Positions 1 through 61,640 of a stretch of DNA of 61,640 bases are shown here, piece by piece. Under the pieces are notes generated by a model. It did not search any database and was not told the DNA's origin. It was given only the letters and a program-made list of their open reading frames with translations. Source of the stretch: a virus. Numbering within the stretch: position 1 is the stretch's first letter; each line of letters begins with the position of its first letter. Both the position numbers and the translations under genes were made by a program. The stretch lies in IMG/VR virus record IMGVR_UViG_3300001688_000037. One strand, 5' to 3'.

Positions 1-88
1 CTAGGTATTTCCCATGCCCTATCCTCTGGTAAATATCTCCTCTCTGCCAGCTCCTTTACCTTAGCCACAGTACTAGGATCATACTTAA
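1..88. repeat. Terminal overlap copy 1 (identical to 61553..61640): circular closure or short terminal redundancy
   Basis: Compared base by base: the first 88 nt (ctaggtatttcccatgcc...ggatcatacttaa) recur exactly as the last 88 nt of the window. Confidence 0.95.
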
Positions 89-149
89 AGGAGAGCTTAT
101 AGGCATCATCATAATAGGTACCCTTGCCTATTTTTTCTACTCTAATCAT
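1..149 (-). CDS. SNF2-family helicase, 5' end of the gene (wraps across the circular junction; body is 60028..61640)
   Basis: ATG at 149 lies 8 nt after AGGAGG (rc of 158-163). It reads MIRVEKIGKGTYYDDAYKLSFKYDPSTVAKVKELAERRYLPEDRAWEIPS, in frame with the 530-aa ORF at the window end. Confidence 0.75.
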   Translation of the reverse strand, partial: MIRVEKIGKGTYYDDAYKLSFKYDPSTVAKVKELAERRYLPEDRAWEIP

Positions 150-170
150 AAAAATAACCTCCTGTGATCT

Positions 171-210
171 GTTATAACTAACATAATCACAGGAGGCTTA
201 ATTATTTAGA
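171..210 (-). promoter_or_regulatory. Bipartite motif copy A (TCTAAA-N16-GATTATGTTAGTTATAAC), candidate phage-specific promoter upstream of the SNF2 gene
   Basis: tttaga at 205-210 and taatc at 184-188 on the plus strand, exactly 16 nt apart. Same architecture as 7 other copies. RBS and ATG follow. Confidence 0.55.
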
Positions 211-225
211 TAACCCCTATATAAC

Positions 226-1953
226 TTACGCCACTAGCTGTACATAAAGATCCATAGTACGCCATGTATAATTACTTCCATAATCATAGGAGGTTAAGTA
301 GTGGATATTACTTTCAGTATGTATCTTGCTCCATTTCTCCCTAGATACATACTGAGTTTTCTCTACTACTATCCCCTCACTCAATATCGGTACTATGACT
401 ATAACCTTATCTGGGAAGATCTGCACCTGCTGTAAGTGCTCCAAGAGATAATCTACTCTAAGCTGGCTATTTTCATTTACATACTTAGCTACCTCTGCAT
501 CTATGTTAGCTAGTGTTTTATCAATCTCTGCCAGATCCTCCAGATTAGTATTATTAGCTTTTATCTGCCTCTTAAGCTCTATGATCCTGTTTTCTATAAC
601 ATCCGCTTTTCTACTATATTCCTCTTTTGTGAGTACTCCATCTAAGTAGGCATCCAGTAGCTTATCCTTACGGAGCTCCTCTTTCTTTAGATCTGCCTCT
701 GTAGCCCCTCCATTTGCCTCTAGGAGCTGTTTTCTTAGTTTCTGGAGCCAGTTTACCAGATCCGCCTTAATTACCTCTGTGTTAGCCTGTAACTGCTCCG
801 ATATGATACTCATAATCTCCATAAGAGATCCGTAGGAGATATTCTCATTATCGCATCCTGCCTCATTGATCTCTCCAGCCTTACCTAAGGTACCGTTTCT
901 CTTTCTGGTATATCTTCCTTTAGTCTGTTTGGTACTACATACCCAGTACTCCTCCTTAGAGGTTTTCTGTTTTCTCCAGTAAGGAGCTCCACATACTCCA
1001 CATACCAGCTTACCGCTAAAGGAGTATCCGCTGGTTTTCTTTCCTCTGCCTCTGTGATCGGATCCTGTAGCTATCACTCTCTCCTCATGGATCTTACAGA
1101 TAAGCTCCCACTCCTCCTCTGTTACAATCGGAGGAAAAGCTCCTTTTACATATACCCACTCCTCCTCTGGGAGTTTAATGGTTTTCTTACTTTCAAAATC
1201 GTGCCTCTCTTTGTTAATTATCATGGTACCTACATTTTTACAATCATACACAAACTTAGGTATATCCATAGGTTTCCACGGTTTCCCCACCGTATTTCTG
1301 TAGCCTGCATCGTTAAGCTCCTTAGCTATGAGAGTAGATCCTTTTCTAGCCATGATACCCTCACACATAAGCCTCCTTACCTTAGCCTGCTCTGGATTAA
1401 GATAATACTTACCATCTTTCTTATCCCAGCCAAATACATTACCGCTACCCTGTAGATCTATCTCCTTACCCTGTCTAGCTTTCTCAATTCTGCCATCATG
1501 GTAGTTATGGAGCTTTTTGGAGAGGTTTCTACTAAAATCCTCTGCTATGATAGCTTTAATACCTGTAATAAGGGCATCATCTGGAGAGTAAAATTTCCCA
1601 TCCAGATACATATACAGGAGCTTTCCAGCCTGTACTAAGCGGTTAATAAACAGGTACCAATCTAAGGTATTTCTCATAAGCCTCTCTTGATCCTTGATTA
1701 CTACCACATCAAAATTATCACTAAAAAGATCATCATAGAGCCTCTGGTACTCATCTCTGCCCTTTACCATCGTACCAGTTTTACTCCGATCTATATACTC
1801 ATCTACCAATACCCAGCCATGCTTAGCTATGGCGTTACGGTTTTCCTCTATCTGGAGCTCTATAGCGTTTAACTGCTCCTCCTCTGCTGTGGATACTCTG
1901 GCATAAAATACAGCCCTTAGCCCCACTCGATCCTTTATCTTTGCATAAAACAT
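226..1953 (-). CDS. Large serine recombinase (integrase)
   Basis: About 575 aa. N-terminal resolvase core with RAVFYARVSTAEEEQ (catalytic Ser), Cys-rich zinc ribbon (CGVCGAPYW..WVC), C-terminal coiled coil. Start moved to ATG 1953, 8 nt after AAAGGAG. Confidence 0.85.
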   Translation of the reverse strand: MFYAKIKDRVGLRAVFYARVSTAEEEQLNAIELQIEENRNAIAKHGWVLVDEYIDRSKTGTMVKGRDEYQRLYDDLFSDNFDVVVIKDQERLMRNTLDWYLFINRLVQAGKLLYMYLDGKFYSPDDALITGIKAIIAEDFSRNLSKKLHNYHDGRIEKARQGKEIDLQGSGNVFGWDKKDGKYYLNPEQAKVRRLMCEGIMARKGSTLIAKELNDAGYRNTVGKPWKPMDIPKFVYDCKNVGTMIINKERHDFESKKTIKLPEEEWVYVKGAFPPIVTEEEWELICKIHEERVIATGSDHRGRGKKTSGYSFSGKLVCGVCGAPYWRKQKTSKEEYWVCSTKQTKGRYTRKRNGTLGKAGEINEAGCDNENISYGSLMEIMSIISEQLQANTEVIKADLVNWLQKLRKQLLEANGGATEADLKKEELRKDKLLDAYLDGVLTKEEYSRKADVIENRIIELKRQIKANNTNLEDLAEIDKTLANIDAEVAKYVNENSQLRVDYLLEHLQQVQIFPDKVIVIVPILSEGIVVEKTQYVSREKWSKIHTESNIHYLTSYDYGSNYTWRTMDLYVQLVA

Positions 1954-2137
1954 CCTGTACACTCCTTTACGATCCTGTTATTTTGCTCCTGTGAGCTCCT
2001 GTGTGCCTCACAGAGCCACAAAAAGTATCTTAGGGTAGATTTCCCTACCCCCTAAAAATTAACCTGCCTTAAATCGGCTAATTTTCAGTATGTATCTATT
2101 ATACAACCCTTATATAAAAATAGCAACAAAAAAAAAA

Positions 2138-2177
2138 GAGGGGAGATACCAGCCAATAATAGCCAATATCTCCCCTC
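2138..2177 (-). terminator. Rho-independent terminator after the endolysin gene
   Basis: 11-bp stem gaggggagata/tatctcccctc, followed on the minus strand by a T10 run (plus A-run 2128-2137). Confidence 0.75.
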
Positions 2178-2206
2178 TCACTCTATAGGTAAATTATAGG
2201 AGTGCC

Positions 2207-3136
2207 TTAAGGTAATTTAATGATCTGCCCTACATGGATCAAATTCTTATTTTTGATACCGTTGAGAGTTACCAGAGCATCTACTGTAGTACCGTATTTT
2301 TTAGCAATCTTACTAAGGGTATCTCCCTTAACTACTTTGTAAGTTTTGCCAGAGCTTTTACCTGCAATATCCGCCTCATTAGTCCAGCCATATACTGTAG
2401 ATCCCTTACCTGCTACTGCTTTCAAGTGGTAAGGATGAGGTTTTCCCTTACTTACTGCTGTAACCTGTGCTAAGCCAGCCTTACACGCCTTAGCTACACC
2501 GCCCTTATAGGAGCTTGTGTAGTGTAGGCATCCTGTAAAGTTTACAATATCTCCTACATTGTACTTAAGCTCATCTGTAACTACAGGAGTACTAGGAGTA
2601 ACAGGCTTAGCCTCCTCCTTTTCTTTCTCTGTAGCCTTACTAGCATACTTAGGAATACCAAAACCACGGATACACTTAGCATTTACCTTAATGTTTCTGT
2701 ATCCTACTGAATTACTGATATTGCCCTCTACGATTTTCATAGTACCGTTAGTAACGGATACTACAATACCTACATGATCGGAGTAACCTGTGTTATCTCC
2801 TACACCGTTATCCTCCCAATCATAGAAAATATAATCTCCTGCCTTAGGAGTATAGTTTTCGTTTTCCTGCCAGCTACCAAGTTTCTTAAAGAGCTCAATA
2901 TGCCTCTGGCATCCACACTCTGTAGGGATAATATCTGTGAGCCCTGCCTCAATAGCTACAGCGGATGCAAAGGTAGAGCACCAAGCATCTGTATACTTAA
3001 CTTTGTAACCCACCGCTAAAGGCTTATGTGCATTGTAAATATCAATGATTTTCTTGTGAGATCCATCACTCTCTTTACAACCTACCCAGCCAGTAGCAAT
3101 CTTAACGATTTTCTCTCTAAGCTGTTTCTCTGTCAT
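2207..3136 (-). CDS. Endolysin: CHAP/NlpC-P60-type peptidase domain with C-terminal LysM
   Basis: Cys-His core (DAWCSTFAS ... SDHVGIVVS ... VEGN). C-terminal Lys[30 protein letters not shown]. Sits in the lysis cassette. Confidence 0.8.
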
Positions 3137-3166
3137 GGTTAAATACCTCCTTAACTCATGTTAAAA

Positions 3167-3189
3167 GGGAGAGCCATTACAGCTCTCCC
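3167..3189 (-). terminator. Hairpin/terminator between holin-like gene and endolysin
   Basis: 8-bp stem gggagagc/gctctccc, loop TGTAATG on the minus strand, followed by TTTTAA. Confidence 0.5.
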
Positions 3190-3195
3190 TCCTGC

Positions 3196-3516
3196 TTATT
3201 TCAATTTCAAATTGTGTACCTGTTCGATTAACTGGAGTACCTTATCATATCCCACCATAGCTCCTACCCATACCGCTACAGCCATAAGTACCATACAAAG
3301 GATATTAGGCGGAGTAAATGCAATCCCTAAAAAGATGTACATAAGAGCGGTACCGCCAATCCCTACGATAATGGAAATAATGAGTACTACTACATTAGAG
3401 GAGTACTTTACTCTCATATTATCCAGAAATTTCTTTACCGCCTCTGTAAAGAGGGATACTGCTACTGCCAAGATAACCAAAAGTGCCATAAAAAGTGTAA
3501 GTGTCATTTCCTGCAC
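3196..3516 (-). CDS. Holin-like membrane protein
   Basis: 106 aa, three hydrophobic helices, charged C-terminus, immediately upstream of the endolysin. Confidence 0.55.
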   Translation of the reverse strand: MQEMTLTLFMALLVILAVAVSLFTEAVKKFLDNMRVKYSSNVVVLIISIIVGIGGTALMYIFLGIAFTPPNILCMVLMAVAVWVGAMVGYDKVLQLIEQVHNLKLK

Positions 3517-3522
3517 ACCTCC

Positions 3523-3963
3523 TTAATAATTTTGGATCTCTATCTCACTCTGGATAGCCTCCTCTAAGGCTCCATCCAGCTTAGTATCCATCATCCTATC
3601 TATCTTATCAATCTCCTCCATAATGAGGTTATACTCCTCCTCTGGGAGCCGATCCTTAAGCCTTATCTCCAGCCTTAAGCGGAGTAACACAAAACGGATC
3701 TTAGCCTTAGATAGGTTTTCGATCTTAGCCTTATTGAGATAGAAAACAATGGAGGCACCAAAGATACCTCCTGTGGTTAATATAATCTGTGTGGCGTAAC
3801 TGGAAATATCATAACCCTCTTTCATATCTGCCCTCACTAAGAAAAGAGATAATACAAAGAGTGCTCCTGTTACTATTACCAGCTTTTTACTAAACTCCGT
3901 TTTACGCCTAGCGGAGCTTAGAGATAATATGGATCCCCTCCTTTTGGCTTTCTTCTTTGCCAT
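3523..3963 (-). CDS. Membrane protein of the lysis cassette (function unknown)
   Basis: 146 aa. Basic N-terminus (MAKKKAKRRG), two hydrophobic helices, coiled-coil C-terminus. Confidence 0.5.
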   Translation of the reverse strand: MAKKKAKRRGSILSLSSARRKTEFSKKLVIVTGALFVLSLFLVRADMKEGYDISSYATQIILTTGGIFGASIVFYLNKAKIENLSKAKIRFVLLRLRLEIRLKDRLPEEEYNLIMEEIDKIDRMMDTKLDGALEEAIQSEIEIQNY

Positions 3964-3979
3964 AAGTCAACACGCTCCC

Positions 3980-4288
3980 TTACTTTAAGCCCAGAGATAC
4001 CGCAAGGTATCCTAAGATAATGGTTACTAAGCCAGCCACAATAAGCCACTTAAATTTTTCCCACTTATCTCCATCTTTGCTCTCCAGCTTATCTAATCGT
4101 GAGATCGTATCATTAAGATCCCCTCTCATGTATTTAGTTTCCACCGCTAACTCTTTGATAGCTCCAATAAGCTCATCGTTTTTTTCAATAGCCTTATCGT
4201 GCTCATCCAGCCTATGAGAGTTACTCTTAGAGCGGTTTTCCACTTCGGTTAGCCTGTGCTCAATCTGTATCTTTTCTGCCTCTGTCAT
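3980..4288 (-). CDS. XhlA-like lysis-associated protein
   Basis: 102 aa. N-terminal coiled coil plus a single C-terminal TM helix (WLIVAGLVTIILGYLAVSLGL). Layout and position match XhlA of PBSX-like elements. Confidence 0.55.
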   Translation of the reverse strand: MTEAEKIQIEHRLTEVENRSKSNSHRLDEHDKAIEKNDELIGAIKELAVETKYMRGDLNDTISRLDKLESKDGDKWEKFKWLIVAGLVTIILGYLAVSLGLK

Positions 4289-4313
4289 GTGCTCCTCCTT
4301 TCTGCAAAAGTAA

Positions 4314-4338
4314 AGAGAGGGCTAAAAGCCCTCCCTCT
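4314..4338 (-). terminator. Imperfect hairpin/terminator
   Basis: agagagggc-taaaa-gccctccctct (one bulge), T-rich tail on the minus strand. Confidence 0.4.
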
Positions 4339-4463
4339 TACTCTGCCAGCTCTGGTACTTCCAGATCAATAAGGATTTCCTTTACCTGCTCCTTAAGGAT
4401 CTCTGGCACATCTGCAAAGGTTTTCTTACCCTTAACAATGAGGGTAGCGTAGATAACTGCCAT
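4338..4463 (-). CDS. Small protein (41 aa), paralog of 4520..4627
   Basis: Not in the ORF track (<60 aa). ATG 4463 follows AAAGGAGGTACCGACT. Reads MAVIYATLIVKGKKTFADVPEILKEQVKEILIDLEVPELAE. Confidence 0.55.
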   Translation of the reverse strand: MAVIYATLIVKGKKTFADVPEILKEQVKEILIDLEVPELAE

Positions 4464-4519
4464 AGTCGGTACCTCCTTTCTAAAGAATAACTTTAGGATA
4501 AAATTGATAACCATACCAA

Positions 4520-4627
4520 TTACTCCTCATTTTCTAAGAGCTTTTCCACCTCTGGGCGGAGCTTTTCTGGAACATCCTCCAGAGTTTTAAGCCCTTTTCT
4601 AATAAGATCTGCGTATACCTGTGCCAT
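4520..4627 (-). CDS. Small protein (35 aa), paralog of 4338..4463
   Basis: ATG 4627 follows AAAGGAGATTAGCT. Reads MAQVYADLIRKGLKTLEDVPEKLRPEVEKLLENEE. Shares the pattern xxYAxLIxKGxKTxxDVPExL with its neighbour. Confidence 0.55.
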   Translation of the reverse strand: MAQVYADLIRKGLKTLEDVPEKLRPEVEKLLENEE

Positions 4628-4646
4628 AGCTAATCTCCTTTCTGCC

Positions 4647-4925
4647 TTACAGCATCATCTCATATACATCCACTAAGGCTAACTGGAGGCTAGTTGTCTG
4701 CTCCTCCAGAGAGGCGTTTTGAGCTGTTAAGATCTGGATATACTCATCCTTTGTATAGATGATCTGCTCCGCAATTTCCCAGCCATCAAAGCCAGTACCC
4801 ATCTCATCATCCTTAGCCTCCTCATGGATCTCCTTGATACCATTGTTAATGATAACATGGTAATCATCCTGCTCCATCGGTAATACTTCTGGAGCTGTAC
4901 TCCTTACGCTTGTGAATTTCTGCAT
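4647..4925 (-). CDS. Hypothetical acidic protein downstream of the RT (tail-fibre-associated, XkdW-position)
   Basis: 92 aa. AAGGAGG lies 9 nt upstream of ATG 4925. Overlaps the RT 3' end by 62 nt. Confidence 0.55.
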   Translation of the reverse strand: MQKFTSVRSTAPEVLPMEQDDYHVIINNGIKEIHEEAKDDEMGTGFDGWEIAEQIIYTKDEYIQILTAQNASLEEQTTSLQLALVDVYEMML

Positions 4926-6123
4926 TGCCTTTTACCTCCTTTAAGTAGTATTCGTGCATATATTCCACATTAGGCTCCACATATTTATGATATAAGCGGT
5001 AGCTATCACAATGTTGTAGCCAGCCTTTGTAGCTATTAAATGAGCACCACTCACTATAAGTAGGGCTCACATTATTTTCTCTCTTTTTAGATATTGCTAA
5101 CATTTTCCTCTTGAAACTCTTACAAGTGGATTTTCTAAGGAGTGTGTACTCTCCAAAGAAACGATAGCCTACAAAATCAATCCCCCTAACCTTTGAGGGA
5201 AATACCTGCCAGTTATGCTTAATAACCTGTTTAAGGTTTTCCGCTAAAAACTCATCAATTTCTCTCTTTAGCTGGTGTAGTTCCTCTTTCGATTTACCAA
5301 AGATCACTATATCATCCATGTATCTGTAGTAATACTTAACTCCCTTAACCTCTTTGAGCCAATGATCCAAAATGGATAGATTAAGATTACCGCTATACTG
5401 GGATACATAGTTTCCTATAGGTATTCCTACACCATCTACAAACTCTTTTCCATTATCATCTATGATAATATTTACTAGCACTCCTAACCGCTGGAGTATC
5501 TCTAAGTTTTCCTCCGTAGCTGGACAAGTGCTAATACTATCTATGATCTCATCCAGTAACCATATAAGCTCTGGATCCTTAAAGATTTCCCTGTACCTCT
5601 GTTTGAGTACCTCATGCACTATAGTAGGGTAATACTTCCGTACATCTAATTTCAAACAGTAGGCGGTACCCTCTGGATCCGATACTAAGATACTAGGTAT
5701 CCACTTTTGGTAGACTACCTTACCATCCTTTTTAATCTTCTTTGTGTATCCCCTTAAATCATTTACGATAGGCTGGATACCCTTATTAGGTATGGCACTA
5801 TATGTATCCTTAGTTAAATTCTTTAAGAGATAGGGCTCTATAACCTGTAGGATAGCCCATTGACATATACGGTCTGGATAATAAGGGAGCTTGTAGATTT
5901 CCCTCTCTTTCTTTCCCTCCGTTTTGGTAAATACCTCATAATCGGAGGTTTTATATGTATGATCTATAAGGCTTGTTTGCAATCTCCGTAAGTGCTTATC
6001 TAGGCTACTTTCAACCTGCTTTACTTCCGCATACCACCCTTTTCCTCTCTTTGCGTTCTTGTGGGCTTTTCTTAGGTTATCCATATCACAGATTTTAGAG
6101 TAAAGATCTCCTGTACCTTTCAT
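4864..6123 (-). CDS. DGR-type reverse transcriptase
   Basis: YRYMDDIVIFG catalytic box and IGNYVSQYSGN (IGxxxSQ, DGR-typical motif 4). Start set to ATG 6123 (MKGTGDLYSKICDMDNLRKAHKNAKRGK) behind AAGGTGG. Cognate TR/VR pair immediately upstream. Confidence 0.9.
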   Translation of the reverse strand: MKGTGDLYSKICDMDNLRKAHKNAKRGKGWYAEVKQVESSLDKHLRRLQTSLIDHTYKTSDYEVFTKTEGKKEREIYKLPYYPDRICQWAILQVIEPYLLKNLTKDTYSAIPNKGIQPIVNDLRGYTKKIKKDGKVVYQKWIPSILVSDPEGTAYCLKLDVRKYYPTIVHEVLKQRYREIFKDPELIWLLDEIIDSISTCPATEENLEILQRLGVLVNIIIDDNGKEFVDGVGIPIGNYVSQYSGNLNLSILDHWLKEVKGVKYYYRYMDDIVIFGKSKEELHQLKREIDEFLAENLKQVIKHNWQVFPSKVRGIDFVGYRFFGEYTLLRKSTCKSFKRKMLAISKKRENNVSPTYSEWCSFNSYKGWLQHCDSYRLYHKYVEPNVEYMHEYYLKEVKGNAEIHKRKEYSSRSITDGAG

Positions 6124-6370
6124 ATCTGTATACCCACCTTTGCTATTTTTGTATGTGCATAAAGAGGAGCCAGCTATCCGCCATAGCACCTCTGTACTTC
6201 CTTGCAAGCATCAGTAAAAACGGTTTACAGATAAACTCTGCACATAGGCACCTCTTTATGATTTTTTACCAGCCCTCACAAGAGAGGCTTTTTATTTTCT
6301 GGCAAGAGCCACGGTAGCTGTTACTCACTTAGGGTTTTATTTCTAAGTGTCATGGTATAACACTATTTAT

Positions 6371-6496
6371 GCACATATAGTAAGTGACTGCTGATATTCC
6401 GATTACGATTAGAGGAGGTATTATTCACATTAAGATACCATGCTCCACAATTAGAGCCATTATTCCATTTACCACCCAATTTAGTAATTAAGAAAC
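6371..6496 (-). repeat. DGR template repeat (TR)
   Basis: 126 nt, non-coding, aligns without gaps to 6612-6737. 38 adenines on the minus strand. In the VR frame it is rich in AAT/AAA codons. Confidence 0.9.
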
Positions 6497-6591
6497 TCTT
6501 TACAGCTACCGACAAAAGGGTATTAAAAAAGAGCCTTTACAGCCCTCTTTCAATACCCCATTGATTTTATTATTTTATTGTTACGATGGTT

Positions 6592-8388
6592 TTAGGCTAC
6601 CTGTGTTTGTGGCACATACAGCAAGCGACCGCCGACAGCCCGACCACGACTAGAGGAGGCATCACCCACACCAAGAAACCACGCCCCACAAGCAGAGCCA
6701 CCATCCCACCTACCACCCAACGTAGCAATCAAGAAACCGTTGTAGGTGTAATTCTGCCAGTAGTAATCTCCTACTGGTAAAGCATCGGATCCTGCACTTG
6801 CTGTAGGTAAAAATACCTCTGGGTAATCCTCATTGTAGCCTACTGCACTCCAGTAACCGTTACTGTGGCTAAGCTGTGTACCGTAGTTATCGTAGCCCTC
6901 TGTAGTGTTATCTACCATAGCCTCTCCTGCTCTGTGGAGGTAAGCATCATTTAAGCCCTTAGCTAAGATGTTAATACCATCCAACCAAGTCCAGATATTA
7001 CCCCAGAGGTTTTCCTCTCCTCTGTAGGATACAGAGCACTTACCATCTACACCAGCGTTAGGATCAATACCAGATCCATTACCTAAGCTAGAGGTAGCAC
7101 CTGTATTTACTGCCATGTTAGTAGCACCATCATCTACAAAATCAGCTACACCTCTACCGATCTTTCTCTGGCAATCCATAGAGCCATACTCTACCATGAT
7201 AAGCCATTGAGTAACCGCTAAGGCGTAGATATTATGGCTCTGCCATCCTGCACCTCTGTTATTGCACAAAGCTCTAACATTTGCTCTGGTTAAGTTCTGG
7301 GTTAATCCGCTGGCTGGCTTAGCACCTGCGATACTAGAGAGCATATCTGTAGCAAAATCCGCTACCTGCTCATCTGCCTTAAGGTATGCTGTAGCGGAGC
7401 TATCATAAATAGCACCCTCATAAGCGGAAAGATAGATCTTATCCTGCAAGATACCATTTTCATCCTTAAACGCCTGCGGAGCCTTAAAGCCTACCTTAGG
7501 AGTAGGAGAGATATAATATCTAGCCTTTGTGATTTCCTTACCCTTACCAGAGGTAGCATTTTTCATCTTAACAGGTACGGTTTTCACATAAAAGATAGGC
7601 TGTTCTACCATTACCTGTACCTGTGTACCGATAGGGTATTCTTTTTCTCCAATAGTGATAGCCTGTGTTAGAGCTCCTGTTTCCGTGTACCCTGCATCTC
7701 CACGATAAGCAACTACTACACCCTCATTAGTGATATTACATCTCTTTCTAGCCCACGGAGAGAGGCTATCAAAATCTGCACCAGCGGTAAGATTTTCTGC
7801 TCCTGCCAATCTGGTAAATTTACGGTTAGCATAATCAACCTCTACACCGTAAACATCATCCTCCTCATAGCCTACAAAAGATCTTACATCGTCAATCTGG
7901 CTCTGTAAGTCTACGATCTGGGCTACTGTTGCTGTAGCTGTAGGATCTACCTCTACTGTTACACTGGAGGCATTAGATACCGCTGTTATCAGATCCACCA
8001 TAAGGCTAGATACACCGATACCATTAAACGGAGGCATCCAATCCGCTGTAGCGGTACTCTCATCCGCTACGGAAATACTATAGAGGATTTCTCCATCCTG
8101 CGGATCCGTAGCATATAAGCCAATATTTCTAACATAGTAGCCAGCTTTCAGCGTTTCGTTATTGAAACTAGCACTTACCTTTACATTACTGTTATTCTGC
8201 TTAATAACAGAGGCTACCGCTGTAGATTGCTTAATAGTACCGATCCCTGTTTTAGAGGCAAGATCCCCACTAAGAGTATTTTCCGATACTGCAATTTTTG
8301 TAAAATTCAGTTTGCAAGTACCAGCTACTACCTTAGCTAAAAGAGCCTGCCCTTTAGTTGTGATTACTGCACTCTTAAAAGCACCCAT
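6592..8388 (-). CDS. Tail fibre / receptor-binding protein, DGR target (C-terminal C-type-lectin/FGE-like fold inferred)
   Basis: 598 aa after the baseplate genes. C-terminal WGNIWTWLDG and GGRWDGGSACGAWFLGV features. The last ~50 codons contain the VR. Confidence 0.8.
   Translation of the reverse strand: MGAFKSAVITTKGQALLAKVVAGTCKLNFTKIAVSENTLSGDLASKTGIGTIKQSTAVASVIKQNNSNVKVSASFNNETLKAGYYVRNIGLYATDPQDGEILYSISVADESTATADWMPPFNGIGVSSLMVDLITAVSNASSVTVEVDPTATATVAQIVDLQSQIDDVRSFVGYEEDDVYGVEVDYANRKFTRLAGAENLTAGADFDSLSPWARKRCNITNEGVVVAYRGDAGYTETGALTQAITIGEKEYPIGTQVQVMVEQPIFYVKTVPVKMKNATSGKGKEITKARYYISPTPKVGFKAPQAFKDENGILQDKIYLSAYEGAIYDSSATAYLKADEQVADFATDMLSSIAGAKPASGLTQNLTRANVRALCNNRGAGWQSHNIYALAVTQWLIMVEYGSMDCQRKIGRGVADFVDDGATNMAVNTGATSSLGNGSGIDPNAGVDGKCSVSYRGEENLWGNIWTWLDGINILAKGLNDAYLHRAGEAMVDNTTEGYDNYGTQLSHSNGYWSAVGYNEDYPEVFLPTASAGSDALPVGDYYWQNYTYNGFLIATLGGRWDGGSACGAWFLGVGDASSSRGRAVGGRLLYVPQTQVA
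6612..6737 (-). repeat. DGR variable repeat (VR) inside the tail-fibre 3' end
   Basis: Differs from the TR at 31 positions, all at TR adenines (27 A>G, 3 A>C, 1 A>T on the coding strand). No mismatch at C, G or T. Confidence 0.9.
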
Positions 8389-8407
8389 TTTTAATACACT
8401 CCTTTTC

Positions 8408-9196
8408 TTAATTTATTGTAATTACTGTAGCTGTGCTTACAGGGTTAGCTACAGTAGGATTACCTGCTCCTGTGGCTACTGTAGCTATATCATTAGTGAT
8501 AAGCTGTGTACTAGCCACACCTGCTCCTACCGCATTATAGAGAGTACCATTTACAGTATCCTCCAGCTCTACATCATGTGTAACTACATGAGCGGTAGCT
8601 ATAGAGCTTACTACAGCCTTATTAAGGGCTGTTTCCTTATTTATCTTTGCGGATATATCGTTAGTGATTAGATAGCTCATGGCTGTACAGGTTACTACTC
8701 CTACACCTAGAGGAGTACTCTTGTTAGCCTCTATCACATTCTTTAGATCCAGCACCAGATTACACGGTAGCATCTCCTGTAAGAGGCTGGTAACTGTATC
8801 AAAGCTACCAGCTACTCCTAAATGAGTGATAATCTCTAAGGCGTATTCCTCATAGTGCTCAATAATGCTAAATTTATCAGCACTACCGTACAGAGAGAAA
8901 AGCCTGTTATAGAGCTCCTTATCCGTGTAAGGTACCTTATCATTCCATTTAACCAGCACATTAAACCGCCTTGTTTCTAAGGTAGCTCCTGCCTCTGGAT
9001 AAATACCCATCATATCCTCAAAACGCTTAATACCGTACTCATCCGCTGTTTCTATAAACATATTATTAAGAGTACGATCTATAGCCTCTAGGAGGTATCT
9101 AAGCTCTGGCTCCTCCGCCTTTGCTATCTCCTTAAACTCTTTGAGCTGTCTTAGGATCGGCATCCAATAACTAAGCAAATCAATTTCTTTAGCCAT
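8408..9196 (-). CDS. Baseplate/tail protein, XkdU-like
   Basis: 262 aa. N-terminal LLSYWMPILRQL...IETADEYGIKRFEDMMGI pattern. Sits between the baseplate-J-like gene and the fibre. Confidence 0.5.
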   Translation of the reverse strand: MAKEIDLLSYWMPILRQLKEFKEIAKAEEPELRYLLEAIDRTLNNMFIETADEYGIKRFEDMMGIYPEAGATLETRRFNVLVKWNDKVPYTDKELYNRLFSLYGSADKFSIIEHYEEYALEIITHLGVAGSFDTVTSLLQEMLPCNLVLDLKNVIEANKSTPLGVGVVTCTAMSYLITNDISAKINKETALNKAVVSSIATAHVVTHDVELEDTVNGTLYNAVGAGVASTQLITNDIATVATGAGNPTVANPVSTATVITIN

Positions 9197-10259
9197 TCTC
9201 TACACCTCCCAGTACAGGGAGCTCCTCTATAGCTAAGGCTAAATTACTTTCTGCTCCGTTAATTTTGGTATCTGCCACATCCAGCACTCCCTCCAGATTA
9301 AGTAAGCGGTTTTCGATCTGGGATACACGCACTACCAGAGTACCCTCCGCTTTCTCCCAGTTCTTTCTAAGCTCCAGCATATAAGCCTCAATAGCCTCCA
9401 ATGCCTTAATCTCTATCTGGCTCCATGTGTATCCCTCATTAAGAGTAAATCTACAGGATACGCTTACAACCTTTTCCACAGCGGATACTACGGTTACTGT
9501 ATGCCCTATAGGAGCTATACCGCTACCTGTACCCTGTGGATTAGGATCTATCTGCTCCTGTACTGATGCTACTAAGGTACCTGTGGCTACATTGTACTCA
9601 CTATCAATAATGATTAGTTTAACTGTGCCTCCTCCCTTCCATACAGGGATTACTACAGTACCTCCTACACCATCCAGAGCATTAGTTTTATCTCTGTAAT
9701 CCTGCTTATTACCTCCAAAAGGGTTACTATCAAAGGAGTTAAGGTATCTGGCTCTTAAAGCCTCTGTATCCTCCTCATCCTCTGCTGGGATTAACAGCTC
9801 TACCAGCTCCCCAGTAAGATCCTTATCAATGTACTCAATGGAGCTAAGCTCTCCAAAGTACTTATTACCCTGTGTACCTGTGCTCTCACACTCCATCTGG
9901 TAATAGAAAAAGCCATCCGCACTATCAATAAATGCGATGGCTTTATAATTTAGCTCATCTAAGCTAAATCTGGATCCTATAGGGATCTCCATATTAAATT
10001 TTCCTTTGAGCACCGCACAGGTAGCATCATAAGGGATAATACCACGCTCCTTACAGCGTTTTACTAAGTAATCCCTCATAGCTGTATCTGCATACCCATC
10101 TCTAATAATGCCATCCAGTAGGATATAGATATTAGCGTGTTCTGCGGATACAGGGGATACAGCGTTCATTACTACAGAGCCCTCTCTCTTATCCACATCG
10201 GTAGCTACTCTTGCCAGAGATCTATCCAATATTTTCTCATAAGTTTGATCCTCATACAT
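9189..10259 (-). CDS. Baseplate J-like protein (XkdT-like)
   Basis: 356 aa. N-terminal YEKILDRSLARVATDVDKREGSVVMNAVSPVSAEHANIY pattern typical of the baseplate J/gp47 family. Conserved gene order. Confidence 0.65.
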   Translation of the reverse strand: MYEDQTYEKILDRSLARVATDVDKREGSVVMNAVSPVSAEHANIYILLDGIIRDGYADTAMRDYLVKRCKERGIIPYDATCAVLKGKFNMEIPIGSRFSLDELNYKAIAFIDSADGFFYYQMECESTGTQGNKYFGELSSIEYIDKDLTGELVELLIPAEDEEDTEALRARYLNSFDSNPFGGNKQDYRDKTNALDGVGGTVVIPVWKGGGTVKLIIIDSEYNVATGTLVASVQEQIDPNPQGTGSGIAPIGHTVTVVSAVEKVVSVSCRFTLNEGYTWSQIEIKALEAIEAYMLELRKNWEKAEGTLVVRVSQIENRLLNLEGVLDVADTKINGAESNLALAIEELPVLGGVENG

Positions 10260-10668
10260 CTAATTCCACCTCCTTACTGCCTACATCGGTTATCATTCTA
10301 AACTTGATATACAGCTTATCTTTTATCTGTGATACCTCCAGCTCCTCTACGCCTGTAATGTGCTCATTTTCGTATAAGCACTCCTCTATATAACGCTTTA
10401 CCTCACTATGGAGGTACTCATCACTATAAGAGTATCCTATGAGGTTAGTGTACTCCTCCCCATAGTACCAGCTATAGATTACCCAGCGGTATCTTTTAGC
10501 TTTAAGAGCTAAGTAAGCCCATACACAAAGGGCATCCACGCCCTCTACAATCCTGCCAGTTAGCTTACCGCTCCTAAAGTCTATCTCATACTCACGGATG
10601 GAGGAGGCTGTTACCTCTGTAGATGATAAAGTTACCTCCCTCTCCGTAGCAAAAGGAAATAAACTCAT
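10252..10668 (-). CDS. Baseplate protein, XkdS-like
   Basis: 138 aa. Overlaps both neighbours. Position matches the PBSX-like tail module. Confidence 0.45.
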   Translation of the reverse strand: MSLFPFATEREVTLSSTEVTASSIREYEIDFRSGKLTGRIVEGVDALCVWAYLALKAKRYRWVIYSWYYGEEYTNLIGYSYSDEYLHSEVKRYIEECLYENEHITGVEELEVSQIKDKLYIKFRMITDVGSKEVELDV

Positions 10669-11093
10669 TACGCCTGCACCACCCTTGCTAAGATTACATA
10701 CATATTATTGTTATTGAGTTTCTGCACCGCCACCAGATCTCCCTTTTTTAGCCCATCGGTATAGGTTATCTTAGTTTGTCTGGTAGTTTTTGTATCTGGA
10801 TCATGGTAAGTACCCTCACTATCCACCGTACCAAACGGATCCTCTTGTGTGGTATCTACTGTTACTCCAGATACATACGGTACCTTAAGTGTGCGTGTAT
10901 AGCCAGATACTAAATAATCCGCTATGTAGAGATCCTCTGCATTGAGCACCAGATCATCTATTTTCACGCTAGTAGCACTTTGCATAACGCCTATCTGGAG
11001 GGTAACTGGGTTATCTTTACCGCCCTGCTCCCTCATAATGTTAAGCATTTCTGCGTAGTATTGATCGTTTTTCATACCGCCTACATCACTCAT
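10668..11093 (-). CDS. Baseplate/tail spike-associated protein, XkdR-like
   Basis: 141 aa. Translationally coupled to both neighbours. Module position. Confidence 0.4.
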   Translation of the reverse strand: MSDVGGMKNDQYYAEMLNIMREQGGKDNPVTLQIGVMQSATSVKIDDLVLNAEDLYIADYLVSGYTRTLKVPYVSGVTVDTTQEDPFGTVDSEGTYHDPDTKTTRQTKITYTDGLKKGDLVAVQKLNNNNMYVILARVVQA

Positions 11094-12292
11094 AGCTGTA
11101 CCTCCTTGTTATTCTTATCAACAATTTTCCATCCCTGCCCTGTACCGCCATTTGCCATGTAGTAACCGTAAGCCTCATTCCATGTAGAAATATTAGCCTT
11201 TACCACATTCCAGTACTTGTTAAGGATTGCAAACGGAGGATTACTCTTAGATCCGTAGGTACTTGTAACTGTGGTAGTATTGCTACTTCCAGAGCTACTA
11301 GATCCGCTCTCTATAGAGCTCTCTGTGTTACTGGCTTTCTTTGTATCCATCATTTGCTTAAGGGTAACTGTTAAGCTCATAGTGGCTACTCCGTTCTGCC
11401 ATGTATGGGTATCTGCATCTATCCACACAACACCGCTAAGCCCTGTGGAGCTATCCGATACTACCGCTCCAGCCCCAGTAACAGCTCCATTAAAGTTTAC
11501 ACACTCCAGCGTAAAGGTTTTTTCCACGCCCACAAACATACTCTTAGCTGTGGTAGTAGGATCCTTACCCTCCTCTTTAGTGTAAACCTGCTGGAAAATA
11601 CCGTAGGCTTTCACATCTGCATCATTTTGTACTACTCCTGTTTGGTTTCCCTCCCCATCATAGATCCGCACTTTATTAACCATGTTATTAAGTGTTTCCC
11701 TGTAATTTGAGGAGGTAATATTACTATCCTCTGTGAGTTCGATCTCACAAACTACATTACCCATCTCCTCTACATTGAGGTATCCCTTTTTTGCGGTTAC
11801 ACGGTAGCTTACTCCGTTCTGCTGGTATGCCTGTGTGTATGCCTGCATGATGATCTCATAAATACTCACATTTTGTACTATGAGTTTCTGGTTTAATCCT
11901 GTGCTGGCTAAGTTCCCTACTGGGATCTCCATATCATCACATACCATCTGGGTAATGCCCTCTGCTGTTTTACCGCTAAAATTGTAAGTAGCCTTACTTT
12001 TGAGGGTATAATATAACAGATCGTAAGCTGTATAGGTTACCGTACCAGTAACACTACTAGCCTCACGATCTGTTACAAAACCTCTAAAGAGCTCCGTTAC
12101 ACCATCATCCTCAAAGAGGTAAATGGGATCTGCTAATCCTATATTAAGAGGAGTAATATTTTTATCCAGAGGAGCGTTTACTACTTTGAGCTCCAGCTTT
12201 CTAGCTACCTCCGATTTAGAGCCTCCCCAGCTCATAGAGGCTACATACTCTGTAATATCCTGCTCTCCATGTACAACTATCACTCTCTCCAC
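11090..12292 (-). CDS. Baseplate hub / late-control-D-like protein (XkdQ-like)
   Basis: 400 aa. Position after the LysM protein and tape measure. Ser-rich linker before the C-terminal domain. Confidence 0.5.
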   Translation of the reverse strand: MERVIVVHGEQDITEYVASMSWGGSKSEVARKLELKVVNAPLDKNITPLNIGLADPIYLFEDDGVTELFRGFVTDREASSVTGTVTYTAYDLLYYTLKSKATYNFSGKTAEGITQMVCDDMEIPVGNLASTGLNQKLIVQNVSIYEIIMQAYTQAYQQNGVSYRVTAKKGYLNVEEMGNVVCEIELTEDSNITSSNYRETLNNMVNKVRIYDGEGNQTGVVQNDADVKAYGIFQQVYTKEEGKDPTTTAKSMFVGVEKTFTLECVNFNGAVTGAGAVVSDSSTGLSGVVWIDADTHTWQNGVATMSLTVTLKQMMDTKKASNTESSIESGSSSSGSSNTTTVTSTYGSKSNPPFAILNKYWNVVKANISTWNEAYGYYMANGGTGQGWKIVDKNNKEVQL

Positions 12293-12297
12293 CTCCT

Positions 12298-12927
12298 TTA
12301 AGGGATCGTTAATACCTGCCCTGCATAAATTAGGTTAGGGTTTTTAATCTTATCCGCATTAGCACTAGCTATTTTTGGATATTCTGCTCCATTACCGTAA
12401 AACTGCTTAGCAATTTTCCATAAGCAATCTCCGCTCTTAACTGTGTAAGTCCTGCCAGCATTTGTAGTAGGAGCCTGTACCGCTCTAACAGAGGGTTTTA
12501 CTGTAGCTATGGTTACTGTAGCTTTTCTGGTTTTTATCTTCTTATACTCCTTAAGAGCCATCGTGTAATAAATATCTCCAGTAGCATCTCTTTCTCCATA
12601 ACTAAAGCTCTCAATACTGCACTCCATGTTAAGTACCCCAGTAATGATAACCCTAATAGGCTCTCCAGATTTCCTCCACGCCTCGATCTTCTCTACATAG
12701 GCTAAGGGCTCTTTTCTGCCAGAATTATTACTAAAATTATAATCCTTAGCTGGAAAGAAAGAGCTAAGGGAAATCTCCCTTAGCCCTGTTTTACCCATGA
12801 GGTTTACATCTCCTATCTGGATTACATTAACTACTGTATTCCTGCTCATTACCGTAACAGTAAACTCACTAGGCTTTACTGGGAGCTGGAGCTTACTATC
12901 ATTCTCTTTTTGTATCCAAAATTCCAT
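12298..12927 (-). CDS. LysM-domain tail protein (XkdP-like)
   Basis: C-terminal LysM: YTVKSGDCLWKIAKQFYGNGAEYPKIASANADKIKNPNLIYAGQVLTIP. Directly after the tape measure. Confidence 0.65.
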   Translation of the reverse strand: MEFWIQKENDSKLQLPVKPSEFTVTVMSRNTVVNVIQIGDVNLMGKTGLREISLSSFFPAKDYNFSNNSGRKEPLAYVEKIEAWRKSGEPIRVIITGVLNMECSIESFSYGERDATGDIYYTMALKEYKKIKTRKATVTIATVKPSVRAVQAPTTNAGRTYTVKSGDCLWKIAKQFYGNGAEYPKIASANADKIKNPNLIYAGQVLTIP

Positions 12928-12953
12928 AGTAAAGTATCCTCCTCTCCCAGTAC

Positions 12954-15740
12954 CTAAGGCATATTAGGTACCAACTTACGGAATTTAGTAATCATATCCT
13001 CTACTACCTTATCTACATCTGCCTCTTTCTCGATCACTACTGTATCTGCCAGCTTTTCAATGTTTACGGTAGTACCAGCTTTCTTAATTTCCTGTGTTTC
13101 TTGTGTTTCTCCTGTGCCTCCTGTAGGCGTTCCACCTGTACCCTCATCTCTAGGCACCTCCTGTACCGCCTTAGTAAGCTGTACTCCTCTAGTGCTCATC
13201 TGCCTATCATACTGATCGGCTTGATTTCTGGTAAGTACTTTCTCGCCTTGATGGAGTACTGCTGGGTAGTTATCATAAGGTACTCGATCTTTACCGTAAG
13301 CAAAACCAAACCAGCCAGCTACAGTATCAATACCATCTCCGATAAAATCGGCTACTCCGCTAATCGCATCTCCTACTAGGCTTAAGCCATCGGCTATAGC
13401 ACCAAATACAGGCTCCAGCACATTCCATACCGCCTCAATGGTAGCTTGAATTGCTGGGAAAACTGCCTCCACAACTCCCCAGAGTAAGTTAAAGATTGAC
13501 ATAGCCAGATCCAGTATAGGAGAAATAATATCCCATGCTGTACTAAATACCGTAGCTATGATCTCAATAGCACTCTGGATAATAGGGCTCACGGTTTCAA
13601 ATACCTGTTGTAACACTCCCATTACAGGAGTAACTACTGTATTGATAACCTCCGCTATCTTAGAGCCCACCTCTGTAAAGATCTGGGATACGATAGGGAA
13701 AACTGATTGAATGATACCAGTTACCATACTGATAACATTAGATACAATCGGTAGAGCCTGCTGGATCGCACCAGCTAACGCCTGCACAATCGGCATAACA
13801 GCGTTAATTACCATCGTGATTACATTACTCACAATAGGGAATACCTGTTGTACAATTCCTGCAAAAGTCTGTATTATCTGTGTAACTACTGGGATAATTG
13901 TCTGTATAACATTTCCTAAACTCTGCAAAATAGGGAGTACTGCTGGGATTACCGCATCTACTACGCCTAAAATGCTAGGGAATACTGCCATAAACATATT
14001 ACCCAAACTAGATAACACAGGAGCTAAAGAGGCTACCACATCGGATACCCCTACTAAGAGGTTTCCTATCGTAGGCATAGCCATAGATATAGCATCTGCA
14101 AAACCTTGTATAATACCTCCGCCATCTCCAAACGCTCCGCCTAAGCTCTCCGCTATCTTAGGAGCTACAGAGGATAGCATACCAGTAACACTATTAAATA
14201 CCTGCCCCAAAGCTCCAAAAATGTTATTTGCCAGCCCTCCCATAGAGGATGGTAACATGGCTATAATTCCATCTTTGATACTCTGGATAATAGTACCTCC
14301 GTTTTCTTTCATCTGCGGAGCTACCTTTTCAATGGCTACCTTAATAGCCTTAGGTAATGCACTAAATACATTTCCCAGCATAGGGATAGCATTACCTACT
14401 AAGAATGTAATAGCGGTATCCACCAACTGCTCCACGGATCCTGTAATATCTCCGCCCAGAGCCAGATTAGCAAAGAGATTTTTAGCACTAGCTTTCATGG
14501 CATTAAATGATCCTGTAAAGGTTTCACTTGCCTCCAGAGCTGTAGTGCCTGTAATTCCTAAGTTATCCTGTATTACATGGATTGCACTATATACATCCGC
14601 TAAGTTACTCATATCATACTGTACACCAGAGAGCTTAGTAGCATCCTTTAAGAGCCTCTGCATCTCCTCCTGTGTACCGCCATAACCCAGCTTAAGGTTA
14701 TCCAGCATAGTATAATTTTGCTTAGCAAAGCCTTGATAAGCATTTTGGATAAGATCCATGCTGGTACCCATCTTATTAGCGTTATCCGCCATATCAATAA
14801 TAGCTTGATCGGCTATCTGTGCGGATTTAGCTGTATCTCCACCTAAGCTACTAAGCAAACTAGCGGAGAAACTTGTTACCTGCTCCAGATACTCATTAGC
14901 GGATAATCCAGCGGTTTCATACGCTTTCTTAGCGTTCTCAATTACTACGCCTGCATCTCCCTTATAGAGAGTTTCCGCACCGCCTAAGCTCTGCTGGAGG
15001 CTGGCACCCTCACTAAGAGAGTTACCTGCTATAAGGCTGGCTCCTGCACCTGCGATACCTACCGCTATGGTTACGCCCTTTGCAAGCGTACCTAACATAC
15101 TCTTGATACCACTAAGAGCACTTGTAGCTCCGTCTTTGATAGCTACCGTAGCCCTAGCTACTGTAGATCCTATCCCTTTGAGCGTTTGCTTAATGCCTCC
15201 CAGCACTTTACTAGCCATATCCTTTAGCTTAACTACTGGAGCAAATACCTTTTTAGTTAGCCCCCCTAAGGTATTTTTGATCTTTGTTAAAAGTTTAGAT
15301 GAGAGATCTTTCACTTTTACAACTGGAGCAAATACCCTAGCGGATATAGCCTTTAGTTTTTTAGTGAGGTTATTTATGGAGGCTGTAGCTTGATCCTTTA
15401 ATCTAATCACAGGATTTACTATGGTTTTCTTAACCGCCTTTAGCTTTTCTGCAATAAGATCCAGTTTCTTTGTAGGTCTACCGTCTATCTCGATCTCTGG
15501 TGTAGCCACCATAGCTCCTACTGTAGCTACTGTGTTTCTTACATTCTGGATAATACTAGAGGCTCTATCATTAGCGGTAATCGTAGGGTTAGCTCTCTGG
15601 CTACCCAGCCCTCTAATACTGGAGCTCGTTCTATCCACCTGTTCGGAAAACTGCCTCTGTAGCTTAAGGTTTTTCTGCAAAGTAGCATACATATTATCCT
15701 TTAAGCTCAATCTTGCACCAAACTCTATCAAAGTACCCAC
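12954..15740 (-). CDS. Tail tape measure protein
   Basis: 928 aa, the largest ORF. Follows the chaperone pair. Long Ala/Gly/Ile/Val-rich helical repeats. Confidence 0.8.
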   Translation of the reverse strand: MGTLIEFGARLSLKDNMYATLQKNLKLQRQFSEQVDRTSSSIRGLGSQRANPTITANDRASSIIQNVRNTVATVGAMVATPEIEIDGRPTKKLDLIAEKLKAVKKTIVNPVIRLKDQATASINNLTKKLKAISARVFAPVVKVKDLSSKLLTKIKNTLGGLTKKVFAPVVKLKDMASKVLGGIKQTLKGIGSTVARATVAIKDGATSALSGIKSMLGTLAKGVTIAVGIAGAGASLIAGNSLSEGASLQQSLGGAETLYKGDAGVVIENAKKAYETAGLSANEYLEQVTSFSASLLSSLGGDTAKSAQIADQAIIDMADNANKMGTSMDLIQNAYQGFAKQNYTMLDNLKLGYGGTQEEMQRLLKDATKLSGVQYDMSNLADVYSAIHVIQDNLGITGTTALEASETFTGSFNAMKASAKNLFANLALGGDITGSVEQLVDTAITFLVGNAIPMLGNVFSALPKAIKVAIEKVAPQMKENGGTIIQSIKDGIIAMLPSSMGGLANNIFGALGQVFNSVTGMLSSVAPKIAESLGGAFGDGGGIIQGFADAISMAMPTIGNLLVGVSDVVASLAPVLSSLGNMFMAVFPSILGVVDAVIPAVLPILQSLGNVIQTIIPVVTQIIQTFAGIVQQVFPIVSNVITMVINAVMPIVQALAGAIQQALPIVSNVISMVTGIIQSVFPIVSQIFTEVGSKIAEVINTVVTPVMGVLQQVFETVSPIIQSAIEIIATVFSTAWDIISPILDLAMSIFNLLWGVVEAVFPAIQATIEAVWNVLEPVFGAIADGLSLVGDAISGVADFIGDGIDTVAGWFGFAYGKDRVPYDNYPAVLHQGEKVLTRNQADQYDRQMSTRGVQLTKAVQEVPRDEGTGGTPTGGTGETQETQEIKKAGTTVNIEKLADTVVIEKEADVDKVVEDMITKFRKLVPNMP

Positions 15741-15762
15741 CTCCTTTACTTAATTCTATTTT

Positions 15763-15969
15763 CTACTGGAATAACCACAGAGGGCATACCGCCTTACCCT
15801 GTGATTGCTTAACAAGCTCATTTCGTTCCTCCACTTCTTTCTCATAAAAAGCCTGTACTACCGTGAGCTCTCCTCTAGGCATAGAGTAAAAAACGGATGG
15901 GCGTATACCCTTATGTTTCCAGTAGTAGTACATCATCTGGGTTAGCCCATCCGTTTCTATTAGTTTTTT
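15763..15969 (-). CDS. Tail assembly chaperone -1 frame extension (G-T-like fusion with 15960..16445). Also holds a possible independent 57-aa ORF from ATG 15936
   Basis: The -1 frame after the slippery site reads LIETDGLTQMMYYYWKHKGIRPSVFYSMPRGELTVVQAFYEKEVEERNELVKQSQGKAVCPLWLFQ with no stop until 15763. Confidence 0.6.
   Translation of the reverse strand, partial: KKLIETDGLTQMMYYYWKHKGIRPSVFYSMPRGELTVVQAFYEKEVEERNELVKQSQGKAVCPLWLFQ
15891..15956 (-). promoter_or_regulatory. Frameshift-stimulating hairpin candidate
   Basis: 12-bp arms AAACGGATGGGC / GCCCATCCGTTT (rc of 15945-15956 and 15891-15902), 42-nt loop. Starts 6 nt after the slippery heptamer. Confidence 0.45.
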
Positions 15970-16445
15970 ACTTCATTTACTGCATTTTCTCCAAAACCAG
16001 TAAGAGTAGCAATATGAGTATAGATGTTAGTGATCTCTCCACTAAGGAAAAGTTTTCTAGCCAGCTCCTTAGGAGTTTGAGCCTTAAACTTTTTCATAAG
16101 ATCCGCATTTTTGAGCATCGGCTTACCGTTAGCATCTACCACGCCCTCAATTACTACAAAGAGCTGGAGCAAAGATACATCCAGATCCACATCTTTACCC
16201 TTAACAGCTACCGCCATATCCTGTACCTCCTCATACTTTTCTGGAGTAAGAGCTTTACAAGTGATAATAAACGGAGATCCGTAAGCCTGTGTAAGTCTGG
16301 AGATCTCTACCTGCTTAGTAGGGAGCTTAATCTCTCCAATATCGGAGCCCAGCAAGAGATCCAGTACATTAACTGCCTCTTTCTGCTCCTGCATTACTTC
16401 CATATCTTCCATGCCTGTATATTCTTCTGCTTTCTTAGTTGCCAT
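15960..16445 (-). CDS. Tail assembly chaperone (XkdN-like)
   Basis: 161 aa, acidic. Lies between the tail tube and tape measure genes. Confidence 0.65.
   Translation of the reverse strand: MATKKAEEYTGMEDMEVMQEQKEAVNVLDLLLGSDIGEIKLPTKQVEISRLTQAYGSPFIITCKALTPEKYEEVQDMAVAVKGKDVDLDVSLLQLFVVIEGVVDANGKPMLKNADLMKKFKAQTPKELARKLFLSGEITNIYTHIATLTGFGENAVNEVKN
15963..15969 (-). promoter_or_regulatory. -1 programmed ribosomal frameshift slippery heptamer A_AAA_AAC
   Basis: Last codons of the chaperone are GTA AAA AAC TAA. The heptamer is in X_XXY_YYZ phase directly before the stop. Confidence 0.6.
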
Positions 16446-16495
16446 GATAATAGCCCTCCTATAATCTAAAAATTTTACCTATAAAACAAAAATAA

Positions 16496-16529
16496 GCGGA
16501 GAGGAATGGTTTTTCACACTCCTCTCCGC
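16496..16529 (-). terminator. Hairpin/terminator after the tail tube gene
   Basis: 10-bp stem gcggagagga/tcctctccgc, followed by TTATTTTTGTTTT on the minus strand. Confidence 0.6.
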
Positions 16530-16549
16530 CTTAACTGCACCTATCCTAC

Positions 16550-16984
16550 TTATTGAGGAGTAATCTGATCCAAGTACTCATAACCTGTAAAGGTAAACGG
16601 AGTTTCTGTTTCAAGAGGTTTCTGTGCCTCCCAATCAAACAGAGTAAGATCATCAAACTGTACTCCAGTAACACTTACACGCTCTGCTCCAAAAGCATCT
16701 GGATCCGCTAACTTACTGATAAGAGTAAAGCGTACATCCTGCTTATTTCTTACCATATCAGCAATCTTAATAGCCATTCTGGAGTTTACCTTGTGCATTG
16801 TAAGGGATCCTGTACCCTTGCATCCTACGATCTTGTTATCAGTAAAGAATGTACCGCACTGTTTGATCTCCTCTTTTGTAAATTCTACCTTTGCCTGTGC
16901 TTTGTAAGCCTCGCCTACATAATCTCCATCCAACCAGAGCTCTCCAAAGGTACCGTTACAAATTCTCTTTGTTTCTACAGCCAT
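16550..16984 (-). CDS. Tail tube protein (XkdM-like)
   Basis: 144 aa, directly after the sheath. The pattern NGTFGELWLDGDYVGEAYKAQAKVE...GTGSLTMHKV...TPFTF resembles PBSX XkdM. Confidence 0.7.
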   Translation of the reverse strand: MAVETKRICNGTFGELWLDGDYVGEAYKAQAKVEFTKEEIKQCGTFFTDNKIVGCKGTGSLTMHKVNSRMAIKIADMVRNKQDVRFTLISKLADPDAFGAERVSVTGVQFDDLTLFDWEAQKPLETETPFTFTGYEYLDQITPQ

Positions 16985-16999
16985 CTCTCAATACCTCCC

Positions 17000-18100
17000 T
17001 TACTCTTTGTTAATAAAGATGTCTACATCTTCGATAGCATCCAAGATACTAATAGTACCCTTAAGGAATACCTTAGATCCTGTATTTGCCTCTTTGATAG
17101 CCTGCTCATCCATATCGGAGGTATCTACTCCAATGCTCTCTAAGTACTGTTTCTGCTTAGCCACATTGATCTCTACAGTAGAGCTATCTGCTTTGAGGTA
17201 GCCCTTACCGCCCTCTGTAGCCTCCAGCCCTCTAAGGTATCCCTTAATAGCTGTAATCAACAAGCACTTGTTATCGTAGCTGTTAGAATAGTTACCGATG
17301 TAGGATTTATTGATAGTACTGTAAATATCAGTTTCAATAAGATCCTGTATAGCGGAGATCTTGATCTTCTGGAGATCCTCCGTTTCTACCTCTGTAACTG
17401 TTACCAAAGAGTTTACACCTCTGGCAATAACAATACGATCTCCATCGTTGTACAGAGTGAGCTTACCTGCATCTACAGCCTCATCTACTTCCTCATCCTC
17501 CGCATTAGGAATAGCTGTTACCTCATTAAGAGGCTTGTAAGTAGCGGATACTTTGAGATCCAAGCCAGCTAACAAGCCAGCAATTCTACTACAGTACTCC
17601 GCCTCTGTAAAAGCGGTATCCTCTACCGTGATCTTATCCTCTGCGGTAGCATTTACTACAGAGAAATTGATAACAGCTCTGCTATCTCCCTCTGTGTTAG
17701 GGAGTACTGCTACAGGTCTGCGGATAGTATTCTTACGGATACCTGCAATCCATGTAGCCATAGCTGTAGCCTCATCTGCGGAAATATCTGGAGCACCTAC
17801 AAGGTAGTTTACTTTCTGTGTTGCAAAAAACTTAAACGCCTCTTTGTAATCTTCTGCATCCTCTGTAAGGGTATACACGATAACCTTACTAGGAGTACCT
17901 AAAAAAGCTCTCTCAATGTAAGCGGTATTTGCCTCATTAAAAGCACTATCCCCAGTAGGAATATCATCTATCCCTCTAAGCACCATAGCCCCAGCATTTT
18001 TAGCATCCTTAAGGATGATACCTACTACGCCAAGAGTACCCATCTGGATAGCTGTTACCGCTTTTTTGGAAAACTCAATAATAATATCTGGCAATCCCAT
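17000..18100 (-). CDS. Contractile tail sheath protein (XkdK-like)
   Basis: 366 aa. Precedes the tube gene. Module order sheath-tube-chaperone-TMP. Confidence 0.7.
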   Translation of the reverse strand: MGLPDIIIEFSKKAVTAIQMGTLGVVGIILKDAKNAGAMVLRGIDDIPTGDSAFNEANTAYIERAFLGTPSKVIVYTLTEDAEDYKEAFKFFATQKVNYLVGAPDISADEATAMATWIAGIRKNTIRRPVAVLPNTEGDSRAVINFSVVNATAEDKITVEDTAFTEAEYCSRIAGLLAGLDLKVSATYKPLNEVTAIPNAEDEEVDEAVDAGKLTLYNDGDRIVIARGVNSLVTVTEVETEDLQKIKISAIQDLIETDIYSTINKSYIGNYSNSYDNKCLLITAIKGYLRGLEATEGGKGYLKADSSTVEINVAKQKQYLESIGVDTSDMDEQAIKEANTGSKVFLKGTISILDAIEDVDIFINKE

Positions 18101-18115
18101 TTTGATTTTTCCTCC

Positions 18116-18592
18116 TTATCCATTTGTTGTAGTTTCTGTTTCTAAATCAACCTCCAGCATGAGCTCATACGGATCCTCTTTAGGTACATCCTCTGTAAAG
18201 CTAAGCGTGAGCTTAACATACACCGCACCCTCATCTATCCTTACCTCATCGGAGTAATTTTCAATTTTCGCATACCTAGCTTTCTCCTTTACGCCCTCCA
18301 GAGGTATTACTGGCACCACTCTACGCAATAAAAAAAGAGCCTTAAGCTCATCCTTTACTTTGTACAGTTTCTCCGCTATCCCTTGATTAGCCTCGTTACG
18401 CTCCCCAAAGTATACGATCTGGAAAACTGGATCATCTTGATATACATTGTAGTTTTTAAGGTTACTACTCCCTGTAGCAAGGTGTACATAAAAACTACCT
18501 CGCTTAAAATTCTTAGGTACCTCCTCTATATGTACTGGTACTCCAGCATAGGAGGAGGCTATTACCTTACAAACGCTGTTAAGCAATCTCAT
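18116..18592 (-). CDS. Tail completion / head-tail joining protein (putative)
   Basis: 158 aa. Overlaps the upstream gene by 4 nt. Position between connector genes and sheath. Confidence 0.4.
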   Translation of the reverse strand: MRLLNSVCKVIASSYAGVPVHIEEVPKNFKRGSFYVHLATGSSNLKNYNVYQDDPVFQIVYFGERNEANQGIAEKLYKVKDELKALFLLRRVVPVIPLEGVKEKARYAKIENYSDEVRIDEGAVYVKLTLSFTEDVPKEDPYELMLEVDLETETTTNG

Positions 18593-19074
18593 AAGTTACC
18601 TCCCTCTACCTCTCTGGCACATTGCTCCATAAAGCTATTTACCAGCCTTACTAAGCGTGGCTTAGCACCATTAAAACCTTTTTCCATAAAAAAGGCTCCC
18701 TGTACATACCTCTCACTAAGCATTATCCCTTTTTGGTTACTGCCTGTGAGGTATTTTGCTCTACCGCCTACGCTTAACCGCTCCGCTGGTAAAAATCTCT
18801 TGTGTTGCACATGACCATCATTTACATACAGAGCATACTCTACATTAGTACCTACCTCTACATAATCCTGCGGTATGCCCTCTCCAAACACACAGATACT
18901 ATCTACTAATCTGGAGGTATCTACTGGCACATGAGGGATAATTTCCGCATGGTAAATCTCCCCCATACGCTCCAGCAAGATCCTTTTTTTAGCATCCCAG
19001 CTATCTACAAACTGTGCAAAGTTCTCTACAAACTCATCCCAGCCATCAATACTAAAGCCTAAATCATCTGCCAT
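18589..19074 (-). CDS. HK97 gp10-like tail-component protein
   Basis: 161 aa. VEVGTNVEYALYVNDGH matches the gp10-family signature (VGT.V.YA.YVE.G). Confidence 0.5.
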   Translation of the reverse strand: MADDLGFSIDGWDEFVENFAQFVDSWDAKKRILLERMGEIYHAEIIPHVPVDTSRLVDSICVFGEGIPQDYVEVGTNVEYALYVNDGHVQHKRFLPAERLSVGGRAKYLTGSNQKGIMLSERYVQGAFFMEKGFNGAKPRLVRLVNSFMEQCAREVEGGNL

Positions 19075-19077
19075 AGC

Positions 19078-19434
19078 CTATACCTCCTCAATACTAAGGA
19101 GTGGTACCGCTACATGAGTACGCTTTTTATAGGGCTTATCTGCCAGAGCCTTAAACTCTGTACTCTGGATTATCTCCTCATACTCATCTACCTCATAGAT
19201 ATATAAAATATCTCCCACCTGTACATCTGGCTCCTCATCGGATCCGATATAGCAAGTAAGCTCTGTGGTATTCTCTTTTTGAGGCTGTTTCTGTGCTGTG
19301 TTAGAGCTACTCTCTGCCACAAAACAAGGATAGGTACCAACTGTACCCAGCTCCTTTGTAGGGCGGTTATATTCTCCTAAAGTTGAGGAGTACCGTTTAA
19401 CGATAACTTTTTTATCCTCCATAAAGGCTAACAT
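19078..19434 (-). CDS. Head-tail adaptor / head closure protein (putative)
   Basis: 118 aa. Position in the connector cluster. Confidence 0.4.
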   Translation of the reverse strand: MLAFMEDKKVIVKRYSSTLGEYNRPTKELGTVGTYPCFVAESSSNTAQKQPQKENTTELTCYIGSDEEPDVQVGDILYIYEVDEYEEIIQSTEFKALADKPYKKRTHVAVPLLSIEEV

Positions 19435-19445
19435 AATGCACCTCC

Positions 19446-19796
19446 CTACTCTGTAGCCAGCGTGTTAGTGCGTGGAAACAAACGCCTATAGGGATACAGT
19501 TTATTTTTTACATTGTCTGGTAGTGGATCATCAAAGGATACGCTCTCATCCGCTAAAGAGTAGGAGGTTTCTCCCTCCGCTCCACGCTTACGGAAACGCT
19601 GTATAGCTAGATCCTCCTGTACATTTTTGAGCTGTTTAGGAAATACATCCTTACCCTCATCATCTATAAAGGTATCTCTGCAAAACGCCTCTATATCCTC
19701 TCTGGATTTCTCCAAAAGCACCTCTAAAACGGAGAGCTTTTTCTTGTTATCCTCTGCGATCCCCAGTAAGATCCTACATCTTTCTAAGCTCTCCAT
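19446..19796 (-). CDS. gp6-like head-tail connector protein (putative)
   Basis: 116 aa. N-terminal LLGIAEDNKKKLSVLEVLLEKSREDIEAFC pattern. Position after the capsid. Confidence 0.45.
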   Translation of the reverse strand: MESLERCRILLGIAEDNKKKLSVLEVLLEKSREDIEAFCRDTFIDDEGKDVFPKQLKNVQEDLAIQRFRKRGAEGETSYSLADESVSFDDPLPDNVKNKLYPYRRLFPRTNTLATE

Positions 19797-19811
19797 AAGT
19801 GCCTCCTCTAA

Positions 19812-20108
19812 TTATTCCTCTACCAACTCTACGCCATGTACTCTAGCAAGAGCCTTAGCCACTTCCAAGCTCTTAGTAGTGGCTGTACCCTTAATAAACT
19901 GAACACCTAAAGATGCTACAGTAAGGTAAGGGTTTTTGGAGGTAAATTTATAAACCTTTTCCTGCTTAGGCTCCTCTGCCTTAGCTGTGGTTTCATCCTC
20001 CGCCTGCTCCTGCACCTGTGCGATTTCCTCTGGAGCGGTTTCCTGTACTACTTCCTGTACTACTTCCTGCTTAGGCTCCTCTGCCTTAGCTGTGGTTTTC
20101 TTAGCCAT
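19812..20108 (-). CDS. Hypothetical protein with repeated acidic N-terminus (possible head-associated protein)
   Basis: 98 aa. TAKAEEPKQE occurs twice and QEVVQEVVQE is a tandem repeat. Directly downstream of the capsid gene. Confidence 0.5.
   Translation of the reverse strand: MAKKTTAKAEEPKQEVVQEVVQETAPEEIAQVQEQAEDETTAKAEEPKQEKVYKFTSKNPYLTVASLGVQFIKGTATTKSLEVAKALARVHGVELVEE
19959..20098 (-). repeat. 35-nt direct repeat pair (19959-19993 and 20064-20098) plus a 12-nt tandem duplication (20041-20064)
   Basis: ttcctgcttaggctcctctgccttagctgtggttt occurs twice. tcctgtactact is repeated in tandem. Confidence 0.85.
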
Positions 20109-20146
20109 TACGCTTACCTCCTATCTGTATACTCTACCAGCTTACC

Positions 20147-21064
20147 TTACGCCTGCTTACCGATATTAACGATCTTAGAGCCTGCGTAGCTGTTAAACAA
20201 CTTGATAGTACTTTCATTGATAACATGACCTTTGAGGTAATCTCCTGCCTTAGGAAGATCCTCATAGAAAGTACCTCTCAATTCTGCGATCTCAACCTGT
20301 TCCATATCTACAGTAAGCATAGCATCTGTAGCCATGTGGCGGTTAAGTACAAGGTTGATAATACCAAAATCACTCTCAATTCTGGCAATAGTAACACCGA
20401 AAGTAACAGCTAAAGAGTTATCAACTGCTACACGAACATTTACACCGTTCTTAACAAGGTTATTTACCATTCTCTTAACAGAGGCATTTACGAAAGTAAA
20501 GTACTCTCCGTGAGCACCGTGATCCCACATACCCTGCAAGCTGTCAAGGATGAGCTCCTCTCCAAATTCCTTACCAGTAGCATCGATCACATTGGCATCA
20601 TTAACCAAATTCATAAGACCGTTCATCTGTCTAGGAGTTTCTACGCCCTCTGCGGAGCTTTCAAGTGTCTTAACACCGTTGATAAAGTAGTATTCCAGAT
20701 CTCTCTTAGTTTCGATCAAACGATCATTAACCTCACTCTGGAAAGAGTTACCGATACCCTTAGGATCAAGAGCCTGTGCGGTACCAGATACCTGTGTAAC
20801 CTTTTCGATGATCTGACAAACATTGTCAAGAGTTCTTCTGCTGGAAGTGATAACGCTACCTGCATCTGCACCCTCCATCTTAAGAGTACCTCTGTTAGGA
20901 TTGAGCTCCTTTTCTCTCCAAGTAACTGTAATATCCTTAGCTGGTACCACAGCACCTCTACCCATCAACATAGTAGTAAGCGGAGTATCAGTAGGAGTTA
21001 CAAGTGCGATTTCCTCACGGAGATCTACTACTTCATTAGCCAAAAAATCATTTCTTTTAATCAT
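20147..21064 (-). CDS. Major capsid protein (XkdG-like)
   Basis: 305 aa, directly after the scaffold gene. Strong RBS. Size and position match PBSX-like elements. Confidence 0.65.
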   Translation of the reverse strand: MIKRNDFLANEVVDLREEIALVTPTDTPLTTMLMGRGAVVPAKDITVTWREKELNPNRGTLKMEGADAGSVITSSRRTLDNVCQIIEKVTQVSGTAQALDPKGIGNSFQSEVNDRLIETKRDLEYYFINGVKTLESSAEGVETPRQMNGLMNLVNDANVIDATGKEFGEELILDSLQGMWDHGAHGEYFTFVNASVKRMVNNLVKNGVNVRVAVDNSLAVTFGVTIARIESDFGIINLVLNRHMATDAMLTVDMEQVEIAELRGTFYEDLPKAGDYLKGHVINESTIKLFNSYAGSKIVNIGKQA

Positions 21065-21113
21065 TTTTAAGTTACCTCCTTAAAATTTTCGTTTGTTATG
21101 TTCTTTGAGGGAT

Positions 21114-21758
21114 TTATTCCTCATCTCTGTTGTGATATGCTGTGAGCTTTTCACTAAGCATACCCTTTACATTACCTGCTTTCTTTGCCTCATCGTACTT
21201 AGATACATCCTTAGTATCTTTTCCTGTAGCTGGAGTAGTGCCTTTAAGAAATTCAGCCTTAGCCTTAGCCACTTCCTTAGCTACTTCCGCATCAAACAGA
21301 GCTTTCATGCCCTTAACTCTTTCTGTGAGCTTTTTCTTACGCTCCTCCTCATCGGAGATAGTGGCAAGATCTTCTACAGCAATAAGATTTCTAAAGCCTG
21401 CATCCAAGCCAAGCTCCGCTACTGCATCCACTACATCCAACTTTAACCCCTTGATAGTGAGATCAAAATCTTTCTTAGCCTGTGCCTGTAAGCGTTCCTG
21501 CTCCTCAACACGCTTTCTCTCATCCTCTGTCATTTTTTCCTTAGCCTGCTTATCCGCCCACTCTTTCTCTTTCTTCTTGATAGCATCAGTTACCCTCTTA
21601 TCTGCCATCTTTTCATACTCTTTCTGGAGCTCTGCTCTAATTTCCTCCTCTGTTTTAACCTTAGGAGTATCTGCACCTGCTCCAGCGGTAGCGTTAGCCT
21701 GCTCCCCTGCTCCTGTTTCCGTAGTTCCGTTAGTGTTCTTTACTTCATCTGCCATCTT
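21114..21758 (-). CDS. Scaffolding protein
   Basis: Glu/Lys-rich coiled coil. Start moved to ATG 21758 (MADEVKNT) behind TAAGGAGG. Upstream of the capsid gene. Confidence 0.6.
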   Translation of the reverse strand, partial: KMADEVKNTNGTTETGAGEQANATAGAGADTPKVKTEEEIRAELQKEYEKMADKRVTDAIKKKEKEWADKQAKEKMTEDERKRVEEQERLQAQAKKDFDLTIKGLKLDVVDAVAELGLDAGFRNLIAVEDLATISDEEERKKKLTERVKGMKALFDAEVAKEVAKAKAEFLKGTTPATGKDTKDVSKYDEAKKAGNVKGMLSEKLTAYHNRDEE

Positions 21759-21835
21759 AGTAGCCCTCCTTATAAAATTTAAGTTTCGCACCCTCAACCC
21801 TCGTAAGTTTTGAGGCATACAACCCTTTATTTTCT

Positions 21836-21853
21836 TCATAAGATAGGTTACAA
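21836..21853 (-). promoter_or_regulatory. TTGTAACCTATCTTATGA motif copy 1 (candidate late promoter element)
   Basis: 18-nt identity with 32172-32189. The core TTGTAACC also occurs at 30695-30702. Sits after a terminator, 88 nt upstream of the scaffold start. Confidence 0.35.
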
Positions 21854-21940
21854 AGTAGGATAAAATATGTATTATTTATAGAAACACTTTGTAAAAATGT
21901 TTCATTTTCTAAGTAAATCTATTTCAGTACAAAAAAAAAA

Positions 21941-21972
21941 GAGGCTAACAAGTTTTTACACCTGTTAGCCTC
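21941..21972 (-). terminator. Rho-independent terminator
   Basis: 10-bp stem gaggctaaca/tgttagcctc, followed by T10 on the minus strand. Confidence 0.75.
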
Positions 21973-21981
21973 CTTACTGCA

Positions 21982-22188
21982 CTAATCGTAAATATCCTCT
22001 GTAGGTAAATTCTCCAGCACATCATAGAAATTAGGGATCTCTGCAATCGGCTTACCCTCCTTAATCTGGGTAAGTACCTCTATTTTCTCATCCAGTAGCT
22101 CCTCACTATCCAGATCAAAATATTTCATCTCTGGGATCCCTACCGCATACGCTAAGAGCTCAAATATTAGGATTTTCTTTTCTTCCAT
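21982..22188 (-). CDS. Small acidic protein downstream of the MuF-like gene (possible partner/immunity protein)
   Basis: 68 aa. Separated by 1 nt from the upstream gene stop. Confidence 0.45.
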   Translation of the reverse strand: MEEKKILIFELLAYAVGIPEMKYFDLDSEELLDEKIEVLTQIKEGKPIAEIPNFYDVLENLPTEDIYD

Positions 22189-22189
22189 G

Positions 22190-24214
22190 CTACTTTACCT
22201 CCTCCAGCATTTCTAAGATGCACCCAGCTAAGGCACTTACCAGCTCTGGCTTATCCTCTTTTAAGAGTTCTATTAACTCTGGATGAGAGATAGCAAGAGC
22301 TCCATAGTTAGCTAAAGCCTCCGATGGGCATTTTTCTGCATTACTGTAGTATCTCCCTCCGTGTCCGTAGTGTACTACACCTTTATCCCTATGAGATCCG
22401 CCACTAAGAGCATCGTAAATATCCTGCAAACTGCTTACACCGCCTCCTAAGGCATTTCTACAATCTGCATCTGCTTTCTCATTAACCGTTTTCCACAGCT
22501 TTTTAGAGAGCTTATCAAAATCTTTCCACGATATTTTACCAGATCTGTACTGCTCTCTTAGATCCGCTATCCCATCTGTGTACTCATCTTGATACTTTTT
22601 GTGTATTATACCATACTCTTTATCAAAATCCTCAAAAAGTTTTTTAACCTTATCTCCTATGGAGGTATCCTTTTTAGAAAATACCGCCTTTAGAGCCTCA
22701 TTAGAGCGTGATTGCATCCCCAGTAGCTTTTTACGATCTTTCTTAAGGGCTACCATAGCATCTAACAAGTGCATCTCCTCATGTAGAGTAGTAACATAGG
22801 TACTAGGGTTAGCTACATCCAGCTTAGGTATAGTAAGTTTCCACTCCGAAAAATCTCTACTCAAAGCATAAGAGGATCCGTGAGAGATCTTAAAGGCTAA
22901 TCCTGCATCCTCCAGAGTATCCAGCTTATCCATAGCCCTATATACCGCTACTACGGATTTATCAGCGTTAGGCTGGCTGTTAATGTAATCTAAGAGAGCC
23001 TGTGTATTTTTAGCCTCCGCCTTACTAGCGTAAAATGCCTCTGGATAATCGGTTAATTTGATAGGATCTCTATCTACTATAACCTTATCAGTTTTTACCG
23101 CATTTTTTATATCGGATTTCTTTACAGGCTCTACAGCTACAGGATCTCCCTTATACTCCAACTTACCGCCCTCTTTCCAGTTTCTTACCCAGCCATCCTT
23201 AAGAGAGCCATCTGGGTTAATCTTATCCTTATTAGCCTCCAGCCATTTCTCATAATTCTCCGCTCCTCTTACGGATCCTGTAAGCTCATTGAGCTCATTA
23301 CTACTAAAAGTATCTGGTACTACAGGAATATACACACATCTACAGTTAGGATGGCGTGGTAGAGTAGGCTCCTTACCTCTCTCATACCTCTTACCATTAT
23401 CCGCTTTACAGGTACCACAAGTACGATGATCCCCACCGTTAGCACAGCGGTACTCCAGCTCCTCTATACCTGTATCTGCGTAAGCGTGATCGTGTGCTAC
23501 ATAGGCTACCCTTTTGGTTTCCGTTCTAGCCACTCTCTCCGCATTGTATCTAGCTGTATCTATGTTTTTTGTGATCCTATCGGTAATCTCTGGGATACCC
23601 TCCCCTAAGATCATGCTCTGGGTAAGTCCTACTCTAAGATTTCTCCCCAGCGTTTCCTTATCCAGCCAGAGCCTATCACTAAACATAGCTCCGCTCCACG
23701 GATAATCTAGCGTTTGCCTTATAAGATTAGGATTGAGCCTATTAAAATTAGCCTTTACTGGTATGCTCTGCCCCAGTTCGTATACCTGCCTTAAAAATTG
23801 ATCGGTATATATGTGGGAGAGCCCCTGTGTAAATACTGCCTGCTCTTTCTGCCCTAATTTAGTAAGCTCTGCTGTGATCTGCTCAAATAAGCCTCTACTC
23901 CGTGTAAGAGCACTCTGGTTAGCATAGCTCCATGTACCTCCAGCCTTTTTAACCTTAGCCATAGTTTCCGCCACATCTGCTAGGATCTGTTTCTGGCAAT
24001 CCCTATAAATTGAGGCTAGTACTCTCTCCATCTTAGCCTCATCATCAAAGGCTTTTAGGTTATTCCTCAATACCGCCTCCTCACGCTCTGCAATTAGCTT
24101 AGCTCTACGGAGGCTATCAGCATGGAGGATCTTTTTCTGCTCATCTGTGAGCTGGCTGTAAGGAATACCATACATTTCTCTTACAGCCATATTTACATAG
24201 CCTATATTAGCCAT
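22190..24214 (-). CDS. Head morphogenesis protein (SPP1 gp7 / MuF family) with a ~370-aa C-terminal extension containing HExxH
   Basis: gp7/MuF core RVARTETKRVAYVAHDH...RTCGTCKADNGKRY...PRHPNCRCVYIPV in the first 300 aa. HEEMH near aa 477. Confidence 0.7.
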   Translation of the reverse strand: MANIGYVNMAVREMYGIPYSQLTDEQKKILHADSLRRAKLIAEREEAVLRNNLKAFDDEAKMERVLASIYRDCQKQILADVAETMAKVKKAGGTWSYANQSALTRSRGLFEQITAELTKLGQKEQAVFTQGLSHIYTDQFLRQVYELGQSIPVKANFNRLNPNLIRQTLDYPWSGAMFSDRLWLDKETLGRNLRVGLTQSMILGEGIPEITDRITKNIDTARYNAERVARTETKRVAYVAHDHAYADTGIEELEYRCANGGDHRTCGTCKADNGKRYERGKEPTLPRHPNCRCVYIPVVPDTFSSNELNELTGSVRGAENYEKWLEANKDKINPDGSLKDGWVRNWKEGGKLEYKGDPVAVEPVKKSDIKNAVKTDKVIVDRDPIKLTDYPEAFYASKAEAKNTQALLDYINSQPNADKSVVAVYRAMDKLDTLEDAGLAFKISHGSSYALSRDFSEWKLTIPKLDVANPSTYVTTLHEEMHLLDAMVALKKDRKKLLGMQSRSNEALKAVFSKKDTSIGDKVKKLFEDFDKEYGIIHKKYQDEYTDGIADLREQYRSGKISWKDFDKLSKKLWKTVNEKADADCRNALGGGVSSLQDIYDALSGGSHRDKGVVHYGHGGRYYSNAEKCPSEALANYGALAISHPELIELLKEDKPELVSALAGCILEMLEEVK

Positions 24215-24248
24215 TTCTGCACCTCCTGTACGCCTTTTCTAGCCTCTT

Positions 24249-25787
24249 TTACTCCTGCTGGTTAGGAATTGCTCCACCTGCTCCAGTAAAAGCTCCCTGT
24301 GGGCTATTCTGTGCGTTAAGGTTAGGGAATAAGTTAGCACCATCTGCCTCTACATTAGCTGGAGAGTATGGATCACTACTCTTTTTCTCTGCCTCAATAT
24401 CCATTTTGAGCTTTTCCAGTACTTCCTTAGGGTTATCAATGAATGGCAAGAGAGCTAAGAGGGTTTCCTTATCCACTTTTCCATCCAGCTTAGTAACTGT
24501 ATCTACAAGCTCTGTAATATTGTTAGGTACATTTCTTGTAAACTCTACTTTGAGGTTTAATACATCTGGCTCATGGCTAGAAAGTACTCTAAGAGGAGCT
24601 GTGATAATACGGAAAAGCTCTCTTATAGCCTTTTCCATCTTACGCTCCTTAATAATACACTTAGTTTCCAATCCAAAGAGCTTAAAACGGATAGCTACAC
24701 CACTAAGATTACCTGCAAAATTCTCATCGGAGAGATCTGGTACCTGTGAAAACTTGTAGATATTCTTCTCTAAGCGGTTAAGATGGTTTTCCAGAGCCTC
24801 CGTTTGGATCTGCTTAGTGATAAACTTAACATCTCCATTCTCCATAACCTCTATAATTCCCTCATCTTTGAGTTTTGAGAGGCTATCCTTACCTGCTACC
24901 ATGTTCTTAAGCATGAGGTACGCATTTCTAAACGCCTCAAACTCATTAGATACATCGGAGAGCACCTTATCATAATCATTTACAAGGCTTTCTACTCTCT
25001 CTAAGTCACTCATACGCTCCTCATTATTGTACATGGTAGTAATAGGGATCCTACCGAAAATATGAGGTACTCTTTTCTCAAAGGTATATCCAGATACCTT
25101 ACCTGCCTGTGCTCCTGTACCGCCCTCTACACACTTGAAAACATCATAGCCTGTAGCATCGTATACCTCTGCATAGTGAGTAGTAGTATCTGTATCCTCT
25201 GTATCTACATCATAGAGGCGGATAGCATACTGGAGCTCCTTTGTGCTGGAGTTCTTATACACTAAAATTACATCCTCTGGAGATAATCTCATAAACTTAG
25301 TTTTACTCTCCTCATTCTGGTAAACTAAGATATGAGATAAGCCCTTAATCATAGCCTCTTTACCCCACTCCATGAAAAGATCATCTTTCTCATTATCCAA
25401 ACAGATCTTATCTAACTCATCCTGTACCGCTGTATCCTCAATCTGCTCCAGATCCACGCCTACATCCACAGGATCCACCTCTACCAGAGCTTTCTCCTTT
25501 TTAGGCTCTGTGTAGTTAAGGATAATAGGATTACCTAAGAAATAACCCACCGTATTATCTATGATCTGTCCGAAAAAGTCATTAGATACCTTATTGTTAG
25601 GCTTATTTGCATCCCTCTTAGGTCTGCTCTGGATCTTGTGCTTATTCTCATAGAGTTTCTGGTACTTTTTGTACTTAGGGGCTACCTTTTTCTTGTGAGT
25701 GGTAATAAGTTCCTCCAGAAATGAGGTTTTTATCCTGCCTGTAGTCTGCTCTGTATTAAATTCTCCATCAATAGGTTTCTTTGCCAT
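24249..25787 (-). CDS. Portal protein (SPP1 gp6-like)
   Basis: 512 aa, directly after terL. NKVSNDFFGQIIDNTVGYFLGNPI pattern. Confidence 0.75.
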   Translation of the reverse strand: MAKKPIDGEFNTEQTTGRIKTSFLEELITTHKKKVAPKYKKYQKLYENKHKIQSRPKRDANKPNNKVSNDFFGQIIDNTVGYFLGNPIILNYTEPKKEKALVEVDPVDVGVDLEQIEDTAVQDELDKICLDNEKDDLFMEWGKEAMIKGLSHILVYQNEESKTKFMRLSPEDVILVYKNSSTKELQYAIRLYDVDTEDTDTTTHYAEVYDATGYDVFKCVEGGTGAQAGKVSGYTFEKRVPHIFGRIPITTMYNNEERMSDLERVESLVNDYDKVLSDVSNEFEAFRNAYLMLKNMVAGKDSLSKLKDEGIIEVMENGDVKFITKQIQTEALENHLNRLEKNIYKFSQVPDLSDENFAGNLSGVAIRFKLFGLETKCIIKERKMEKAIRELFRIITAPLRVLSSHEPDVLNLKVEFTRNVPNNITELVDTVTKLDGKVDKETLLALLPFIDNPKEVLEKLKMDIEAEKKSSDPYSPANVEADGANLFPNLNAQNSPQGAFTGAGGAIPNQQE

Positions 25788-25823
25788 TGTTTTATATCCT
25801 CCTTTACTTTTCTGTAATAAAAA

Positions 25824-25845
25824 TAGCCCTCATTTTCTAGGGCTA
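25824..25845 (-). terminator. Hairpin between terL and portal
   Basis: 7-bp stem tagccct/agggcta, followed by ATTTTTATTA on the minus strand. Confidence 0.45.
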
Positions 25846-27327
25846 CTAAATCATAAAATCTTCTCTATTCAGTACACGGATCTCATTACCTGCATCCGCT
25901 ACCGTCATAGCAAAATCTAAAGCATCAAATAAATCATCGTGATCCACTTCTGGGAATAGTAACAGGCACTCCTCCAGATCATCCATATTCTCTCTAAAGA
26001 ATACCTTACCATTTTCAAAGTTTGCGGATCTACGCATGGCTCTAGTTACTTTATCTTTGCTGGTATTGATATTGATAATAGGTAAAAGGCTTAATCTCCT
26101 AAGCTCCTGTGCTAAGGATTTCTGGTAAGCTACCGTTTCTACGCCTACCCTCTCTACCATAGGGTACTTATCCCTGCCATAAGAGATAATTGTGTTAAGC
26201 TGGCTGTTAAATGTAAGCCTCTCCTTTACATATTCCAGTACATACACATTTTTCTCATCATCTACGCCAATCATCATAAGTACAAAGTAATCGTTATCCT
26301 CGTTTTCCTTTTCCGATATGGCAAGATCGGCTCCCATGTATACCCTAACCTTTTTCCATTGATCTATACCCTCCGCATTTTTAATACGGATCTTTGCTGT
26401 TTGGAAATCATAATCCAGCTTGTACTCCTCATAATACTTAAAATACTTAGCCTTAAAGATTTTACCCTTAGCCAGCTCTGTATCATTCTGGTACTGCATA
26501 TTAAAGATAATCTTTCCACTTTCCGCTCTTATCTGTTTGAGCTTTTCTATGGTAAACTTGCCCTCCCAGAGAGAGCTCTCTACACCGTCAATAATCTGGA
26601 TAGCTTTCTGGATATTTATAGTGTAGTTACCGCTCTTAATCAAATCCTCATACAGATCCAGCGGATTATATCTGGTACCTAAGATATGGATCTCTCCATC
26701 TGGCTCCAGAGTAGGTATTAAGGAGCTGTAAAACCATTCCTTTAGGTTAGCCCTCTGGCGTTCCGTTCTGGCGTTTTCCAGCCCCACCAAATCATCTCCG
26801 ATAATAATATCAAAGTGCTTAGAGATAACCGCTCCAGAGGCTCCCAGAGCGGTTACCGTTGCCTCTTTCTTAATAATGTTACGCTTATTAACAGTAAACT
26901 CCCTATCATTCCACACATTATCCTTATGGGTTTTCCAATCTCCGAAAATTCTAAGCAAATTATCATTTTGCTCAAAATGGGTACGGATTTCCTTAAGAAA
27001 AGCCTGTGCCTGTGTCTGGGTTTTACTGCCTATCATAATACGGATATTAGGATCTCTTAGGATCCTAGTAATGCAATAATCCACATCTCCTACAGTACTC
27101 TTACCAAAACCTCTAGGAGCTAGATCCAGCGTACTCTTATTTGAGGATATATTTGAGATGATACTTTTATGGAGCTCCTGTACACTTCTCTTAGTGATAT
27201 ATGTACATACTAAATAGTAAGCTACCTCAAAAGAGGCATTTTCAATAAGGTATTTTACCATCATATCCTTATTATCAGCCTGCTCTAGCATCTCCTCTAC
27301 TATTTGCACTCTACCATAATCTAACAC
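25846..27327 (-). CDS. Terminase large subunit
   Basis: 493 aa. Walker A-like PRGFGKST. Nuclease-half acidic motifs. GTG start 10 nt after GGAGG. Upstream of the portal gene. Confidence 0.8.
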   Translation of the reverse strand: MLDYGRVQIVEEMLEQADNKDMMVKYLIENASFEVAYYLVCTYITKRSVQELHKSIISNISSNKSTLDLAPRGFGKSTVGDVDYCITRILRDPNIRIMIGSKTQTQAQAFLKEIRTHFEQNDNLLRIFGDWKTHKDNVWNDREFTVNKRNIIKKEATVTALGASGAVISKHFDIIIGDDLVGLENARTERQRANLKEWFYSSLIPTLEPDGEIHILGTRYNPLDLYEDLIKSGNYTINIQKAIQIIDGVESSLWEGKFTIEKLKQIRAESGKIIFNMQYQNDTELAKGKIFKAKYFKYYEEYKLDYDFQTAKIRIKNAEGIDQWKKVRVYMGADLAISEKENEDNDYFVLMMIGVDDEKNVYVLEYVKERLTFNSQLNTIISYGRDKYPMVERVGVETVAYQKSLAQELRRLSLLPIININTSKDKVTRAMRRSANFENGKVFFRENMDDLEECLLLFPEVDHDDLFDALDFAMTVADAGNEIRVLNREDFMI

Positions 27328-27360
27328 ATCCGCTTAACCTCCTCTCTACGCAAATTAAAA

Positions 27361-27380
27361 AGGAGCCTTTTACAGCTCCT
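27361..27380 (-). terminator. Hairpin/terminator upstream of terL
   Basis: AGGAGC-TGTAAAAG-GCTCCT followed by TTTTAATTT on the minus strand. Confidence 0.55.
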
Positions 27381-27566
27381 CTAGTGCATTGCGATATAAA
27401 TTATTAGGGCTATTGCCATTATTGCCAGCATGAGCACATCCCACGCTAGGAGCCCTCTCCATTTATTACTCTCTGGGAGGCTATTAAAGTACTCCGCTGT
27501 TTTCCAGATACAGATAATTACTGCTACCAGTATTACTATAGCCAGAATAGTTAAAAGTGTTTGCAT
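27381..27566 (-). CDS. Small membrane protein
   Basis: 61 aa, two hydrophobic helices. Confidence 0.5.
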   Translation of the reverse strand: MQTLLTILAIVILVAVIICIWKTAEYFNSLPESNKWRGLLAWDVLMLAIMAIALIIYIAMH

Positions 27567-27710
27567 CCAGCTTTCCTCCTCTCCTGCTTTCTAAGCCTTA
27601 TAAAAGGAGTACCACAGTATTTACACCTGTACCCTGCTCCTCTGTATTTTACGCATCTATGCCTACGGAGGAAAAGCACTTGTTTACATCTTCCTCCTGC
27701 CTCAATATAA

Positions 27711-28226
27711 TTACCACTCACAGCCTGCCTCCTTAAATGCTTTATGTATCTTAGGCTCCTGTATTGCCAGCCAATCTACCATCTCCTCATTTTGAGCCCA
27801 ACACTTACTACCGTAAGCATTTTGCCAGAGCCCACTCTCATAAAGAAAAGCATGGATAATCTCATGGCGGAGTACTTTACGCTGGTATGCCTTAAGATCC
27901 TTAACACTCTCTGCACTCTGCTTATAATTAAAGATCAAAATCTCCTTAACCTGTGTATCACACCATCCAGCCGCCTCTCTATTAAAGCGGTAATCATCCT
28001 CCTCAATAATAAGGATAGTATACTGGGTACCTAACACACTTACATAGCTTTTATCCTCTCTGTGAGGCTGTGTACACTCTGTTTCTCCCAGCTCTGTAAT
28101 ATCTACAGTAATCTCCATCCCTGTATCACATAGAGAGAGAGTAACCCTATCATTATCATCAATTTTAAGCACCTCTCCTACCATGCTCTTATAGGATTTC
28201 AAATACACAATATCTCCTAATTTCAT
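27711..28226 (-). CDS. Putative zinc metallopeptidase (HExxH)
   Basis: 171 aa. QRKVLRHEIIHAFLYESGL contains HEIIH. Family not assigned. Confidence 0.4.
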   Translation of the reverse strand: MKLGDIVYLKSYKSMVGEVLKIDDNDRVTLSLCDTGMEITVDITELGETECTQPHREDKSYVSVLGTQYTILIIEEDDYRFNREAAGWCDTQVKEILIFNYKQSAESVKDLKAYQRKVLRHEIIHAFLYESGLWQNAYGSKCWAQNEEMVDWLAIQEPKIHKAFKEAGCEW

Positions 28227-28351
28227 TTCTCCAGCTCCTCCTCTGTACTATACTCATCCGTATTACGGTTAATAGATATAAGGGCTGTAATAAAAATTCC
28301 TACACAGGCTCCTATCACTAAGCATACACCGCCTACAATCACATAGCCCAT
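28223..28351 (-). CDS. Small membrane protein (42 aa)
   Basis: Not in the ORF track. ATG 28351 follows AGGAGGTGGCAGAT. ATGA overlap with the next gene. Reads MGYVIVGGVCLVIGACVGIFITALISINRNTDEYSTEEELEK. Confidence 0.5.
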   Translation of the reverse strand: MGYVIVGGVCLVIGACVGIFITALISINRNTDEYSTEEELEK

Positions 28352-28375
28352 ATCTGCCACCTCCTATAATGCAAA

Positions 28376-28396
28376 GGAGGGCTTTTTCTGCCCTCC
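28376..28396 (-). terminator. Hairpin after thyX
   Basis: ggagggc-tttttct-gccctcc. Confidence 0.45.
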
Positions 28397-28410
28397 CTGC
28401 TCCTGCTTAT

Positions 28411-29388
28411 TTATTCTGCTACCAGATCCTCAAAGATCTTAGGTACTTCTCTCTGCATATCATGTAACAAAGGGATAGCTACCTCTACCATCTGTGGATG
28501 AGGCTTTCCTGTAACGCCTACCGCTCTCAAATTAAAGAAATGCCTCCAGCCCTTAAGGTTAGTAGTCATGGCTACCTCTGTTTTAAGGCTTGTAGGGAGT
28601 ACTGCTCTAGCCTCCTGTGGAGTAGCTCCATCTGCTAACATTCTAAGGTAGCTCTTTTCTGCCTCCTCACAGGCACTTACCCACGCTCCGTATCTCTCAC
28701 TCCAGTTATCCACCGTAAGATCCACGCCATCTACCTTTAAGTAACATGGCTCAATAACAGTAATTTCTCCAGCCTTAGAGCCATAGTTACAATATCTGGT
28801 ACTTTCCTGTGCAAAAGAGGCTACTCTGTGGCGTACTATCTCATGTGATACGCCTCTATCTACAGTAAATACTACTGTAATATCCTCATGGATCAATCTT
28901 TCCTCTTTACCCAGCGGTTTAGGATCTACCTCTACTGGAGAAATTTCTCCATCATAAGGCATTAAAAGAACATCCTCAAAATATACCTCATATTTTCTCG
29001 ATCTAAGGATATTCACTAAGCCTCTGGAGAAATTAAAGCCCTTATCTGTAGCTAAGATAATAAACTCTCTCCATGCTCTAAGATTTCCAGATACTAAGTA
29101 GCTCTCAATACCTGTAAATCTAAGAAATGTATTATAGCCCTCATTTTCTGCCAGCCATGCTACAATACTCTTAAGCTGTTTGTATTCTTCCTCCATAAAT
29201 GCTACTACTAAGGAGGAGTGCTCTATCATAGCGGTATGATTACTCTTAATAAGAGATCTTACCATCTTCTTAGCGGATCCCTCTTTGATTTTATCCTCAC
29301 TCTTATAGCATATTCTGGCTACTCTCTCGATCTTATCTGTAGGATCTGCAATCTTTACAATCTCATAACCTGCTTTTACTACCTGCAT
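28411..29388 (-). CDS. thyX: Flavin-dependent thymidylate synthase ThyX
   Basis: ThyX signature RHRVASFAQESTRYCNY (RHRxxSxxxxSxRY). Start set to ATG 29388 (MQVVKAGYEIV), 8 nt after GGAGG. Confidence 0.85.
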   Translation of the reverse strand: MQVVKAGYEIVKIADPTDKIERVARICYKSEDKIKEGSAKKMVRSLIKSNHTAMIEHSSLVVAFMEEEYKQLKSIVAWLAENEGYNTFLRFTGIESYLVSGNLRAWREFIILATDKGFNFSRGLVNILRSRKYEVYFEDVLLMPYDGEISPVEVDPKPLGKEERLIHEDITVVFTVDRGVSHEIVRHRVASFAQESTRYCNYGSKAGEITVIEPCYLKVDGVDLTVDNWSERYGAWVSACEEAEKSYLRMLADGATPQEARAVLPTSLKTEVAMTTNLKGWRHFFNLRAVGVTGKPHPQMVEVAIPLLHDMQREVPKIFEDLVAE

Positions 29389-29389
29389 C

Positions 29390-30004
29390 TTAAATACCTC
29401 CGCTGTACACAGTTTCAATAACTGCCTTAATAATATCCTCTGGATCCGCTCCTGCTGGTACTGTTACCTCCAAAGTACCTACACAAACGCCCTTACCATC
29501 CTCTGTATCTGCAAAAACAGGGTTAAAAGTGCATTTAGGCTCTTTGCTATGGAGCATTTCCTGTACTTTCTTGATTTCCGCCTTACTCTCCTCATCTGGA
29601 GTATGTAAGATCTTTCCTGTGCCAGTTACCATTTTAATAAATTCCTCTGGATCTACATCCTCTGGAAACTTAACAATAATAGGCTTTACGCTACAAGCCT
29701 CCGCCTCTACTATGGCTCTCATAATCGGATCCAATCCATAAAGAATAGTATCCAGCCTATCATCATGCTTAGGTTTTACAGCCTTTTCTCTTTCTGCCTC
29801 AATAGCATCAATCTCAAACTGGATATACTCCTGTGCTTTCTTAAGATCCTGCACAATATCATCCTTACGCCCTGCTCTGGCAATATACTTTACCGCATTT
29901 CCCAGATTGAAATTTAAGCCCCAATCACGGATAACATCCTTAGGCTCATACTTTCTACCCTCTACATAGTGTGAGGGCTGTTTAATAACATCTCTTTTAC
30001 TCAT
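29390..30004 (-). CDS. DUF3310-like protein with C-terminal extension
   Basis: N-terminal KQPSHYVEGRKYEPKDVIRDWGLNFNLGNAVKYIARAGRK pattern. Start set to ATG 30004 behind AAGGAG. Confidence 0.5.
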   Translation of the reverse strand: MSKRDVIKQPSHYVEGRKYEPKDVIRDWGLNFNLGNAVKYIARAGRKDDIVQDLKKAQEYIQFEIDAIEAEREKAVKPKHDDRLDTILYGLDPIMRAIVEAEACSVKPIIVKFPEDVDPEEFIKMVTGTGKILHTPDEESKAEIKKVQEMLHSKEPKCTFNPVFADTEDGKGVCVGTLEVTVPAGADPEDIIKAVIETVYSGGI

Positions 30005-30160
30005 GGCTCTACGCTCCTTTTCTGTTTTGATACTTAACTTAATCACATTCCAGATCATTCTTTAGAGATTTCACTCCCTTTTGAATTAAACCTATAGGAT
30101 TTTTGCTATGTACTCCTCAAAATCTTTAGTATTACTTAGAGTTTTTGAGGGATACTAAGC

Positions 30161-30628
30161 CTATTTACCCTCTAAGAGCTTAGCTATGGTATCCAGCCTA
30201 TCCTTATCTGCCTGTGATAGCTCTGTACTACCTGTGCTATCCTGCCGATCTGTAGCCTCTCCCATAAGTAAAAGATCCAGCTTAACCGCTCTCTCTAAGT
30301 CCTGTACATTACGGATCTTAAGCTCTCCTGTGGCTATCTTCTTACTAGCCTGTGCCATGAGGTTATTTATCATAATACGGTATCTGGTTTTAACATCGGT
30401 AGTCTGTGAGTTTAAGGCATTATTACTAAGAGCGTTGTTTTTGGCATCCTCAATCTCTCTCTGCTTTACACGATCTACCCAGCTAAAGGCTCTACTCCAG
30501 CCTGCTACCGTTCTTTCCGTTCTCATAACCTTTTCTGCTACCGCCTTAAGAGATCTCTTATCTCCTAACTGGTAATATATCTCAAAAGCCTCTCTCTGGA
30601 GCTTATTCTCTTTGCTCAACTCTGCCAT
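30161..30628 (-). CDS. Terminase small subunit-like HTH protein (putative)
   Basis: 155 aa. N-terminal HTH-like segment (KRSLKAVAEKVMRTERTVAGWSRAFSW) plus coiled coil. First gene after a 330-nt non-coding region. Confidence 0.4.
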   Translation of the reverse strand: MAELSKENKLQREAFEIYYQLGDKRSLKAVAEKVMRTERTVAGWSRAFSWVDRVKQREIEDAKNNALSNNALNSQTTDVKTRYRIMINNLMAQASKKIATGELKIRNVQDLERAVKLDLLLMGEATDRQDSTGSTELSQADKDRLDTIAKLLEGK

Positions 30629-30694
30629 CTCTCCGCCCTCCTTTCTTCCCTCTTTCTTTGTATGGGGGATTTTCTTTAGTTTTTCTGTAGTTCT

Positions 30695-30702
30695 GGTTAC
30701 AA
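30695..30702 (-). promoter_or_regulatory. TTGTAACC motif copy 3
   Basis: ggttacaa on the plus strand, 67 nt upstream of the terS-like start. Confidence 0.25.
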
Positions 30703-30947
30703 TGGCTTAAAAGTGCTTATTTTTCTATTACTCTATTTAGAGTTATTTTTACATTAGGTATCTGTTTATATTTCATTACTACTATTCTCTTTTATATCTT
30801 TATTTCTTTTACTCTTTATATTTAGAGTATTAAGTAGTATTTTTACCGCCTTTTGGCTCTTTTTCCGCCACAGCTTACCCTCTTTTCCGCTCTCCGCCAT
30901 TTCCGCCTCATTTCATTCCTAAATTTCATGGAAAATGAAATAAGAAA

Positions 30948-30968
30948 AGAGAGCCATTACAGCTCTCT
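30948..30968 (-). terminator. Rho-independent terminator
   Basis: AGAGAGC-TGTAATG-GCTCTCT followed by TTTCTTATTTC on the minus strand. Confidence 0.6.
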
Positions 30969-31232
30969 CACATAACCACTATTCTTAATGGCTAAATATC
31001 CTCCTAAGGCATCTATTACAGCATCCTTATTTCTGTTTTTCTGTTGTAACTCCTGTATAACCTCATCTCTGTTTTTCATTCTAAGGCTTTCCATCTCTCC
31101 GCACTCCATCACTTTCTTATAGATACGCTCTATAACACGCTCTGGCACATTGTACTCCTTTAACGCCTGTATCTCCTCTGGTAATGTCATTTCCCTAACT
31201 GGTACATCGTTTCTACAACATTCTCCGCCCAT
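30957..31232 (-). CDS. Hypothetical protein
   Basis: 91 aa. 1-nt overlap with the upstream gene. Confidence 0.5.
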   Translation of the reverse strand: MGGECCRNDVPVREMTLPEEIQALKEYNVPERVIERIYKKVMECGEMESLRMKNRDEVIQELQQKNRNKDAVIDALGGYLAIKNSGYVREL

Positions 31233-31456
31233 TACTTTACATCCTCCTCTTTTTTACTCTGTACTCCTGCACAGGCTTTACACTCTATCCGATCATTAAG
31301 CCTCTTAAGCTCTTTCTGTAAAAGAAAAATACTCATAGCCTGCCTCTCTACCGCCTTTACCTTTTTATTTGATACAATAATCTCTATGATCCCTAATAGG
31401 ATCCAGCTTAAAAGAGTAATTATCCAGAGTATAATTAACTTATCCGAAAAGAACAT
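31232..31456 (-). CDS. Small membrane protein
   Basis: 74 aa. N-terminal TM helix, then coiled coil. Confidence 0.5.
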   Translation of the reverse strand: MFFSDKLIILWIITLLSWILLGIIEIIVSNKKVKAVERQAMSIFLLQKELKRLNDRIECKACAGVQSKKEEDVK

Positions 31457-31528
31457 CTTACACCTCCATGTATTTATCTGCTCCCATGCACTTTAAGTAC
31501 ACTCTCCAGATCTTCTTAAGTATCCTTT

Positions 31529-32122
31529 TTATAAGCCTCTCTTTAGTAGCCATGAGATAAAGCCCTCCTCTGGAGTGAGTTCTACATACTCATTATAACG
31601 ATTACTAAGCATTACCAGCTCATCCTCTGTAATTCTCACACTATTACTACCAAAACGGAGCATAGGTAAAGTAGTTTTCTCCTCCTTAGGCTTTTTCTGC
31701 TTAGGCTCTGGCTTTTCCTCAAAGAGATCCTTAAGATCCATCTCTGTAAATCCCATAACCTCTAACGGAAAATCTACCTCCTGCAATCCAAATAACTCCT
31801 CTTTGAGCATTTCCTCATCCCATGTAGCCAGCTCTGCTAATTTGTTATCTGCAATACGGTAAGCCTTTACCTGCTCTGGTGTAAGATCATCTGCAATAAT
31901 GTAAGGCACCTCTGCCAGCCCAGCTAAGATACTAGCCTCTCTGCGTGTATGCCCTGCAATAATAACCATCTCTGCATCCACTAGGATAGGATTTCTAAAT
32001 CCAAACTCCTTAATACTCTCCAGCACTTTCTTTACCGCATAATCATTTACTCTAGGGTTATTCTCATACGGTATAAGATCCAGCGGATCACAGTACTTAA
32101 TTTCCTGTTTTACTACTTCCAT
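31529..32122 (-). CDS. ParB-like nuclease-domain protein
   Basis: ParB N-terminal domain pattern LIPYENNPRVNDYAVKKVLESIKEFGFRNPILVD...IIAGHTRREA. Confidence 0.65.
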   Translation of the reverse strand: MEVVKQEIKYCDPLDLIPYENNPRVNDYAVKKVLESIKEFGFRNPILVDAEMVIIAGHTRREASILAGLAEVPYIIADDLTPEQVKAYRIADNKLAELATWDEEMLKEELFGLQEVDFPLEVMGFTEMDLKDLFEEKPEPKQKKPKEEKTTLPMLRFGSNSVRITEDELVMLSNRYNEYVELTPEEGFISWLLKRGL

Positions 32123-32171
32123 GTTATGTACCTCCGTTTCATTGTATTATGAAAAAGTATGTAAATTTCTT

Positions 32172-32189
32172 TCATAAGATAGGTTACAA
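32172..32189 (-). promoter_or_regulatory. TTGTAACCTATCTTATGA motif copy 2
   Basis: Identical 18-mer to 21836-21853. Lies 60 nt upstream of the ParB-like gene start. Confidence 0.35.
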
Positions 32190-32213
32190 TAATGTAGATT
32201 TTATGCACTTCTA

Positions 32214-32453
32214 TTACAACTCAAACTCTCCCTTATCATTATAAGCCCCTGCTATCTGCTTAAATTGTACTCTCTGTGAGGAGTTAAGATTGCTAACAGG
32301 TATCTCTATAGATCTTCTCCTTTTCTCCTGCTCTGGAGTTTCATAAGGTCTTTCTACCTTTTTCCTCTTATTCCTCTCTGGAGCTGTGTAGTAGGGATCA
32401 TGCTCTCTAAGCCATTTATCCGCCTCATCTTCTTCTCTCCTAAATCTACTCAC
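32214..32453 (-). CDS. Hypothetical basic protein
   Basis: 79 aa. 8-nt overlap with the upstream gene. Confidence 0.5.
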   Translation of the reverse strand: MSRFRREEDEADKWLREHDPYYTAPERNKRKKVERPYETPEQEKRRRSIEIPVSNLNSSQRVQFKQIAGAYNDKGEFEL

Positions 32454-32694
32454 AGGCTCCCACCGCCTCTCTGCACTCCTTACATACTAAAGAGCCCTCT
32501 GGGATGTACTTCCCACACATTACACAAAAATCCATACTTACAGGGTTTCCTCTGTATGCCTTATACTTATATAGCCTTATCGTATCATGCACTACACCGT
32601 TACCATCCACAAAACAAGTAGGTACCTCCCCTTTAGGTCTACTAAGCTCTATGTACTCTCCCTGCTCATCGGATCCACACTTAATCAAACTCAC
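32446..32694 (-). CDS. Small zinc-ribbon protein
   Basis: 82 aa. CVMCGKYIPEGSLVCKEC. Confidence 0.5.
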   Translation of the reverse strand: MSLIKCGSDEQGEYIELSRPKGEVPTCFVDGNGVVHDTIRLYKYKAYRGNPVSMDFCVMCGKYIPEGSLVCKECREAVGACE

Positions 32695-33096
32695 TTAATC
32701 CACCTCCAGATGAGCCTTTAGCTCCTTTTGTATTTTCTTTATACCGCTATTTATATTTTTACTCACTACCGATTGATCCACGCCCATAACATAGGCTACC
32801 TCCTCCTGTGAGTATCCCAGTACTAAAGTATAAGCTATGCTCATGTACTGATAGTGAGATAATTTTCCATTTAAGTATCCCAGATTAAACTTTTTTCTAT
32901 CGTGCTTATTATAGTTTTCTGGCTCTATCCCTGTTACTCTCTTTAGATCTACCAAAATACAGGTAGCTACTCTATCTCCCTTTTCACTAAGGCTCTCTAG
33001 CCCTCCCCAGTTTCTTAAAAAGTTCCTTATATTCTTAGGATCCTTATAACTCAATCTAAGTAGCTGATCGTTTAGTATGTTTCTTACTGCCCCCAT
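32695..33096 (-). CDS. ArpU-like / sigma-70 region-4-like transcriptional regulator (candidate late activator)
   Basis: 133 aa. C-terminal HTH LGYSQEEVAYVMGVDQSVVSKNINSGIKKIQKEL. Size and position upstream of the packaging genes. Confidence 0.45.
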   Translation of the reverse strand: MGAVRNILNDQLLRLSYKDPKNIRNFLRNWGGLESLSEKGDRVATCILVDLKRVTGIEPENYNKHDRKKFNLGYLNGKLSHYQYMSIAYTLVLGYSQEEVAYVMGVDQSVVSKNINSGIKKIQKELKAHLEVD

Positions 33097-33277
33097 AGCC
33101 TACACCTCCTCTCTTGATCTTCTCTATATTTCTTAGATGCACCTCTACTCTTTTTCCTGCATAGTATCCAGTACAGCTAAGAGTAGCTAGGCTCTTATTT
33201 ATCTCTAGGATGGTACCGTAGCTATAATCCTCATCCAGAGGACACCGCCACTTTACCAGCTCTCCTACCTTAAACAC
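33056..33277 (-). CDS. Hypothetical protein
   Basis: 73 aa. Overlaps the downstream gene by 41 nt, so the start or extent is uncertain. Confidence 0.4.
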   Translation of the reverse strand: MFKVGELVKWRCPLDEDYSYGTILEINKSLATLSCTGYYAGKRVEVHLRNIEKIKRGGVGYGGSKKHTKRSAT

Positions 33278-33344
33278 TCCGCAATACCTCCTTAAACAGA
33301 AATAAGGATTATAGGGATCCCTCCCATATAATCCTTTATCTCCT

Positions 33345-34127
33345 TTATTGCTCCTGTAATTCCTGCTCTATTTCCTGTGCTCTCTGGAGTATTTCTCTGG
33401 AGTATTGAGAGCTGTATATGCCCTCTCTATTTAGCTCCTTACATCTGCTCTCTCCCATATTGTAGCTCATTAGGATATAGTGATAATCTCCATTAGATCT
33501 ACTACTAAGATCCTGTAAGAAATTCAATCCTACACGGATATTACCGTATGGATTAAATAAATCATCTACTCCCTCTGCTACCATCTTATCCTTATGCCAC
33601 TTTTCGTAGATCTGCATATAACCCTTACTGGATCCGTTATCTCCTAAAGCGTTATAACAGTAATGGCTTTCCCTCTCTATGAGGGCTACTACTATGTAAT
33701 AATCAATATCTCTCTGCTCACATAAGCACCAGAGATAAGCCTGTACTACTTCTGGGAAACATCCGCCCTCCTCTACATACTTTTCTGGGATCTGGTAAAA
33801 CTTAAATCCACTATCATAGAGCTCCGCTCCCCAATCTGCACTCATGGTATTATATGGATAGATATAATTATTAGGATCTCCATAATACTCTCTCTCTGGC
33901 TCCTCTGTAGGCTCTGGAGCATCGGTTACAATCTCTGTAGGTGTAGGAATGTATGTAGCTGTGATCTCTGTAAGATCTTCCTCCGCCATTACATCCTTTA
34001 ACTCTGGCTCCTTACTAATACCTACGAAAAATACCAGCATTACCACAGCTAAGCATCCTGTTAAAAATATAAATTGATTTCTGGTTATCTCTGTAGTAAA
34101 TCTTACTCTCCGCTTTCTCCTGCTCAT
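33345..34127 (-). CDS. Membrane-anchored lytic transglycosylase (SLT domain)
   Basis: N-terminal TM helix. SLT motifs ALIERESHY and SKGYMQI. Confidence 0.6.
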   Translation of the reverse strand: MSRRKRRVRFTTEITRNQFIFLTGCLAVVMLVFFVGISKEPELKDVMAEEDLTEITATYIPTPTEIVTDAPEPTEEPEREYYGDPNNYIYPYNTMSADWGAELYDSGFKFYQIPEKYVEEGGCFPEVVQAYLWCLCEQRDIDYYIVVALIERESHYCYNALGDNGSSKGYMQIYEKWHKDKMVAEGVDDLFNPYGNIRVGLNFLQDLSSRSNGDYHYILMSYNMGESRCKELNREGIYSSQYSREILQRAQEIEQELQEQ

Positions 34128-34423
34128 CCTTTACCTCCTCTAAGCACCTTTTGTAATCCTGCTATTGATACATTCATGTTTTTAACCTGCCCCTCCAGCC
34201 TCCGTAAGGTTTTTTCTACATCCTCTGGATCTGTGGAGTACCAGTAACCATAAGAGGAGCTACATATAGCCTCTCCATCCTGCCTCAATCCGCTTACCAC
34301 ATTTCTAAGCTGTTTATCTGTTAAATTAAACAGTACACAGAGCTCTCTACCCTTAATGGCTGTACGCTCCTCTGTGTGGTAATCTTTAAGGTATTCTGTT
34401 ATTTCTGCTCCTACGCCTGCCAT
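34124..34423 (-). CDS. Winged-helix DNA-binding protein (putative)
   Basis: 99 aa. First gene after motif copy B. RBS AAGGAGG. Confidence 0.4.
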   Translation of the reverse strand: MAGVGAEITEYLKDYHTEERTAIKGRELCVLFNLTDKQLRNVVSGLRQDGEAICSSSYGYWYSTDPEDVEKTLRRLEGQVKNMNVSIAGLQKVLRGGKG

Positions 34424-34443
34424 AACAAAGCCTCCTTAGCACC

Positions 34444-34483
34444 GTGATAACTAACCTAATCACTTTTGAGGGCTATATTTAGA
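34444..34483 (-). promoter_or_regulatory. Bipartite motif copy B (TCTAAA-N16-GATTAGGTTAGTTATCAC)
   Basis: tttaga 34478-34483 and taatc 34457-34461, spacer exactly 16 nt. Preceded by a terminator, followed by an RBS. Confidence 0.55.
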
Positions 34484-34503
34484 GAAAATTTATAAAAAAA
34501 AAT

Positions 34504-34525
34504 AAGGTAGCTGTTACACTACCTT
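34504..34525 (-). terminator. Rho-independent terminator after the MazG-like gene
   Basis: AAGGTAG-TGTAACAG-CTACCTT followed by ATTTTTTTTT on the minus strand. Confidence 0.7.
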
Positions 34526-34828
34526 ACCTGCCATTCTTTCCTTAGTTCGATTTACCTTAAAGAGCTTGATAGCCTGTATATCCTCCTCTGGGATCTGGAG
34601 TAAGTGCTTAATCTGCTCCAGCATAATCTCTACATCTGCGATCTCCTCTACCAGATTATCTAAGGCTACCTGCTCCTTAGAGGTAGTTTCCTGCCCTGTA
34701 CCTCTGGATCTACGATACTTATTTATTGCCTGTATCAGTTCTGCACATTCCTCTATAAGCTGGTTACTCTGTGCCTCATATCCATAATGCTCCGCAATCT
34801 TTTTATTTTCCGCTACAATATCACACAT
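34514..34828 (-). CDS. MazG-like nucleoside triphosphate pyrophosphohydrolase
   Basis: 104 aa. LIEECAELIQAINKY ... LVEEIADVEIMLEQI (EExxE/ExxD helices typical of the MazG fold). Confidence 0.6.
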   Translation of the reverse strand: MCDIVAENKKIAEHYGYEAQSNQLIEECAELIQAINKYRRSRGTGQETTSKEQVALDNLVEEIADVEIMLEQIKHLLQIPEEDIQAIKLFKVNRTKERMAGKVV

Positions 34829-34842
34829 ATCCTGTTATCCTC

Positions 34843-35256
34843 CTAAATTAGTTTTCCGCTTAAGTGATCCATCTCATGCTGTATAATTTCTGCAAAGTAA
34901 CCGCTATAACGCTCTTTTACATATCTGTTACCCTTTTGGTGCATAATCTCTACACCCTTAAATCTGGTTACTTTTCGTGAGCCCTCTAAGCTCATACAGC
35001 TCTCCTCCGCCTCATACATAGCTCCTAAGTGTTTGGTAATAATCGGATTTACAAAAGGGATAAATTTCTCTCCTGTAAAGGCTACAAACACTCTCACAGG
35101 CTCCGCTATCTGGATGGCGGATAATCCTACACATCTATCATTATACTCCTCTGCGGTATCAATAAGATCCTGTATGATCTGCTTAGCCTCATTAGGCTTA
35201 ATCTTTTTACTTACCTGCTGTAGGATCTCTGGATCCTTAGTAATCTCTCTAACCAT
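34843..35256 (-). CDS. def: Peptide deformylase
   Basis: All three PDF motifs are present: GLSAIQ (GxGxAAxQ-like), EESCMSLEG (EGCLS-like), QHEMDHLSG (HExxH). Confidence 0.75.
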   Translation of the reverse strand: MVREITKDPEILQQVSKKIKPNEAKQIIQDLIDTAEEYNDRCVGLSAIQIAEPVRVFVAFTGEKFIPFVNPIITKHLGAMYEAEESCMSLEGSRKVTRFKGVEIMHQKGNRYVKERYSGYFAEIIQHEMDHLSGKLI

Positions 35257-35660
35257 TACCCAAATACCTCCTTAATGATCTCTGTAATATGAGGATCCTC
35301 TCCGTATGTAGCCATGTAGCTCTCCAGCTCAAAAAGTACTTGTCTACTCTTAAAGAGCTCCTCCATAAGAGTATCCTCAATGATATAAAACTCCTTAGGC
35401 TCTCCAAAGGATATAGCTACTGCATAATCTCTCTTTCTGGTAGATAATGCCTGCTCCTTAGCTTTCTCCAGCCATGCCTTTTTTACTGTGATCTGCTGGC
35501 TAGGCTCCATCTTTGTTTTAGCCTCTATAAAGAGCTGATCTACAATCACATCTCCCTTAAGGAATGGAGTGGATCCAGATCCTACTACCTGCTTACCGCC
35601 CATAGCCTTAGCTATTCTTTTTTCCTGCTGGCTACTCTTAGCCCTTGTGCTATTCTTCAT
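35256..35660 (-). CDS. PD-(D/E)XK-type nuclease / Holliday-junction-resolvase-like protein (putative)
   Basis: 134 aa. GDVIVDQLFIEAKTK resembles the D...ExK catalytic core. Confidence 0.35.
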   Translation of the reverse strand: MKNSTRAKSSQQEKRIAKAMGGKQVVGSGSTPFLKGDVIVDQLFIEAKTKMEPSQQITVKKAWLEKAKEQALSTRKRDYAVAISFGEPKEFYIIEDTLMEELFKSRQVLFELESYMATYGEDPHITEIIKEVFG

Positions 35661-35877
35661 CTAAGCCCTCCTGCTTTTTATATTCTTCCATTGTAGGGCG
35701 TTTTCCGTTTAGATCATCCCACTTATAGAGCTTATGGTTTTCATCCTGCCACTTAGCTTTATAGCAAGATCTACAACCACAAAAGCCACTAAGCCATCTC
35801 AGCTCTCCGTAGTACTCTGGTTTCCCACAATGCTTACATATAACAATCCGTTTCATTTCATCATAGTTACTCTGCAT
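35650..35877 (-). CDS. Small zinc-binding protein
   Basis: 75 aa. CKHCGKPEYY...CGCRSC. Confidence 0.5.
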   Translation of the reverse strand: MQSNYDEMKRIVICKHCGKPEYYGELRWLSGFCGCRSCYKAKWQDENHKLYKWDDLNGKRPTMEEYKKQEGLDEE

Positions 35878-36235
35878 CTCTTTCCTCCAATCTCACACCG
35901 CCATACTCCCAGAGGTTACTCTTAAGCTCCTCCATATCCAGCTCATCATTTTGCCACCGCTGGTAATAATCTAAGAGGAGCTCTGTAAACTTAGGGAGCC
36001 TCTGGGCGTATGATTTCTGCCAGTAGTGCTCCATGAGTACTGTAAGAGGTAATGTGAGGAGTAATACCATAGCGGTATTTATTGCATCATCGGTAGCCTC
36101 CTGCTTTACTCTCTGGAGCTCTTTCTCAATGCCTCTCTTTATAGCCTGCTCCGCCTGCTCATGGGTAAAGTTATATGTTTTGGTTTTCTTCTTTTGAGCC
36201 TCTCTCTCTGCTCTCCTACGCTCCGCTCTATTCAT
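35867..36235 (-). CDS. Hypothetical protein
   Basis: Start moved to ATG 36235 (MNRAERRRAE), which overlaps the upstream stop (ATGAATAG). Confidence 0.5.
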   Translation of the reverse strand: MNRAERRRAEREAQKKKTKTYNFTHEQAEQAIKRGIEKELQRVKQEATDDAINTAMVLLLTLPLTVLMEHYWQKSYAQRLPKFTELLLDYYQRWQNDELDMEELKSNLWEYGGVRLEERDAE

Positions 36236-36431
36236 GGTATACCGCCTCCACTTTCCAATACTTAAGAAAACTCTCCAAATTACTGTAATGTACCCAATAT
36301 CTAAACCGCTCTCCAAAAGCTACTCTTAATCTGGGCTTACCGTTCCACATAACAGAGCTGGTTTTAATCTTGTATACCTTACCACTCTGTAGGAGCTCAT
36401 TATCTACCCCAGTATATCTAGCCTTAATCAT
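36228..36431 (-). CDS. Hypothetical protein
   Basis: 67 aa. 8-nt overlap with the upstream gene. Confidence 0.5.
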   Translation of the reverse strand: MIKARYTGVDNELLQSGKVYKIKTSSVMWNGKPRLRVAFGERFRYWVHYSNLESFLKYWKVEAVYHE

Positions 36432-37236
36432 CGGTATCCTCCTTTTCCTGCATACCCTCTAATCTTGTAAGTAAGTTTCTAGCCTGTGAGATAGCTACCT
36501 CCAGATCTATAGAATTACATTTACCACTAAGAGCTCTCTCCAGCTCCTTAAGCCAATCATCATTACCCCACCATCTCCACGGTAGAATATTATGAGCATC
36601 CAGTATTTTCTTTACCTTGTGCCATGTTTCTAGCTCCTGCTCCTTATTCTTTACCTTTTCCAGCCTCTCATAAGCCTCCTGTAGATCCTTTGATAACTTA
36701 GTACCTAAGGCATTTCCTACATACTGCTTTTTAACCTTATCCTCCAGATAATCCTTAGCATACTCCGCTCTATCTTCATAAAATGGGAGCCTATCATGCT
36801 CCAGCTTACTAAAGATTATGTACTTATACACTCCTACAGGCTCCTCTATCTGCCTCCAGAGAGCTTTTTTAACTGTACGGAGATTAGTAGTATCTGGATC
36901 ATAATAAATAAGCCCTACATTCTCTGGGAGCTCCTCTTTCTTTACCATCCCCTTAGGTACTACAAAGAAAAACTCATTACAGTACTGTAAATACAAGTGC
37001 CACTTATTATCCTGTAGAAAATCACTCCTGCTTACCTTGATCTCATAACCGATAATGTTAGGCTTAGTGTAGCTCTTTGTAATTGCCAGCCCATCAAAGA
37101 TAAGTAACCCCTGTGGATCTGGAAAATATGTACTACAGGTTTTACACTCTGTTATAAAATAACTGGCTCTGTTTGAGTGCATCTCTCTTAACGCCAGCTT
37201 TATATCTGTTGAGGTAACTTTCTTTTTCTCTGCCAC
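36424..37236 (-). CDS. MmcB-like PD-(D/E)XK nuclease-fold protein (putative)
   Basis: 270 aa. IIGYEIKVSRSDFLQD segment. GTG start 7 nt after AAGGAGG. First gene after motif copy C. Confidence 0.4.
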   Translation of the reverse strand: MAEKKKVTSTDIKLALREMHSNRASYFITECKTCSTYFPDPQGLLIFDGLAITKSYTKPNIIGYEIKVSRSDFLQDNKWHLYLQYCNEFFFVVPKGMVKKEELPENVGLIYYDPDTTNLRTVKKALWRQIEEPVGVYKYIIFSKLEHDRLPFYEDRAEYAKDYLEDKVKKQYVGNALGTKLSKDLQEAYERLEKVKNKEQELETWHKVKKILDAHNILPWRWWGNDDWLKELERALSGKCNSIDLEVAISQARNLLTRLEGMQEKEDTDD

Positions 37237-37256
37237 CTTACCGCCTCCTTTTCTGT

Positions 37257-37296
37257 GTGATACTTAATATAATCACTTTTGAGGAGGATATTTAGA
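37257..37296 (-). promoter_or_regulatory. Bipartite motif copy C (TCTAAA-N16-GATTATATTAAGTATCAC)
   Basis: tttaga 37291-37296 and taatc 37270-37274, spacer 16 nt. Directly after a terminator. Confidence 0.55.
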
Positions 37297-37304
37297 TAAA
37301 AAAA

Positions 37305-37328
37305 GAGGATCCTTTTTATCGGATCCTC
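37305..37328 (-). terminator. Rho-independent terminator
   Basis: GAGGATCC-GATAAAAA-GGATCCTC followed by TTTTTTTATC on the minus strand. Confidence 0.75.
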
Positions 37329-37343
37329 CGCTCTCATGTACTG

Positions 37344-37592
37344 CTATACATTCCAGCTCTTACCACAGCTATTACATACTGCAATTTTCTTAGTATGTGT
37401 TTTTGTCTTATACTTCTTAGGAGCTAAGAGCTTTACTACCAATGCTGGCAAGGTTAAGAATAACCACTTAAAAGGTACCCACCAAATACCGATACAGCAC
37501 CACCATAAAATACCGTGTTTCTTTTCCTTAAGCTCTGTTTCTGTTACTACCTGTACACTACAATTTTCACTACCACATTTAGGGCATTTCAT
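37344..37592 (-). CDS. Zinc-ribbon membrane protein
   Basis: 82 aa. CPKCGSENC...CNSCGKSW flank a Trp-rich TM segment. Confidence 0.5.
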   Translation of the reverse strand: MKCPKCGSENCSVQVVTETELKEKKHGILWWCCIGIWWVPFKWLFLTLPALVVKLLAPKKYKTKTHTKKIAVCNSCGKSWNV

Positions 37593-37596
37593 ACTA

Positions 37597-38034
37597 CTAA
37601 TCCTCCTTTTGTTTTACGCTTTTTATAAGAAACTGGCTCCAAGCTACAGCATCATCCTCTCCACGGAGGTTATAGATGCAATCCTTATAAGGTATCTGTG
37701 CCTGCTCCAGATTTCCCTCTGTAGTTAATCCTCTCCGCTCATACTTTCTCTCTACATTCTGTAAATGATGGCGGAATTGATGGAGAAATGGCTCCAGCTC
37801 TGGCTCTGTGAGATAAATCTCTCCTGTTTCTGGTACATAACTGTTATCTCTTACCCATACGGTAATTACAGGGAGAGATACCATGTAAGCATCCGCCAGC
37901 TCCGTATTAAGAGCTCTTATTGCCTCCAGAGCCTCTATCTTACCTACTGGCATTACAAAGCTCTGCACTAAAGGGAGTGCTTTACAATCCTTAAAGATTT
38001 TCTTATAAAGGTTTACTCTCTCCTGTATCCTCAT
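37597..38034 (-). CDS. Hypothetical protein
   Basis: 145-aa ORF in a co-directional operon. Confidence 0.5.
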   Translation of the reverse strand: MRIQERVNLYKKIFKDCKALPLVQSFVMPVGKIEALEAIRALNTELADAYMVSLPVITVWVRDNSYVPETGEIYLTEPELEPFLHQFRHHLQNVERKYERRGLTTEGNLEQAQIPYKDCIYNLRGEDDAVAWSQFLIKSVKQKED

Positions 38035-38044
38035 AAGCTACCTC

Positions 38045-38314
38045 CTACTTATCCTCATCATCATACTCACTACCATCCACACATCTCTCACAAACTCCCT
38101 TATACTTCTCTGTGTTAAAAATGCAATCACAGTAACCGCATTTACACAGCTCCGCCTCTGCCTCCTGCACTCTCTGTACAAGGTACTTTCCTGTAGTGTT
38201 TTTAGCCTCCTCTTTATTCTGGGATCTAAAATCATAATCACAGGATACCTCATTACCCTCATCATCTATTACCTGCACTAAGTAGCACTTAGTTACTCTT
38301 ACGCTATACCCCAT
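38045..38314 (-). CDS. Hypothetical Cys-rich protein
   Basis: 89 aa. CKCGYCDC...CERC. Confidence 0.5.
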   Translation of the reverse strand: MGYSVRVTKCYLVQVIDDEGNEVSCDYDFRSQNKEEAKNTTGKYLVQRVQEAEAELCKCGYCDCIFNTEKYKGVCERCVDGSEYDDEDK

Positions 38315-38315
38315 G

Positions 38316-38573
38316 TTACACCTCCGCTACTGGTACTATCATCTGGATCCCCATGATCTCTACTACCCTGTTAGTAAACTGCTCTACTACTTCCTCTCCG
38401 TAAAAGCTCTCCTTAGCCTCATCCAGAGGAGAGTACAGGAGCTCCGCCCAGATACACTTACCAGCTTTCTTTAGCTTATCAAAGAATTTCTTAGCCTTAG
38501 GCTTTTCCATCCACTCTGTTACTTGATCCTCACTAGCTCCTAAGAGCTGGTATTTAACTTTGTACTCCTCCAT
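38316..38573 (-). CDS. Hypothetical protein
   Basis: 85 aa. Abuts both neighbours. Confidence 0.5.
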   Translation of the reverse strand: MEEYKVKYQLLGASEDQVTEWMEKPKAKKFFDKLKKAGKCIWAELLYSPLDEAKESFYGEEVVEQFTNRVVEIMGIQMIVPVAEV

Positions 38574-38980
38574 TAGTGCTCCTCCTTAACCCAGTATCCG
38601 TACAGGCTCTTATTTCCGCTATCCCATGTATCCCAGAAATATCCCTCCGATACTGCTACAATATGATGAGCTACTCTAAGAATATAAATACCCTCTTTAT
38701 GCTCCTTTGTAAAGCTCTGTACTGTAGGGCGTTTAGTTCCCTTACTGTTACTAATCCCATGATACACAAAGCCCTTACCCTCCAGATATTTCTCATAACA
38801 AGGTTTACAGTTAAAAGGGATCTGGAGCTCTCTGGAAATAGGCTGTATATCGTCAAATATCTCCAGCCACTCCATACCTAAAGCCTTAGTAAGAGCTCTA
38901 ATAACACAATCCCCATACTTATCCTTAAGATCCTTTTTATTAGGCTGGTAATACTTCCAGCGTGTACTCTTTGTAGCCAT
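38573..38980 (-). CDS. Hypothetical protein
   Basis: Start moved to ATG 38980 (MATKSTRWKYYQP), 9 nt after GGAGG. Confidence 0.5.
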   Translation of the reverse strand: MATKSTRWKYYQPNKKDLKDKYGDCVIRALTKALGMEWLEIFDDIQPISRELQIPFNCKPCYEKYLEGKGFVYHGISNSKGTKRPTVQSFTKEHKEGIYILRVAHHIVAVSEGYFWDTWDSGNKSLYGYWVKEEH

Positions 38981-39049
38981 AATCTCAATCCTCCTATAGT
39001 TATTATATAGCACCTGTATAATTATTTCAATACCCCTCATTTTATAGGG

Positions 39050-39202
39050 CTAGTGCATCCTCTTACGGATTTCCGCCTTAAGGGAGCTAAACTCTTTCTG
39101 TAGCTCCCTCTGCTTATTAAAATCCTGCGGTTTCTTTAAGTACTCCTCCTGTAGCACCATAGCTAAGGCTGTGTACCTGTTTAAGAGCTCCTCATTACTC
39201 AT
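39050..39202 (-). CDS. Small helical protein (50 aa)
   Basis: Not in the ORF track. TAATG overlap with the upstream stop. Reads MSNEELLNRYTALAMVLQEEYLKKPQDFNKQRELQKEFSSLKAEIRKRMH. Confidence 0.45.
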   Translation of the reverse strand: MSNEELLNRYTALAMVLQEEYLKKPQDFNKQRELQKEFSSLKAEIRKRMH

Positions 39203-40044
39203 TAGGCTACCTCCTTTACCTTACACCGCTTAAGGATCGTTTGCTTATCTCCTGCATACTCCTTATGCTCTGCTAAGCTACCTGTGAGCTGGTACTGTTT
39301 ACCCTCCTCTACTTCTAACCACGCTGTAGTATTCCAGATAAGGATATTACCATTAGCATCCAAAAACTTATAGATCCTAACCAGCTCTGTACCCCAGCCT
39401 CTATAAGCGTTTCTCTCATAGCTAAAGTACTTAATAAAAGTAACCTGTGCATCCAGCTTATCTCCGATGGCTCCCACATACTCCGATACCACTACATCCT
39501 CCTTAGGGAGTTTACTCTGGATAAGCTCCTTAAAATTAACCTCATGGCTCCAATCACACCAGCCATCCTCATAATGAAATACTAAGCACTCCTCCGCTGT
39601 GAGTTCTACCGTAGCAAACTCTGTAGGAGCCTCTGTAAATACCCAACTATTAAGATGAGGTTTCCACTTTGCTCCAGCCTCTCTAAGCTGATCCTTAATA
39701 CTAAAGGTATCTCCTACTGCTACATAGAGCTTACCATCTGCATTAAATCCCTTTTGCTGGATATGATCGGATAGGTTAGCCTTAAACTCCTCCGCTTTCT
39801 TAGCTCTCTGCTTTTCCCATCTAATACGGTTTCTCTCATCCAGCTTAGCTCTGTACTCTGGAGTATATACCTTAATGATCTCTGGCTTATCATGCCTCTC
39901 TCCAGTACCGCCACACTCGTAACAAGTCCATCCTGTAAAAGCCCACTTATCGGATCCGCCTGCTCCACCACATCTAGGACAAGTATAATCATGGTAAATC
40001 TTTGTACCGTTTTTATCTGTTCTAATATACACTCTGTTACTCAT
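39202..40044 (-). CDS. Hypothetical zinc-ribbon protein
   Basis: 280 aa. CPRCGGAGG...CYECGGTG near the N-terminus. Confidence 0.5.
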   Translation of the reverse strand: MSNRVYIRTDKNGTKIYHDYTCPRCGGAGGSDKWAFTGWTCYECGGTGERHDKPEIIKVYTPEYRAKLDERNRIRWEKQRAKKAEEFKANLSDHIQQKGFNADGKLYVAVGDTFSIKDQLREAGAKWKPHLNSWVFTEAPTEFATVELTAEECLVFHYEDGWCDWSHEVNFKELIQSKLPKEDVVVSEYVGAIGDKLDAQVTFIKYFSYERNAYRGWGTELVRIYKFLDANGNILIWNTTAWLEVEEGKQYQLTGSLAEHKEYAGDKQTILKRCKVKEVA

Positions 40045-40265
40045 AACCTTACCTCCGCTGTATATCCTCTACTACTATAGTTAATTCTACATCCCAGCTC
40101 CTCACAGAGCCTCTCTACTTCCCAGCTCACATCATCCAGCCCCAGCTTAACTCTCCCTTTTCTAAGGAGCCTTAACAGCTCCCTAGCCTCTAGGAGTTTT
40201 CCCTCTCTTACTAGCTTTCTGTGTGCATCCATGAGCTTATATCTTAAGATCTTTCTCTCCAGCAT
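40041..40265 (-). CDS. Hypothetical protein
   Basis: 74 aa. RBS TAGGAGG. 4-nt overlap with the downstream gene. Confidence 0.5.
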   Translation of the reverse strand: MLERKILRYKLMDAHRKLVREGKLLEARELLRLLRKGRVKLGLDDVSWEVERLCEELGCRINYSSRGYTAEVRL

Positions 40266-40294
40266 ACTTATATACCTCCTATGAGAGGGAGCTC

Positions 40295-40627
40295 TTAGGC
40301 TCCCAGCTCCTCTGTAGTATCCTTTGCTCCTTTCTTACCCATAGCTTTCTTAATTAACTCATCACTTACTCCTCTATGGATCTTAGCCCAGAGCATATAC
40401 ACTAAACTAAAAGTAACCTCATCCTTTTCCTCATACATAATAGTTACACAGTATTCTCTATCTCTGCTCTGTATTTCCTCTATCTCTTTAGCATCTGTTA
40501 AGCAATAACTATGAGCTACTCCATACTCATTTAGCATATCACTTAGTTTCTCTAATAACTCCTCTGTACAATCTGTAAAGCCCTCTCTGTTAGTAATGTT
40601 TAAGTATCTATCAAAAATCTTAATCAT
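40295..40627 (-). CDS. Hypothetical protein in moron-like cassette 2
   Basis: 110 aa. Has its own consensus promoter (40670-40698) and a hairpin gggagc/gctccc at its stop. Confidence 0.55.
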   Translation of the reverse strand: MIKIFDRYLNITNREGFTDCTEELLEKLSDMLNEYGVAHSYCLTDAKEIEEIQSRDREYCVTIMYEEKDEVTFSLVYMLWAKIHRGVSDELIKKAMGKKGAKDTTEELGA

Positions 40628-40669
40628 AACAGCACCTCCGTTTTTTTCTGTTTGTATCTTGTTGAGTTT

Positions 40670-40698
40670 ATTATATACCCCCTATATAATAATGTCAA
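40670..40698 (-). promoter_or_regulatory. Consensus sigma-A/sigma-70 promoter TTGACA-17-TATAAT
   Basis: Minus strand reads TTGACATTATTATATAGGGGGTATATAAT. -35 = rc of 40693-40698, -10 = rc of 40670-40675. Confidence 0.75.
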
Positions 40699-40730
40699 GC
40701 ACTTTTTATATATCTCCTATATAATTTTTA

Positions 40731-40756
40731 AGAGGGAGCTTTTTAGGCTCCCTCTT
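40731..40756 (-). terminator. Rho-independent terminator after moron-like cassette 1
   Basis: 9-bp stem agagggagc/gctccctct. Confidence 0.65.
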
Positions 40757-40758
40757 TC

Positions 40759-41469
40759 TTAATACTTGTGTACTAATACTCTTAAATGATAACGCTGAAT
40801 ATTATAACCACCAGCTCCTATAGTTTCTACTCTAGCGGTACCTTTAACACCTACCACTGTACCATCTAATCCTTTACCTCCCCAGTAGAGCTTACTACAA
40901 TCTGTAACCTCTCCTGTAATCTCCTTTACTCGGTTATAGAGGTTAATGAGCCACATATCCGCCTCACGCTCCTCAATCTTTCTAAACTCCTCATCTGTAT
41001 GCTTAAGGCTTTCCTCCTCCGTATATCTGTAGAGCTTTCTAAACTCTTTGTAAGGGAGCTCCTGTTTTCTCTGGAGCATTACCTCTCTAGCCTCTATATC
41101 ATAACTTACCCATCTCTCTACCAAATCTGCTCTAGCCTGCTTAAATGCCTCTGGTACCTCATTTGCTAAAGTAAGCTCTATCTTAATTTGTCTATCTAGT
41201 TTTTCCTGCCAATTTCTAACTACCTGCTCTGCATCCTCCAGCTTACGCTCTGCCCCTTTAATATCTTCCAACTTATTTTTATACTCACAGCATAACCAGT
41301 AATCCTCATTATTATCTCTGTTATCCATAGGATCTACGCTGATACCTTTAGCTGTAATCTTTTGGAGCTTTTTCTCCGCCTGTACCTTATGGCGTTCTAT
41401 TGTAGCCTTACACTTTTCTACCTTTTCCTGTGCCTTTGTTAATCTCTCCTGTAATTCTATACTTGTCAT
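40759..41469 (-). CDS. Hypothetical coiled-coil protein in moron-like cassette 1
   Basis: 236 aa. Has its own consensus promoter (41519-41547) and terminator (40731-40756). Confidence 0.55.
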   Translation of the reverse strand: MTSIELQERLTKAQEKVEKCKATIERHKVQAEKKLQKITAKGISVDPMDNRDNNEDYWLCCEYKNKLEDIKGAERKLEDAEQVVRNWQEKLDRQIKIELTLANEVPEAFKQARADLVERWVSYDIEAREVMLQRKQELPYKEFRKLYRYTEEESLKHTDEEFRKIEEREADMWLINLYNRVKEITGEVTDCSKLYWGGKGLDGTVVGVKGTARVETIGAGGYNIQRYHLRVLVHKY

Positions 41470-41518
41470 ATCCTTTACCTCCTGTAATTTTCAGTTTGTA
41501 TCTTTTTAAGTTAATCTC

Positions 41519-41547
41519 ATTATATACCCCCTATATAATATTGTCAA
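41519..41547 (-). promoter_or_regulatory. Consensus sigma-A/sigma-70 promoter TTGACA-17-TATAAT
   Basis: Minus strand reads TTGACAATATTATATAGGGGGTATATAAT. Spacer nearly identical to the 40670-40698 promoter. Confidence 0.75.
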
Positions 41548-41577
41548 TAGCTTTTCCTCAAATTTTTCCTAAAATTT

Positions 41578-41601
41578 GAGGGAGCCTTTTACAGCTCCCT
41601 C
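41578..41601 (-). terminator. Rho-independent terminator after the RecA-like gene
   Basis: GAGGGAGC-TGTAAAAG-GCTCCCTC on the minus strand. Confidence 0.65.
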
Positions 41602-41611
41602 TCATTACTCT

Positions 41612-42616
41612 TTATATCGTTGAGTTATATACAATTTCCTTTAGATACTCCAGCTCCTCCAGATCATTAAAATAAAAATCCTGTACTCCGTTAAAGCCCT
41701 GCATCTTAACCTCTTTACCATCTTTTGTAGTTACCTTAAACCATGCTCCGCTCTGTACAATTACTCCCAGTACCAAGCCCATATCCAGAGTATCCTTAAT
41801 ATCATCCACTCCAGAGCTGTAGTTAAGTGTATATGTACCTAGCCTACGATCATTCTTAGTAACCTTATTTTTCTCCATCTTCACGCTTACCAGATTACCA
41901 ATAGGGTTAGCATAGCTACCGCTTACCTCTTTGTATTTCTCATCCAGTAAAGATCCCTTTGTAAACCAAAGGATCTGGCTACACGCATGAGCTATAGCTG
42001 TACCGCATGGGATCTTAAATGGCTTATAAGGGTTTCCTATATTCTCTCTAAGCTGGTTAAGCATAAGGAAAGTACACTCATGCTTTTTACAAAGAGGTAC
42101 CGCCTTATCACAAAAGGCTTTCATAAGAGCACTATTGCCTCCGTAGCTTTTCTCATCCAGATCCTTATCACATACCGCCTTAGGCTGAATAAATGGAGCA
42201 CTATCCAGTACTACCATACCTACCTTACCAGATCGGATATAATCTAAGATCATATCTAAGAGGGTTTCTCCGTACTCACTCTCTGGCTGGATGAGGATTA
42301 CATTATCCCAGTTTACTCCCAGCGTTTCTCCCCACTCTTTATCCATCGTATTCTCTGCATCCAGATACACTACATATCTATCATACTTTCTCTGGTAGTT
42401 CCCTATAATATCCAGAGCTGTAGTAGTTTTTCCGCTCTGTGGCAATCCTACAAGCTCTATCATACGCCCTACAGGTACTCCGCCTCTGGTTAAGTAATTC
42501 ATTTGAGGAGAGCTATAAGGGATAAACTCTATGCTCTTAAGATCGGATGCTTTACGGATTATCTCCGTTTTGTATTTCTTGTTTACCTCTGCTATGAGGT
42601 TATCTATCTCCGCCAT
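41612..42616 (-). CDS. RecA-like recombinase / ATPase
   Basis: 334 aa. Walker A GLPQSGKTT within an N-terminal RecA-like context (YLTRGGVPVGRMIELVG). Walker B-like MVVLDS. Confidence 0.6.
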   Translation of the reverse strand: MAEIDNLIAEVNKKYKTEIIRKASDLKSIEFIPYSSPQMNYLTRGGVPVGRMIELVGLPQSGKTTTALDIIGNYQRKYDRYVVYLDAENTMDKEWGETLGVNWDNVILIQPESEYGETLLDMILDYIRSGKVGMVVLDSAPFIQPKAVCDKDLDEKSYGGNSALMKAFCDKAVPLCKKHECTFLMLNQLRENIGNPYKPFKIPCGTAIAHACSQILWFTKGSLLDEKYKEVSGSYANPIGNLVSVKMEKNKVTKNDRRLGTYTLNYSSGVDDIKDTLDMGLVLGVIVQSGAWFKVTTKDGKEVKMQGFNGVQDFYFNDLEELEYLKEIVYNSTI

Positions 42617-42618
42617 GC

Positions 42619-42801
42619 TTACGCCTCCTCCCAGAAATTGATAAAGCCAATACTAAAATCATGCTTACCTATACACACAAACAGGTAGATCTCTCTGTTA
42701 CCGTTATTGTCCTTAGGAGCTACACAGAAATTTACTCCAATATGCCAGCCCCACGCTCTATCATGCTTTACACCAAATCTATAGGTATATTTATCTCCCA
42801 T
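42619..42801 (-). CDS. Hypothetical protein
   Basis: 60 aa, tightly packed between neighbours. Confidence 0.45.
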   Translation of the reverse strand: MGDKYTYRFGVKHDRAWGWHIGVNFCVAPKDNNGNREIYLFVCIGKHDFSIGFINFWEEA

Positions 42802-42803
42802 GA

Positions 42804-43250
42804 TTACGCCTCCTGCTCCTGTGCTTTCTGGATCTCATCAAAGTAGCGGTTAAAGTATGTCATAAAATACTCCAGCTTTAACTTAGCCTCCTCCAGCTCA
42901 TGCTCTTTTTTAGTAATCGCACTCTGCAAAAGATCAATACATCTCTCCTTAGTGAATGGGAGAAACTTATCATCCATCTTTACTACCTTAGGAGCATCTG
43001 CACTATCCTCTCCCTGCACAATTACCATCTTTTTAATCTCACAGGAGCTATAGCTAGTTTCCAGATACATAATTTCCATAGCTGGCTTATTATTAAACGG
43101 TAAAAGCTGGGTAACTACTCCTGCATAGCATTGATAGCTAGAGTACTCCTTTTTGAGCACCTGTACATTATCTCCTACTCTAATCTCCTGCTTAAGTAAC
43201 AATTTCTCATCAAATTCCAATACCATCCCATTTACTTCGATCTGTTTCAT
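42804..43250 (-). CDS. Hypothetical protein
   Basis: 148-aa ORF in the operon. Confidence 0.5.
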   Translation of the reverse strand: MKQIEVNGMVLEFDEKLLLKQEIRVGDNVQVLKKEYSSYQCYAGVVTQLLPFNNKPAMEIMYLETSYSSCEIKKMVIVQGEDSADAPKVVKMDDKFLPFTKERCIDLLQSAITKKEHELEEAKLKLEYFMTYFNRYFDEIQKAQEQEA

Positions 43251-43252
43251 AA

Positions 43253-43504
43253 TTACATTTCCTCCATCTCTTTAATGATCTCCGCTGTAGTTTTCCACAG
43301 CTCTACCTCTTTATCTGTGATCCCTAAATCATAATCAATATGTACAGGGTTTCTCACTAAGAAAATATCTACTGCTCCATTTTCATTAGGGCTAAACAGT
43401 ACCGCTCCATCATTGCATATAAAAGCGGTTTCTCCGTTTATCTCAATTTCCCTCTTTTGCAACTCCTCCAGAAAGAGGTTAATTTTTTCCTCCACAGTTC
43501 CCAT
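43253..43504 (-). CDS. Hypothetical protein
   Basis: 83 aa. 1-nt overlap with the upstream gene. Confidence 0.5.
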   Translation of the reverse strand: MGTVEEKINLFLEELQKREIEINGETAFICNDGAVLFSPNENGAVDIFLVRNPVHIDYDLGITDKEVELWKTTAEIIKEMEEM

Positions 43505-44016
43505 TATGCAAATCTACCTCCTAGCATTGATTTATACCACGCCTCTTTATCTCTGTAGGAATTACCATACACAGGAATACCATGAGGCTCCTTAGGATCA
43601 TTCTTAAAGTAACTAGCTCCCTCTGGTAATTCTGTGTAGCTATCACTATCTCCAATGCCCCACATGATATGTTTACAGATACCGTAAAGATCATTTCTCT
43701 CTAAAGTTTCCGCTAATTTAGCACACTCATTACAGAGGATAGTAAAAGGTACTGGCTTATGCTTATCTGGATAAAGAGTATCACTCACTCTATCCTCCAG
43801 CCCCTTATCTAAGTACATCTGGTAGATCCTACCGCATCTCTCACACTCATAAATAAAATACCCATGTACAGGATGCTTTAACTCTACCTCCTGTACTTCT
43901 GGATAAATTGAAAATGGATTGCTTTTCAGTAATACTGGTTTTGGTTTCTGTTTTCTGCTTTCTATCTCTCTAAAATGTTTAGCATACCATTTAGCATATT
44001 TTTTACCTTTTGCCAT
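43504..44016 (-). CDS. Hypothetical Cys-rich protein
   Basis: 170 aa. CERCGR...CNEC. Confidence 0.5.
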   Translation of the reverse strand: MAKGKKYAKWYAKHFREIESRKQKPKPVLLKSNPFSIYPEVQEVELKHPVHGYFIYECERCGRIYQMYLDKGLEDRVSDTLYPDKHKPVPFTILCNECAKLAETLERNDLYGICKHIMWGIGDSDSYTELPEGASYFKNDPKEPHGIPVYGNSYRDKEAWYKSMLGGRFA

Positions 44017-44248
44017 GTTTACACTTACCTCCTCTCCGCTGTTTTATCCACAGCTCTAATCTCTTAATCCTGCCTCTTTTTCTTAAGGCTTTCTTTTGCT
44101 CCGCCTGCTCCATATCCTTTACAGCCTTAATCCACTCATCATAAGGAATACTGTAATAACAGCTAAGTAACATCCCAGCAAATCCGATAAGCAAAGCTAC
44201 TACACCTAAAGCACCTATAACTATACCCACAATTATTAACGCCCTCAT
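44003..44248 (-). CDS. Small membrane protein
   Basis: 81 aa. N-terminal TM helices, basic C-terminus. Confidence 0.5.
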   Translation of the reverse strand: MRALIIVGIVIGALGVVALLIGFAGMLLSCYYSIPYDEWIKAVKDMEQAEQKKALRKRGRIKRLELWIKQRRGGKCKHGKR

Positions 44249-44496
44249 CTCCGCCTATGCCTCCTTAATATGTTTCTGCATTGTACATAGAGATCATCAT
44301 CAATATGTTTAAGAGCATGGAGATCTCTGTGGAGCTGGGATTTACTTATACCAAATTCCCTAGCCATTTTACGGATGCTATCCTTAGGATTATCCAGTAG
44401 CCACTCCGCCTCCTGCTTACACCGATCCTCTATCTCCTGCCTCCTAAACTCTGCTATCTCATGTTTAGAGAAATATTCATACATCCAGCTCTCCAT
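44245..44496 (-). CDS. SpoIIID-like HTH protein (putative)
   Basis: 83 aa. SIRKMAREFGISKSQLHRDLHAL. Confidence 0.4.
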   Translation of the reverse strand: MESWMYEYFSKHEIAEFRRQEIEDRCKQEAEWLLDNPKDSIRKMAREFGISKSQLHRDLHALKHIDDDLYVQCRNILRRHRRR

Positions 44497-44500
44497 AGGC

Positions 44501-45052
44501 TTAATCCTCTGTAGGATCCTCTGGATCTCTGGTGTACTTATCCTTACTAAACCTATCCAGATCTACCTCTGCAATACGCTTACTAAGAGCTTTCTTTAAT
44601 CCGCTGTAGATCTTTTCCGCCATCTCCAGCTTTACCTTAAGGCTGTTATAAGCTCTCCTGTAAATTGCCTCTACCAGAGCCTTATCCTCTGTAAGTCTTT
44701 CCGCCTGTGCCTTTTTCTCTGGTACCGTACCACTCACTTTAAGGAGTGCATCATTAAGAGCAAATTTCTTATTATTGCTGGCTAAGTCTACCTGCATACC
44801 CAGCTCCTCTACTCTCTGCCCTGCATAATACATTAGAGCTGGGATCTTTACACAATAGTACTCTATCTGGCTATCTGGTATATCCTCTATGGAGTTTTCT
44901 CCAATACTCTCCATAATCATATCCAGCTCCGATATAGCACTATCCAGATCCTTACTGTACTCCTCTATAAGCTGGTTAGAGAGCTTTACTACTGGAGAGC
45001 TCTCCTCCTGTACCTCTTTTATGAGTTTACTAAGTATCTCGCTCTGTGCCAT
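44501..45052 (-). CDS. Hypothetical helical protein
   Basis: 183-aa ORF. Confidence 0.5.
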   Translation of the reverse strand: MAQSEILSKLIKEVQEESSPVVKLSNQLIEEYSKDLDSAISELDMIMESIGENSIEDIPDSQIEYYCVKIPALMYYAGQRVEELGMQVDLASNNKKFALNDALLKVSGTVPEKKAQAERLTEDKALVEAIYRRAYNSLKVKLEMAEKIYSGLKKALSKRIAEVDLDRFSKDKYTRDPEDPTED

Positions 45053-45245
45053 GTTCTACCTCCTCTCTTACCTGCTCCGATAGCTCTTTTAATCTCTTAA
45101 AATGGCTACCCATGTGTTTACAATAAGGGTTTCTATCAAAATGCCCCTCATACTCCAAATACAAACAGATAGTACAAAGTGTTTCTAAGATCTCATGCTG
45201 TAGTAACAGCTTTAATTTTAAGTATCTACGCAATCTCTTAAACAT
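45030..45245 (-). CDS. Hypothetical protein
   Basis: 71 aa. Overlaps neighbours. Confidence 0.45.
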   Translation of the reverse strand: MFKRLRRYLKLKLLLQHEILETLCTICLYLEYEGHFDRNPYCKHMGSHFKRLKELSEQVREEVEHGTERDT

Positions 45246-45429
45246 CCTGTACCTCCTTACTACAATGCTCTGTACCTGCTAAAGCACAATCCTCACAGCC
45301 TTTGTAATATCCGCACTCATCACAGCTACAATGCTCATAACCGTACTCTGGGTACTCATCCGCCATAGCGTTAGGGCATCCTCCATCTACACAAGTAACT
45401 CCTACATAACTGCTACATCTCTTTTCCAT
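45238..45429 (-). CDS. Small Cys-rich protein
   Basis: 63 aa with 9 Cys. Confidence 0.45.
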   Translation of the reverse strand: MEKRCSSYVGVTCVDGGCPNAMADEYPEYGYEHCSCDECGYYKGCEDCALAGTEHCSKEVQDV

Positions 45430-45886
45430 CGTAGTATCCTCCTAACCAGCTACTCAAATTATAGGAATATCTAACCCTTTTCTTTTGCTGTTCGATCCTT
45501 ACACCGTTTTCTCTGCACCACTCTACAGGGATGCTCTTTCTATCTGTGGAATTGATAAAAGCTACCATATCCATAACCGCTATGTAGTATGTTTCCTCCA
45601 GATCCCTATAATTGATAATAAAGCCTCCATATATGCCCTTATGCTCCACCGCCTTAGCCATTCCCTGTATCTGGTTAGGGCGGATCTTCTCAATAGGGAT
45701 ACTCTTACCCTTATGAGTTTTAAGCTCTAAGAGAAATGTATAAGGGTATCTGTAAAGGCGGTAATCCGCTGGGTTACTTACTCCGTAAAATCCTGCTGTA
45801 TCATCCTTATAACGCTCTACATAGAAATCACTAGGAAAACAGGCTTTTATTTCTTCCTCAAAAATCTTACCTATACCTTTAGCCAT
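45413..45886 (-). CDS. RecU-like Holliday junction resolvase
   Basis: Start set to ATG 45886 (MAKGIGKIFEEE), overlapping the upstream TGA. ADYRLY...FLLELKTHKGKSIPIEKIRPNQIQGM...GGFIINY follows the RecU pattern. Confidence 0.55.
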   Translation of the reverse strand: MAKGIGKIFEEEIKACFPSDFYVERYKDDTAGFYGVSNPADYRLYRYPYTFLLELKTHKGKSIPIEKIRPNQIQGMAKAVEHKGIYGGFIINYRDLEETYYIAVMDMVAFINSTDRKSIPVEWCRENGVRIEQQKKRVRYSYNLSSWLGGYYDGKEM

Positions 45887-46863
45887 CACATACACCCACA
45901 ACTTTCCTGTAAATCATCCGCACTAAGAGCCTCTTCTAAAATCTCTGCATCTGTGGGCTCCTTTTTAGGGCTTTTCTTCTCTGTTTTCTTTGTACCCTTA
46001 GATTTACCTGTACCGCTCTTTTTCGTGCCTCCTGTGCCTTTTCTGGCTTTCTTAGGAGGGTTAGGATGCACCCAGTTACCAGCATCTACTAAGCCACACT
46101 CATTTTTATACTTACAGTAAGTGCATTTATCCTCATTCTTTGCTGGAGGTATACCTGTTTTACAAGCGGTATTTACTGTGTTAATCTTTGCTCTTACCTT
46201 TTCTTTCATCTCATCGGTAATTTTCCAGAGGTAAATCTTTTTCTTACAGAAATTACGATCCTCATAGAGGAAAAGTACATAATCAATACCTAAGCCCATA
46301 CCGTAGCTAGTAGCCTGCCACTTGTGATCCTCCTTAGGCTCATAACGGTTACTAAACTGGTAAGTACTCTCTGTTTTTACCTCCAGTATTACCTCTTTAC
46401 CCATGAAACGGATAACACCATCTGGCTGGAAAAAGATACTAAGCTCATCGTTTTTACATCTGCCCTCTGTATGATCCTCATTCCATCCTACAAACTCTGT
46501 TTTAATACCTTTTTGATTAGCCTCTTTTACTACTTCCTCCAGATCTAAGCACTCTACACCATCCATAATCTCTACGGTATGCTGTATATCTAAGTGCCTA
46601 TCTGTACCGCTCTGGCAAATCTCAATAAGAGGTACATCCGATTGCTCCCCATTTAAGGATCCGCTGTGTACTCTCTGGAAAAAGATCATACGCTCACAGC
46701 CATACATAGAGCTAGGGCGGATATAATCCGATGGGGCTACCTGCCTCTCCGCTAACTCTTTCTTTCTTACTGCCTCCTCATACGCCTTAAGAAAATTATC
46801 CTCAAAGGATACATTACTGGCGTTTTTACCTTGTGCTACTTTAATCAAACTTGCTAAGCCCAT
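45886..46863 (-). CDS. PD-(D/E)XK exonuclease, Cas4-like (Cys cluster), with Lys-rich tail
   Basis: DGVIRFMGKEVILEVKTES catalytic core. N-terminal Cys (YGCERM) plus CTYCKYKNEC. Confidence 0.6.
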   Translation of the reverse strand: MGLASLIKVAQGKNASNVSFEDNFLKAYEEAVRKKELAERQVAPSDYIRPSSMYGCERMIFFQRVHSGSLNGEQSDVPLIEICQSGTDRHLDIQHTVEIMDGVECLDLEEVVKEANQKGIKTEFVGWNEDHTEGRCKNDELSIFFQPDGVIRFMGKEVILEVKTESTYQFSNRYEPKEDHKWQATSYGMGLGIDYVLFLYEDRNFCKKKIYLWKITDEMKEKVRAKINTVNTACKTGIPPAKNEDKCTYCKYKNECGLVDAGNWVHPNPPKKARKGTGGTKKSGTGKSKGTKKTEKKSPKKEPTDAEILEEALSADDLQESCGCM

Positions 46864-46876
46864 TCCTGTACCTCCT

Positions 46877-47035
46877 TTAGCATCCGATCTCTAAGATCCA
46901 CAAACCTACATACAACACATACAAAAATACAAAAATAGAAAGAGCTCCAAGAAAATCTCCTACCAACTCACAGCCCTCTCTATGTGCTCTGTAAAATCTC
47001 TTACAGTATCTTTTAACCTGTCTGTAGTACTTCAT
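46877..47035 (-). CDS. Small membrane protein (52 aa)
   Basis: Not in the ORF track. ATG 47035 follows AGGAGGTAAAACAGG. Reads MKYYRQVKRYCKRFYRAHREGCELVGDFLGALSIFVFLYVLYVGLWILEIGC. Confidence 0.45.
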   Translation of the reverse strand: MKYYRQVKRYCKRFYRAHREGCELVGDFLGALSIFVFLYVLYVGLWILEIGC

Positions 47036-47050
47036 CCTGTTTTACCTCCT

Positions 47051-47096
47051 GTGATATTGATACTTAACCTAATCACTTTTGAGGGAATTTTTTAGA
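47051..47096 (-). promoter_or_regulatory. Bipartite motif copy D (TCTAAA-N16-GATTAGGTTAAGTATCA)
   Basis: tttaga 47091-47096 and taatc 47070-47074, spacer 16 nt. After a terminator, before an RBS. Confidence 0.55.
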
Positions 47097-47105
47097 TAAG
47101 AAAAA

Positions 47106-47130
47106 GAGGAGCCTTTTACAGCCCCTCCTC
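47106..47130 (-). terminator. Hairpin/terminator after the methyltransferase gene
   Basis: GAGGAG(GG)GC-TGTAAAAG-GCTCCTC followed by TTTTTC on the minus strand (imperfect stem). Confidence 0.5.
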
Positions 47131-47132
47131 CG

Positions 47133-47724
47133 TTATACTTCATTTCCCCAGCAATCCCAGCCATCTACCGCCTGCCTTGCAAAGAGTTCTATTTTATGTA
47201 GCCCCCCCCCCTGCTAAGAGTTTTACAATACGATCTCTAGTTTCTGCTGGCTTTTTACTATGCTCCTCAATATGGCTAAGGATAACGCTATGTACTCCTG
47301 CATCTGCTCTCTTAGGCTTTCCTTTAATACCTAAGAGGCACAGCTCCGCATTAGCTCTAGTCCAGTTACCCATACCCCAGAAAAGGCTATCCGCTTTCTT
47401 ATTCTGCTTAACCCATGTAAAAGCACAGGTTTTATAATTAAATCCCCACGCCCTCATAAGATCAAACGCCTCCTCTAACATCGGCATAGTAACCCACATA
47501 AAGAGCACACAATCCTCATCCGCAAGATCCGCTACTGGGAGCTTTTTAATATCCTGTATGCTCATTACATCATACTTACAACCAGCTCCTCTATCTCCTG
47601 CCAGAGCTTTATCTCTATAGCTCCACGGAGGATCTGCATAGATTATCTGGTATTTTTGCTCCGTATTAAAAATATCTACTTTCAAAGTAATACCCTCCTT
47701 TTGTGTTTGATCGATCCTAATCAC
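47133..47724 (-). CDS. MT-A70-family N6-adenine DNA methyltransferase, interrupted by a frameshift at a G10 tract (as read: 47194..47724, 176 aa)
   Basis: DPPW motif (IIYADPPWSY). The as-read frame ends ..KLLAGGGAT*. With one G fewer it reads AGGGLHKIELFARQAVDGWDCWGNEV*, ending at 47133. Confidence 0.75.
47202..47211 (-). other. Homopolymer tract (C10 on plus, G10 on the coding strand) inside the methyltransferase 3' region
   Basis: gta g cccccccccc tgc read directly. The longest G/C homopolymer I saw in the window. Confidence 0.9.
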
Positions 47725-47746
47725 AAAAGGAGGGTATTGTTAGATA

Positions 47747-47950
47747 CTAATTTTGAGGAGGTAACTCCTCTAAGATCTTAAAATGATGCACCTCTCGCTT
47801 ATTACCCTTTTTGATCTGTACTCTCCGTGTGGTACCTACCTCTAAAGGAGTAGTACACTCATCCAGAGTACGCTCTTTCTTATCCTCTACATCATATACT
47901 CTATACCTCACTCTGGAGAGCCTCCTTTCTAGCCTTATCCATAGCCTCAC
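47747..47950 (-). CDS. Hypothetical protein (start uncertain)
   Basis: 67 aa. 50-nt overlap with the upstream gene. No clear RBS at the annotated ATG. Confidence 0.35.
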   Translation of the reverse strand: MRLWIRLERRLSRVRYRVYDVEDKKERTLDECTTPLEVGTTRRVQIKKGNKREVHHFKILEELPPQN

Positions 47951-48590
47951 GCTCCTTATACTCCTCCAGCGTGATCTCTATAAAGGAAGTATCTCCCTCC
48001 TTAAAGTATCTGTTTACCTCTACTCTTTCTCCGTTAGCTCTATTGATATAGAGGATAGCCATTGTATCATAATCTCCATTTTTAGGATCTGTGAGGAGCT
48101 CACTACATACAATCTCATCCGCTCTATTGCTAGGCATATAAGGCATGGTAAGAGGGAATAAATCACTATAAATCTTGCCTACAAAGCCATTATGCCAGCT
48201 TACAGTAGGGTTATCCTCACTAACACAGTAACATCTATTTATATCTTTATAGGTTACTGTGCCATCTTCTGCCACATCCTTAAACAAACTGCTCATTCTC
48301 TTACATTGATAATGTTTACCGTTTGCATCGTCTGTATGTGTATAATTCCATACATCCTCTGTATCCTCAATAGGAGTAAGAGGCTTACCATCTATCAATC
48401 TGTTAAGGATCTGCTTAGTAAAACAAATACTAGCCCCACTATGCCCTTGATTACAAAGTACCTTAAATGCCTCTAAAGCTCCCTCATAACAAGCTACACC
48501 ATAATCCCAATCCTCACTCTCTGGATTATCTCCTCTTTCTCTCTTAGAGGCTATCTCTACCTCTCTTTTAGCCCATTCCTGCATACTCAT
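47901..48590 (-). CDS. Hypothetical protein
   Basis: 229-aa ORF. 4-nt overlap with the upstream gene. Confidence 0.5.
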   Translation of the reverse strand: MSMQEWAKREVEIASKRERGDNPESEDWDYGVACYEGALEAFKVLCNQGHSGASICFTKQILNRLIDGKPLTPIEDTEDVWNYTHTDDANGKHYQCKRMSSLFKDVAEDGTVTYKDINRCYCVSEDNPTVSWHNGFVGKIYSDLFPLTMPYMPSNRADEIVCSELLTDPKNGDYDTMAILYINRANGERVEVNRYFKEGDTSFIEITLEEYKEREAMDKARKEALQSEV

Positions 48591-48820
48591 AGTTTCTTTT
48601 CCTCCTCTGGCTCTAAGAGGCTCATCATGTACGCCTCCTGCTTTCTCTCTTTTCTTTGCTGGATCTTAAACAGGATCCACCTTACTAAGCGGTTATGCCT
48701 GCACCCATCCTCTGGATCCAGCCCTGCTCCACAAGTTTCTACAGGGCATCCATCATCACTCCAGTAAGGAATATAAGCATCATAGTAAGGGCATTTTTCG
48801 CAATCATTCCATTTACACAT
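48587..48820 (-). CDS. Small Cys-rich protein
   Basis: 77 aa. MCKWNDCEKCPYYD... Confidence 0.5.
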   Translation of the reverse strand: MCKWNDCEKCPYYDAYIPYWSDDGCPVETCGAGLDPEDGCRHNRLVRWILFKIQQRKERKQEAYMMSLLEPEEEKKL

Positions 48821-49239
48821 TATTTTTTTTCCTCCGATAAGCCCATAATATAATCCATAGATACTCCCAGATAGCTACAGAGCTTAGCCAGCCTCATAGA
48901 GCTTATATCTCTACCATCCTGTAGAAATTTATAAATAGTACTCTCCTCAATGCCTGTAGCCTCCGATAGCTTATGTATGGGTATATCTTTTTCATAGATA
49001 ACCTCCATCATCCTCTTACCAGAGCTACAGATATTGTATACTCTCCTAAATACGCTCCTACTCTTACTCTTAGGCTTAGTAAGCCCTGCTATATCTCTTA
49101 TGCCATTTCTACGGTATCTATTTCTTACTATGTACTCCTCTAATCCTGCCTCATCTGCTATCTGTTTTAAGGTTTTACCCTCTACAAATATTTCCGCTTT
49201 CCTGCCTTTATCTTTGAAATTTACATAGTAACCACTCAA
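48820..49239 (-). CDS. HTH DNA-binding protein (XRE-like C-terminal domain)
   Basis: 139 aa. HKLSEATGIEESTIYKFLQDGRDISSMRLAKLCSYLGVSMDYIMG. Confidence 0.45.
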   Translation of the reverse strand: MSGYYVNFKDKGRKAEIFVEGKTLKQIADEAGLEEYIVRNRYRRNGIRDIAGLTKPKSKSRSVFRRVYNICSSGKRMMEVIYEKDIPIHKLSEATGIEESTIYKFLQDGRDISSMRLAKLCSYLGVSMDYIMGLSEEKK

Positions 49240-49242
49240 TAC

Positions 49243-51420
49243 TTATTCCTCCGCTAAGAAATCATCTGCAAGGTTTTCTCCATACCAGTAATCATTAACC
49301 TCCGCATCCACGCTCATAGGGAGCTCTATGATAGAGTGTCCTACTCGTTTCATGGTATCTACTAAGAGCTCTGCTCCTGCTTTAACATTCTCTGTAGGTA
49401 CCTCCATAATAAGCTCATCGTGTACGGTAATAATCATGTGGCAATCCAGCTCTTTATAGCGTGGATCCTTGTAGATCGCAATCATGGATAGTTTCATAAT
49501 ATCAGCGGAGCTACCCTGTATTACAGAGTTTAAGCTCTGCCTATGAGCCTCTTGATAGCGGTAATCATCTCTATCTGGGATCTGCATATCTGGGAGCCTA
49601 CGCTTTCTACCACAGATAGTAGTAACATATCCATACTCCTCCGCCATTTTCTCAATTTTGAGGCGGAGCTGTTGGATCTTAGGGAAACTCCGGTAGAAAT
49701 CATCAATAAGCTGTTGAGCCCATTGAGCCGATTTATCAAACTGCTCTCCTATTGCCTGTGCTCCTCTTTCATACATGATACCTAAGAGTACACTTTTCAT
49801 AGTAGTTCTTCTGTGTTTACCCTCTGCATTTACGGTACCATCTGGATAAAACTCTCTACAATCCTCATAAGGGAGTTTATATACCTGTGATCCCATGATG
49901 GCGTATAAGTCCTTATTATTCTTATAGGCATCCTGCATAGCCTCATCCCCAGATACATAAGCTAATACTCGTGGCTCAATCTGGCTAAAATCTCCGCCTA
50001 CCAGCTTATACCCCTCTCTGGCTCTAAAGATCTTACGGATCCTCTTTTCATGGCTAGGGATATTCTGGAGATTGATCTTAGTAACCGTATCACTAGAGGA
50101 AAATCTACCAGTTCTAGCTCCGTACTGGTTAAAGGTAGTGTGTACTGCATTTGTTTTCTCACACTTTACCGCTGGGATCTTATCAATATAGGTACCCAGT
50201 AGCTTATTACATTCCTTGTATCTCTGGTAGTTATCCAGAAACTCAATAAACTTTTCTCCCTTTTTGGTACCAGCTTTCTTAGCCTTGTTTCTGTGTTGCT
50301 GGATGATCTTATCTCCAGTACCTCTAGGCTCTTTTCTGGATACGCTCTTAAGTTTGAAAATATCATAAAACAAACAAGCTACCTGCTGTGGGCTGTTATA
50401 GTTGATCTTGCCAGTACCCTTAGTAAGCCTCATAAGTGTAGGATGCTCCTGTATATACTCTGCAAATTGAGCTACATACTCATCACACTTAGCCTCTACC
50501 TCTACCATTTCTTTATTGAAAATCTCACTAAGCTCCTTAGCGTACTCCTCACGGATCTCCACGCCTCTAAGCTCCATATCCATACAAACATCAATAAGAG
50601 GCATCTCAATTTCTCTAAATACATAATGGAGCTTTCTAAAATCTGCTCTAGGATGATCCTCTCTTAAAAATTGTTTCTGGAATTGATAAAGAGCCCATGT
50701 CTTAAAGCCATCGTTAGCACCGTAAATAGCAAAAATATCAATAGGGATATAGTTACATGGTATATCCTCAAACAGATCTCCAAAATCCTCATCGGATCCC
50801 TCTCCATTGAGGATATACTTGTTATACATAGGCTTTAATCCATGCCCCTCATTTTCATTAAGTACCCAGCCTGCTATATTAGTATCCCACCATACATTAG
50901 CTATCCTCTGCCTCCAGTTAAAGGTAAGCATCTTATCATCAAACTTAATATTATGGTTAATACACTTAAGAGCTCCATTTGCTAAATAAGGGAGCATAAT
51001 CTCCTTTACCTGCTCCTCCGTCATTTGATCGGCTACTCTCACATTTTGGAGATCCGTATGATTAAACGGTACATAAGCACTAGGGAGATCTGGGTTATAC
51101 AAACAGATACCTACTAAAATATCATTGTAAACATCCAGCCCAGTACTCTCCACATCCAGTACATACTCTCCAATACCGTTTACATAGGTTTCCATAAACT
51201 CCTTTAATCTCTCTGGAGTACGGATAATCTCATACTCTCCCTCCGCTTTAAGTCTGCCACTCTTAACCAGCTCACTAATAACCTCCAGAGCCTTTGTGAG
51301 TGTATTCTGGTTACGCTTAAGTGTAATGTTACATACTTTTTTATGGGCTAAGCGTGAGCTAATATCATCCATACTCACGCCCTCACGCTCCATATTGAGA
51401 TTTATTGCATCTCTGCTCAT
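49243..51420 (-). CDS. Family A DNA polymerase (Pol I-like) with 3'-5' exonuclease domain
   Basis: Exo I DVESTGLD. Pol motifs GGDFSQIEPRVLAY, RRTTMKSVLLGIMYERG, TVHDELIMEVP. Confidence 0.85.
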   Translation of the reverse strand: MSRDAINLNMEREGVSMDDISSRLAHKKVCNITLKRNQNTLTKALEVISELVKSGRLKAEGEYEIIRTPERLKEFMETYVNGIGEYVLDVESTGLDVYNDILVGICLYNPDLPSAYVPFNHTDLQNVRVADQMTEEQVKEIMLPYLANGALKCINHNIKFDDKMLTFNWRQRIANVWWDTNIAGWVLNENEGHGLKPMYNKYILNGEGSDEDFGDLFEDIPCNYIPIDIFAIYGANDGFKTWALYQFQKQFLREDHPRADFRKLHYVFREIEMPLIDVCMDMELRGVEIREEYAKELSEIFNKEMVEVEAKCDEYVAQFAEYIQEHPTLMRLTKGTGKINYNSPQQVACLFYDIFKLKSVSRKEPRGTGDKIIQQHRNKAKKAGTKKGEKFIEFLDNYQRYKECNKLLGTYIDKIPAVKCEKTNAVHTTFNQYGARTGRFSSSDTVTKINLQNIPSHEKRIRKIFRAREGYKLVGGDFSQIEPRVLAYVSGDEAMQDAYKNNKDLYAIMGSQVYKLPYEDCREFYPDGTVNAEGKHRRTTMKSVLLGIMYERGAQAIGEQFDKSAQWAQQLIDDFYRSFPKIQQLRLKIEKMAEEYGYVTTICGRKRRLPDMQIPDRDDYRYQEAHRQSLNSVIQGSSADIMKLSMIAIYKDPRYKELDCHMIITVHDELIMEVPTENVKAGAELLVDTMKRVGHSIIELPMSVDAEVNDYWYGENLADDFLAEE

Positions 51421-51447
51421 AGTCCTTTACCTCCTGTTATAAAAATA

Positions 51448-51472
51448 GGGGAGGCGTATTACTTGCCTCCCC
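51448..51472 (-). terminator. Hairpin/terminator after the SSB-like gene
   Basis: 8-bp stem ggggaggc/gcctcccc, followed by TATTTTTAT on the minus strand. Confidence 0.6.
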
Positions 51473-51478
51473 CTGTGG

Positions 51479-52120
51479 TTAAAATACTCTGCTAGCACCT
51501 GCACCGCTGTTAGAGCTTTCCTCATTACCGCTATTGCCCTTGCTAAGCTGTAATCTGCCCTCAATAGCTTTAATCTGCTCATCACGATCCAGATCCAAGA
51601 TAAGGGAGCCTACTAAGTTTTGAGGCTCTGGAATTTCTCTCTCACTCTTATCCTTAGGGAAATACTGGTAAGTAGTCTTAAGTGAGCCCTTAGCACCGCT
51701 ACGCTTAATCTTAATATCTCTCTGGGTAAGATCTCCGTACTCTCCAGTAAGCCCTAACATCTGCTTAATATCTGTGAGCCCTCTCTCCCAGAGCTGTACC
51801 TGCTTATCCTTATCTTTCTCATCTAAGTTGAGCATCTGGAGAAACATTCTAAGCTGTGGCTTATTGCCAGCCTTACAGAGCTCACAGCCCTCTCCCTTAC
51901 AAAGTACGGTACGATCTCTACCAGATCCATCTACATCCAACTTATGTACCTCATAGATAGGGAAATCATACTTAGGCTCTCCTGTGCCATCCTCTACTCC
52001 TACCTGCCCTTTGTGCAACATACGCACAGTAGCGGTATCTCCATCATCCTTTAACTGAAACCATCCAGTTTTAGTAAATCCTCCGTTATCATACTTGTTT
52101 AACAATGCCTGTAATCCCAT
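51479..52120 (-). CDS. Single-stranded DNA-binding protein, gp32-like (putative)
   Basis: 213 aa next to the polymerase gene. H-x18-C-x6-C-x2-C zinc-site-like pattern (EVHKL...VLCKGEGCELC). Low-complexity C-terminal tail ending in F. Confidence 0.4.
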   Translation of the reverse strand: MGLQALLNKYDNGGFTKTGWFQLKDDGDTATVRMLHKGQVGVEDGTGEPKYDFPIYEVHKLDVDGSGRDRTVLCKGEGCELCKAGNKPQLRMFLQMLNLDEKDKDKQVQLWERGLTDIKQMLGLTGEYGDLTQRDIKIKRSGAKGSLKTTYQYFPKDKSEREIPEPQNLVGSLILDLDRDEQIKAIEGRLQLSKGNSGNEESSNSGAGASRVF

Positions 52121-52159
52121 GATCCTTGATCCTCCTGTTTTATATTTTTTCTTTATGAT

Positions 52160-52327
52160 TTACAGCAACATAGCCTTTACAGCTCCTACCATACTGTTAA
52201 TAGCAAACCGCTTATTAACACCTTTTCCCACCAGCACATCCGCTCTGTGCTCATCACGCTTAACCAGCACAATAGCGTTACCAGTAAGGATAGCTACCAG
52301 CGTTCTTACACCTCTACTCATTTGCAT
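52160..52327 (-). CDS. Small protein (55 aa)
   Basis: Not in the ORF track. ATG 52327 follows AGGAGGAG. Reads MQMSRGVRTLVAILTGNAIVLVKRDEHRADVLVGKGVNKRFAINSMVGAVKAMLL. Confidence 0.45.
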   Translation of the reverse strand: MQMSRGVRTLVAILTGNAIVLVKRDEHRADVLVGKGVNKRFAINSMVGAVKAMLL

Positions 52328-52341
52328 CTCCTCCTGTTTTC

Positions 52342-52381
52342 GTGATACTTAACCTAATCTCAAACAGCGGAGATTTTTAGA
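52342..52381 (-). promoter_or_regulatory. Bipartite motif copy E (TCTAAA-N16-GATTAGGTTAAGTATCAC), overlapping the sigma-factor stop codon
   Basis: tttaga 52376-52381 and taatc 52355-52359, spacer 16 nt. Confidence 0.55.
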
Positions 52382-52985
52382 GAGCAACACCAGCAAAAAC
52401 AAATTTTTTTCTAATACTCTTGAAATAGTAGTTAGCGGTAGCTGGAGTACATTTAAGAGCCTTTGCTACCTCTCCCTTAGTACCTCCTGCCATAAGTACA
52501 TCTACTGCTACCTGCTCTTTCTCATTGAGATTTAGTGATCTAAGCAACTCCATAAACTCAAAAGAGGTAATATCCTCACACTCCACAGTAAAGGAGCTAT
52601 CCATTACATCTCCGCCATCTTTGTTAATTTCTACTAAGCCCTCATAGCTAACAGGAGTGGATCCTGTATAGCGTTTCTTTCTGGTAGCCTCGTTATAGAG
52701 GCGGTTAAGATGCTGGCGTACATACACCTTAAGGAGATTAGAAAATGTGAGCCCTAAGCTGGTATCAAAATCCTCAATAGCCCTAAGCATAGGTATGTAG
52801 CTCTCACTCACAAGATCCTCATGCTCTGCATTAGGAATACTGCTTACATAGCTCCCTACTAAAATGTTTATGAGCCCTGTATTTTGAGTGATAAGCTCCT
52901 GTAAATACATCTCATTTCTACTCTCACGGTATAAAACCACTAAATCCTCATTACTTCTTAATCCTGCGTTTAATCCTGTACTCAT
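52377..52985 (-). CDS. Phage-encoded sigma-70-family sigma factor
   Basis: 202 aa. Region-2-like LYLQELITQNTGLINILVGSYV...EDLVSESYIPMLRAIEDFD. Region-4 HTH TKGEVAKALKCTPATANYYFKSIRKKF. Confidence 0.65.
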   Translation of the reverse strand: MSTGLNAGLRSNEDLVVLYRESRNEMYLQELITQNTGLINILVGSYVSSIPNAEHEDLVSESYIPMLRAIEDFDTSLGLTFSNLLKVYVRQHLNRLYNEATRKKRYTGSTPVSYEGLVEINKDGGDVMDSSFTVECEDITSFEFMELLRSLNLNEKEQVAVDVLMAGGTKGEVAKALKCTPATANYYFKSIRKKFVFAGVAL

Positions 52986-52999
52986 CCTGTTTTCCTCCT

Positions 53000-54022
53000 T
53001 TAATATCCTGTGAGGTAATCTTTCCAGTTACCTCCGTACTCTTTTGCTAAATCGTTTATATCCTTTAGCTCTGTGTGCCATCGGAGATTAGTAAATCTAA
53101 AGCCTTTTGGTATAAGTAACCGCTTGATCTGGGAGGCTCCTTTTCTCCCTGCCTCATCGTTATCCGTGGCTAATACAAATCTCCTAAATGGAGCTCTCTC
53201 CAGCTCCCTACATTGCTCCTCCGATATGTGGCTACCCATGATAGCTACTGCAAAGCATCCTAAAGAGATAAGGGTTAGAGCATCTATCTCACTCTCCACT
53301 ATCCAGATCTCCGTATCTGGAGTTATCTCTCCCAGCTCCAGTAGCCTACAGAGCTCATACAGCCCATACACTAAGGAGCTTTTATCAATATCCTTTGCAT
53401 TGTAGAAATGCTTTCCAGATATGCTCCTGCCCTTGTAGAAAACTACCCTCCCCTGTATATCTCTCACAGGGAAAAGTACTGTTTTATCCGCTGGATCATA
53501 GCCCAGCTTATAGGGCTCAAATACCTCTCTAGCCAGTTTCCTTTTTAGGAGGTACTCACACGCCTCTCTACTGTTTAGGAGCTCTCTGTAAAATCTCTCT
53601 ACCTCCTCCTCATCCATGTAGGAGGCTTTCTGGGCTTGTCCTCTGTATAGGTTGAGATCTAAAGGCTCTCTCTCCTGTGCGGAGTAGTTATACTTACCTA
53701 CCAGCCACTTATAGCCTGCTAGGTTATTCTCTAGCCCCAGCACATCCGCTATAAACTGTGGGAGATCTGCTGTATAACCACAGGTGTAACAATGCACCGT
53801 ACCAGCCTCATACTTTTTCTCTCTAACCACTTTCTCCTTAAGGAGCACTCCACAGGAGGGGCTATGTTCCTTACCGTTTTTGTGAAAAGGGCAAGTAATC
53901 ATAAGATCCGCTCCTGTGTTATTCATTTCCCTAAGTAAGCCTGTACCGTAGAGCTGGAGCTTAATATCTCTAAGCACCTGCTCCACAGTAGCCACAATCG
54001 GTACGCCCCAGATCGTTATCAT
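53000..54022 (-). CDS. DNA primase (CHC2 zinc finger + Toprim)
   Basis: CPFHKNGKEHSPSCGV zinc finger. Toprim IWIVESEIDALTL ... VLATDNDEAGRKG. Confidence 0.75.
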   Translation of the reverse strand: MITIWGVPIVATVEQVLRDIKLQLYGTGLLREMNNTGADLMITCPFHKNGKEHSPSCGVLLKEKVVREKKYEAGTVHCYTCGYTADLPQFIADVLGLENNLAGYKWLVGKYNYSAQEREPLDLNLYRGQAQKASYMDEEEVERFYRELLNSREACEYLLKRKLAREVFEPYKLGYDPADKTVLFPVRDIQGRVVFYKGRSISGKHFYNAKDIDKSSLVYGLYELCRLLELGEITPDTEIWIVESEIDALTLISLGCFAVAIMGSHISEEQCRELERAPFRRFVLATDNDEAGRKGASQIKRLLIPKGFRFTNLRWHTELKDINDLAKEYGGNWKDYLTGY

Positions 54023-54396
54023 TTCTTATCCTTAGGAGCTGTCATTTTGAGCATTACTACCTCATTTACCTTTAAGCACTCTGCCAGTACTTCCGCTGGA
54101 AGATCTCCAGCCTCTACAGCCTGTAAGGTAGCATCCTCATCTACTGCCTCTACCATCTTGATACAGCCAGTAAGGTTACGCTCATGCAAAGCCTCTAAGA
54201 GCTTAGGCTCATCCATGCTCTTACGCTCCTGCACAATACGCTCAAATCTGTAGCCTGCCTCATCGGTAAAATCCTTTTCTCCAGCCTCCTCCATAGCATC
54301 CTTAAGGAGTTTTTTGTATTTCTCCTCCTCTTTCTTTGCCTGTTCAAAGGCTAACTTTTTGGCTTTATAAGCCTCTCGTAACTCCGCTAATTGCAT
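54019..54396 (-). CDS. Hypothetical coiled-coil protein (first gene of the leftward early operon)
   Basis: 125 aa. RBS AGGAGGTACAAGCT. 4-nt overlap with the primase gene. Confidence 0.5.
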   Translation of the reverse strand: MQLAELREAYKAKKLAFEQAKKEEEKYKKLLKDAMEEAGEKDFTDEAGYRFERIVQERKSMDEPKLLEALHERNLTGCIKMVEAVDEDATLQAVEAGDLPAEVLAECLKVNEVVMLKMTAPKDKK

Positions 54397-54435
54397 AGCT
54401 TGTACCTCCTGTTATTATAATTTTCTCTATCGTAA

Positions 54436-54452
54436 AACTTGTTAAACAAGTT
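54436..54452. promoter_or_regulatory. Operator-like palindrome O1 (AACTTGTT-A-AACAAGTT)
   Basis: Perfect 8+1+8 inverted repeat in the early-operon leader. Confidence 0.5.
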
Positions 54453-54500
54453 CTCGTAGGCATAAAAAGGTTAGGGTATCCCCATTATATACTTTCTCCC

Positions 54501-54513
54501 CTTGTCAAACAGT
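54501..54513. promoter_or_regulatory. Operator-like site O2 (CTTGTCAAACAGT)
   Basis: 11/13 match to the O1 core CTTGTTAAACAAG. Overlaps the leftward promoter -10 region. Confidence 0.4.
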
Positions 54514-54539
54514 ATAATACTTGTTTTTCCGTCTGTCAA
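54511..54539 (-). promoter_or_regulatory. Leftward early promoter candidate TTGACA-17-TATACT
   Basis: Minus strand reads TTGACAGACGGAAAAACAAGTATTATACT. Confidence 0.55.
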
Positions 54540-54548
54540 TATAAAAAT

Positions 54549-54563
54549 ACAGTTTAACAATAC
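54549..54563. promoter_or_regulatory. Operator-like site O3 (rc ATTGTTAAACTGT)
   Basis: 10/13 match to the O1 core. Lies between the divergent promoters. Confidence 0.35.
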
Positions 54564-54579
54564 TTTTTCTAAGTTTCTC

Positions 54580-54608
54580 TTTACTTTTCTATTGTTTAGC
54601 TGTATAAT
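54580..54608 (+). promoter_or_regulatory. Rightward promoter candidate for the repressor gene (TTTACT-17-TATAAT)
   Basis: tataat at 54603-54608, preceded by tg. -35-like tttact at 54580-54585. RBS GAGAGGAGG before ATG 54641. Confidence 0.5.
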
Positions 54609-54640
54609 TACAGTATCCTTAATAGAGAGGAGGTGCTACA

Positions 54641-55009
54641 ATGTCTGAAAAATCTCCTCTTAATGAGAGCTTTTCTAGGGCTATGGCTTACTACAAAGCC
54701 CTTACAGGAAAAAACAATAAGGAGATAGCCGATGCACTAAGCCTACCTGCTACTACCGTTTCTGCATGGAATACAGGGAGGCACCTACCAGATATGGATA
54801 GGTTACAAAGGCTTGCTACCTACCTAAACGCTCCGCTGGATCAGTTTTTCGATTTCTCACTCGATAGGATCCCAGCTAAAGAGCTTTCCGATCTTCATAA
54901 TTTGATAGATACGGATGAGGAGCTAGTAAAATTCCTTAAGGTTTTTATCCAACTCTCCGATGAGGATAAGCACCTATTAACTATGTTAGCTATCAAAATA
55001 AATAAGTAG
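54641..55009 (+). CDS. XRE/cI-like repressor (only plus-strand gene)
   Basis: 122 aa. HTH NNKEIADALSLPATTVSAWNTGRHLPDMDRLQRLATYL. Divergent from the early operon. Confidence 0.65.
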   Translation: MSEKSPLNESFSRAMAYYKALTGKNNKEIADALSLPATTVSAWNTGRHLPDMDRLQRLATYLNAPLDQFFDFSLDRIPAKELSDLHNLIDTDEELVKFLKVFIQLSDEDKHLLTMLAIKINK

Positions 55010-55022
55010 CTAACAGGGGAGA

Positions 55023-55042
55023 GGGGAGGCGTAAGCCTCCTC
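55023..55042 (+). terminator. Terminator of the repressor gene
   Basis: ggaggc-gtaa-gcctcc stem-loop followed by tcttttcttttgc. Confidence 0.65.
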
Positions 55043-55053
55043 TTTTCTTTTGC

Positions 55054-55311
55054 TTAAAATTGAGGGATAACAGCCTCACGCTCTCTAAGTGGAGTAGCGT
55101 TACCCTCTTTGCTAAAGTCCATATAGGCAAGAGGGATACCGTAAAGCTCACTAAGTTTCTGTGCATTTTCCATCTTAGGAGCTGTGTTACCTGCCTCCCA
55201 GCTTATGATAGTTTGCTCTGTTACTCCAATGAGCTCCGCTACCTCTGTTTGCTTATACCCAGCATTTACTCTACAGGCACATAAACGCCATTTCATATCA
55301 AAGTATCCCAT
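55054..55311 (-). CDS. XRE-family HTH protein
   Basis: Start set to ATG 55311 (MGYFDMKW), overlapping the upstream TAA. HTH YKQTEVAELIGVTEQTIISWEAGNTAPKMENAQKLSELYG. Confidence 0.55.
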   Translation of the reverse strand: MGYFDMKWRLCACRVNAGYKQTEVAELIGVTEQTIISWEAGNTAPKMENAQKLSELYGIPLAYMDFSKEGNATPLREREAVIPQF

Positions 55312-55784
55312 TATGCCATCCCCCTCTCTGCCATACAAACTCCCAGAGCCTCCTCTGTTACAAAGGTTTTAGTATTAGGGATGAGGATCTCTTTCTGGAT
55401 AGCCTCCAGCTTACCAGCCTTAATCATTCTGTATACATTACGCTCACTACAGCCCAGCCTCTTAGCCACTTCCTCTACTGTGAGATCTGTACTAACAGGC
55501 TCCTCCACTTTCTCCTCTACAGGAGCACCAAAAGCCTCCAGATATTTCTCCTTAAAGGCGGTACTCTTTTCTCCGATGATACGCCCAGCAATAAGCTCAC
55601 AGCCTGCCAGAGTGATCTCATAACCTGCTCTTACCTTATTGAGCCCATCTTTATAAGAGCCCTCTACAAAGTACTTAGGAGCCTCCTCTCCCAGAGTGTT
55701 AATGTACTTTCTAATATCTCTCATAAAATTATCGTGGCGTTTTCCCAGCATCTCCGCTACTGTTTTACTGCTAATTGTCTGCAT
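55311..55784 (-). CDS. Rha-family phage regulatory protein with C-terminal HTH
   Basis: Start set to ATG 55784 (MQTISSKTVAEMLGKRHDNFMRDIRKYI), 9 nt after GGAGG. C-terminal LTVEEVAKRLGCSERNVYRMIKAGKL. Confidence 0.55.
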   Translation of the reverse strand: MQTISSKTVAEMLGKRHDNFMRDIRKYINTLGEEAPKYFVEGSYKDGLNKVRAGYEITLAGCELIAGRIIGEKSTAFKEKYLEAFGAPVEEKVEEPVSTDLTVEEVAKRLGCSERNVYRMIKAGKLEAIQKEILIPNTKTFVTEEALGVCMAERGMA

Positions 55785-55805
55785 TAAAATAAGCCTCCTT
55801 TTCAT

Positions 55806-55845
55806 GTGATAACTAACCTAATCACAAAGGAGGCTTATTTTTAGA
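55806..55845 (-). promoter_or_regulatory. Bipartite motif copy F (TCTAAA-N16-GATTAGGTTAGTTATCAC)
   Basis: tttaga 55840-55845 and taatc 55819-55823, spacer 16 nt. Confidence 0.55.
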
Positions 55846-55859
55846 GATATTCTCAAAAT

Positions 55860-56099
55860 TTATTTAGTTTCTCTTGTACGGAGATCCATTACACTAATTT
55901 TCTCTGCTGGGTTATTGATCGGATGCTTATGATCTACTACTATTTTGTGTTGCATTACCATAGCTACCATCTCTCCACACATTTCCAGCTCCTCCATACT
56001 TCTAAAGAAAATAGGGAGCACATCTCCATCCTCTGTTAAATATACTGGGATGATCCTCCCTTTAGGGATCCCCTCCTCACATACTGGGTTAAAAGCCAT
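55860..56099 (-). CDS. Hypothetical protein
   Basis: 79 aa. Overlaps the dnaB 3' end by 11 nt. Confidence 0.5.
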   Translation of the reverse strand: MAFNPVCEEGIPKGRIIPVYLTEDGDVLPIFFRSMEELEMCGEMVAMVMQHKIVVDHKHPINNPAEKISVMDLRTRETK

Positions 56100-57429
56100 A
56101 ATCCTTATTACCTCCTTTACTCTCCTGCTTATCTTCCTTACTCTCCTCTGGAGTAGTTTCCGCCTCTGGGTTATCCTCTTTCTTTACCAGAGGCTCTAAG
56201 TAACCTGTGTTAATATCCCAGATCATTAGCACCTCTTTATTATTGATACCATAGCGGTTTTTCTTTATAGAGATCTTAAGAGTGCCATCTATCACACTAA
56301 GAGATAATACTCTGGTGGCGTTCTGTCCTACACCATCACTCTCCGCCAGATCGTGTAACTCTGGGCTTTCTCCCTTTTTACGATTTTTAACCGCCTCACG
56401 GTTAGCCTGTGCCATAAGGAGGATAGGTTTTTTAAGCTCCTTAGATACCAGAAAGAGATCCTCCGATATATTGTTATAAGCAATTCTAGGAGTATCAGCT
56501 CTACGCTTATCACTCATAAGGGAGAGCTGATCTATTACTATCATATCTACCCCATGCTTAACAGCTAGGCTCTTTATCTCATCTGCATTAGGTTTTCTAC
56601 CGTTAAAATCATCTGGAGTAACTACGATAAATCCGCTCTTTTGTGAGAGCTGGTTTATATAGTTCTCATAATCTTCCTGTAGATACTTTCCTCCGTCTGT
56701 ATCTGGTTTCTTTCCCAGAGTATGAGCACCGTTAAGGAGCCCCATGTTACTAAAGTGCTTATTAAGAGTATCAAATCTAAAGCCCACCATTTCCTTACTC
56801 ATTTCTCCAGAGTAGAAAAGGATCTTGTAGCCCAGTTTCCACGCCACTACTGCAAAGTATTCTCCGATCCATGTTTTACCTACATTAGTACGCCCTGTAA
56901 CTACTACCAGCTCCTCTCCCCACATCCAGCCATTAGTAAGCTCATCCAGCTTATCAATACCAGTAGGGATACCTATTAAGCCCTTTACCTCACATCTCTC
57001 CTTATAAGCCTGCAATCTATCTCTAGCATTAGTAACAATATCATAGCCATCCTTATTACCGTTTACAGGTACCTCTTTTGTGAGGTTTTCCAGCTCCGCC
57101 TTTATGTACTCAATAGCCTTTATACTATCCTCTCTAACCAGATCGGAGCTCTTTTGGATAATCGGTACAATCTTAGTATAGGTGTATGCCTCCTTAAGTT
57201 TGTAAATGAGATAATCTGTACTCTCCTGTACCTCCAGCATTTGAAACTCTTTGAAATGCCCTAAAAAAGTTACCTTATCTGGCATCTGCTTATACTTGTG
57301 ATAATGATCTAAGATAAACTGTACCTCATCTTTACAAGTGAGAAACATATCCGCCAGCAATCCGTTAGAGTGGAACATTTCCAGATCTGGAGCCTCTAAT
57401 AATTTACATATTAAGCTCTGCTCTATCAT
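56089..57429 (-). CDS. dnaB: Replicative DNA helicase DnaB
   Basis: 446 aa. GIPTGIDKLDELTNGW, Walker A GRTNVGKT, IVIDQLSLM. Confidence 0.85.
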   Translation of the reverse strand: MIEQSLICKLLEAPDLEMFHSNGLLADMFLTCKDEVQFILDHYHKYKQMPDKVTFLGHFKEFQMLEVQESTDYLIYKLKEAYTYTKIVPIIQKSSDLVREDSIKAIEYIKAELENLTKEVPVNGNKDGYDIVTNARDRLQAYKERCEVKGLIGIPTGIDKLDELTNGWMWGEELVVVTGRTNVGKTWIGEYFAVVAWKLGYKILFYSGEMSKEMVGFRFDTLNKHFSNMGLLNGAHTLGKKPDTDGGKYLQEDYENYINQLSQKSGFIVVTPDDFNGRKPNADEIKSLAVKHGVDMIVIDQLSLMSDKRRADTPRIAYNNISEDLFLVSKELKKPILLMAQANREAVKNRKKGESPELHDLAESDGVGQNATRVLSLSVIDGTLKISIKKNRYGINNKEVLMIWDINTGYLEPLVKKEDNPEAETTPEESKEDKQESKGGNKDYGF

Positions 57430-58088
57430 ACTCCTACCCTCCTATCTCCACCTGTGATCTCTATTATCTGTGAGGAGCCTATCACTCTACTACTGATACG
57501 ATCCCCCAGCTCCTCCTTAAGCTCCTCTGGAGAGAGGTTACTGGTATAAATCGTAGTGAGGTTATTACTCACTCTGGTATTTATGATGCTAACTACACGC
57601 TCCCTTACCCACTCTGTTACTCTCTCCGCTCCTATATCGTCAATAATGAGGAGTTTACAACTTTTTACCATAGAGAGCACCTGCTCAAATTCTGGATCTT
57701 TATTATCATAGTTATCTCTAAGATCCTCCAGAAAAGTAGGGAGAAATATGTAAAGCCCCTCATTTTCCAGCCCTGTATTAAAAGCTATCTTTCTAAAATA
57801 GTGGCTCATAATCTTACAAGCCCAGCTAGTTTTACCGCTCCCTGTACTCTTGCCCCAGATATATAAGCCTTTACCCTCCTGCACTCTATCCACTACCGCC
57901 TCTCTATACTCATCCAGAGCTAAAAAGGCTGGGAGATCCTCTTGATCTGGCTTAAGAGAGATATTATATCTATAGCTCTCTGGGATCCTGCTAAGATTAT
58001 ACAGAGCTCTAAGTACTCTGTAGCCTCCGCATAATTCACTACAGGAGCTTTTATCTTTCTTACAATAGCTTTCCGCAAAACATCTCAT
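57426..58088 (-). CDS. DnaC/IstB-like helicase loader ATPase
   Basis: Walker A GKSTGSGKTSWA, Walker B LLIIDDIGAE. 4-nt overlap with dnaB. Confidence 0.7.
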   Translation of the reverse strand: MRCFAESYCKKDKSSCSELCGGYRVLRALYNLSRIPESYRYNISLKPDQEDLPAFLALDEYREAVVDRVQEGKGLYIWGKSTGSGKTSWACKIMSHYFRKIAFNTGLENEGLYIFLPTFLEDLRDNYDNKDPEFEQVLSMVKSCKLLIIDDIGAERVTEWVRERVVSIINTRVSNNLTTIYTSNLSPEELKEELGDRISSRVIGSSQIIEITGGDRRVGV

Positions 58089-58105
58089 CTCTGCTTACCT
58101 CCTTT

Positions 58106-58143
58106 GTAACTAAACATAATCATAAAAAGGGCAAAAATTTAGA
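58106..58143 (-). promoter_or_regulatory. Bipartite motif copy G (TCTAAA-N16-GATTATGTTTAGTTAC)
   Basis: tttaga 58138-58143 and taatc 58117-58121, spacer 16 nt. The -35-like half overlaps the terminator stem. Confidence 0.5.
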
Positions 58144-58164
58144 GGAGCTTTTTAGGGCTCCTCC
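58142..58164 (-). terminator. Rho-independent terminator after the replisome organiser gene
   Basis: 7-bp stem gaggagc/gctcctc. Confidence 0.55.
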
Positions 58165-58169
58165 ATTTC

Positions 58170-58934
58170 TTAAAACACAATATCCTTACCATTCTCATCC
58201 TTTGCGGTTTTACCATCCCATTTTTTACTAACCGCTGTAGGCTTAGGAGATCCTCCGTACTTTTTGAGAGGGTAAAGATCTTTCCAGCCCTTACTAATAC
58301 TTTGATCCACTATAGCCATAGCTAAGGCTGGATCCTCTCCTGCATTATCTCTAAGAGTACTAGCAAATCTCTCTACAGTAGTTACCTTAGGAGTATAGTT
58401 TCTGCCTTTACAGCTATGGAGAAATTTCTCTAAAGCCTCTCTCACATACTTATTTTCCTCTCTACTAAGGATCTCTGCATAAGATTTCTTTTTCCCTGTT
58501 GAGGGAGCTTGCTCCTCTTTACCGTTAGGTAAAGAATTTTCTATGTTATCTTTACTATCTTTATTGAGTAAAATTTCTTTACTCGTAGCGGATAAAATTT
58601 TTTTACTCGCTTGATCTCCATCGGATAAAATTTCTTTACTCGCTCTAATAGCTGTATAACTGTTGTAGATAAGAGCTCCTTTAGTAGTACTACTCTTAGT
58701 GAGGAGCCCCTGCTGTACCAGATTATCTAAAGTGTTAATAACTGTAGGGCGTGATACTCCGCCTAGCCAATCACAAAGATAATCCACACTCCCTGTAAAT
58801 GCTGTGTTAGTAGTCTGGGAAAAGCCATAGATAATAGCGTAAAGCATAAGAGCGTTACCCTTAAGTCCCAGCTCTGTTATCATCCAGCCCTGTACTACAA
58901 AGTAGTTTTCTGGTTTTACTTTTATCTTTTCCAT
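58170..58934 (-). CDS. Replisome organiser / replication initiator-like wHTH protein (putative)
   Basis: 254 aa. N-terminal wHTH-like LKGNALMLYAIIYGFSQ...SVDYLCDWLGGVSRPTVINTLDNLVQQGLL. Upstream of the DnaC/DnaB genes. Internal iteron-like repeats. Confidence 0.45.
   Translation of the reverse strand: MEKIKVKPENYFVVQGWMITELGLKGNALMLYAIIYGFSQTTNTAFTGSVDYLCDWLGGVSRPTVINTLDNLVQQGLLTKSSTTKGALIYNSYTAIRASKEILSDGDQASKKILSATSKEILLNKDSKDNIENSLPNGKEEQAPSTGKKKSYAEILSREENKYVREALEKFLHSCKGRNYTPKVTTVERFASTLRDNAGEDPALAMAIVDQSISKGWKDLYPLKKYGGSPKPTAVSKKWDGKTAKDENGKDIVF
58569..58642. repeat. Three iteron-like 17-nt direct repeats (58569-58585, 58593-58609, 58626-58642)
   Basis: taaaatttctttactcg / taaaatttttttactcg / taaaatttctttactcg. 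Start-to-start spacing is 24 and 33 nt. They encode SKEIL/SKKIL/SKEIL. Confidence 0.8.
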
Positions 58935-58991
58935 AGATCATACCTCCAGTTAAGGAGAGAGGAGATACCAGCTCTCCCCCCCCTGTAAGTA

Positions 58992-59207
58992 TTACTCCAT
59001 TTCGGAGATAACCTTTTCAATATTATCACAAACCTCATCAAAAGCCTGTTTAATGATAGCCTCTCTCTGCTTAGGATCTGTGCCTCCATCAATCATAAGG
59101 CTCATTCTAACAGTAGGCTTACACCAGATACCGCTCTTATTCTGTACACTCATTCCCAGCTCCACATCAATACCAGCTACTCTAGCTGTAAACTCATTTT
59201 TTGCCAT
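58992..59207 (-). CDS. Hypothetical protein
   Basis: 71 aa. RBS GGAGGTAGTAACA. Confidence 0.5.
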   Translation of the reverse strand: MAKNEFTARVAGIDVELGMSVQNKSGIWCKPTVRMSLMIDGGTDPKQREAIIKQAFDEVCDNIEKVISEME

Positions 59208-59352
59208 TGTTACTACCTCCAGTAATTTCTTTTAGATTTTTCTCTCTACGCTCCATCCGCTTATCCAGCTCTTTTACGGAGCATCCAAGTTTCCTAGCTA
59301 CTACTTTTTTGTGAGTAAGTTCTCCGTTAGCTTTCTGGATCTGCCTCTGCAT
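59194..59352 (-). CDS. Small basic protein (52 aa), possible HTH
   Basis: Not in the ORF track. Reads MQRQIQKANGELTHKKVVARKLGCSVKELDKRMERREKNLKEITGGSNNGKK. Overlaps both neighbours. Confidence 0.35.
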   Translation of the reverse strand: MQRQIQKANGELTHKKVVARKLGCSVKELDKRMERREKNLKEITGGSNNGKK

Positions 59353-59635
59353 TTTTCTGCTTAAACTGCTCACACATATCCTCCTCCAGCTCTTTTACAC
59401 TATTCCATACATCCTCATCATTCTCAATTAACTCCGATTGAGGTTTAGGATCAATGATAATAGTGATATTACAGCAATTACTTGTAAATGGCTTAAGCCC
59501 ATCGGATCTACCATAATTACTACCTACTCTAGTACCTAAAGCGGTAGAGATAATTTCCTCTAAGGATTTACCATTTACCTCCAAACCGTAACCGCTATCT
59601 TTTGCTACAGCGTTTACAAATTCCAACTTAAGCAT
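59327..59635 (-). CDS. Hypothetical protein
   Basis: 102 aa. First gene after motif copy H. RBS AAGGAGG. Confidence 0.5.
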   Translation of the reverse strand: MLKLEFVNAVAKDSGYGLEVNGKSLEEIISTALGTRVGSNYGRSDGLKPFTSNCCNITIIIDPKPQSELIENDEDVWNSVKELEEDMCEQFKQKNAEADPES

Positions 59636-59657
59636 CGTGCATACCTCCTTTATTTAG

Positions 59658-59697
59658 TTGATAATTAACCTAATCATGGAGGAGGAGGTTTTTTAGA
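59658..59697 (-). promoter_or_regulatory. Bipartite motif copy H (TCTAAA-N16-GATTAGGTTAATTATCAA)
   Basis: tttaga 59692-59697 and taatc 59671-59675, spacer 16 nt. After a terminator. Confidence 0.55.
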
Positions 59698-59727
59698 TAC
59701 TCCTCAAAATTTAGGTAAAAAAAAATA

Positions 59728-59751
59728 GAGGAGAGCTGTTACACTCTCCTC
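59728..59751 (-). terminator. Rho-independent terminator
   Basis: GAGGAGAG-TGTAACAG-CTCTCCTC followed by TATTTTTTTTT on the minus strand. Confidence 0.75.
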
Positions 59752-59762
59752 ACTTTGTAGGG

Positions 59763-59984
59763 TTATTTTCTTTCCTTTACTGGCTTACTAGCGTACTCTT
59801 TAATGAGGGTTACTGCATCCTCATCCCAGTACCTATAATCATTCTCATCTCTAATAGAGGCTGGGATCCTACTAGCATCCTCCCAAAGGCGGATAGTCTG
59901 GGTAGAAACTCCACAAAGATCCGCTACCTCTTTTCTGCTATATACTCTTTTTCCTGTATCTGCATCTACTGTAATTACTCTCAT
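59763..59984 (-). CDS. MerR/excisionase-type HTH protein
   Basis: 73 aa. YSRKEVADLCGVSTQTIRLWEDASRIPASIRDENDYRYWDEDAV matches the MerR-type HTH pattern. Confidence 0.5.
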   Translation of the reverse strand: MRVITVDADTGKRVYSRKEVADLCGVSTQTIRLWEDASRIPASIRDENDYRYWDEDAVTLIKEYASKPVKERK

Positions 59985-60009
59985 ATTTCCACGCTCCTCT
60001 ATATTGAGT

Positions 60010-60039
60010 ATTATACTATATACCCCCTCAAAGTTTCAA
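60010..60039 (-). promoter_or_regulatory. Sigma-A-type promoter TTGAAA-18-TATAAT
   Basis: Minus strand reads TTGAAACTTTGAGGGGGTATATAGTATAAT. Shares GGGGGTATATA with the 40.7 and 41.5 kb promoters. Confidence 0.6.
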
Positions 60040-61640
60040 CAACTTATTAAGGATAGTTTTTATATCCGCCTTAGTTCCCTTACCATCTACAACTCTCTCA
60101 AAGAGATCCTTATTTTCTATGAGATACTCCTCTACGCCCTCATCTACGGATCCTTTAGCCACTAAAGAGATCACATTTACAGTACCTACGGTACCTATTC
60201 TGTGGGCTCTATCCTCTGCCTGTGCATTTTCTCCGATATTCCAGAGCTTATCTATAAAGAATACATAAGAGGCTTTATTGAGAGTAAGCCCTGTACCCAT
60301 AGCTCCTATAGTGCCTATTGCCAGCTTACAGTTAGGATCATTCTGGAAACGCTCTACCGCTTTCTGCCTATCCTCTGGAGATACCTTACCAGTAATGTAG
60401 ATAGGGTTATACTCCATGAGAGCCTCTCTATATACCTCTGTGATCTGCTCCCATTGAGAGAAAATAATAGCCTTATTTCCATTAGGGATAATCTCCTCAT
60501 CCAGCATATCCTTTAATCTCTCCAGCTTAGGGTTATCATCGGTAAAGAGCCCTCCTGTTAATTGTCTTAGCCTCAAAGTACAGGAGAGAGGGTTTACGGA
60601 TGCTAAGATATTTTCCATATCCTCAATAATGCCCTGCTTAATATCTCTATAGAGTTTCTGCTGTGCTTTAGTAAGCTCTACAAATTCTGTGCTATATACC
60701 TTAGGAGGGAGATCCAATACCTCCTCTTTCTTTCTACGGAGCATAACCTTATTAAGCTCTGCATTAAGGCTCTCTAAATTCTTATGCCCTACTACCTTAT
60801 ATCCTCCATAGCCTCCCATTACACAATAGGTATTTCTAAAGGAGTAAAAGCTCCTTTTTTCTACCTCCAGCCATGTAAGGATATTCCAGAGATCCTCCGC
60901 CTTATTCATCGGAGTACCAGATAAGCCTATCTTAACTGGAGCTTTCAAAAATCTAAGAGCCTTACCCTGCTGGCTACTACCATTTTTAGCCTTATGGATC
61001 TCATCCACGATAATAGCCCCTATGTAGCCATCCTTAATACCCATATAAAGAGCATCCTGTATCTTTTCATTACGGAGGCTCTCAATATTGATAATACCAA
61101 AATACTCCGATCCTGTGTACCAGCTCTGGAGCTGTGCTACTCTTATATCCATTGTTTTACCATCCACCATAACAGCCTTTTCTCTGGAGTGGATGGAGAT
61201 CTCTTTCTCCCAGTTATACTTAACGGAGTTTACTCCGCATACAATGAGGCACTTTACCAGCTCATGCTTTCTAGCTACACAAATATCAATACTTTCCTTT
61301 GTCTTACCTAAGCCCTGCTCATCTCCTATAAGGAGCTTATCTCTCTCCATGCCATAGTTAAAAGCCTCTATCTGGTGTGGGAGGGGCTCTGTGGTAAAAT
61401 CAAAATCCACTACAGGCTTAATACCCTCTAGCCTCTTAGCGGTAGCCTCCCTTTTATCCTCTATCTCCTGTGTTTTGAGGGCTCCTACTATACCATCCTC
61501 CGCATTGATATTACTAAGCCCTACTTTCTCCACTAAGTTAGGGAGCTCATGGCTAGGTATTTCCCATGCCCTATCCTCTGGTAAATATCTCCTCTCTGCC
61601 AGCTCCTTTACCTTAGCCACAGTACTAGGATCATACTTAA
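60028..61640 (-). CDS. SNF2-family helicase (5' end continues across the junction to ATG at window position 149)
   Basis: DEQGLGKT (motif I), DEIHKAKN (motif II), C-terminal helicase motifs (GTGLTLNKASYVFFID, QAEDRAHRIGT). The frame stays open upstream of the GTG at 61620. Confidence 0.85.
   Translation of the reverse strand, partial: KYDPSTVAKVKELAERRYLPEDRAWEIPSHELPNLVEKVGLSNINAEDGIVGALKTQEIEDKREATAKRLEGIKPVVDFDFTTEPLPHQIEAFNYGMERDKLLIGDEQGLGKTKESIDICVARKHELVKCLIVCGVNSVKYNWEKEISIHSREKAVMVDGKTMDIRVAQLQSWYTGSEYFGIINIESLRNEKIQDALYMGIKDGYIGAIIVDEIHKAKNGSSQQGKALRFLKAPVKIGLSGTPMNKAEDLWNILTWLEVEKRSFYSFRNTYCVMGGYGGYKVVGHKNLESLNAELNKVMLRRKKEEVLDLPPKVYSTEFVELTKAQQKLYRDIKQGIIEDMENILASVNPLSCTLRLRQLTGGLFTDDNPKLERLKDMLDEEIIPNGNKAIIFSQWEQITEVYREALMEYNPIYITGKVSPEDRQKAVERFQNDPNCKLAIGTIGAMGTGLTLNKASYVFFIDKLWNIGENAQAEDRAHRIGTVGTVNVISLVAKGSVDEGVEEYLIENKDLFERVVDGKGTKADIKTILNKLLKL
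61553..61640. repeat. Terminal overlap copy 2 (identical to 1..88)
   Basis: Exact 88-nt identity with the start of the window. Confidence 0.95.

Follow-up and report, generated by a model that had tools for sequence, protein, structure and literature searches.

In the DGR (diversity-generating retroelement) of the Bordetella phage BPP-1 (mtd-avd-TR-brt), the accessory protein Avd is essential (PMC5758913), and TR117–129 of the template region (TR) pairs with Sp47–56 of the spacer, ending at the priming adenosine A56. Cassettes of simpler composition are also known. Wu et al. (2018, PMC5758913) count 75 of 372 DGRs as accessory-free Architecture A1, report DGRs without avd in their Lineage 3 and have already proposed Avd-independent retrohoming for accessory-free cassettes. 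Some DGRs without avd encode acidic accessory proteins of 160–169 amino acids, CH1. As for structured RNAs, Weinberg et al. (2017, PMC5737381) connected RT-10 alone with a DGR and gave RT-17 no assignment.

The DNA analysed here (the window, 61,640 nucleotides) represents the complete genome, of about 61.5 kb, of a temperate myophage. It very probably carries an accessory-free DGR, ordered target–TR–RT and without Avd, that rewrites the tip of a tail fibre at adenine-templated positions (Table 1). A preliminary description had read the locus as a DGR, and this reading is supported by the adenine asymmetry between TR and the variable region (VR), the affinity of the reverse transcriptase (RT), the fold of the target, the gene context and the variation of VR among relatives. 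The element lies where that description had placed it, between the baseplate and fibre genes and the lysis cassette of a contractile-tailed phage, with the tail-fibre gene on one side and, on the other, a small conserved gene ahead of the lysis cassette. The proposed PBSX-like tail module is likewise present (YqbQ-like, sheath initiator, DUF2577, DUF2001 tail tube and XhlA-like genes). The host is probably a member of the Lachnospiraceae.

Table 1 Features of the locus, ordered by position in the window
Feature	Position	Strand	Description
orf92, 92-aa acidic protein gene	4647..4925	minus	context, outside the DGR; overlaps RT 3′ end by 62 nt
DGR reverse transcriptase (419 aa)	4864..6123	minus	Pfam RVT_1, YMDD, IPIGNYVSQ
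TR–RT spacer RNA (Sp analogue), 247 nt	6124..6370	minus	structured domain (RNAalifold and MFE)
Duplex, spacer-side strand	6152..6163	minus	TTTATGCACATA, then CAAAAAT; just upstream of RT
Spacer helix P6	6187-6183/6177-6173	minus	
Spacer long-range helix	6256-6247/6171-6162	minus	
RT-17 (RF03020)-like stretch	6254..6316	minus	match limited to first hairpin and A-rich segments
Spacer helix P3	6288-6285/6275-6272	minus	
Spacer helix P2	6311-6308/6303-6300	minus	
Spacer closing stem	6316-6312/6271-6267	minus	
Spacer helix P1	6349-6344/6331-6326	minus	
Duplex, TR-side strand	6366..6377	minus	TATGTGCATAAA
TR	6371..6496	minus	non-coding as a gene; 38 adenines; AAT/AAA-rich in VR frame
Long hairpin between fibre stop and TR	6513..6563	minus	inverted repeat, 22-nt arms, 7-nt loop; T-run in 3′ arm
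Tail-fibre gene (598 aa), DGR target	6592..8388	minus	N-terminal tail-collar fibre domain, C-terminal CLec-fold receptor-binding domain
Fibre C-terminal 299 residues	6595..7491	minus	CLec/FGE-like fold (AlphaFold2 and Foldseek), VR at end
VR	6612..6737	minus	fibre codons about 551–592; 31 mismatches to TR
Fixed VR 3′ block, IMH-like	6612..6636	minus	VR = GTCGGCGGTCGCTTGCTGTATGTGC, TR = ATCAGCAGTCACTTACTATATGTGC; five invariant A>G differences

Recomputed base by base, the alignment of TR with VR is gap-free, with an offset of 241 nt between them. All 31 mismatches fall on TR adenines (27 A>G, 3 A>C and 1 A>T): 31 of the 38 adenines are changed in VR, and none of the 88 C, G or T positions differs (P = 4.5e-23 for all 31 mismatches landing on 38 adenines of 126 nt). 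These values agree with the preliminary description, as do both translations and the 95 nt that separate the fibre stop codon (6592–6594) from TR. Because the mismatches are confined to template adenines, ordinary mutation is excluded as their source. Homology between the two regions ends abruptly on the 3′ side and is lost gradually on the 5′ side, where one further A>G (6497/6738) is followed by a non-A mismatch. A search of the window with TR adenines masked to N (up to 3 mismatches; shuffled expectation 0) found no copies beyond TR and VR, and no second VR emerged from an adenine-tolerant scan of the two strands.

The A>G bias noted earlier stands as a count, but five of the 27 changes form a fixed, IMH/IMH*-like block and are not products of random mutagenesis. 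In each of the eight close relatives compared, VR has G at the sites of TR adenines 6392, 6389, 6385, 6381 and 6378, apart from locus L085, where one of the five sites is already G in the TR itself. By analogy with BPP-1, this block may function as an IMH. A>G accounts for 87% of the variable substitutions in the window, a more extreme value than the 62% of substitutions found in 54 TR/VR pairs of the clade. The excess is, as judged from these sequences, a trait of the entire clade, and could stem from selection rather than from the RT.

The RT gene has a Shine–Dalgarno sequence (AAGGTGGG) upstream of its ATG at 6123, and its product matches phrog_1423 (E = 2.6e-121). Both motifs reported for it before are present, YMDD and the IGxxxSQ-type IPIGNYVSQ, which aligns to IPIGSLTSQ of the BPP-1 enzyme, bRT. 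The presumed DGR affinity holds, the best PDB sequence match being bRT (8ub7, E = 1.2e-25) and not a group II RT (E = 4.7e-10). Insertions specific to its lineage are also present, as is a C-terminal extension, which two other Avd-less RTs have and one Avd-linked RT lacks (alignment A6). Weak NCBIfam matches to group II RT/maturase, Drt3a, Drt2 and retron RT could indicate an enzyme from a retron, group II intron or defence system, with a fibre tip made hypervariable by mutation, recombination and selection. However, the four scores (71, 55, 41 and 30 bits) lie far under their cut-offs (300, 200, 390 and 235 bits, respectively), Rfam finds no group II intron or retron RNA in the window, and adenine-restricted mismatches are impossible by ordinary mutation. 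We regard such an origin as having almost no chance of being correct; it is effectively refuted by the adenine asymmetry, the sub-cut-off scores, the bRT affinity and the TR/VR pairs in relatives.

No Pfam bAvd match was found anywhere in the window, although the same model detects Avd in a distant relative (L027, E = 1.3e-18), and a custom clade-derived Avd HMM matched no ORF of at least 50 aa in the six frames of the window. Among relatives, this HMM matches 51 of the 57 loci whose RT identity is below 33%, but only 6 of the 109 at 33% or more. The lack of an Avd gene places the cassette with the published accessory-free architecture (A1) and not with the BPP-1 type. It is nevertheless conceivable, if unlikely, that a cofactor is required that was missed, namely a divergent Avd-like protein, the 92-aa acidic protein or a host-encoded factor. 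The essential role of Avd in BPP-1 and the acidic CH1 proteins speak for this, as does orf92 itself, which lies after the RT gene and overlaps it in 39 relatives, some with RT identity as low as 45%. Yet orf92 homologues directly follow the fibre gene in four prophages without RT or TR (L166–L169), so the linkage of orf92 to the RT is phage synteny; the protein is also much shorter than CH1. Neither bAvd model finds a match in 103 of the 109 related loci, and a published profile search (PMC5758913) likewise recovered no remote avd for such cassettes. We conclude that orf92 is an ordinary gene succeeding the fibre gene and retain the accessory-free cassette as the preferred reading.

Rfam RT-17 is a relative of the structured RNA that forms the spacer between TR and RT, although the window itself, at 23.7 bits, stays below the gathering score of 40.4. 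At the same position, four relatives pass (L007, 68.4; L010, 67.3; L009, 45.2; and L008, 40.9 bits). RT-17 fills the TR–RT spacer in relatives; the window has its first hairpin and 3′ GCAYAUACAAA tail, but exceeds it by about 100 nt in spacer length and has additional helices. RNAalifold (alignment A3) gives 48 pairs, 18 with compensatory changes, and the MFE of −69.7 kcal/mol corresponds to z = −3.09. A helix between the TR 3′ end and the spacer was recovered by RNAalifold unprompted and appears in the single-sequence MFE fold. In a MAFFT-only alignment of 32 lineages, 86.9% of the duplex cells are paired; both sides change in 38 cells, compared with 12.4 ± 4.2 after shuffling (0 of 500 shuffles reach 38), and five of seven pairs show compensatory change. 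In a test of best duplex length, half of the loci exceed the 95th percentile of shuffles; the segments tested are short and AT-rich, and the case for the duplex therefore rests on the position-anchored covariation. A6378, the most 3′ mutated adenine, adjoins the duplex on its 5′ side, and none of the eight close relatives examined has a change at A6376, inside it. A6378 is the predicted first templated nucleotide and A6152 the predicted priming adenosine, like Sp A56 of BPP-1.

The target matches the tail protein family phrog_5302 (E = 5.7e-161), with residues 7–152 corresponding to Pfam Phage_tail_fib. Its C terminus was modelled confidently by AlphaFold2 from a 70-sequence alignment (mean pLDDT 91.0, pTM 0.89), and the CLec/FGE fold suspected from its sequence was recovered, the best structural matches being known DGR variable proteins. 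In a Foldseek search of the PDB, TaqVP of Thermus aquaticus (5vf4) ranked first (E = 4.9e-10, probability 1.00, TM 0.55), followed far more weakly (E about 0.03) by Mtd (1yu1), TvpA (2y3c) and FGE (1y1j). TaqVP is also a CLec-fold DGR variable protein; it is, however, bacterial, not a phage tail fibre, and shares 13–15% sequence identity. The hairpin downstream of the gene is probably its terminator. Counterparts with compensating sequence changes are present in W-clade relatives; the hairpin is not among the terminator-pattern matches in a scan of 4500–6800. The DGR-less prophages L166–L169 retain a fibre homologue whose C terminus is VR-like, indicating that this phage group includes members that lost the cassette or represent an ancestral state without it.

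About 160 related RT loci were retrieved, most with their own adenine-specific TR/VR pair. A set of 54 non-redundant pairs shows differences at 63% of TR-A sites and at 0.61% of non-A sites. All 100-odd relatives with at least 33% RT identity have VR–TR offsets of 160–360 nt and TR–RT gaps of 105–300 nt. Comparison between samples, our substitute for read mapping, revealed the adenine-confined VR polymorphism expected of a DGR: the TRs of L001, L002 and L003 are 100% identical to that of the window, and their VRs differ from it essentially at TR adenines alone. In L001, 24 of 126 VR positions differ (19%), 23 of them at TR-A sites and one not (T>G), whereas the RTs are ~99.5% identical (genes differ by 0.6%) and TR plus spacer shows 0 differences in 373 nt, pointing to very recent retrohoming. 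L002 differs at 11 VR positions and L003 at about 29, with a 3-nt insertion; in both, non-coding DNA beside the identical TR differs by 11–17%. The DGR could instead be a fossil with complete parts, its VR differences dating from earlier activity, which would suit the retained fibre of the DGR-less prophages. Against this stand the intact RT ORF with its catalytic YMDD, the perfect conservation of TR and spacer, and the contrast in divergence seen in L001. We consider a fossil improbable, and the DGR is, from these comparisons, apparently active.

The locus shares with BPP-1 a phage tail-fibre target whose VR lies in a C-terminal CLec fold, TR-to-VR transfer specific to adenines, an RT with IPIGxxxSQ and YMDD whose closest solved relative is bRT, pairing of the TR 3′ end with a downstream spacer segment ending at an adenosine, and fixed differences between the VR and TR 3′ ends (compare IMH/IMH*). 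It differs in that avd is absent, TR follows the target stop rather than avd, the RT is longer than the 328-aa bRT, the spacer relates to RT-17 rather than to the RT-10 that marks the BPP-1 spacer, and the probable host is not Bordetella; no DNA-level similarity between the two genomes was found. The core layout without an accessory gene is that of Architecture A1, and the absence of avd is a likeness in gene content to Lineage 3; the available text of PMC5758913 mentions neither the TR:spacer duplex nor a link to RT-17. The closest RT of a deposited phage is ORF175 of Psychrobacillus phage Perkons (MT325768; 47.8% identity over 98% of the query). Perkons has the VR–TR–RT layout without avd (offset 222 nt, 32 adenine mismatches), keeps the TR-3′:spacer pairing (TTTGTGT/ACACAAA) and scores 31.4 bits against RT-17, but comes from Antarctic soil, has a genome of 137 kb and targets a protein of 355 aa.

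We propose that an RNA covering TR and the spacer would be transcribed with, or beside, the RT message, and that the spacer would fold into a multi-helix domain in which 6163–6152 pairs with the TR 3′ end (6377–6366). As in the TR:Sp duplex of BPP-1, this pairing would position A6152 to prime cDNA in cis from A6378. The RT would copy TR faithfully save at adenines, where it would misincorporate, and the cDNA would replace the homologous VR. The fixed 3′ block, with G in VR where TR has A, would keep this transfer one-way, from TR to VR.

The element belongs to the already described Avd-less DGR class, and its kind is not new; the details added here are the missing Avd, the RT-17-related spacer, the covarying TR:spacer duplex and the fixed 3′ block. 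For the phage, about 20 of the last 42 fibre codons, in the CLec-fold tip, would be recoded, which would alter receptor specificity, and rewriting of VR may in this way affect host range.

The two repeats align without gaps on the minus strand at an offset of 241 nt. Recounting every position gives 31 mismatches, each at an adenine of the downstream copy, the TR (27 A>G, 3 A>C and 1 A>T). Thus, 31 of the 38 TR adenines are changed but none of the 88 other TR bases (P = 4.5e-23 for all 31 mismatches falling on the 38 adenines by chance). This recount agrees exactly with the preliminary description, whose gap of 95 nt between the fibre stop and the TR, fibre ORF (598 aa), quoted translations and RT ORF (419 aa) were also re-derived as stated; realignment of the 126-nt pair reveals no mismatch at a base other than adenine. 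When the TR, with its adenines masked to N, was searched against the window, only two sites matched, where shuffles predict none, and neither this search nor an adenine-tolerant scan of both strands found a remote second VR in the window. Our own adenine-tolerant TR/VR detector was applied to all of the RT-relative loci fetched (genomes, viral contigs and assemblies). Most of these loci, like the window, have their own adenine-specific repeat pair adjoining the RT, and in 54 non-redundant TR/VR pairs from the closer clade, 63% of TR-adenine sites differ versus 0.61% of non-adenine sites.

Positions of features in the window and, where a locus handle is given, in fetched relative loci
Feature	Position	Strand	Details
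Terminal direct repeat	1-88 and 61553-61640		exact, 88 bp
orf92	4647-4925	-	acidic, 92 aa; overlaps RT 3' end
RT ORF	4864-6123	-	YMDD and IPIGNYVSQ present
TR-RT spacer	6124-6370	-	247 nt
TR:spacer helix, RNAalifold	6377-6368 with 6161-6152	-	outermost helix
TR:spacer helix, single-sequence MFE	6377-6366 with 6163-6152	-	12 bp
Second copy of TATGTGCA	~6238-6245	-	within spacer
TR	6371-6496	-	126 nt
Hairpin	6513-6563		long, with T-run
Fixed block	6612-6636	-	VR 3' end
VR	6612-6737	-	126 nt
Tail-fibre gene	6592-8388	-	N-terminal phage tail-collar fibre domain
ThyX	28411-29418		early region
Peptide deformylase	34843-35256		early region
SpoIIID-like regulator	44245-44496		early region
Cas4-like nuclease	45886-46863		early region
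MT-A70 methyltransferase	47194-47724		early region
Tad3-matching ORF	47901-48590	-	early region, 229 aa
SNF2-helicase ORF	60028-61620		reaches nearly to window end
L003 VR	~714-842		one extra codon
L007 RT-17 match	5893-5989		Rfam
L008 RT-17 match	5899-5985		Rfam
L009 RT-17 match	3624-3711		Rfam
L010 RT-17 match	378-476		Rfam
L010 RAGATH-8 RNA	6433-6690	+	115 bits (gathering 86.7)
L166 fibre region	1788-4267		no RT or TR
L168 fibre region	2129-4264		no RT or TR

The hallmarks of DGR-clade RTs are [I/L/V]GxxxSQ in motif 4 and a catalytic YxDD, both of which are present here. The RT matches RVT_1 alone in Pfam and phrog_1423 in PHROGs (E 2.6e-121). Its best sequence match in the PDB is 8ub7 chain A (E 1.2e-25, versus 4.7e-10 for the best group II RT), which is the BPP-1 brt (tblastn, 100% identity to AY029185) and the IPIGSLTSQ of which aligns with the IPIGNYVSQ of the window. 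In deposited phages, the closest RT is that of Psychrobacillus phage Perkons (47.8%), with crAss-like phages next; phage relatives found by tblastn include RTs of Bordetella, crAss-like and Faecalibacterium phages. The RT falls far short of the NCBIfam cut-offs for group II, Drt and retron RTs (TIGR04416, 71/300 bits; Drt3a, 55/200; Drt2, 41/390; retron St85, 30/235), and no cognate group II intron or retron RNA was found, no Rfam family reaching its gathering score anywhere in the window. Sequence comparison therefore favours the DGR type that had been proposed for this RT from its motifs. Alignment with the compared RTs also places insertions or an extension at residues ~130-150, 200-232 and 380-419.

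DGR targets typically carry the VR at the 3' end of their ORF, within a variation-tolerant scaffold of CLec or Ig fold. Here, the VR corresponds to codons ~551-592 of the fibre ORF. We modelled the last 299 fibre residues with AF2 using a 70-sequence alignment (pLDDT 91.0, pTM 0.89). The top Foldseek match of this model in the PDB is the Thermus DGR variable protein TaqVP (E 4.9e-10), with much weaker matches (E ~0.03) to BPP-1 Mtd, Treponema TvpA and formylglycine-generating enzymes (FGE); a sequence-only search of the PDB with the same region returned no match. The predicted structure thus assigns the fibre C-terminus to the CLec/FGE fold typical of DGR targets, as had been suggested for the fibre tip.

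Three relative loci have a TR 100% identical to that of the window: L001 (a Logan contig from SRR32918202, with an RT 100% identical as protein and 99.5% as DNA), L002 (an NCBI assembly) and L003. Compared with the VR of the window, those of the three loci have 24, 11 and ~29 changed positions, respectively, essentially all at TR-adenine sites. The differences in L001 and L002 lie at TR-adenine positions, save one T>G in L001, and the L003 VR also has a 3-nt insertion that displaces its 5' part. Between the window and L001, the TR and spacer differ at 0 of 373 nt, the RT at 7 of 1,260 and the VR at 24 of 126; in L002 and L003, the non-coding DNA flanking the TR has diverged by 11-17%, with the TR unchanged. 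Such a pattern would be expected if the template is conserved and the target has recently been rewritten, and VR polymorphism at TR-adenine sites between samples that share an identical TR suggests that diversification is ongoing. The RT, the adenine-only repeats, the target fold and this between-sample variation all agree with the DGR interpretation as a whole. The L003 insertion amounts to one extra codon relative to its own identical TR (GG TGT TCT TAT GGC versus GG AAT AAT GGC) and lies inside the DGR variable region, in a run of AAT codons.

A feature of the repeat pair is its excess of A>G substitutions. The last five mutated TR adenines (6392, 6389, 6385, 6381 and 6378) are G in the VR of all eight close relatives examined, the exception being the relative L085, in which the TR itself is already G at one of the five positions. 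The same fixed A(TR)/G(VR) pattern is seen again in many more distant lineages, and the block is followed by TATGTGC, common to TR and VR. These positions form a fixed difference between the repeat ends, analogous to IMH and IMH*, the elements at the VR and TR 3' ends of BPP-1, and are not products of random mutagenesis; this IMH-like block explains some of the A>G excess. With the last 30 nt of the TR set aside, 20 G, 2 C and 1 T substitutions remain in the window, and across the 54 pairs of the clade, G makes up 62% of substitutions, T 21% and C 16%; the bias thus characterises the lineage, and the window lies at the extreme. Thus, the strong A>G bias of the preliminary description is real and clade-wide, but 5 of its 27 changes belong to the fixed block and not to a mutagenesis spectrum. 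Selection and RT bias, the two sources that had been proposed, are both compatible with these data, which cannot separate them.

The DGR resides in a genome of 61,552 bp that is complete and circularly assembled, as indicated by the terminal repeat, and has nearly all called genes on the minus strand. The genome encodes Phage_sheath, tube (DUF2001), Baseplate_J, Mu Gp48, YqbQ-like, sheath initiator and DUF2577 proteins, an SU10-type capsid protein, an SPP1-type portal, a terminase, a serine recombinase, a CHAP-LysM lysin, lysis-type proteins (phrog_937 'hemolysin', which is XhlA-like, and a holin-like protein), a CD1375-family protein, and PolA, DnaB and other replication proteins. Its sheath, tube, baseplate, YqbQ-like and XhlA-like proteins, together with the serine recombinase, bear out the earlier description of a PBSX-like contractile-tailed temperate phage. 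No tRNA genes were found in the window. Deposited phages provide no megablast match to the DGR region at the DNA level and no portal more than 33% identical, and a known close phage was therefore rejected. Among genome-resolved relatives, MAGs of Lachnospiraceae, Blautia and Butyrivibrio are the nearest; the host is thus probably a member of the Lachnospiraceae. The early region carries several auxiliary genes (Table). It also contains an ORF the N-terminal 123 residues of which match PF25185 Tad3 (E 4.3e-30), a type I Thoeris inhibitor family, making it a candidate anti-defence gene. The hairpin lying ~49 nt downstream of the VR, after the fibre stop and ahead of the TR, is kept in the clade with compensating changes. 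DGRs can have a hairpin near the VR that directs homing; this one is most simply the fibre terminator.

Avd is encoded in ~74% of DGRs and marks the BPP-1 type, not the whole family. Pfam searches of all called ORFs of the window gave no match to bAvd or 23S_rRNA_IVP; as a positive control, Avd was recovered with the Pfam bAvd model in L027, a distant relative (E 1.3e-18), where it lies between VR and RT. An Avd HMM built from the distant relatives of the RT itself matches 51 of 57 loci at RT identity below 33% but only 6 of 109 at identity of at least 33%, and has no match among the six-frame ORFs of at least 50 aa in the window. All closer relatives have a compact VR-TR-RT layout. Unlike the BPP-1 type, the window element thus has no detected Avd gene. 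It corresponds to Architecture A1 as outlined in a published survey, in which 75 of 372 DGRs are without accessory genes, Lineage 3 is without avd and an Avd-independent mechanism is proposed for accessory-free DGRs (PMC5758913). The element therefore belongs to a known accessory-free class of DGRs and is carried by an uncultured temperate myophage.

Homologues of orf92 follow the RT in 39 other loci, which at first suggested an accessory role. However, in four prophages without RT or TR (L166-L169), the orf92 homologue lies directly behind the homologous tail-fibre gene, 66-74 nt later in L166 and L168 and alike in L167 and L169, with no TR or RT between. The linkage of orf92 to the RT is therefore phage synteny, and we rejected it as a new DGR accessory gene; orf92 has no tblastn match in deposited phages. 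The DGR-less fibres of these prophages keep a VR-like C-terminus, ending in GGRLLYVP, reflecting either loss of the DGR cassette or an ancestral cassette-free state. The RT itself has a window-specific insertion of 19 aa, a second insertion of ~33 aa directly before the IPIGNYxSQ motif, common to the window and the relative L163, and a C-terminal extension with a basic tail, which is present in three Avd-less RTs (window, L163 and Perkons) and missing from the Avd-linked RT of L027. RT length in the Avd-less clade ranges from ~314 to 419 aa, and both internal insertions are specific to particular lineages; a larger RT was therefore rejected as a general substitute for Avd.

The spacer between TR and RT scores 23.7 bits against the Rfam motif RT-17 (RF03020), below the gathering threshold of 40.4. 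In four relatives (L007-L010), RT-17 exceeds this threshold (40.9-68.4 bits) and occupies exactly the TR-RT spacer of Avd-less DGRs. Pairing with the TR 3' end involves the conserved 3' tail of RT-17, GCAuACAA. The discoverers of these motifs tied only RT-10 to a DGR, that of BPP-1, and left RT-17 without an assigned function (PMC5737381). The window spacer works like an expanded relative of RT-17, without being filed as a member of the family. Alignment of nine spacers of the clade of the window reveals compensatory hairpins (for example, TGGC..GCCA versus TGCC..GGCA) and a long-range helix. Of the 48 pairs that RNAalifold predicts, 18 have compensatory changes, and in its outermost helix the TR 3' end pairs with an element that lies immediately before the RT; the single-sequence MFE fold lengthens the same helix (z = -3.09). 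L010, a Cloacimonadota MAG contig, also carries a strong RAGATH-8 RNA ~5 kb downstream of its DGR.

Compared with shuffles, the length of the longest TR:spacer duplex is only marginal. Thus, we used position-anchored covariation, on a 32-lineage alignment made by MAFFT alone, with 500 shuffles and slid controls. The duplex is paired in 86.9% of cells; both sides are changed in 38 cells, versus 12.4 +/- 4.2 in shuffles (0/500), and 5/7 pairs are compensatory, the covariation of the slid controls all being lower. The partner sequences co-vary among lineages (TATGTGCATA/TATGCACATA, TATGTACC/GGTACATA, TTTGTGCA/TGCACAAA, TTTTGTATATA/TATATACAAAA and GTGTTTAC/GTAAACAC). A second copy of TATGTGCA within the spacer might pair with the pre-RT element in competition with the TR 3' end, through alternative pairing or a pseudoknot. 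This copy is found in the immediate clade of the window only and is absent from the relatives L006 and L086; it was therefore rejected as the pairing partner, and pairing with the TR end is preferred. In BPP-1, the duplex is formed by TR117-129 and Sp47-56; Sp A56 serves as the primer, and copying begins at TR G117. The pairing between TR 3' end and spacer resembles this arrangement, and its covariation points to a template:primer-like duplex. By analogy, A6152 is the predicted priming adenosine and A6378 the predicted first templated base: the spacer would prime cDNA in cis and copying would start at A6378. Consistent with such a start, A6378 is the most 3' substituted TR adenine, and A6376, within the duplex, is unchanged in eight close relatives.

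Retargeting of phage tail fibres by DGRs is well known, and such elements are common in gut viromes; the general picture is therefore unchanged by this element. What is new is the link to RT-17, the covarying template:primer-like duplex and the fixed IMH-like block, an incremental advance of specialist use. We know of no experimental study of the mechanism of the accessory-free class, for which the window provides a clean and complete example: a circular genome, an intact RT, a perfectly conserved TR and natural VR variants. It adds a model, based on comparison of spacer RNAs, that includes a specific predicted priming duplex, and links RT-17, an Rfam motif with no assigned role, to DGR spacers. 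In this uncultured phage lineage, probably one of Lachnospiraceae, it also marks the receptor-binding tip as hypervariable, which matters for host-range prediction. We tentatively suggest, as a possibility somewhat short of probable, that this lineage is a truly two-component DGR, for which the RT and one RNA suffice. The role that Avd has in BPP-1, holding template and primer in position, would then fall to the RT-17-type spacer RNA, by means of the covarying duplex and a domain-closing long-range helix. Were this true, the clade would represent a natural minimal DGR and a compact tool for targeted mutagenesis, and the orphan motif RT-17 would gain a function.

Follow-up and report, generated by a model that had tools for sequence, protein, structure and literature searches.

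The window analysed is the whole 61,640-nucleotide stretch of the IMG/VR virus record IMGVR_UViG_3300001688_000037. It is a complete-looking temperate siphovirus-type genome with all genes on the minus strand. Among its products are a large serine-recombinase integrase (226-1962), an endolysin, a tape measure protein, a portal protein and a large terminase, and it carries a tail-fibre DGR. The replication module comprises DnaB, a primase, SSB and DNA polymerase A, and is followed by a methyltransferase, a Cas4-like exonuclease and a RecA-like protein. The methyltransferase is the sole ORF of the window with an amino-methyltransferase motif IV, in a search that covered this motif alone. Relatives of the phage were found in human-gut assemblies and in Lachnospiraceae and other Clostridia MAGs, and the host is probably a member of the Clostridia. 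Some long contigs (126-248 kb) have the phage embedded in them. A megablast search of GenBank phages returned no near-identical record, and a tblastn search of the same phages returned nothing above 63% protein identity, the relatives at or below that level being devoid of the homopolymer described below.

The gene for the MT-A70 N6-adenine methyltransferase, including a hidden C-terminal frame, occupies 47133..47685 on the minus strand and was identified by PF05063, phrog_359 and its homologues. The DPPW motif (motif IV, within IIYADPPWSY) comprises residues 18-21, of which D18, P19 and W21 are invariant in 33 homologues. Further downstream the coding strand runs into a homopolymer of ten Gs (47202..47211, minus strand; C10 on the plus strand), at the same position where relatives carry tracts of G7-G11. 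The original prediction described a methyltransferase ORF that retains its DPPW motif and is broken by this G10 run, and translation of all frames confirmed this. The ORF as read ends in ...KLLAGGGAT at a premature TAA stop (47194..47196, minus strand, read from 47196 to 47194). With G9 or G12 the protein continues to ...AGGGLHKIELFARQAVDGWDCWGNEV and stops at 47135-47133, whereas G8 and G11 give a ...GGGYIK ending. The in-frame lengths are thus G6, G9 and G12, and the remaining lengths yield two distinct truncated tails, one for G7, G10 and G13 and the other for G8, G11 and G14.

An AAGGAGG ribosome-binding site precedes a TTG codon at 47685, and the homologues (181-184 amino acids) all start with MKVDIF, so that TTG 47685 is the supported start. 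The gene counted from this codon encodes 163 amino acids as read and 183 amino acids when repaired to G9. The truncated form had been given as 176 amino acids; the truncation stands, but that count ran from a GTG at 47724 and is replaced by 163. The proposed slip of one nucleotide does restore the protein, the G9 version being the 183-residue form with the AGGGLHKIELFARQAVDGWDCWGNEV ending. The PF05063 (MT-A70) profile, with a cut-off of 23.9 bits, matches the product as read over positions 1-143 of 172 (84 bits) and the repaired product over positions 1-172 of 172 (111 bits). The match to phrog_359 'DNA methyltransferase' (1.5e-89) behaves similarly in coverage between the two products. The partial profile match as read and the full match when repaired indicate that the 163- or 176-residue form is incomplete, and the HMM alignment thereby bears out the earlier view that the gene as read lacks a conserved segment.

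Sequence comparison with METTL3 showed that the repaired protein aligns over its full length to the METTL3 catalytic domain, and that the glycine run lies in a short loop after the helix ending in ...MIERLS. The C-terminal coding segment behind the tract, LHKIELFARQAVDGWDCWGNEV followed by the stop (47133..47201, minus strand), is intact but out of frame, as indicated by translation, the METTL3 alignment and purifying selection. This segment is predicted to supply the SAM-binding residues and to form the last beta-strands. It aligns with the METTL3 segment RKIELFGRPHN...GNQ and is missing from the G10 product. The ELFAR...GNE ending, named in the original prediction as the conserved C-terminus of the family, indeed aligns to ELFGR...GNQ of METTL3, in the repaired frame only. 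In METTL3, SAM is contacted by Phe534, Arg536, His538, Asn549 and Gln550, and the N549A/Q550A mutant has activity at the background level (PMC5023411). The residues I165-R170 (IELFAR), G175-C178, G180 and E182 of the phage enzyme are invariant in the 33 homologues. An AF2 model of moderate confidence (mean pLDDT 67), poor across the last 14 residues, places the tract in a loop between a helix at residues 142-157 and a strand at 164-167. These comparisons strongly suggest that the truncated product of 163 amino acids would be inactive, and G10 is very likely to be an OFF allele.

The gene is flanked by two putative control elements. A hairpin of 16-17 bp (47690..47737, minus strand), detected by folding and conservation, has the methyltransferase Shine-Dalgarno sequence as its 3' arm, with an MFE of -29.3 kcal/mol (z = -5.7) and a conserved loop, ATTAGGATCGATCAAA. 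The hairpin is kept in six lineages with compensatory changes; the single-sequence folds of it are clearer than the RNAalifold result, which suffered from a mis-registered MAFFT alignment. It is probably an additional layer of expression control, acting by sequestration of the Shine-Dalgarno sequence or in a terminator-like manner. An intrinsic terminator (47102..47131, minus strand) directly follows the end of the full-length gene, and the length of its equivalent T-run ranges from T7 to T10 among relatives. A search for a sigma-70-like promoter just upstream of the methyltransferase gene found none, and a self-contained 'moron' cassette is unsupported for this reason.

The comparison of tract length in related phages showed that a broad clade of phages of gut Clostridia (75-95% protein identity) has the same tract at the same codon position, with lengths from G7 to G11 recorded across hundreds of independent assemblies, some of them identical in the flanking DNA. 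Within an IMG/VR cluster of 97-99% identity over 6.5 kb, the 21 aligned loci comprise three with G8, 14 with G9 and four with G10, scattered over the sub-lineages, and a metagenome scan added one G8, five G9 and two G10 loci to the same cluster. A further sample came from lineage 2, in which the predicted product of each tract length on an identical 160-residue backbone was looked up exactly. This gave 5 contigs with G7, 20 with G8, 65 with G9, 35 with G10 and 8 with G11 (n=133), and neither G4-6 nor G12-15 was present in the look-up. Counted by index blocks or contigs read, the same lineage gave 9, 35, 115, 67 and 12 for G7 to G11, respectively. The spectrum is bell-shaped with its centre at the in-frame G9, and roughly one assembly in two is out of frame. 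When the tract was removed and the flanks compared (3.1 kb upstream and 1.5 kb downstream), genomes of separate samples with G7 (L189), G8 (L178), G9 (L286) and G10 (L168) had no differences over the 4.6 kb. A neighbour-joining tree of 38 genomes, a sample stratified by tract length that gives no population rate, required at least 19 changes in tract length, not far from the 22.4 with shuffled labels, and ON and OFF genomes are intermingled on it. Truncation by frameshift is found in about 24 of the 44 clusters at 90% identity that have the tract, against about one of the 76 family clusters without it. As to the choice posed in the original prediction between phase variation and a homopolymer error, the comparative data favour a real hypervariable tract, with lengths of G7-G11. 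We have little doubt that the tract is length-variable in nature, and G10 is one of its common natural states.

Related phages carry a second tract of this kind in another gene. An unrelated, Dam-like adenine methyltransferase of the D12 class (PF02086) is encoded in L018/L195, L020/L196 and L197, 1.1 kb upstream of the MT-A70 gene, with its own polyG run close to the 5' end, near codon 25. This run is out of frame in all three contigs, and its length or context differs in each of them. The predicted in-frame Dam-like protein is present in public data (P0143, 100% identical), as are N-terminally truncated calls of it, and distant Dam homologues have no run. Chance is a poor explanation for the presence of the same device in two methyltransferase families within a single group of phages.

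Analysis of substitutions showed purifying selection on the MT-A70 gene both before and after the tract. Upstream of it, pN/pS is 0.12-0.21 at a synonymous divergence of up to 0.61, and pN/pS is similarly low in the 21 codons downstream. All 44 sampled OFF alleles can be repaired by tract length alone and have an intact hidden C-terminal frame. The low pN/pS on both sides indicates that a working gene has been maintained all along, even in lineages whose present state is OFF. A decaying pseudogene is ruled out by the intact hidden frames together with the low pN/pS.

The homopolymer itself was then compared among the lineages. Nine uninterrupted Gs are kept in all seven lineage representatives, among which only 12 of 47 four-fold sites are invariant (pS up to 0.61). 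The glycine codon GGG used by the run is the rarest in this genome (11%). In L018 and L020 the run sits one base out of register with the codons (gcG GGG GGG GGc) and has kept its length. Distant members of the family read ...CGDIPRIELF... with no run, which suggests that the tract arose in a variable linker. These patterns favour the view that the homopolymer as such has been retained. In at least one relative, L081, however, the tract is shortened, interrupted and in frame (GGT GGG GGG G), which shows that an interruption can arise and be tolerated. Recombination might also have spread the 3' part of the gene among the seven lineages, and this would weaken the independence assumed in the conservation argument. 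When the window was shuffled 100 times with its dinucleotides preserved, 14 of the shuffles contained a G10 run; composition alone is thus a weak argument and is not relied on, and the weight lies on conservation and on behaviour in relatives.

Retention of an unstable run need not mean that switching is advantageous. The run could be a mutational hotspot of no adaptive value, within a gene that the phage can do without in many hosts or as a prophage; OFF alleles would then drift to fixation and later be purged or revert. That G10 is not improbable on composition would fit such a hotspot, and so would the roughly half of consensus genomes that are OFF, as expected of weak selection. The phage is temperate, as its serine integrase shows, and bottlenecks in lysogens could bring neutral OFF alleles to fixation. 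Length varies in every long homopolymer of these phages, non-coding ones included, as in the terminator T-run described above and in an A8-A10 run (A10 in lineage 2), so that length instability alone is no proof of selection for switching. However, an unselected liability under the observed pN/pS should vanish by synonymous interruption, and the pure run survives in seven of seven lineages. It does so with the rarest glycine codon and holds its length when shifted in register, despite near-saturated synonymous divergence. The centring of the length spectrum on the in-frame length and the same device in a second, unrelated methyltransferase of related phages also argue against a neutral hotspot. 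Thus, a hotspot of this kind seems unlikely, and the balance leans, with some reserve, towards switching having been selected for.

A sequencing or assembly error confined to this window, with a true G9 genome and an intact gene, is less probable still. Several sequencing platforms, and also library PCR, tend to make errors at homopolymers of 9-10 bases, and there is no second copy of this genome with which to compare the tract, the exact protein of the window, as read or repaired, being absent from an exact look-up in a collection of 15 billion proteins. However, G10 is found in 35 of the 133 lineage 2 contigs and in several relatives (L017, L018, L024-26, L033, L213 and L214). The closest relatives of the window are OFF as well, some of them at other lengths: L161 (95% identity) has G8, L017 has G10, and P0023, P0032 and P0035 are truncated. 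According to the record names, a G7 contig was assembled at ~57x and a G11 contig at ~16x coverage. Since both lengths lie two bases off an in-frame length in well-covered assemblies, consensus error does not explain them. Within the 61.6-kb window the G10 run is the only intragenic homopolymer of at least 8 bases; the other runs of this length lie between the listed ORFs, except for a T8 where two adjacent ORFs meet, and none of the other genes is broken by a homopolymer. Intact ORFs fill the remaining genome densely, a pattern that speaks against a general tendency of the assembly to homopolymer errors. A general artefact of that kind is ruled out by the lack of any other broken gene and by the association of truncation with the tract among homologues. 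An error in the G10 call itself is very improbable on this evidence.

RNA polymerase tends to slip on long homopolymers, and ribosomes shift frame more readily on runs of rare codons. Programmed recoding, in which G10 would be the working form and the full-length enzyme would be made by transcriptional slippage or +1 frameshifting on GGG, is nonetheless extremely unlikely: OFF alleles may plausibly leak some full-length product, but a fixed signal predicts one conserved out-of-frame length, whereas five lengths in all three frames were found with the in-frame G9 as the mode in each lineage, which rules out a fixed programmed frameshift, and neither a stimulatory structure nor a slippery heptamer was seen after the tract.

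The preferred reading, which we consider probable, is that the G run is a hypermutable contingency locus in an orphan MT-A70 gene that switches methylation of the phage DNA, and that the window was captured in the OFF state. Slipped-strand mispairing is the presumed mechanism and would add or remove Gs at replication, either by the phage PolA or by the host replisome in lysogens. G9, or rarely G6 or G12, would be the ON state with an enzyme of 183-184 amino acids. G7, G8, G10 and G11 would place a stop in or just after the glycine loop, before the last beta-strands, with loss of the SAM-binding residues. Low-level transcriptional or ribosomal slippage may make the OFF state leaky. With a length change that is both reversible and frequent, phage or lysogen populations would contain methylating and non-methylating lineages. 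As the enzyme would act in trans within the infected cell, the methylation phenotype would lag one infection cycle behind the genotype. The mixed methylated and unmethylated progeny anticipated in the original prediction are thus plausible as a difference between one infected cell or lysogen and another, and not among the phages of a single burst. The agents that select on the switch are suggested by analogy with known systems. The pay-off may be bet-hedging between restriction that is blocked by adenine methylation and defences that act on methylated DNA (Type IV or DpnI-like); alternatively, switching may allow escape from a cost of methylation. The methylome of the lysogen may also be affected.

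Among the closest known counterparts is the agt gene of phage T2, in which an A9 homopolymer forms a contingency locus in a DNA-modification gene (Gomez, Barrick & Waters, bioRxiv 10.1101/2025.10.21.683753). Frameshifts of +/-1 turn the modification off, reversion is ~1000-fold faster than that of a point mutant, and the switch hedges between the opposed restriction systems TgvAB and McrA/BC; the same 2025 preprint describes contingency loci in genes of T2 and T4, agt included (10.1101/2025.10.21.683753). Both tracts are homopolymers within the gene of a phage DNA-modification enzyme. They differ in the enzyme (an MT-A70 methyltransferase here, a glucosyltransferase in T2), in the repeat (G9/G10 compared with A9) and in the phage (a temperate gut Clostridia phage compared with a virulent coliphage), and the evidence here is natural population polymorphism whereas that for T2 consists of laboratory rates.

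PolyG tracts are also known from other phages. In Fletchervirus phages of Campylobacter, G7-G11 tracts reportedly give rise to ON and OFF subpopulations (Sorensen and colleagues, 2021, Cell Rep 35:109214). The tracts are likewise polyG runs in phage coding genes. However, they lie in receptor-binding protein genes and alter host recognition, whereas the tract here concerns DNA modification, and the Fletchervirus host is without mismatch repair whereas the host here is probably one of the Clostridia. For Bordetella phage BPP-1, a polyG in the methylase gene is said to have been remarked on by Liu and colleagues in 2004. BPP-1 resembles the present phage in being temperate, with a methylase polyG and a tail-fibre DGR, although its host and its type of phage are unrelated to those here. 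The 2025 preprint (10.1101/2025.10.21.683753) mentions the methylase polyG of BPP-1 as unstudied.

Bacterial phasevarions are based on phase-variable Type III mod or Type I methyltransferases in Haemophilus, Neisseria, Helicobacter and Moraxella (PMC13076061). They share with the present gene a simple-sequence repeat in a methyltransferase ORF and ON/OFF switching via slipped-strand mispairing, which is presumed here. However, phasevarions are chromosomal and linked to restriction-modification and re-programme host expression, whereas the present enzyme is a phage-borne orphan for which an effect on the host is only possible. Phage-borne orphans comprise M.EcoGII and other prophage-borne beta-class or MT-A70-type adenine methyltransferases (PMC5778455, PMC7544214) and the N6-adenine methyltransferase PamA carried by a Staphylococcus aureus prophage (PMC13076061). 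The present enzyme resembles this group as a phage-borne orphan with the beta-class motif order, DPPW before the SAM-binding motif, but repeat switching has not been reported for the group. Repeat-switched bacterial methyltransferases and phage contingency loci are thus known, and the new elements are the orphan MT-A70 enzyme, the temperate gut Clostridia phage, the unusual wealth of evidence from natural populations and the sister tract in the Dam-like gene.

If the tract is a true switch, it would be a natural, population-scale phage contingency locus over DNA modification in widespread temperate phages of the human gut, with its states already on record in hundreds of public assemblies. It would support the recent claim of bet-hedging by phage simple-sequence repeats, made for coliphages in the laboratory, and broaden it to include orphan methyltransferases and the gut virome. 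Genes of this type will be labelled pseudogenes or split ORFs by annotation pipelines, and ON and OFF states would confound methylation-based linking of phages and hosts in metagenomes. The tract could also serve as a read-level marker for following selection by restriction and anti-methylation defences in vivo.

A wider and tentative possibility is a multi-locus 'methylation phasotype', in which the MT-A70 and the Dam-like genes would each be gated by polyG beside the tail-fibre DGR, perhaps with a phasevarion in the lysogen. One phage would then diversify both its receptor binding and its epigenetic identity, and switches in lysogens could make the host methylome heterogeneous in the manner of a phage-borne phasevarion. 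An OFF fraction of about half would, on the same supposition, imply strong and frequent counter-selection against methylation, as might be exerted by gut defences that depend on methyl-adenine. The phasotype reading cites three of the four possible ON/OFF combinations among the three contigs with both genes.

The structure predicted ahead of the methyltransferase gene is a perfect hairpin of 16-17 bp on the minus strand (47690-47737), with an MFE of -29.3 kcal/mol and a z of -5.7. The 3' arm of the hairpin is the Shine-Dalgarno sequence of the methyltransferase, and a U-rich stretch lies 3' of it with the start codon of the gene inside. The hairpin is kept in six lineages with compensatory changes, and the GATC-containing motif ATTAGGATCGATCAAA is kept in its loop. 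The predicted hairpin may act as a terminator/attenuator or may repress translation, and it might be linked to methylation through the GATC in its loop.

Comparison with a relative at 83% identity (L081, a Lachnospiraceae MAG from rabbit) showed that its MT-A70 tract, at about 3460-3480, is shorter and interrupted (CTG GGT GGG GGG GTT) and is in frame. This tract may represent a naturally stabilised ON version. Related phages carry a second polyG tract within the gene of a Dam-like D12-class adenine methyltransferase, and none of the three contigs has this tract in frame: it occurs as G10 at 2308-2317 of contig L018 (2571-2580 of L195), as G8 at 2310-2317 of L020 (2571-2578 of L196) and as G9 in a shifted context at 2570-2578 of L197. 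The in-frame form predicted for this enzyme is present in public data as protein record P0143. The place of the Dam-like gene is taken in the window by an unrelated gene (47901-48590, phrog_24386).

The sole other G/C run of at least eight bases in the window is a G8 on the minus strand (58976-58983), located between an ORF (58992-59207) and a replication-initiator-like gene (58170-58934, 254 aa), ~42 nt upstream of the ATG of the latter. A hairpin predicted here, GGGGGGGGAGAG/CUCCUCUCUCC (-28 kcal/mol, z = -2.8), has this run as its 5' arm.

Length variation among near-identical genomes also occurs in other long homopolymers, and the length of six-base runs is constant among those compared. 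In the alignment of the L001 cluster of near-identical genomes, the T-run of the terminator 3' of the methyltransferase gene (columns about 4391-4393, window about 47102-47108) is T7, T8, T9 and T10 in 3, 6, 11 and 1 loci, respectively. Similarly, the A10 at 8271-8280 of L162, a locus of the second lineage of relatives, is A8, A9 and A10 in 1, 4 and 4 loci of that lineage. It lies close to the 3' end of an ORF of 54-64 aa, the length of which it may alter. Four A-runs on the plus strand of the window, two A10 (2128-2137 and 21931-21940) and two A9 (34494-34502 and 59717-59725), are all positioned in gaps between minus-strand genes, where they probably serve as the T-runs of terminators or as spacers in promoter regions.

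The window also contains a diversity-generating retroelement on the minus strand (4864-8388), so that two separate diversification devices are present in one phage, as is also reported for Bordetella phage BPP-1. The reverse transcriptase gene (phrog_1423, 4864-6207) adjoins a tail protein gene (6592-8388) that carries the 126-nt variable repeat within its 3' end (6612-6737), and the template repeat is intergenic (6371-6496). Mismatches between the two repeats are confined to template adenines. A large serine-recombinase integrase is encoded at one end of the window (226-1962). Relatives are embedded in contigs of 120-250 kb (e.g. 179 kb, 248 kb and 245 kb), which points to a temperate phage that occurs in the integrated state.

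Follow-up and report, generated by a model that had tools for sequence, protein, structure and literature searches.

We analyzed a 61,640-nt stretch of viral DNA (the window; IMG/VR record IMGVR_UViG_3300001688_000037) and found that it represents a complete phage genome of about 61.55 kb, which is circular since the window ends in an 88-bp terminal direct repeat. The source is a temperate phage from gut Clostridia. A megablast search with 15.6 kb against 50,697 deposited phage genomes gave no match, nor did tblastn with the phage sigma protein against the same genomes, and the best identity of the large terminase was 28%, to Bacillus and Weizmannia phages. The sigma gene and the switch upstream of it comprised the following features:

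52377-52985, minus strand: gene for a divergent sigma-70-family protein of 202 aa
54511-54539, minus strand: host-type promoter TTGACA-17-TATACT, heading the operon of DUF7307, primase and sigma
54580-54608, divergent from the sigma operon: promoter TTTACT-17-TATAAT of the CI-like gene
54641-55009, plus strand: CI-like HTH repressor gene, the sole clear plus-strand gene

Judged by its hexamers, the predicted promoter ahead of the sigma operon is a near-consensus host-type promoter within the CI-like switch, and its divergent arrangement with the CI-like gene was kept in two relatives (L120 and L121).

The 202-aa reading frame had been read as a sigma factor in a first-pass annotation, and profile searches bore this out. 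The protein is a divergent member of the sigma-70 family that matched phrog_351 (sigma factor) with an E-value of 1e-16 and TIGR02937 with 9e-7; Pfam Sigma70_r2 gave 1.2e-4 at 22.2 bits, under the 24-bit cut-off. A PDB profile search aligned residues 26-105 to region 2 of RpoS, SigA and HrdB (E 5e-6), the region of core binding and -10 recognition. Residues 12-106 form a helical, sigma-2-like domain, which a disordered linker joins to the helical C-terminal part (142-201) with a putative HTH. In the predicted model residues 142-201, the candidate for the region 4 HTH of -35 recognition, formed a four-helix domain (pLDDT about 80), for which the GerE-type HTH match was weak (E 0.006) and the Foldseek matches were all sigma factors, though with TM scores of 0.3-0.44. 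No subfamily emerged from NCBIfam, where matches were scattered over ECF, SigF, SigH, RpoD and FliA models, all far under cut-off, or from Foldseek, where SigH, SigB, SigD, SigA and WhiG were matched alike and none was singled out. The FliA/WhiG model (E 0.007) was no closer than the SigF- or SigH-type models.

We identified ten copies of the element TCTAAA-N16-GATTA(G/A/T)GTTAnnTATCA in the window, all on the minus strand, all intergenic and each 20-27 nt 5' of a start codon. The copies, with their matrix scores, and the hairpins directly upstream of some of them were:

171-210, minus strand: copy A, TCTAAA-N16-GATTATGTTAGTTATAAC, 42.6 bits; heads the SNF2 gene
30027-30066, minus strand: additional copy, 35.7 bits; has neither an arm complementary to the Shine-Dalgarno sequence (anti-SD arm) nor an upstream terminator
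34444-34483, minus strand: copy B, 46.4 bits; follows the terminator on the next line
34500-34529, minus strand: intrinsic-terminator-like hairpin and T-run directly upstream of copy B
37257-37296, minus strand: copy C, 41.3 bits; CCUCC in the spacer pairs, by prediction, with the SD
37304-37329, minus strand: equivalent hairpin, upstream of copy C
47057-47096, minus strand: copy D, 48.7 bits; follows the terminator on the next line
47102-47131, minus strand: equivalent hairpin, upstream of copy D
47705-47744, minus strand: additional copy, a TCTAAC variant with a degenerate downstream block, 28.6 bits
52342-52381, minus strand: copy E, 48.8 bits; predicted spacer-SD pairing with a dG of -13.9
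55806-55845, minus strand: copy F, 48.6 bits; heads the Rha gene and a Cro-like HTH gene
58104-58143, minus strand: copy G, 37.9 bits; heads the DnaC-like and DnaB genes
58140-58165, minus strand: equivalent hairpin, upstream of copy G
59658-59697, minus strand: copy H, 47.5 bits; heads a block ending in a replication-initiator-like gene
59728-59751, minus strand: equivalent hairpin, about 30 nt upstream of copy H

The first-pass annotation had listed eight minus-strand copies with a 16-nt spacer; all eight were located at the positions given and their spacing was exact, but the total was too low, the copies at 47705-47744 and 30027-30066 being additional. The conserved part of the motif is longer than described there and also includes T at -2, A/T at 6-8, GT at 20-21, G28, A31 and TATCA at 34-38. 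Within the last of these, a conserved T then A at 34/35 stood 7-8 nt past GATTAG. The matrix was trained solely on elements of other contigs, and with it the ten copies scored 28.6-48.8 bits, the runner-up site scored 5.9 bits and shuffled sequence reached at most 7.6 bits; no site on the plus strand of the window scored. TCTAAA-N16-GATTA, exact or with one mismatch, occurred 12 times against 3.2 expected, and none of 100 shuffles reached 12. A one-mismatch match at 32696-32722, at a gene junction and without the remaining motif, was treated as chance.

The spacer was exactly 16 nt in all ten window copies and in 291 matches (98 distinct sequences) at loci found through the sigma protein alone. 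Twenty matches with other spacings were set aside as chance, all of them lying in coding regions or on the opposite strand. The 5' side of the element was rigid and the distance from TATCA to the SD varied, which fits recognition of duplex DNA and not a hairpin geometry. The element has the form of a bipartite sigma-70-family promoter, with two blocks at a fixed distance in the range of about 16-18 bp around a variable spacer, and it was oriented with the genes, 5' of them and at the starts of transcription units. A SigA reading was rejected: none of the TAnnnT strings in the conserved block had a TTGACA-like hexamer 16-18 bp upstream, and none of the ten sites turned up in a simple promoter scan. 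In the literature the string GATTAGGTTA was found in unrelated papers only, and a search on phage sigma factors and promoter motifs in Lachnospiraceae returned nothing relevant.

The element accompanied the sigma gene across relatives. It was present at all of the ~50 loci whose sigma orthologue was 62% or more identical. The 284 matrix matches there were all on the same strand as sigma (0 on the opposite one), always intergenic and upstream of an RBS, and each locus had an element no more than about 15 nt from where the sigma match ended. In the window this is copy E, whose TCTAAA contains the stop codon of sigma, as had been noted before. All contigs in which the element was seen belonged to the clade with the sigma; the remaining exact matches to the pattern in viral contigs fell in coding sequence and were without the flanking features. 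All carriers belong to one phage clade, and the co-occurrence is thus confounded by common descent. Two loci with a 30%-identical sigma (L171 and L172; ~6 kb of tightly packed genes) showed neither the element nor a repeated alternative motif, and a third locus (L122; sigma 47% identical, 13.7 kb examined) had one good site and one variant in which TGTGATTAGGTT was kept and the upstream block differed (TCTTAG or TATAAA). The data from these three loci are too little for sigma-motif co-evolution.

Rigid spacing, strandedness, the terminators described below, co-occurrence with sigma, the sigma-70-family identity of the 202-aa protein and the host-type promoter ahead of its gene lend inferential support to the earlier proposal that the elements are promoters specific to the phage and linked to its sigma. 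It is unlikely that the promoters are instead read by a host alternative sigma of the SigD/FliA type, or by SigA with a phage activator, and that the phage sigma has other targets or another role. Sigma-28/SigD (FliA) promoters have the form TAAA-N15-GCCGATAA. TCTAAA contains the CTAAA/TAAA core of their -35 element and the downstream block begins with GAT; moreover, the C-terminal recognition helix of the phage sigma varies among clades (TNATVSWHIK in the 63% clade vs TPATANYYFK in this phage) and TCTAAA is identical in both. The likeness to sigma-28/SigD that had been pointed out stands as a resemblance, but membership in that class fails on the downstream block and the spacing: the -10 block GATTAGGTTA does not match GCCGATAA, the downstream block being GATTA(G/A/T)GTTA, and TAAA and GAT are 16 nt apart against about 18, about 2 nt closer. 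The confinement of the element to contigs of the sigma-bearing clade and its place beside the end of every sigma orthologue of at least 62% identity also argue for the phage sigma, as does the arrangement in this genome, where sigma lies behind the host-type promoter and most other blocks lie behind the element.

Terminators had been claimed directly before copies B, C, D, G and H, and we located hairpins at all five sites. At copy G the terminator hairpin overlaps the TCTAAA block and the T-run of the hairpin falls within the spacer. Among 59 non-redundant elements 28 directly followed a hairpin and T-run, and transcription therefore has to restart at these sites. About a quarter of the non-redundant elements had neither an upstream terminator nor a strong hairpin; one of these, the copy at 30027-30066, heads nucleotide-kinase-like and thymidylate-synthase-like genes that lead to the large terminase and the structural module. 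Terminator-like hairpins in the late region (27359-27382, 25822-25847, 16494-16531 and 12760-12787) were not followed by an element, which counts, as do these unprotected copies, against the reading proposed below.

CCTC had been noticed in the spacer, but not its predicted role: from its complementarity, the 16-nt spacer is an anti-Shine-Dalgarno arm that pairs with the RBS. Pairing between spacer and SD was predicted in 9 of the 10 window copies (dG -9 to -27), and 20 of the 59 non-redundant spacers contained CCTCC, compared with 0.8 in shuffles. Spacers paired better with their own SD region than with those of others (-12.3 vs -10.5 kcal/mol; 0 of 10,000 permutations). The predicted probability that the SD is unpaired was 0.22 for element-linked genes and 0.58 for 89 other genes (p = 6e-4), and in transcripts from +35 it was 0.54-0.90.

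In two copies the predicted hairpin is a terminator-like structure wrapped round the putative promoter. Copy A lies directly after the integrase gene, and the SNF2 gene behind it starts at 149 and runs across the circular junction, so that the SNF2 block does begin at copy A, as had been claimed. Its spacer CCUCCUGUGAU pairs with AUCACAGGAGG, the SD, which is followed by UUAUUUUUAUG (dG -26.9). At copy F, AAUAAGCCUCCUUUGUGAU pairs with AUCAC..AAAGGAGGCUUAUU, followed by UUAAUG (dG -25.8), and the tail after the wrapped hairpin is (CUUA)UUUUAAUG; the corresponding tail at copy A is UUAUUUUUAUG. The loops of wrapped hairpins were 10-25 nt, bigger than in typical intrinsic terminators, and the terminator scan (loop 3-8) did not list the hairpins of copies A and F. 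The gene behind the copy at 47705-47744 is DNA-methyltransferase-like and starts with TTG at 47685; the predicted 17-bp hairpin of this copy, AAUACCCUCCUUUUGUG / CACAAAAGGAGGGUAUU, buries the SD (dG -25.7). Among orthologues of this methyltransferase-head element, compensatory double changes were present in 5 of 16 pairs, the covariation score was 0.269 vs 0.189 with none of 500 shuffles as high, and the distance between TGAT and ATCA changed with base pairing kept. Nine orthologues of the Rha-head element, folded one by one, all gave -20 to -27 kcal/mol (z -4 to -7.5) and their flanking pairs differed.

We consider it fairly likely that the ten elements are promoters for the phage sigma that lie behind or inside a terminator and RBS-hiding hairpin. 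TCTAAA would be the -35 block and GATTAG, 16 bp downstream, the -10 block; the conserved T-A at 34/35, 7-8 nt past the -10 block, would be the likely start site, and from it the predicted 5'UTR is 20-27 nt in all copies. The elements would most likely be read by host core RNA polymerase with the sigma-70-family protein of the phage (52377-52985). The gene for this protein would be transcribed from the host-type promoter of the CI-like lysis-lysogeny switch, so that sigma would come first, made by host polymerase, and would then turn on the other blocks. Most of the promoters appear to be insulated, either by a separate terminator that abuts or overlaps the -35 block or by one that is wrapped around the promoter itself. 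In the latter arrangement the 5' arm (anti-SD) would be the 16-nt spacer and the 3' arm the Shine-Dalgarno sequence of the first gene, with a U-run often filling the gap up to the start codon. A transcript from upstream would contain both arms, and would be terminated and/or have its first RBS hidden. Because the 5' arm is flanked by the two blocks, it is excluded from every transcript that begins past the -10 block, and a transcript begun inside the loop would therefore run on and be translated. Translation would thus probably be limited to transcripts that begin at the element. Copy E has no terminator upstream, so early transcripts would read into it. A hidden SD affects the first gene of a block only, and one promoter class for all blocks, including the one that leads the structural genes, does not by itself explain middle versus late timing.

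An alternative that we regard as improbable, more so than a host sigma, is that the element acts as RNA only. In that case a conserved hairpin at which no transcription starts would be flanked on its 5' side by UCUAAA and would bind a protein through its loop (GAUUAGGUUAAGUAUCA); a phage RNA-binding protein would use this hairpin to overcome termination or to free the RBS, or else the hairpin would be processed by an RNase. The strong and covarying predicted hairpins, the predicted sequestration of the SD and the U-runs after the strongest hairpins agree with such a role. However, 28 of the 59 elements come immediately past a complete terminator hairpin and T-run, and an RNA element that lies past a terminator has no means of preventing termination there; an RNA-only element would leave the genes behind it without a transcript. 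Regardless of how long the stem is, the conserved blocks also stay exactly 16 nt apart, while the position of the 3' arm varies by 5-35 nt, copies without a hairpin (30027-30066 and the post-sigma copies of the 63% clade) keep both blocks, and Rfam 15, run over the whole window at gathering score, matched no family. A further DNA-level role, as an operator array (the TGAT-N10-ATCA palindrome) or as a cruciform exposing the -10 block as single strand, as in the phage N4 virion-polymerase promoters, is very improbable: TGAT...ATCA is invariant in most copies and the -10 block is flanked by inverted repeats, but the element is asymmetric and always in gene orientation, the TGAT-ATCA distance shifts with pairing kept in the methyltransferase-head group, which favors RNA pairing over a fixed operator, roughly half of the elements have just 4-5 bp of complementarity, not enough for a cruciform, and with a longest ORF of 928 aa the window encodes no giant virion RNA polymerase.

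Read as promoters of the phage sigma, the elements have experimentally studied counterparts. The gp47 sigma of Salmonella phage 7-11 reads late promoters GTAAtg-N16-aCTA, for which the 16-bp spacer was shown experimentally and starts lie 6-9 bp downstream, and phiEco32 gp36 promoters have tAATGTAtA (PMC8948821). As in these phages, a divergent phage sigma-70-family protein would redirect host core polymerase to ~6-10 phage promoters and host-type promoters would drive the early genes; a bipartite promoter with a 16-bp spacer is shared with 7-11. The consensus is unrelated, however, and the present phage is temperate, has a Gram-positive anaerobe as host and is known from sequence alone; its promoters head nearly all blocks instead of late genes alone, and the fusion to terminators and RBS-hiding hairpins is undescribed for 7-11 and phiEco32.

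For the hairpins the closest likeness is with T4, where the late promoters of gene e (lysozyme) and I-TevI lie inside the 5' arm of an RBS-sequestering hairpin and early read-through transcripts have the RBS sequestered (PMC3014915). Here too the RBS is predicted to be paired in transcripts from upstream, with the RBS in the 3' arm; transcripts from the promoter itself would lack the 5' arm and longer ones would be silenced. In T4 the arrangement concerns a few single genes, whose late promoter consists of one block (TATAAATA) and is recognized by gp55. Here the 5' arm is formed by the spacer that separates the two promoter blocks; the design is repeated at the majority of the promoters in this genome and throughout the phage clade, and its strongest versions carry a U-run and so resemble terminators plus translational blocks. 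The Bacillus subtilis phage SPO1, a large virulent phage, uses a cascade of two successive sigmas, gp28 and then gp33/gp34, with class-specific -35/-10 pairs of different consensus. Like SPO1, the present Firmicute phage would make its own sigma from host-type promoters and so switch promoter class for later genes; unlike SPO1, it is temperate.

To our knowledge, phage-encoded sigmas with private promoters are known from few cultured phages only. The present data predict, purely from genome sequences, a sigma factor complete with its promoters for a large clade of uncultured phages from gut Clostridia; if confirmed, the pair would offer an orthogonal sigma/promoter part for Lachnospiraceae, a group that is hard to engineer. 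A promoter-wrapping terminator and RBS-hiding hairpin would extend the gene e trick of T4 from single genes to a genome-wide design and suggests how a temperate phage with its genes all on one strand may prevent its lytic genes from being expressed on transcripts driven by the host, such as those of the integrase or early operon. More tentatively, and with somewhat less than even confidence, we propose that the element is a ~65-nt self-insulating cassette in which an orthogonal sigma promoter sits in the loop of the spacer-SD hairpin; it would terminate incoming transcription, silence read-through translation, be bypassed only by phage-sigma starts inside it, and form the standard seal of lytic blocks from host-driven transcription, such as that from the integrase and early promoters, across this clade of temperate Lachnospiraceae/Clostridia phages. 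Predicted hairpins were stronger in elements without an upstream terminator (-14.1 vs -9.0, p = 0.002), and the T-runs after the SD were longer in these elements (p = 0.014). T-run length was also correlated with hairpin strength (rho -0.40, p = 0.0015).

We scanned the window for TCTAAA-N16-GATTA and obtained 12 matches with at most one mismatch, against ~3.2 expected, a number that none of 100 shuffles reached. All eight copies of the element listed in the first-pass annotation were present, each with a 16-nt spacer when the sites were read with their flanks, but that count was too low, as there are ten copies. The two that had been missed are:

47705-47744, minus strand, element copy with the variant TCTAAC
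30027-30066, minus strand, element copy identified by pattern match and matrix score

A position matrix trained solely on elements from other contigs scored these ten sites, and no others, at 28.6-48.8 bits; the best remaining site reached 5.9, the shuffled maximum was 7.6, and the plus strand of the window held no scoring site. A one-mismatch site at 32696 lies at a gene junction and was taken as a chance match. An element was found at the head of each of the SNF2, replication-initiator, DnaC/DnaB, Rha, SSB/PolA, methyltransferase, exonuclease/accessory, repair, SLT and terminase/structural blocks. The ends of the window (1-88 and 61553-61640) form an 88-bp exact direct repeat, and the window is therefore a complete circular phage genome of ~61.55 kb. 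The SNF2 gene crosses the circular junction, so that copy A (at 210) truly heads it, as had been proposed. The genes, nearly all of them on the minus strand, encode, among others, small and large terminase subunits, PolA, SSB, primase, DnaB, a DnaC-like protein, RecA, Rha, a CHAP/LysM endolysin and a large serine integrase (226-1962). No deposited phage genome was found to share DNA or the sigma, and the large terminase was at best 28% identical among deposited phages. The relatives are contigs binned with Lachnospiraceae and one prophage in a 202-kb contig from an uncultured Clostridium sp. MAG.

Searching viral contigs for the exact pattern gave 119 loci, mostly from one clade of ~60-kb phages, and the ~90 distinct versions of the element were reduced to 59 non-redundant ones. 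Apart from the positions that the regular expression itself had set, those conserved were T at -2, A/T at 6-8, G-T at 20-21, G28, A31 and T-A-T-C-A at 34-38; the element is therefore ~40 bp long, TnTCTAAAwwT-N11-GTGATTAgGTTAnnTATCA, with a variable middle. Since the first scan had presupposed a spacing of 16, we assessed the spacing at 53 viral and 3 genome loci found via the sigma protein alone. At these loci TCTAA-N-GATTA occurred at a spacing of 16 in 291 places (98 distinct sequences), and spacings of 17-19 gave 20 matches, all coding or on the opposite strand and without the other features of the element. TATCA, by contrast, lay at a variable distance (~5 to 35 nt) from the Shine-Dalgarno site (SD) of the first gene. 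This geometry, rigid upstream and floating downstream, matches what would be predicted for a two-domain protein recognising duplex DNA, and not for an RNA hairpin. We also noted the word ATTTTGAGG(A/G), 3-10 nt 5' of TCTAAA, at 59700-59720 and 55848-55866 in the window and at orthologous sites in five relatives (L005, L015, L032, L120 and L121). It is kept in these two orthologous groups (copies H and F), possibly as an additional site for recognition or for a regulator.

The 202-aa ORF (52377-52985, minus strand) matched TIGR02937 (E 9e-7) and the PHROG sigma family phrog_351 (E 1e-16), and its match to Pfam Sigma70_r2 was slightly under threshold. With a profile of 15 homologues, residues 26-105 aligned to region 2 of RpoS, SigA and HrdB chains in the PDB (E ~5e-6). 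The AlphaFold model (pLDDT 72) had two helical domains with a disordered linker between them, and its significant Foldseek matches in the PDB were exclusively sigma factors (SigH, SigB, SigD, SigA, WhiG and RpoS). We therefore conclude that the ORF is a divergent sigma-70-family protein; it looks like a two-domain one, and its matches point to no single subfamily.

Wherever a sigma orthologue of 62% identity or more was present, the locus carried several elements, and one of these lay no more than ~15 nt from where the sigma match ends. Matrix hits at the sigma loci numbered 284 on the sigma strand and 0 on the opposite strand. The matrix scan found no element at two loci with a 30%-identical sigma, and L122, a Lachnospiraceae contig with a 47%-identical sigma, had one good site and one variant with TGTGATTAGGTT but a different upstream block. 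Two intergenic sites of that contig (10827-10870 and 11553-11600) keep TGTGATTAGGTT with TCTTAG or TATAAA replacing TCTAAA; on this small amount of sequence, it hints that the upstream block may shift with the sigma. Judged from sequence, the association is co-occurrence inside one clade, short of proof of recognition. The genome layout argues independently for the link, and includes:

54641-55009, plus strand, CI-like HTH gene, the sole clear plus-strand gene

Divergent from it runs an operon that comprises DUF7307, primase and sigma, and between the two lie back-to-back host-type promoters, TTGACA-17-TATACT toward the sigma and TTTACT-17-TATAAT toward the repressor. The pair is kept in L120 and in the prophage contig L121, so host polymerase is predicted to produce the sigma from this switch. 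Copy 52381 follows the sigma with no terminator between, so early host-made transcripts are predicted to run into it. The stretch 54400-55050 has the form of a lambda-like switch, with the CI-like gene and divergent near-consensus promoters on one side, and a bidirectional GGAGG/CCTCC terminator (~55015-55045) separates it from a convergent block of Rha and a Cro-like HTH gene.

Host-type promoters were also found elsewhere:

2098-2126, minus strand, 5' of the integrase, TTGCTA-17-TATAAT
60010-60039, 5' of a small HTH gene
41519-41547, 40670-40698 and 39002-39030, 5' of two or three moron-like genes

Expression independent of the phage sigma is what one would expect of these genes. At 2098-2179 (minus strand), a very strong terminator (20-bp stem, T9) closes the lysis module, with the integrase promoter directly after it; thus the integrase appears to be a separate host-driven unit between the late operon and copy A. 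The promoters at 40670-40698 and 41519-41547 (minus strand) are perfect 12/12 matches sharing the unit TTGACAwTATTATATAGGGGGTATATAAT, each after a terminator hairpin, and the third of that set scores 11/12. The ORFs behind the two perfect promoters (236 and 110 aa, no Pfam match) resemble moron or immediate-early genes whose expression would not need the phage sigma.

Far from being neutral, the 16-nt spacer is predicted to base-pair with the SD of the first gene in nine of the ten window copies (dG -9 to -27 kcal/mol). CCTCC was present in 20 of the 59 non-redundant spacers and CCTC in 31, relative to 0.8 and 3.7 in composition-matched shuffles. Across the 59 elements, pairing of the spacer with its own downstream region averaged -12.3 kcal/mol, against -10.5 with the regions of other elements (0/10000 permutations as low; 5/10000 without the conserved GTGAT/ATCAC stem). 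In the window, genes linked to an element had a probability of 0.22 that the SD is unpaired, compared with 0.58 for 89 other genes (p = 6e-4); with RNA starting at +35 the former figure rose to 0.54-0.90. Among the orthologues at the methyltransferase head, the SD flanks changed together (ACCC/GGGT, CGCC/GGCG, AGCC/GGCT and AACC/GGTT; TTTATG/CATAAA vs TTTTGTG/CACAAAA), with double changes in 5 of 16 pairs. The covariation score of this group was 0.269 vs 0.189 in shuffles (0/500 as high), and slid controls gave at most 0.186. These changes read as direct compensatory evidence for the pairing. All nine Rha-head orthologues folded at -20 to -27 kcal/mol (z -4 to -7.5) with differing flanking pairs.

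A hairpin with a T-run lay directly 5' of 28 of the 59 elements, overlapping the TCTAAA block in some (e.g. at 58143). Spacer-SD pairing was weak in these 28 (mean -9.0) and strong in the 31 without an upstream terminator (mean -14.1, p = 0.002), in which the T-run between SD and start codon was also longer (p = 0.014); hairpin strength and T-run length were correlated over all 59 (rho -0.40, p = 0.0015). About a quarter of the elements had neither an upstream terminator nor a strong hairpin. Hairpins wrapped round the putative promoter occur in the window at copies 210 and 55845, where long stems are followed by UUAUUUUUAUG and UUUUAAUG, respectively. The integrase stop codon lies 16 nt ahead of copy 210; as the integrase has its own host-type promoter, the predicted hairpin of this copy is well placed to keep integrase transcripts out of the lytic genes.

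Motif geometry, gene order and co-occurrence suggest that host RNA polymerase with SigA would transcribe the switch operon to make the phage sigma, which would then take core polymerase to the ten elements, with TCTAAA as the -35 block, GATTAG as the -10 block and a start near the conserved TA. Predicted structures and covariation further suggest that each element would be sealed against incoming transcription by an upstream terminator or by the spacer/SD hairpin, which would terminate and/or block translation; transcripts begun inside the loop would lack the 5' arm and be expressed. One promoter class alone cannot set replication and structural genes apart in time.

A host sigma of the SigD type may read the element instead, a likeness raised in the first-pass annotation; however, the -10 block and spacing do not fit a sigma-28 promoter, and the element is limited, among the contigs scanned, to the sigma-bearing clade. 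Several features speak against action as RNA only: almost half of the elements have a complete terminator directly 5' of them, and RNA produced after it cannot undo that termination; the 16-nt distance is rigid whatever the stem length; and some copies without a hairpin keep both blocks. An operator or cruciform is argued against by the strict asymmetry and orientation of the element and by the methyltransferase-head group, which changes spacing yet keeps pairing.

As a sigma/promoter pair, the phage sigma and its putative element would work like those of SPO1 and like phage 7-11 gp47 and phiEco32 gp36 (PMC8948821), to which the sequences are unrelated; gp47 promoters have the form GTAAtg-N16-aCTA (PMC8948821). 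The proposed nesting of promoter and hairpin would work like that of T4 gene e and I-TevI (PMC3014915). Unlike in those, the spacer between the two blocks forms the 5' arm here, the design recurs at most of the putative promoters across a clade, and the strongest versions resemble terminators. The element matched no Rfam family. The pair gives a clear, cheap experimental prediction and is a possible orthogonal expression part for gut Clostridia.

The terminator stems at 47102-47131, 37304-37329, 58140-58165, 59728-59751 and ~55015-55045 mostly have GGAGG/CCTCC-type arms, the same words as the SD/anti-SD pair of the wrapped hairpins. Terminator-like hairpins also occur in the packaging/structural region (minus strand) at 27359-27382, 25822-25847, 16494-16531 and 12760-12787, none of them followed by an element or a host-type promoter; late transcription may pass through by leakiness or antitermination. 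The large terminase gene has one of these hairpins directly before its start and another directly after its stop. In the stretch 27711-30628, the small terminase gene (30161-30628) is set apart from that of the large terminase (25846-27327) by an element copy, nucleotide-kinase-like and thymidylate-synthase-like genes and two small ORFs, an unusual insertion in the packaging module.
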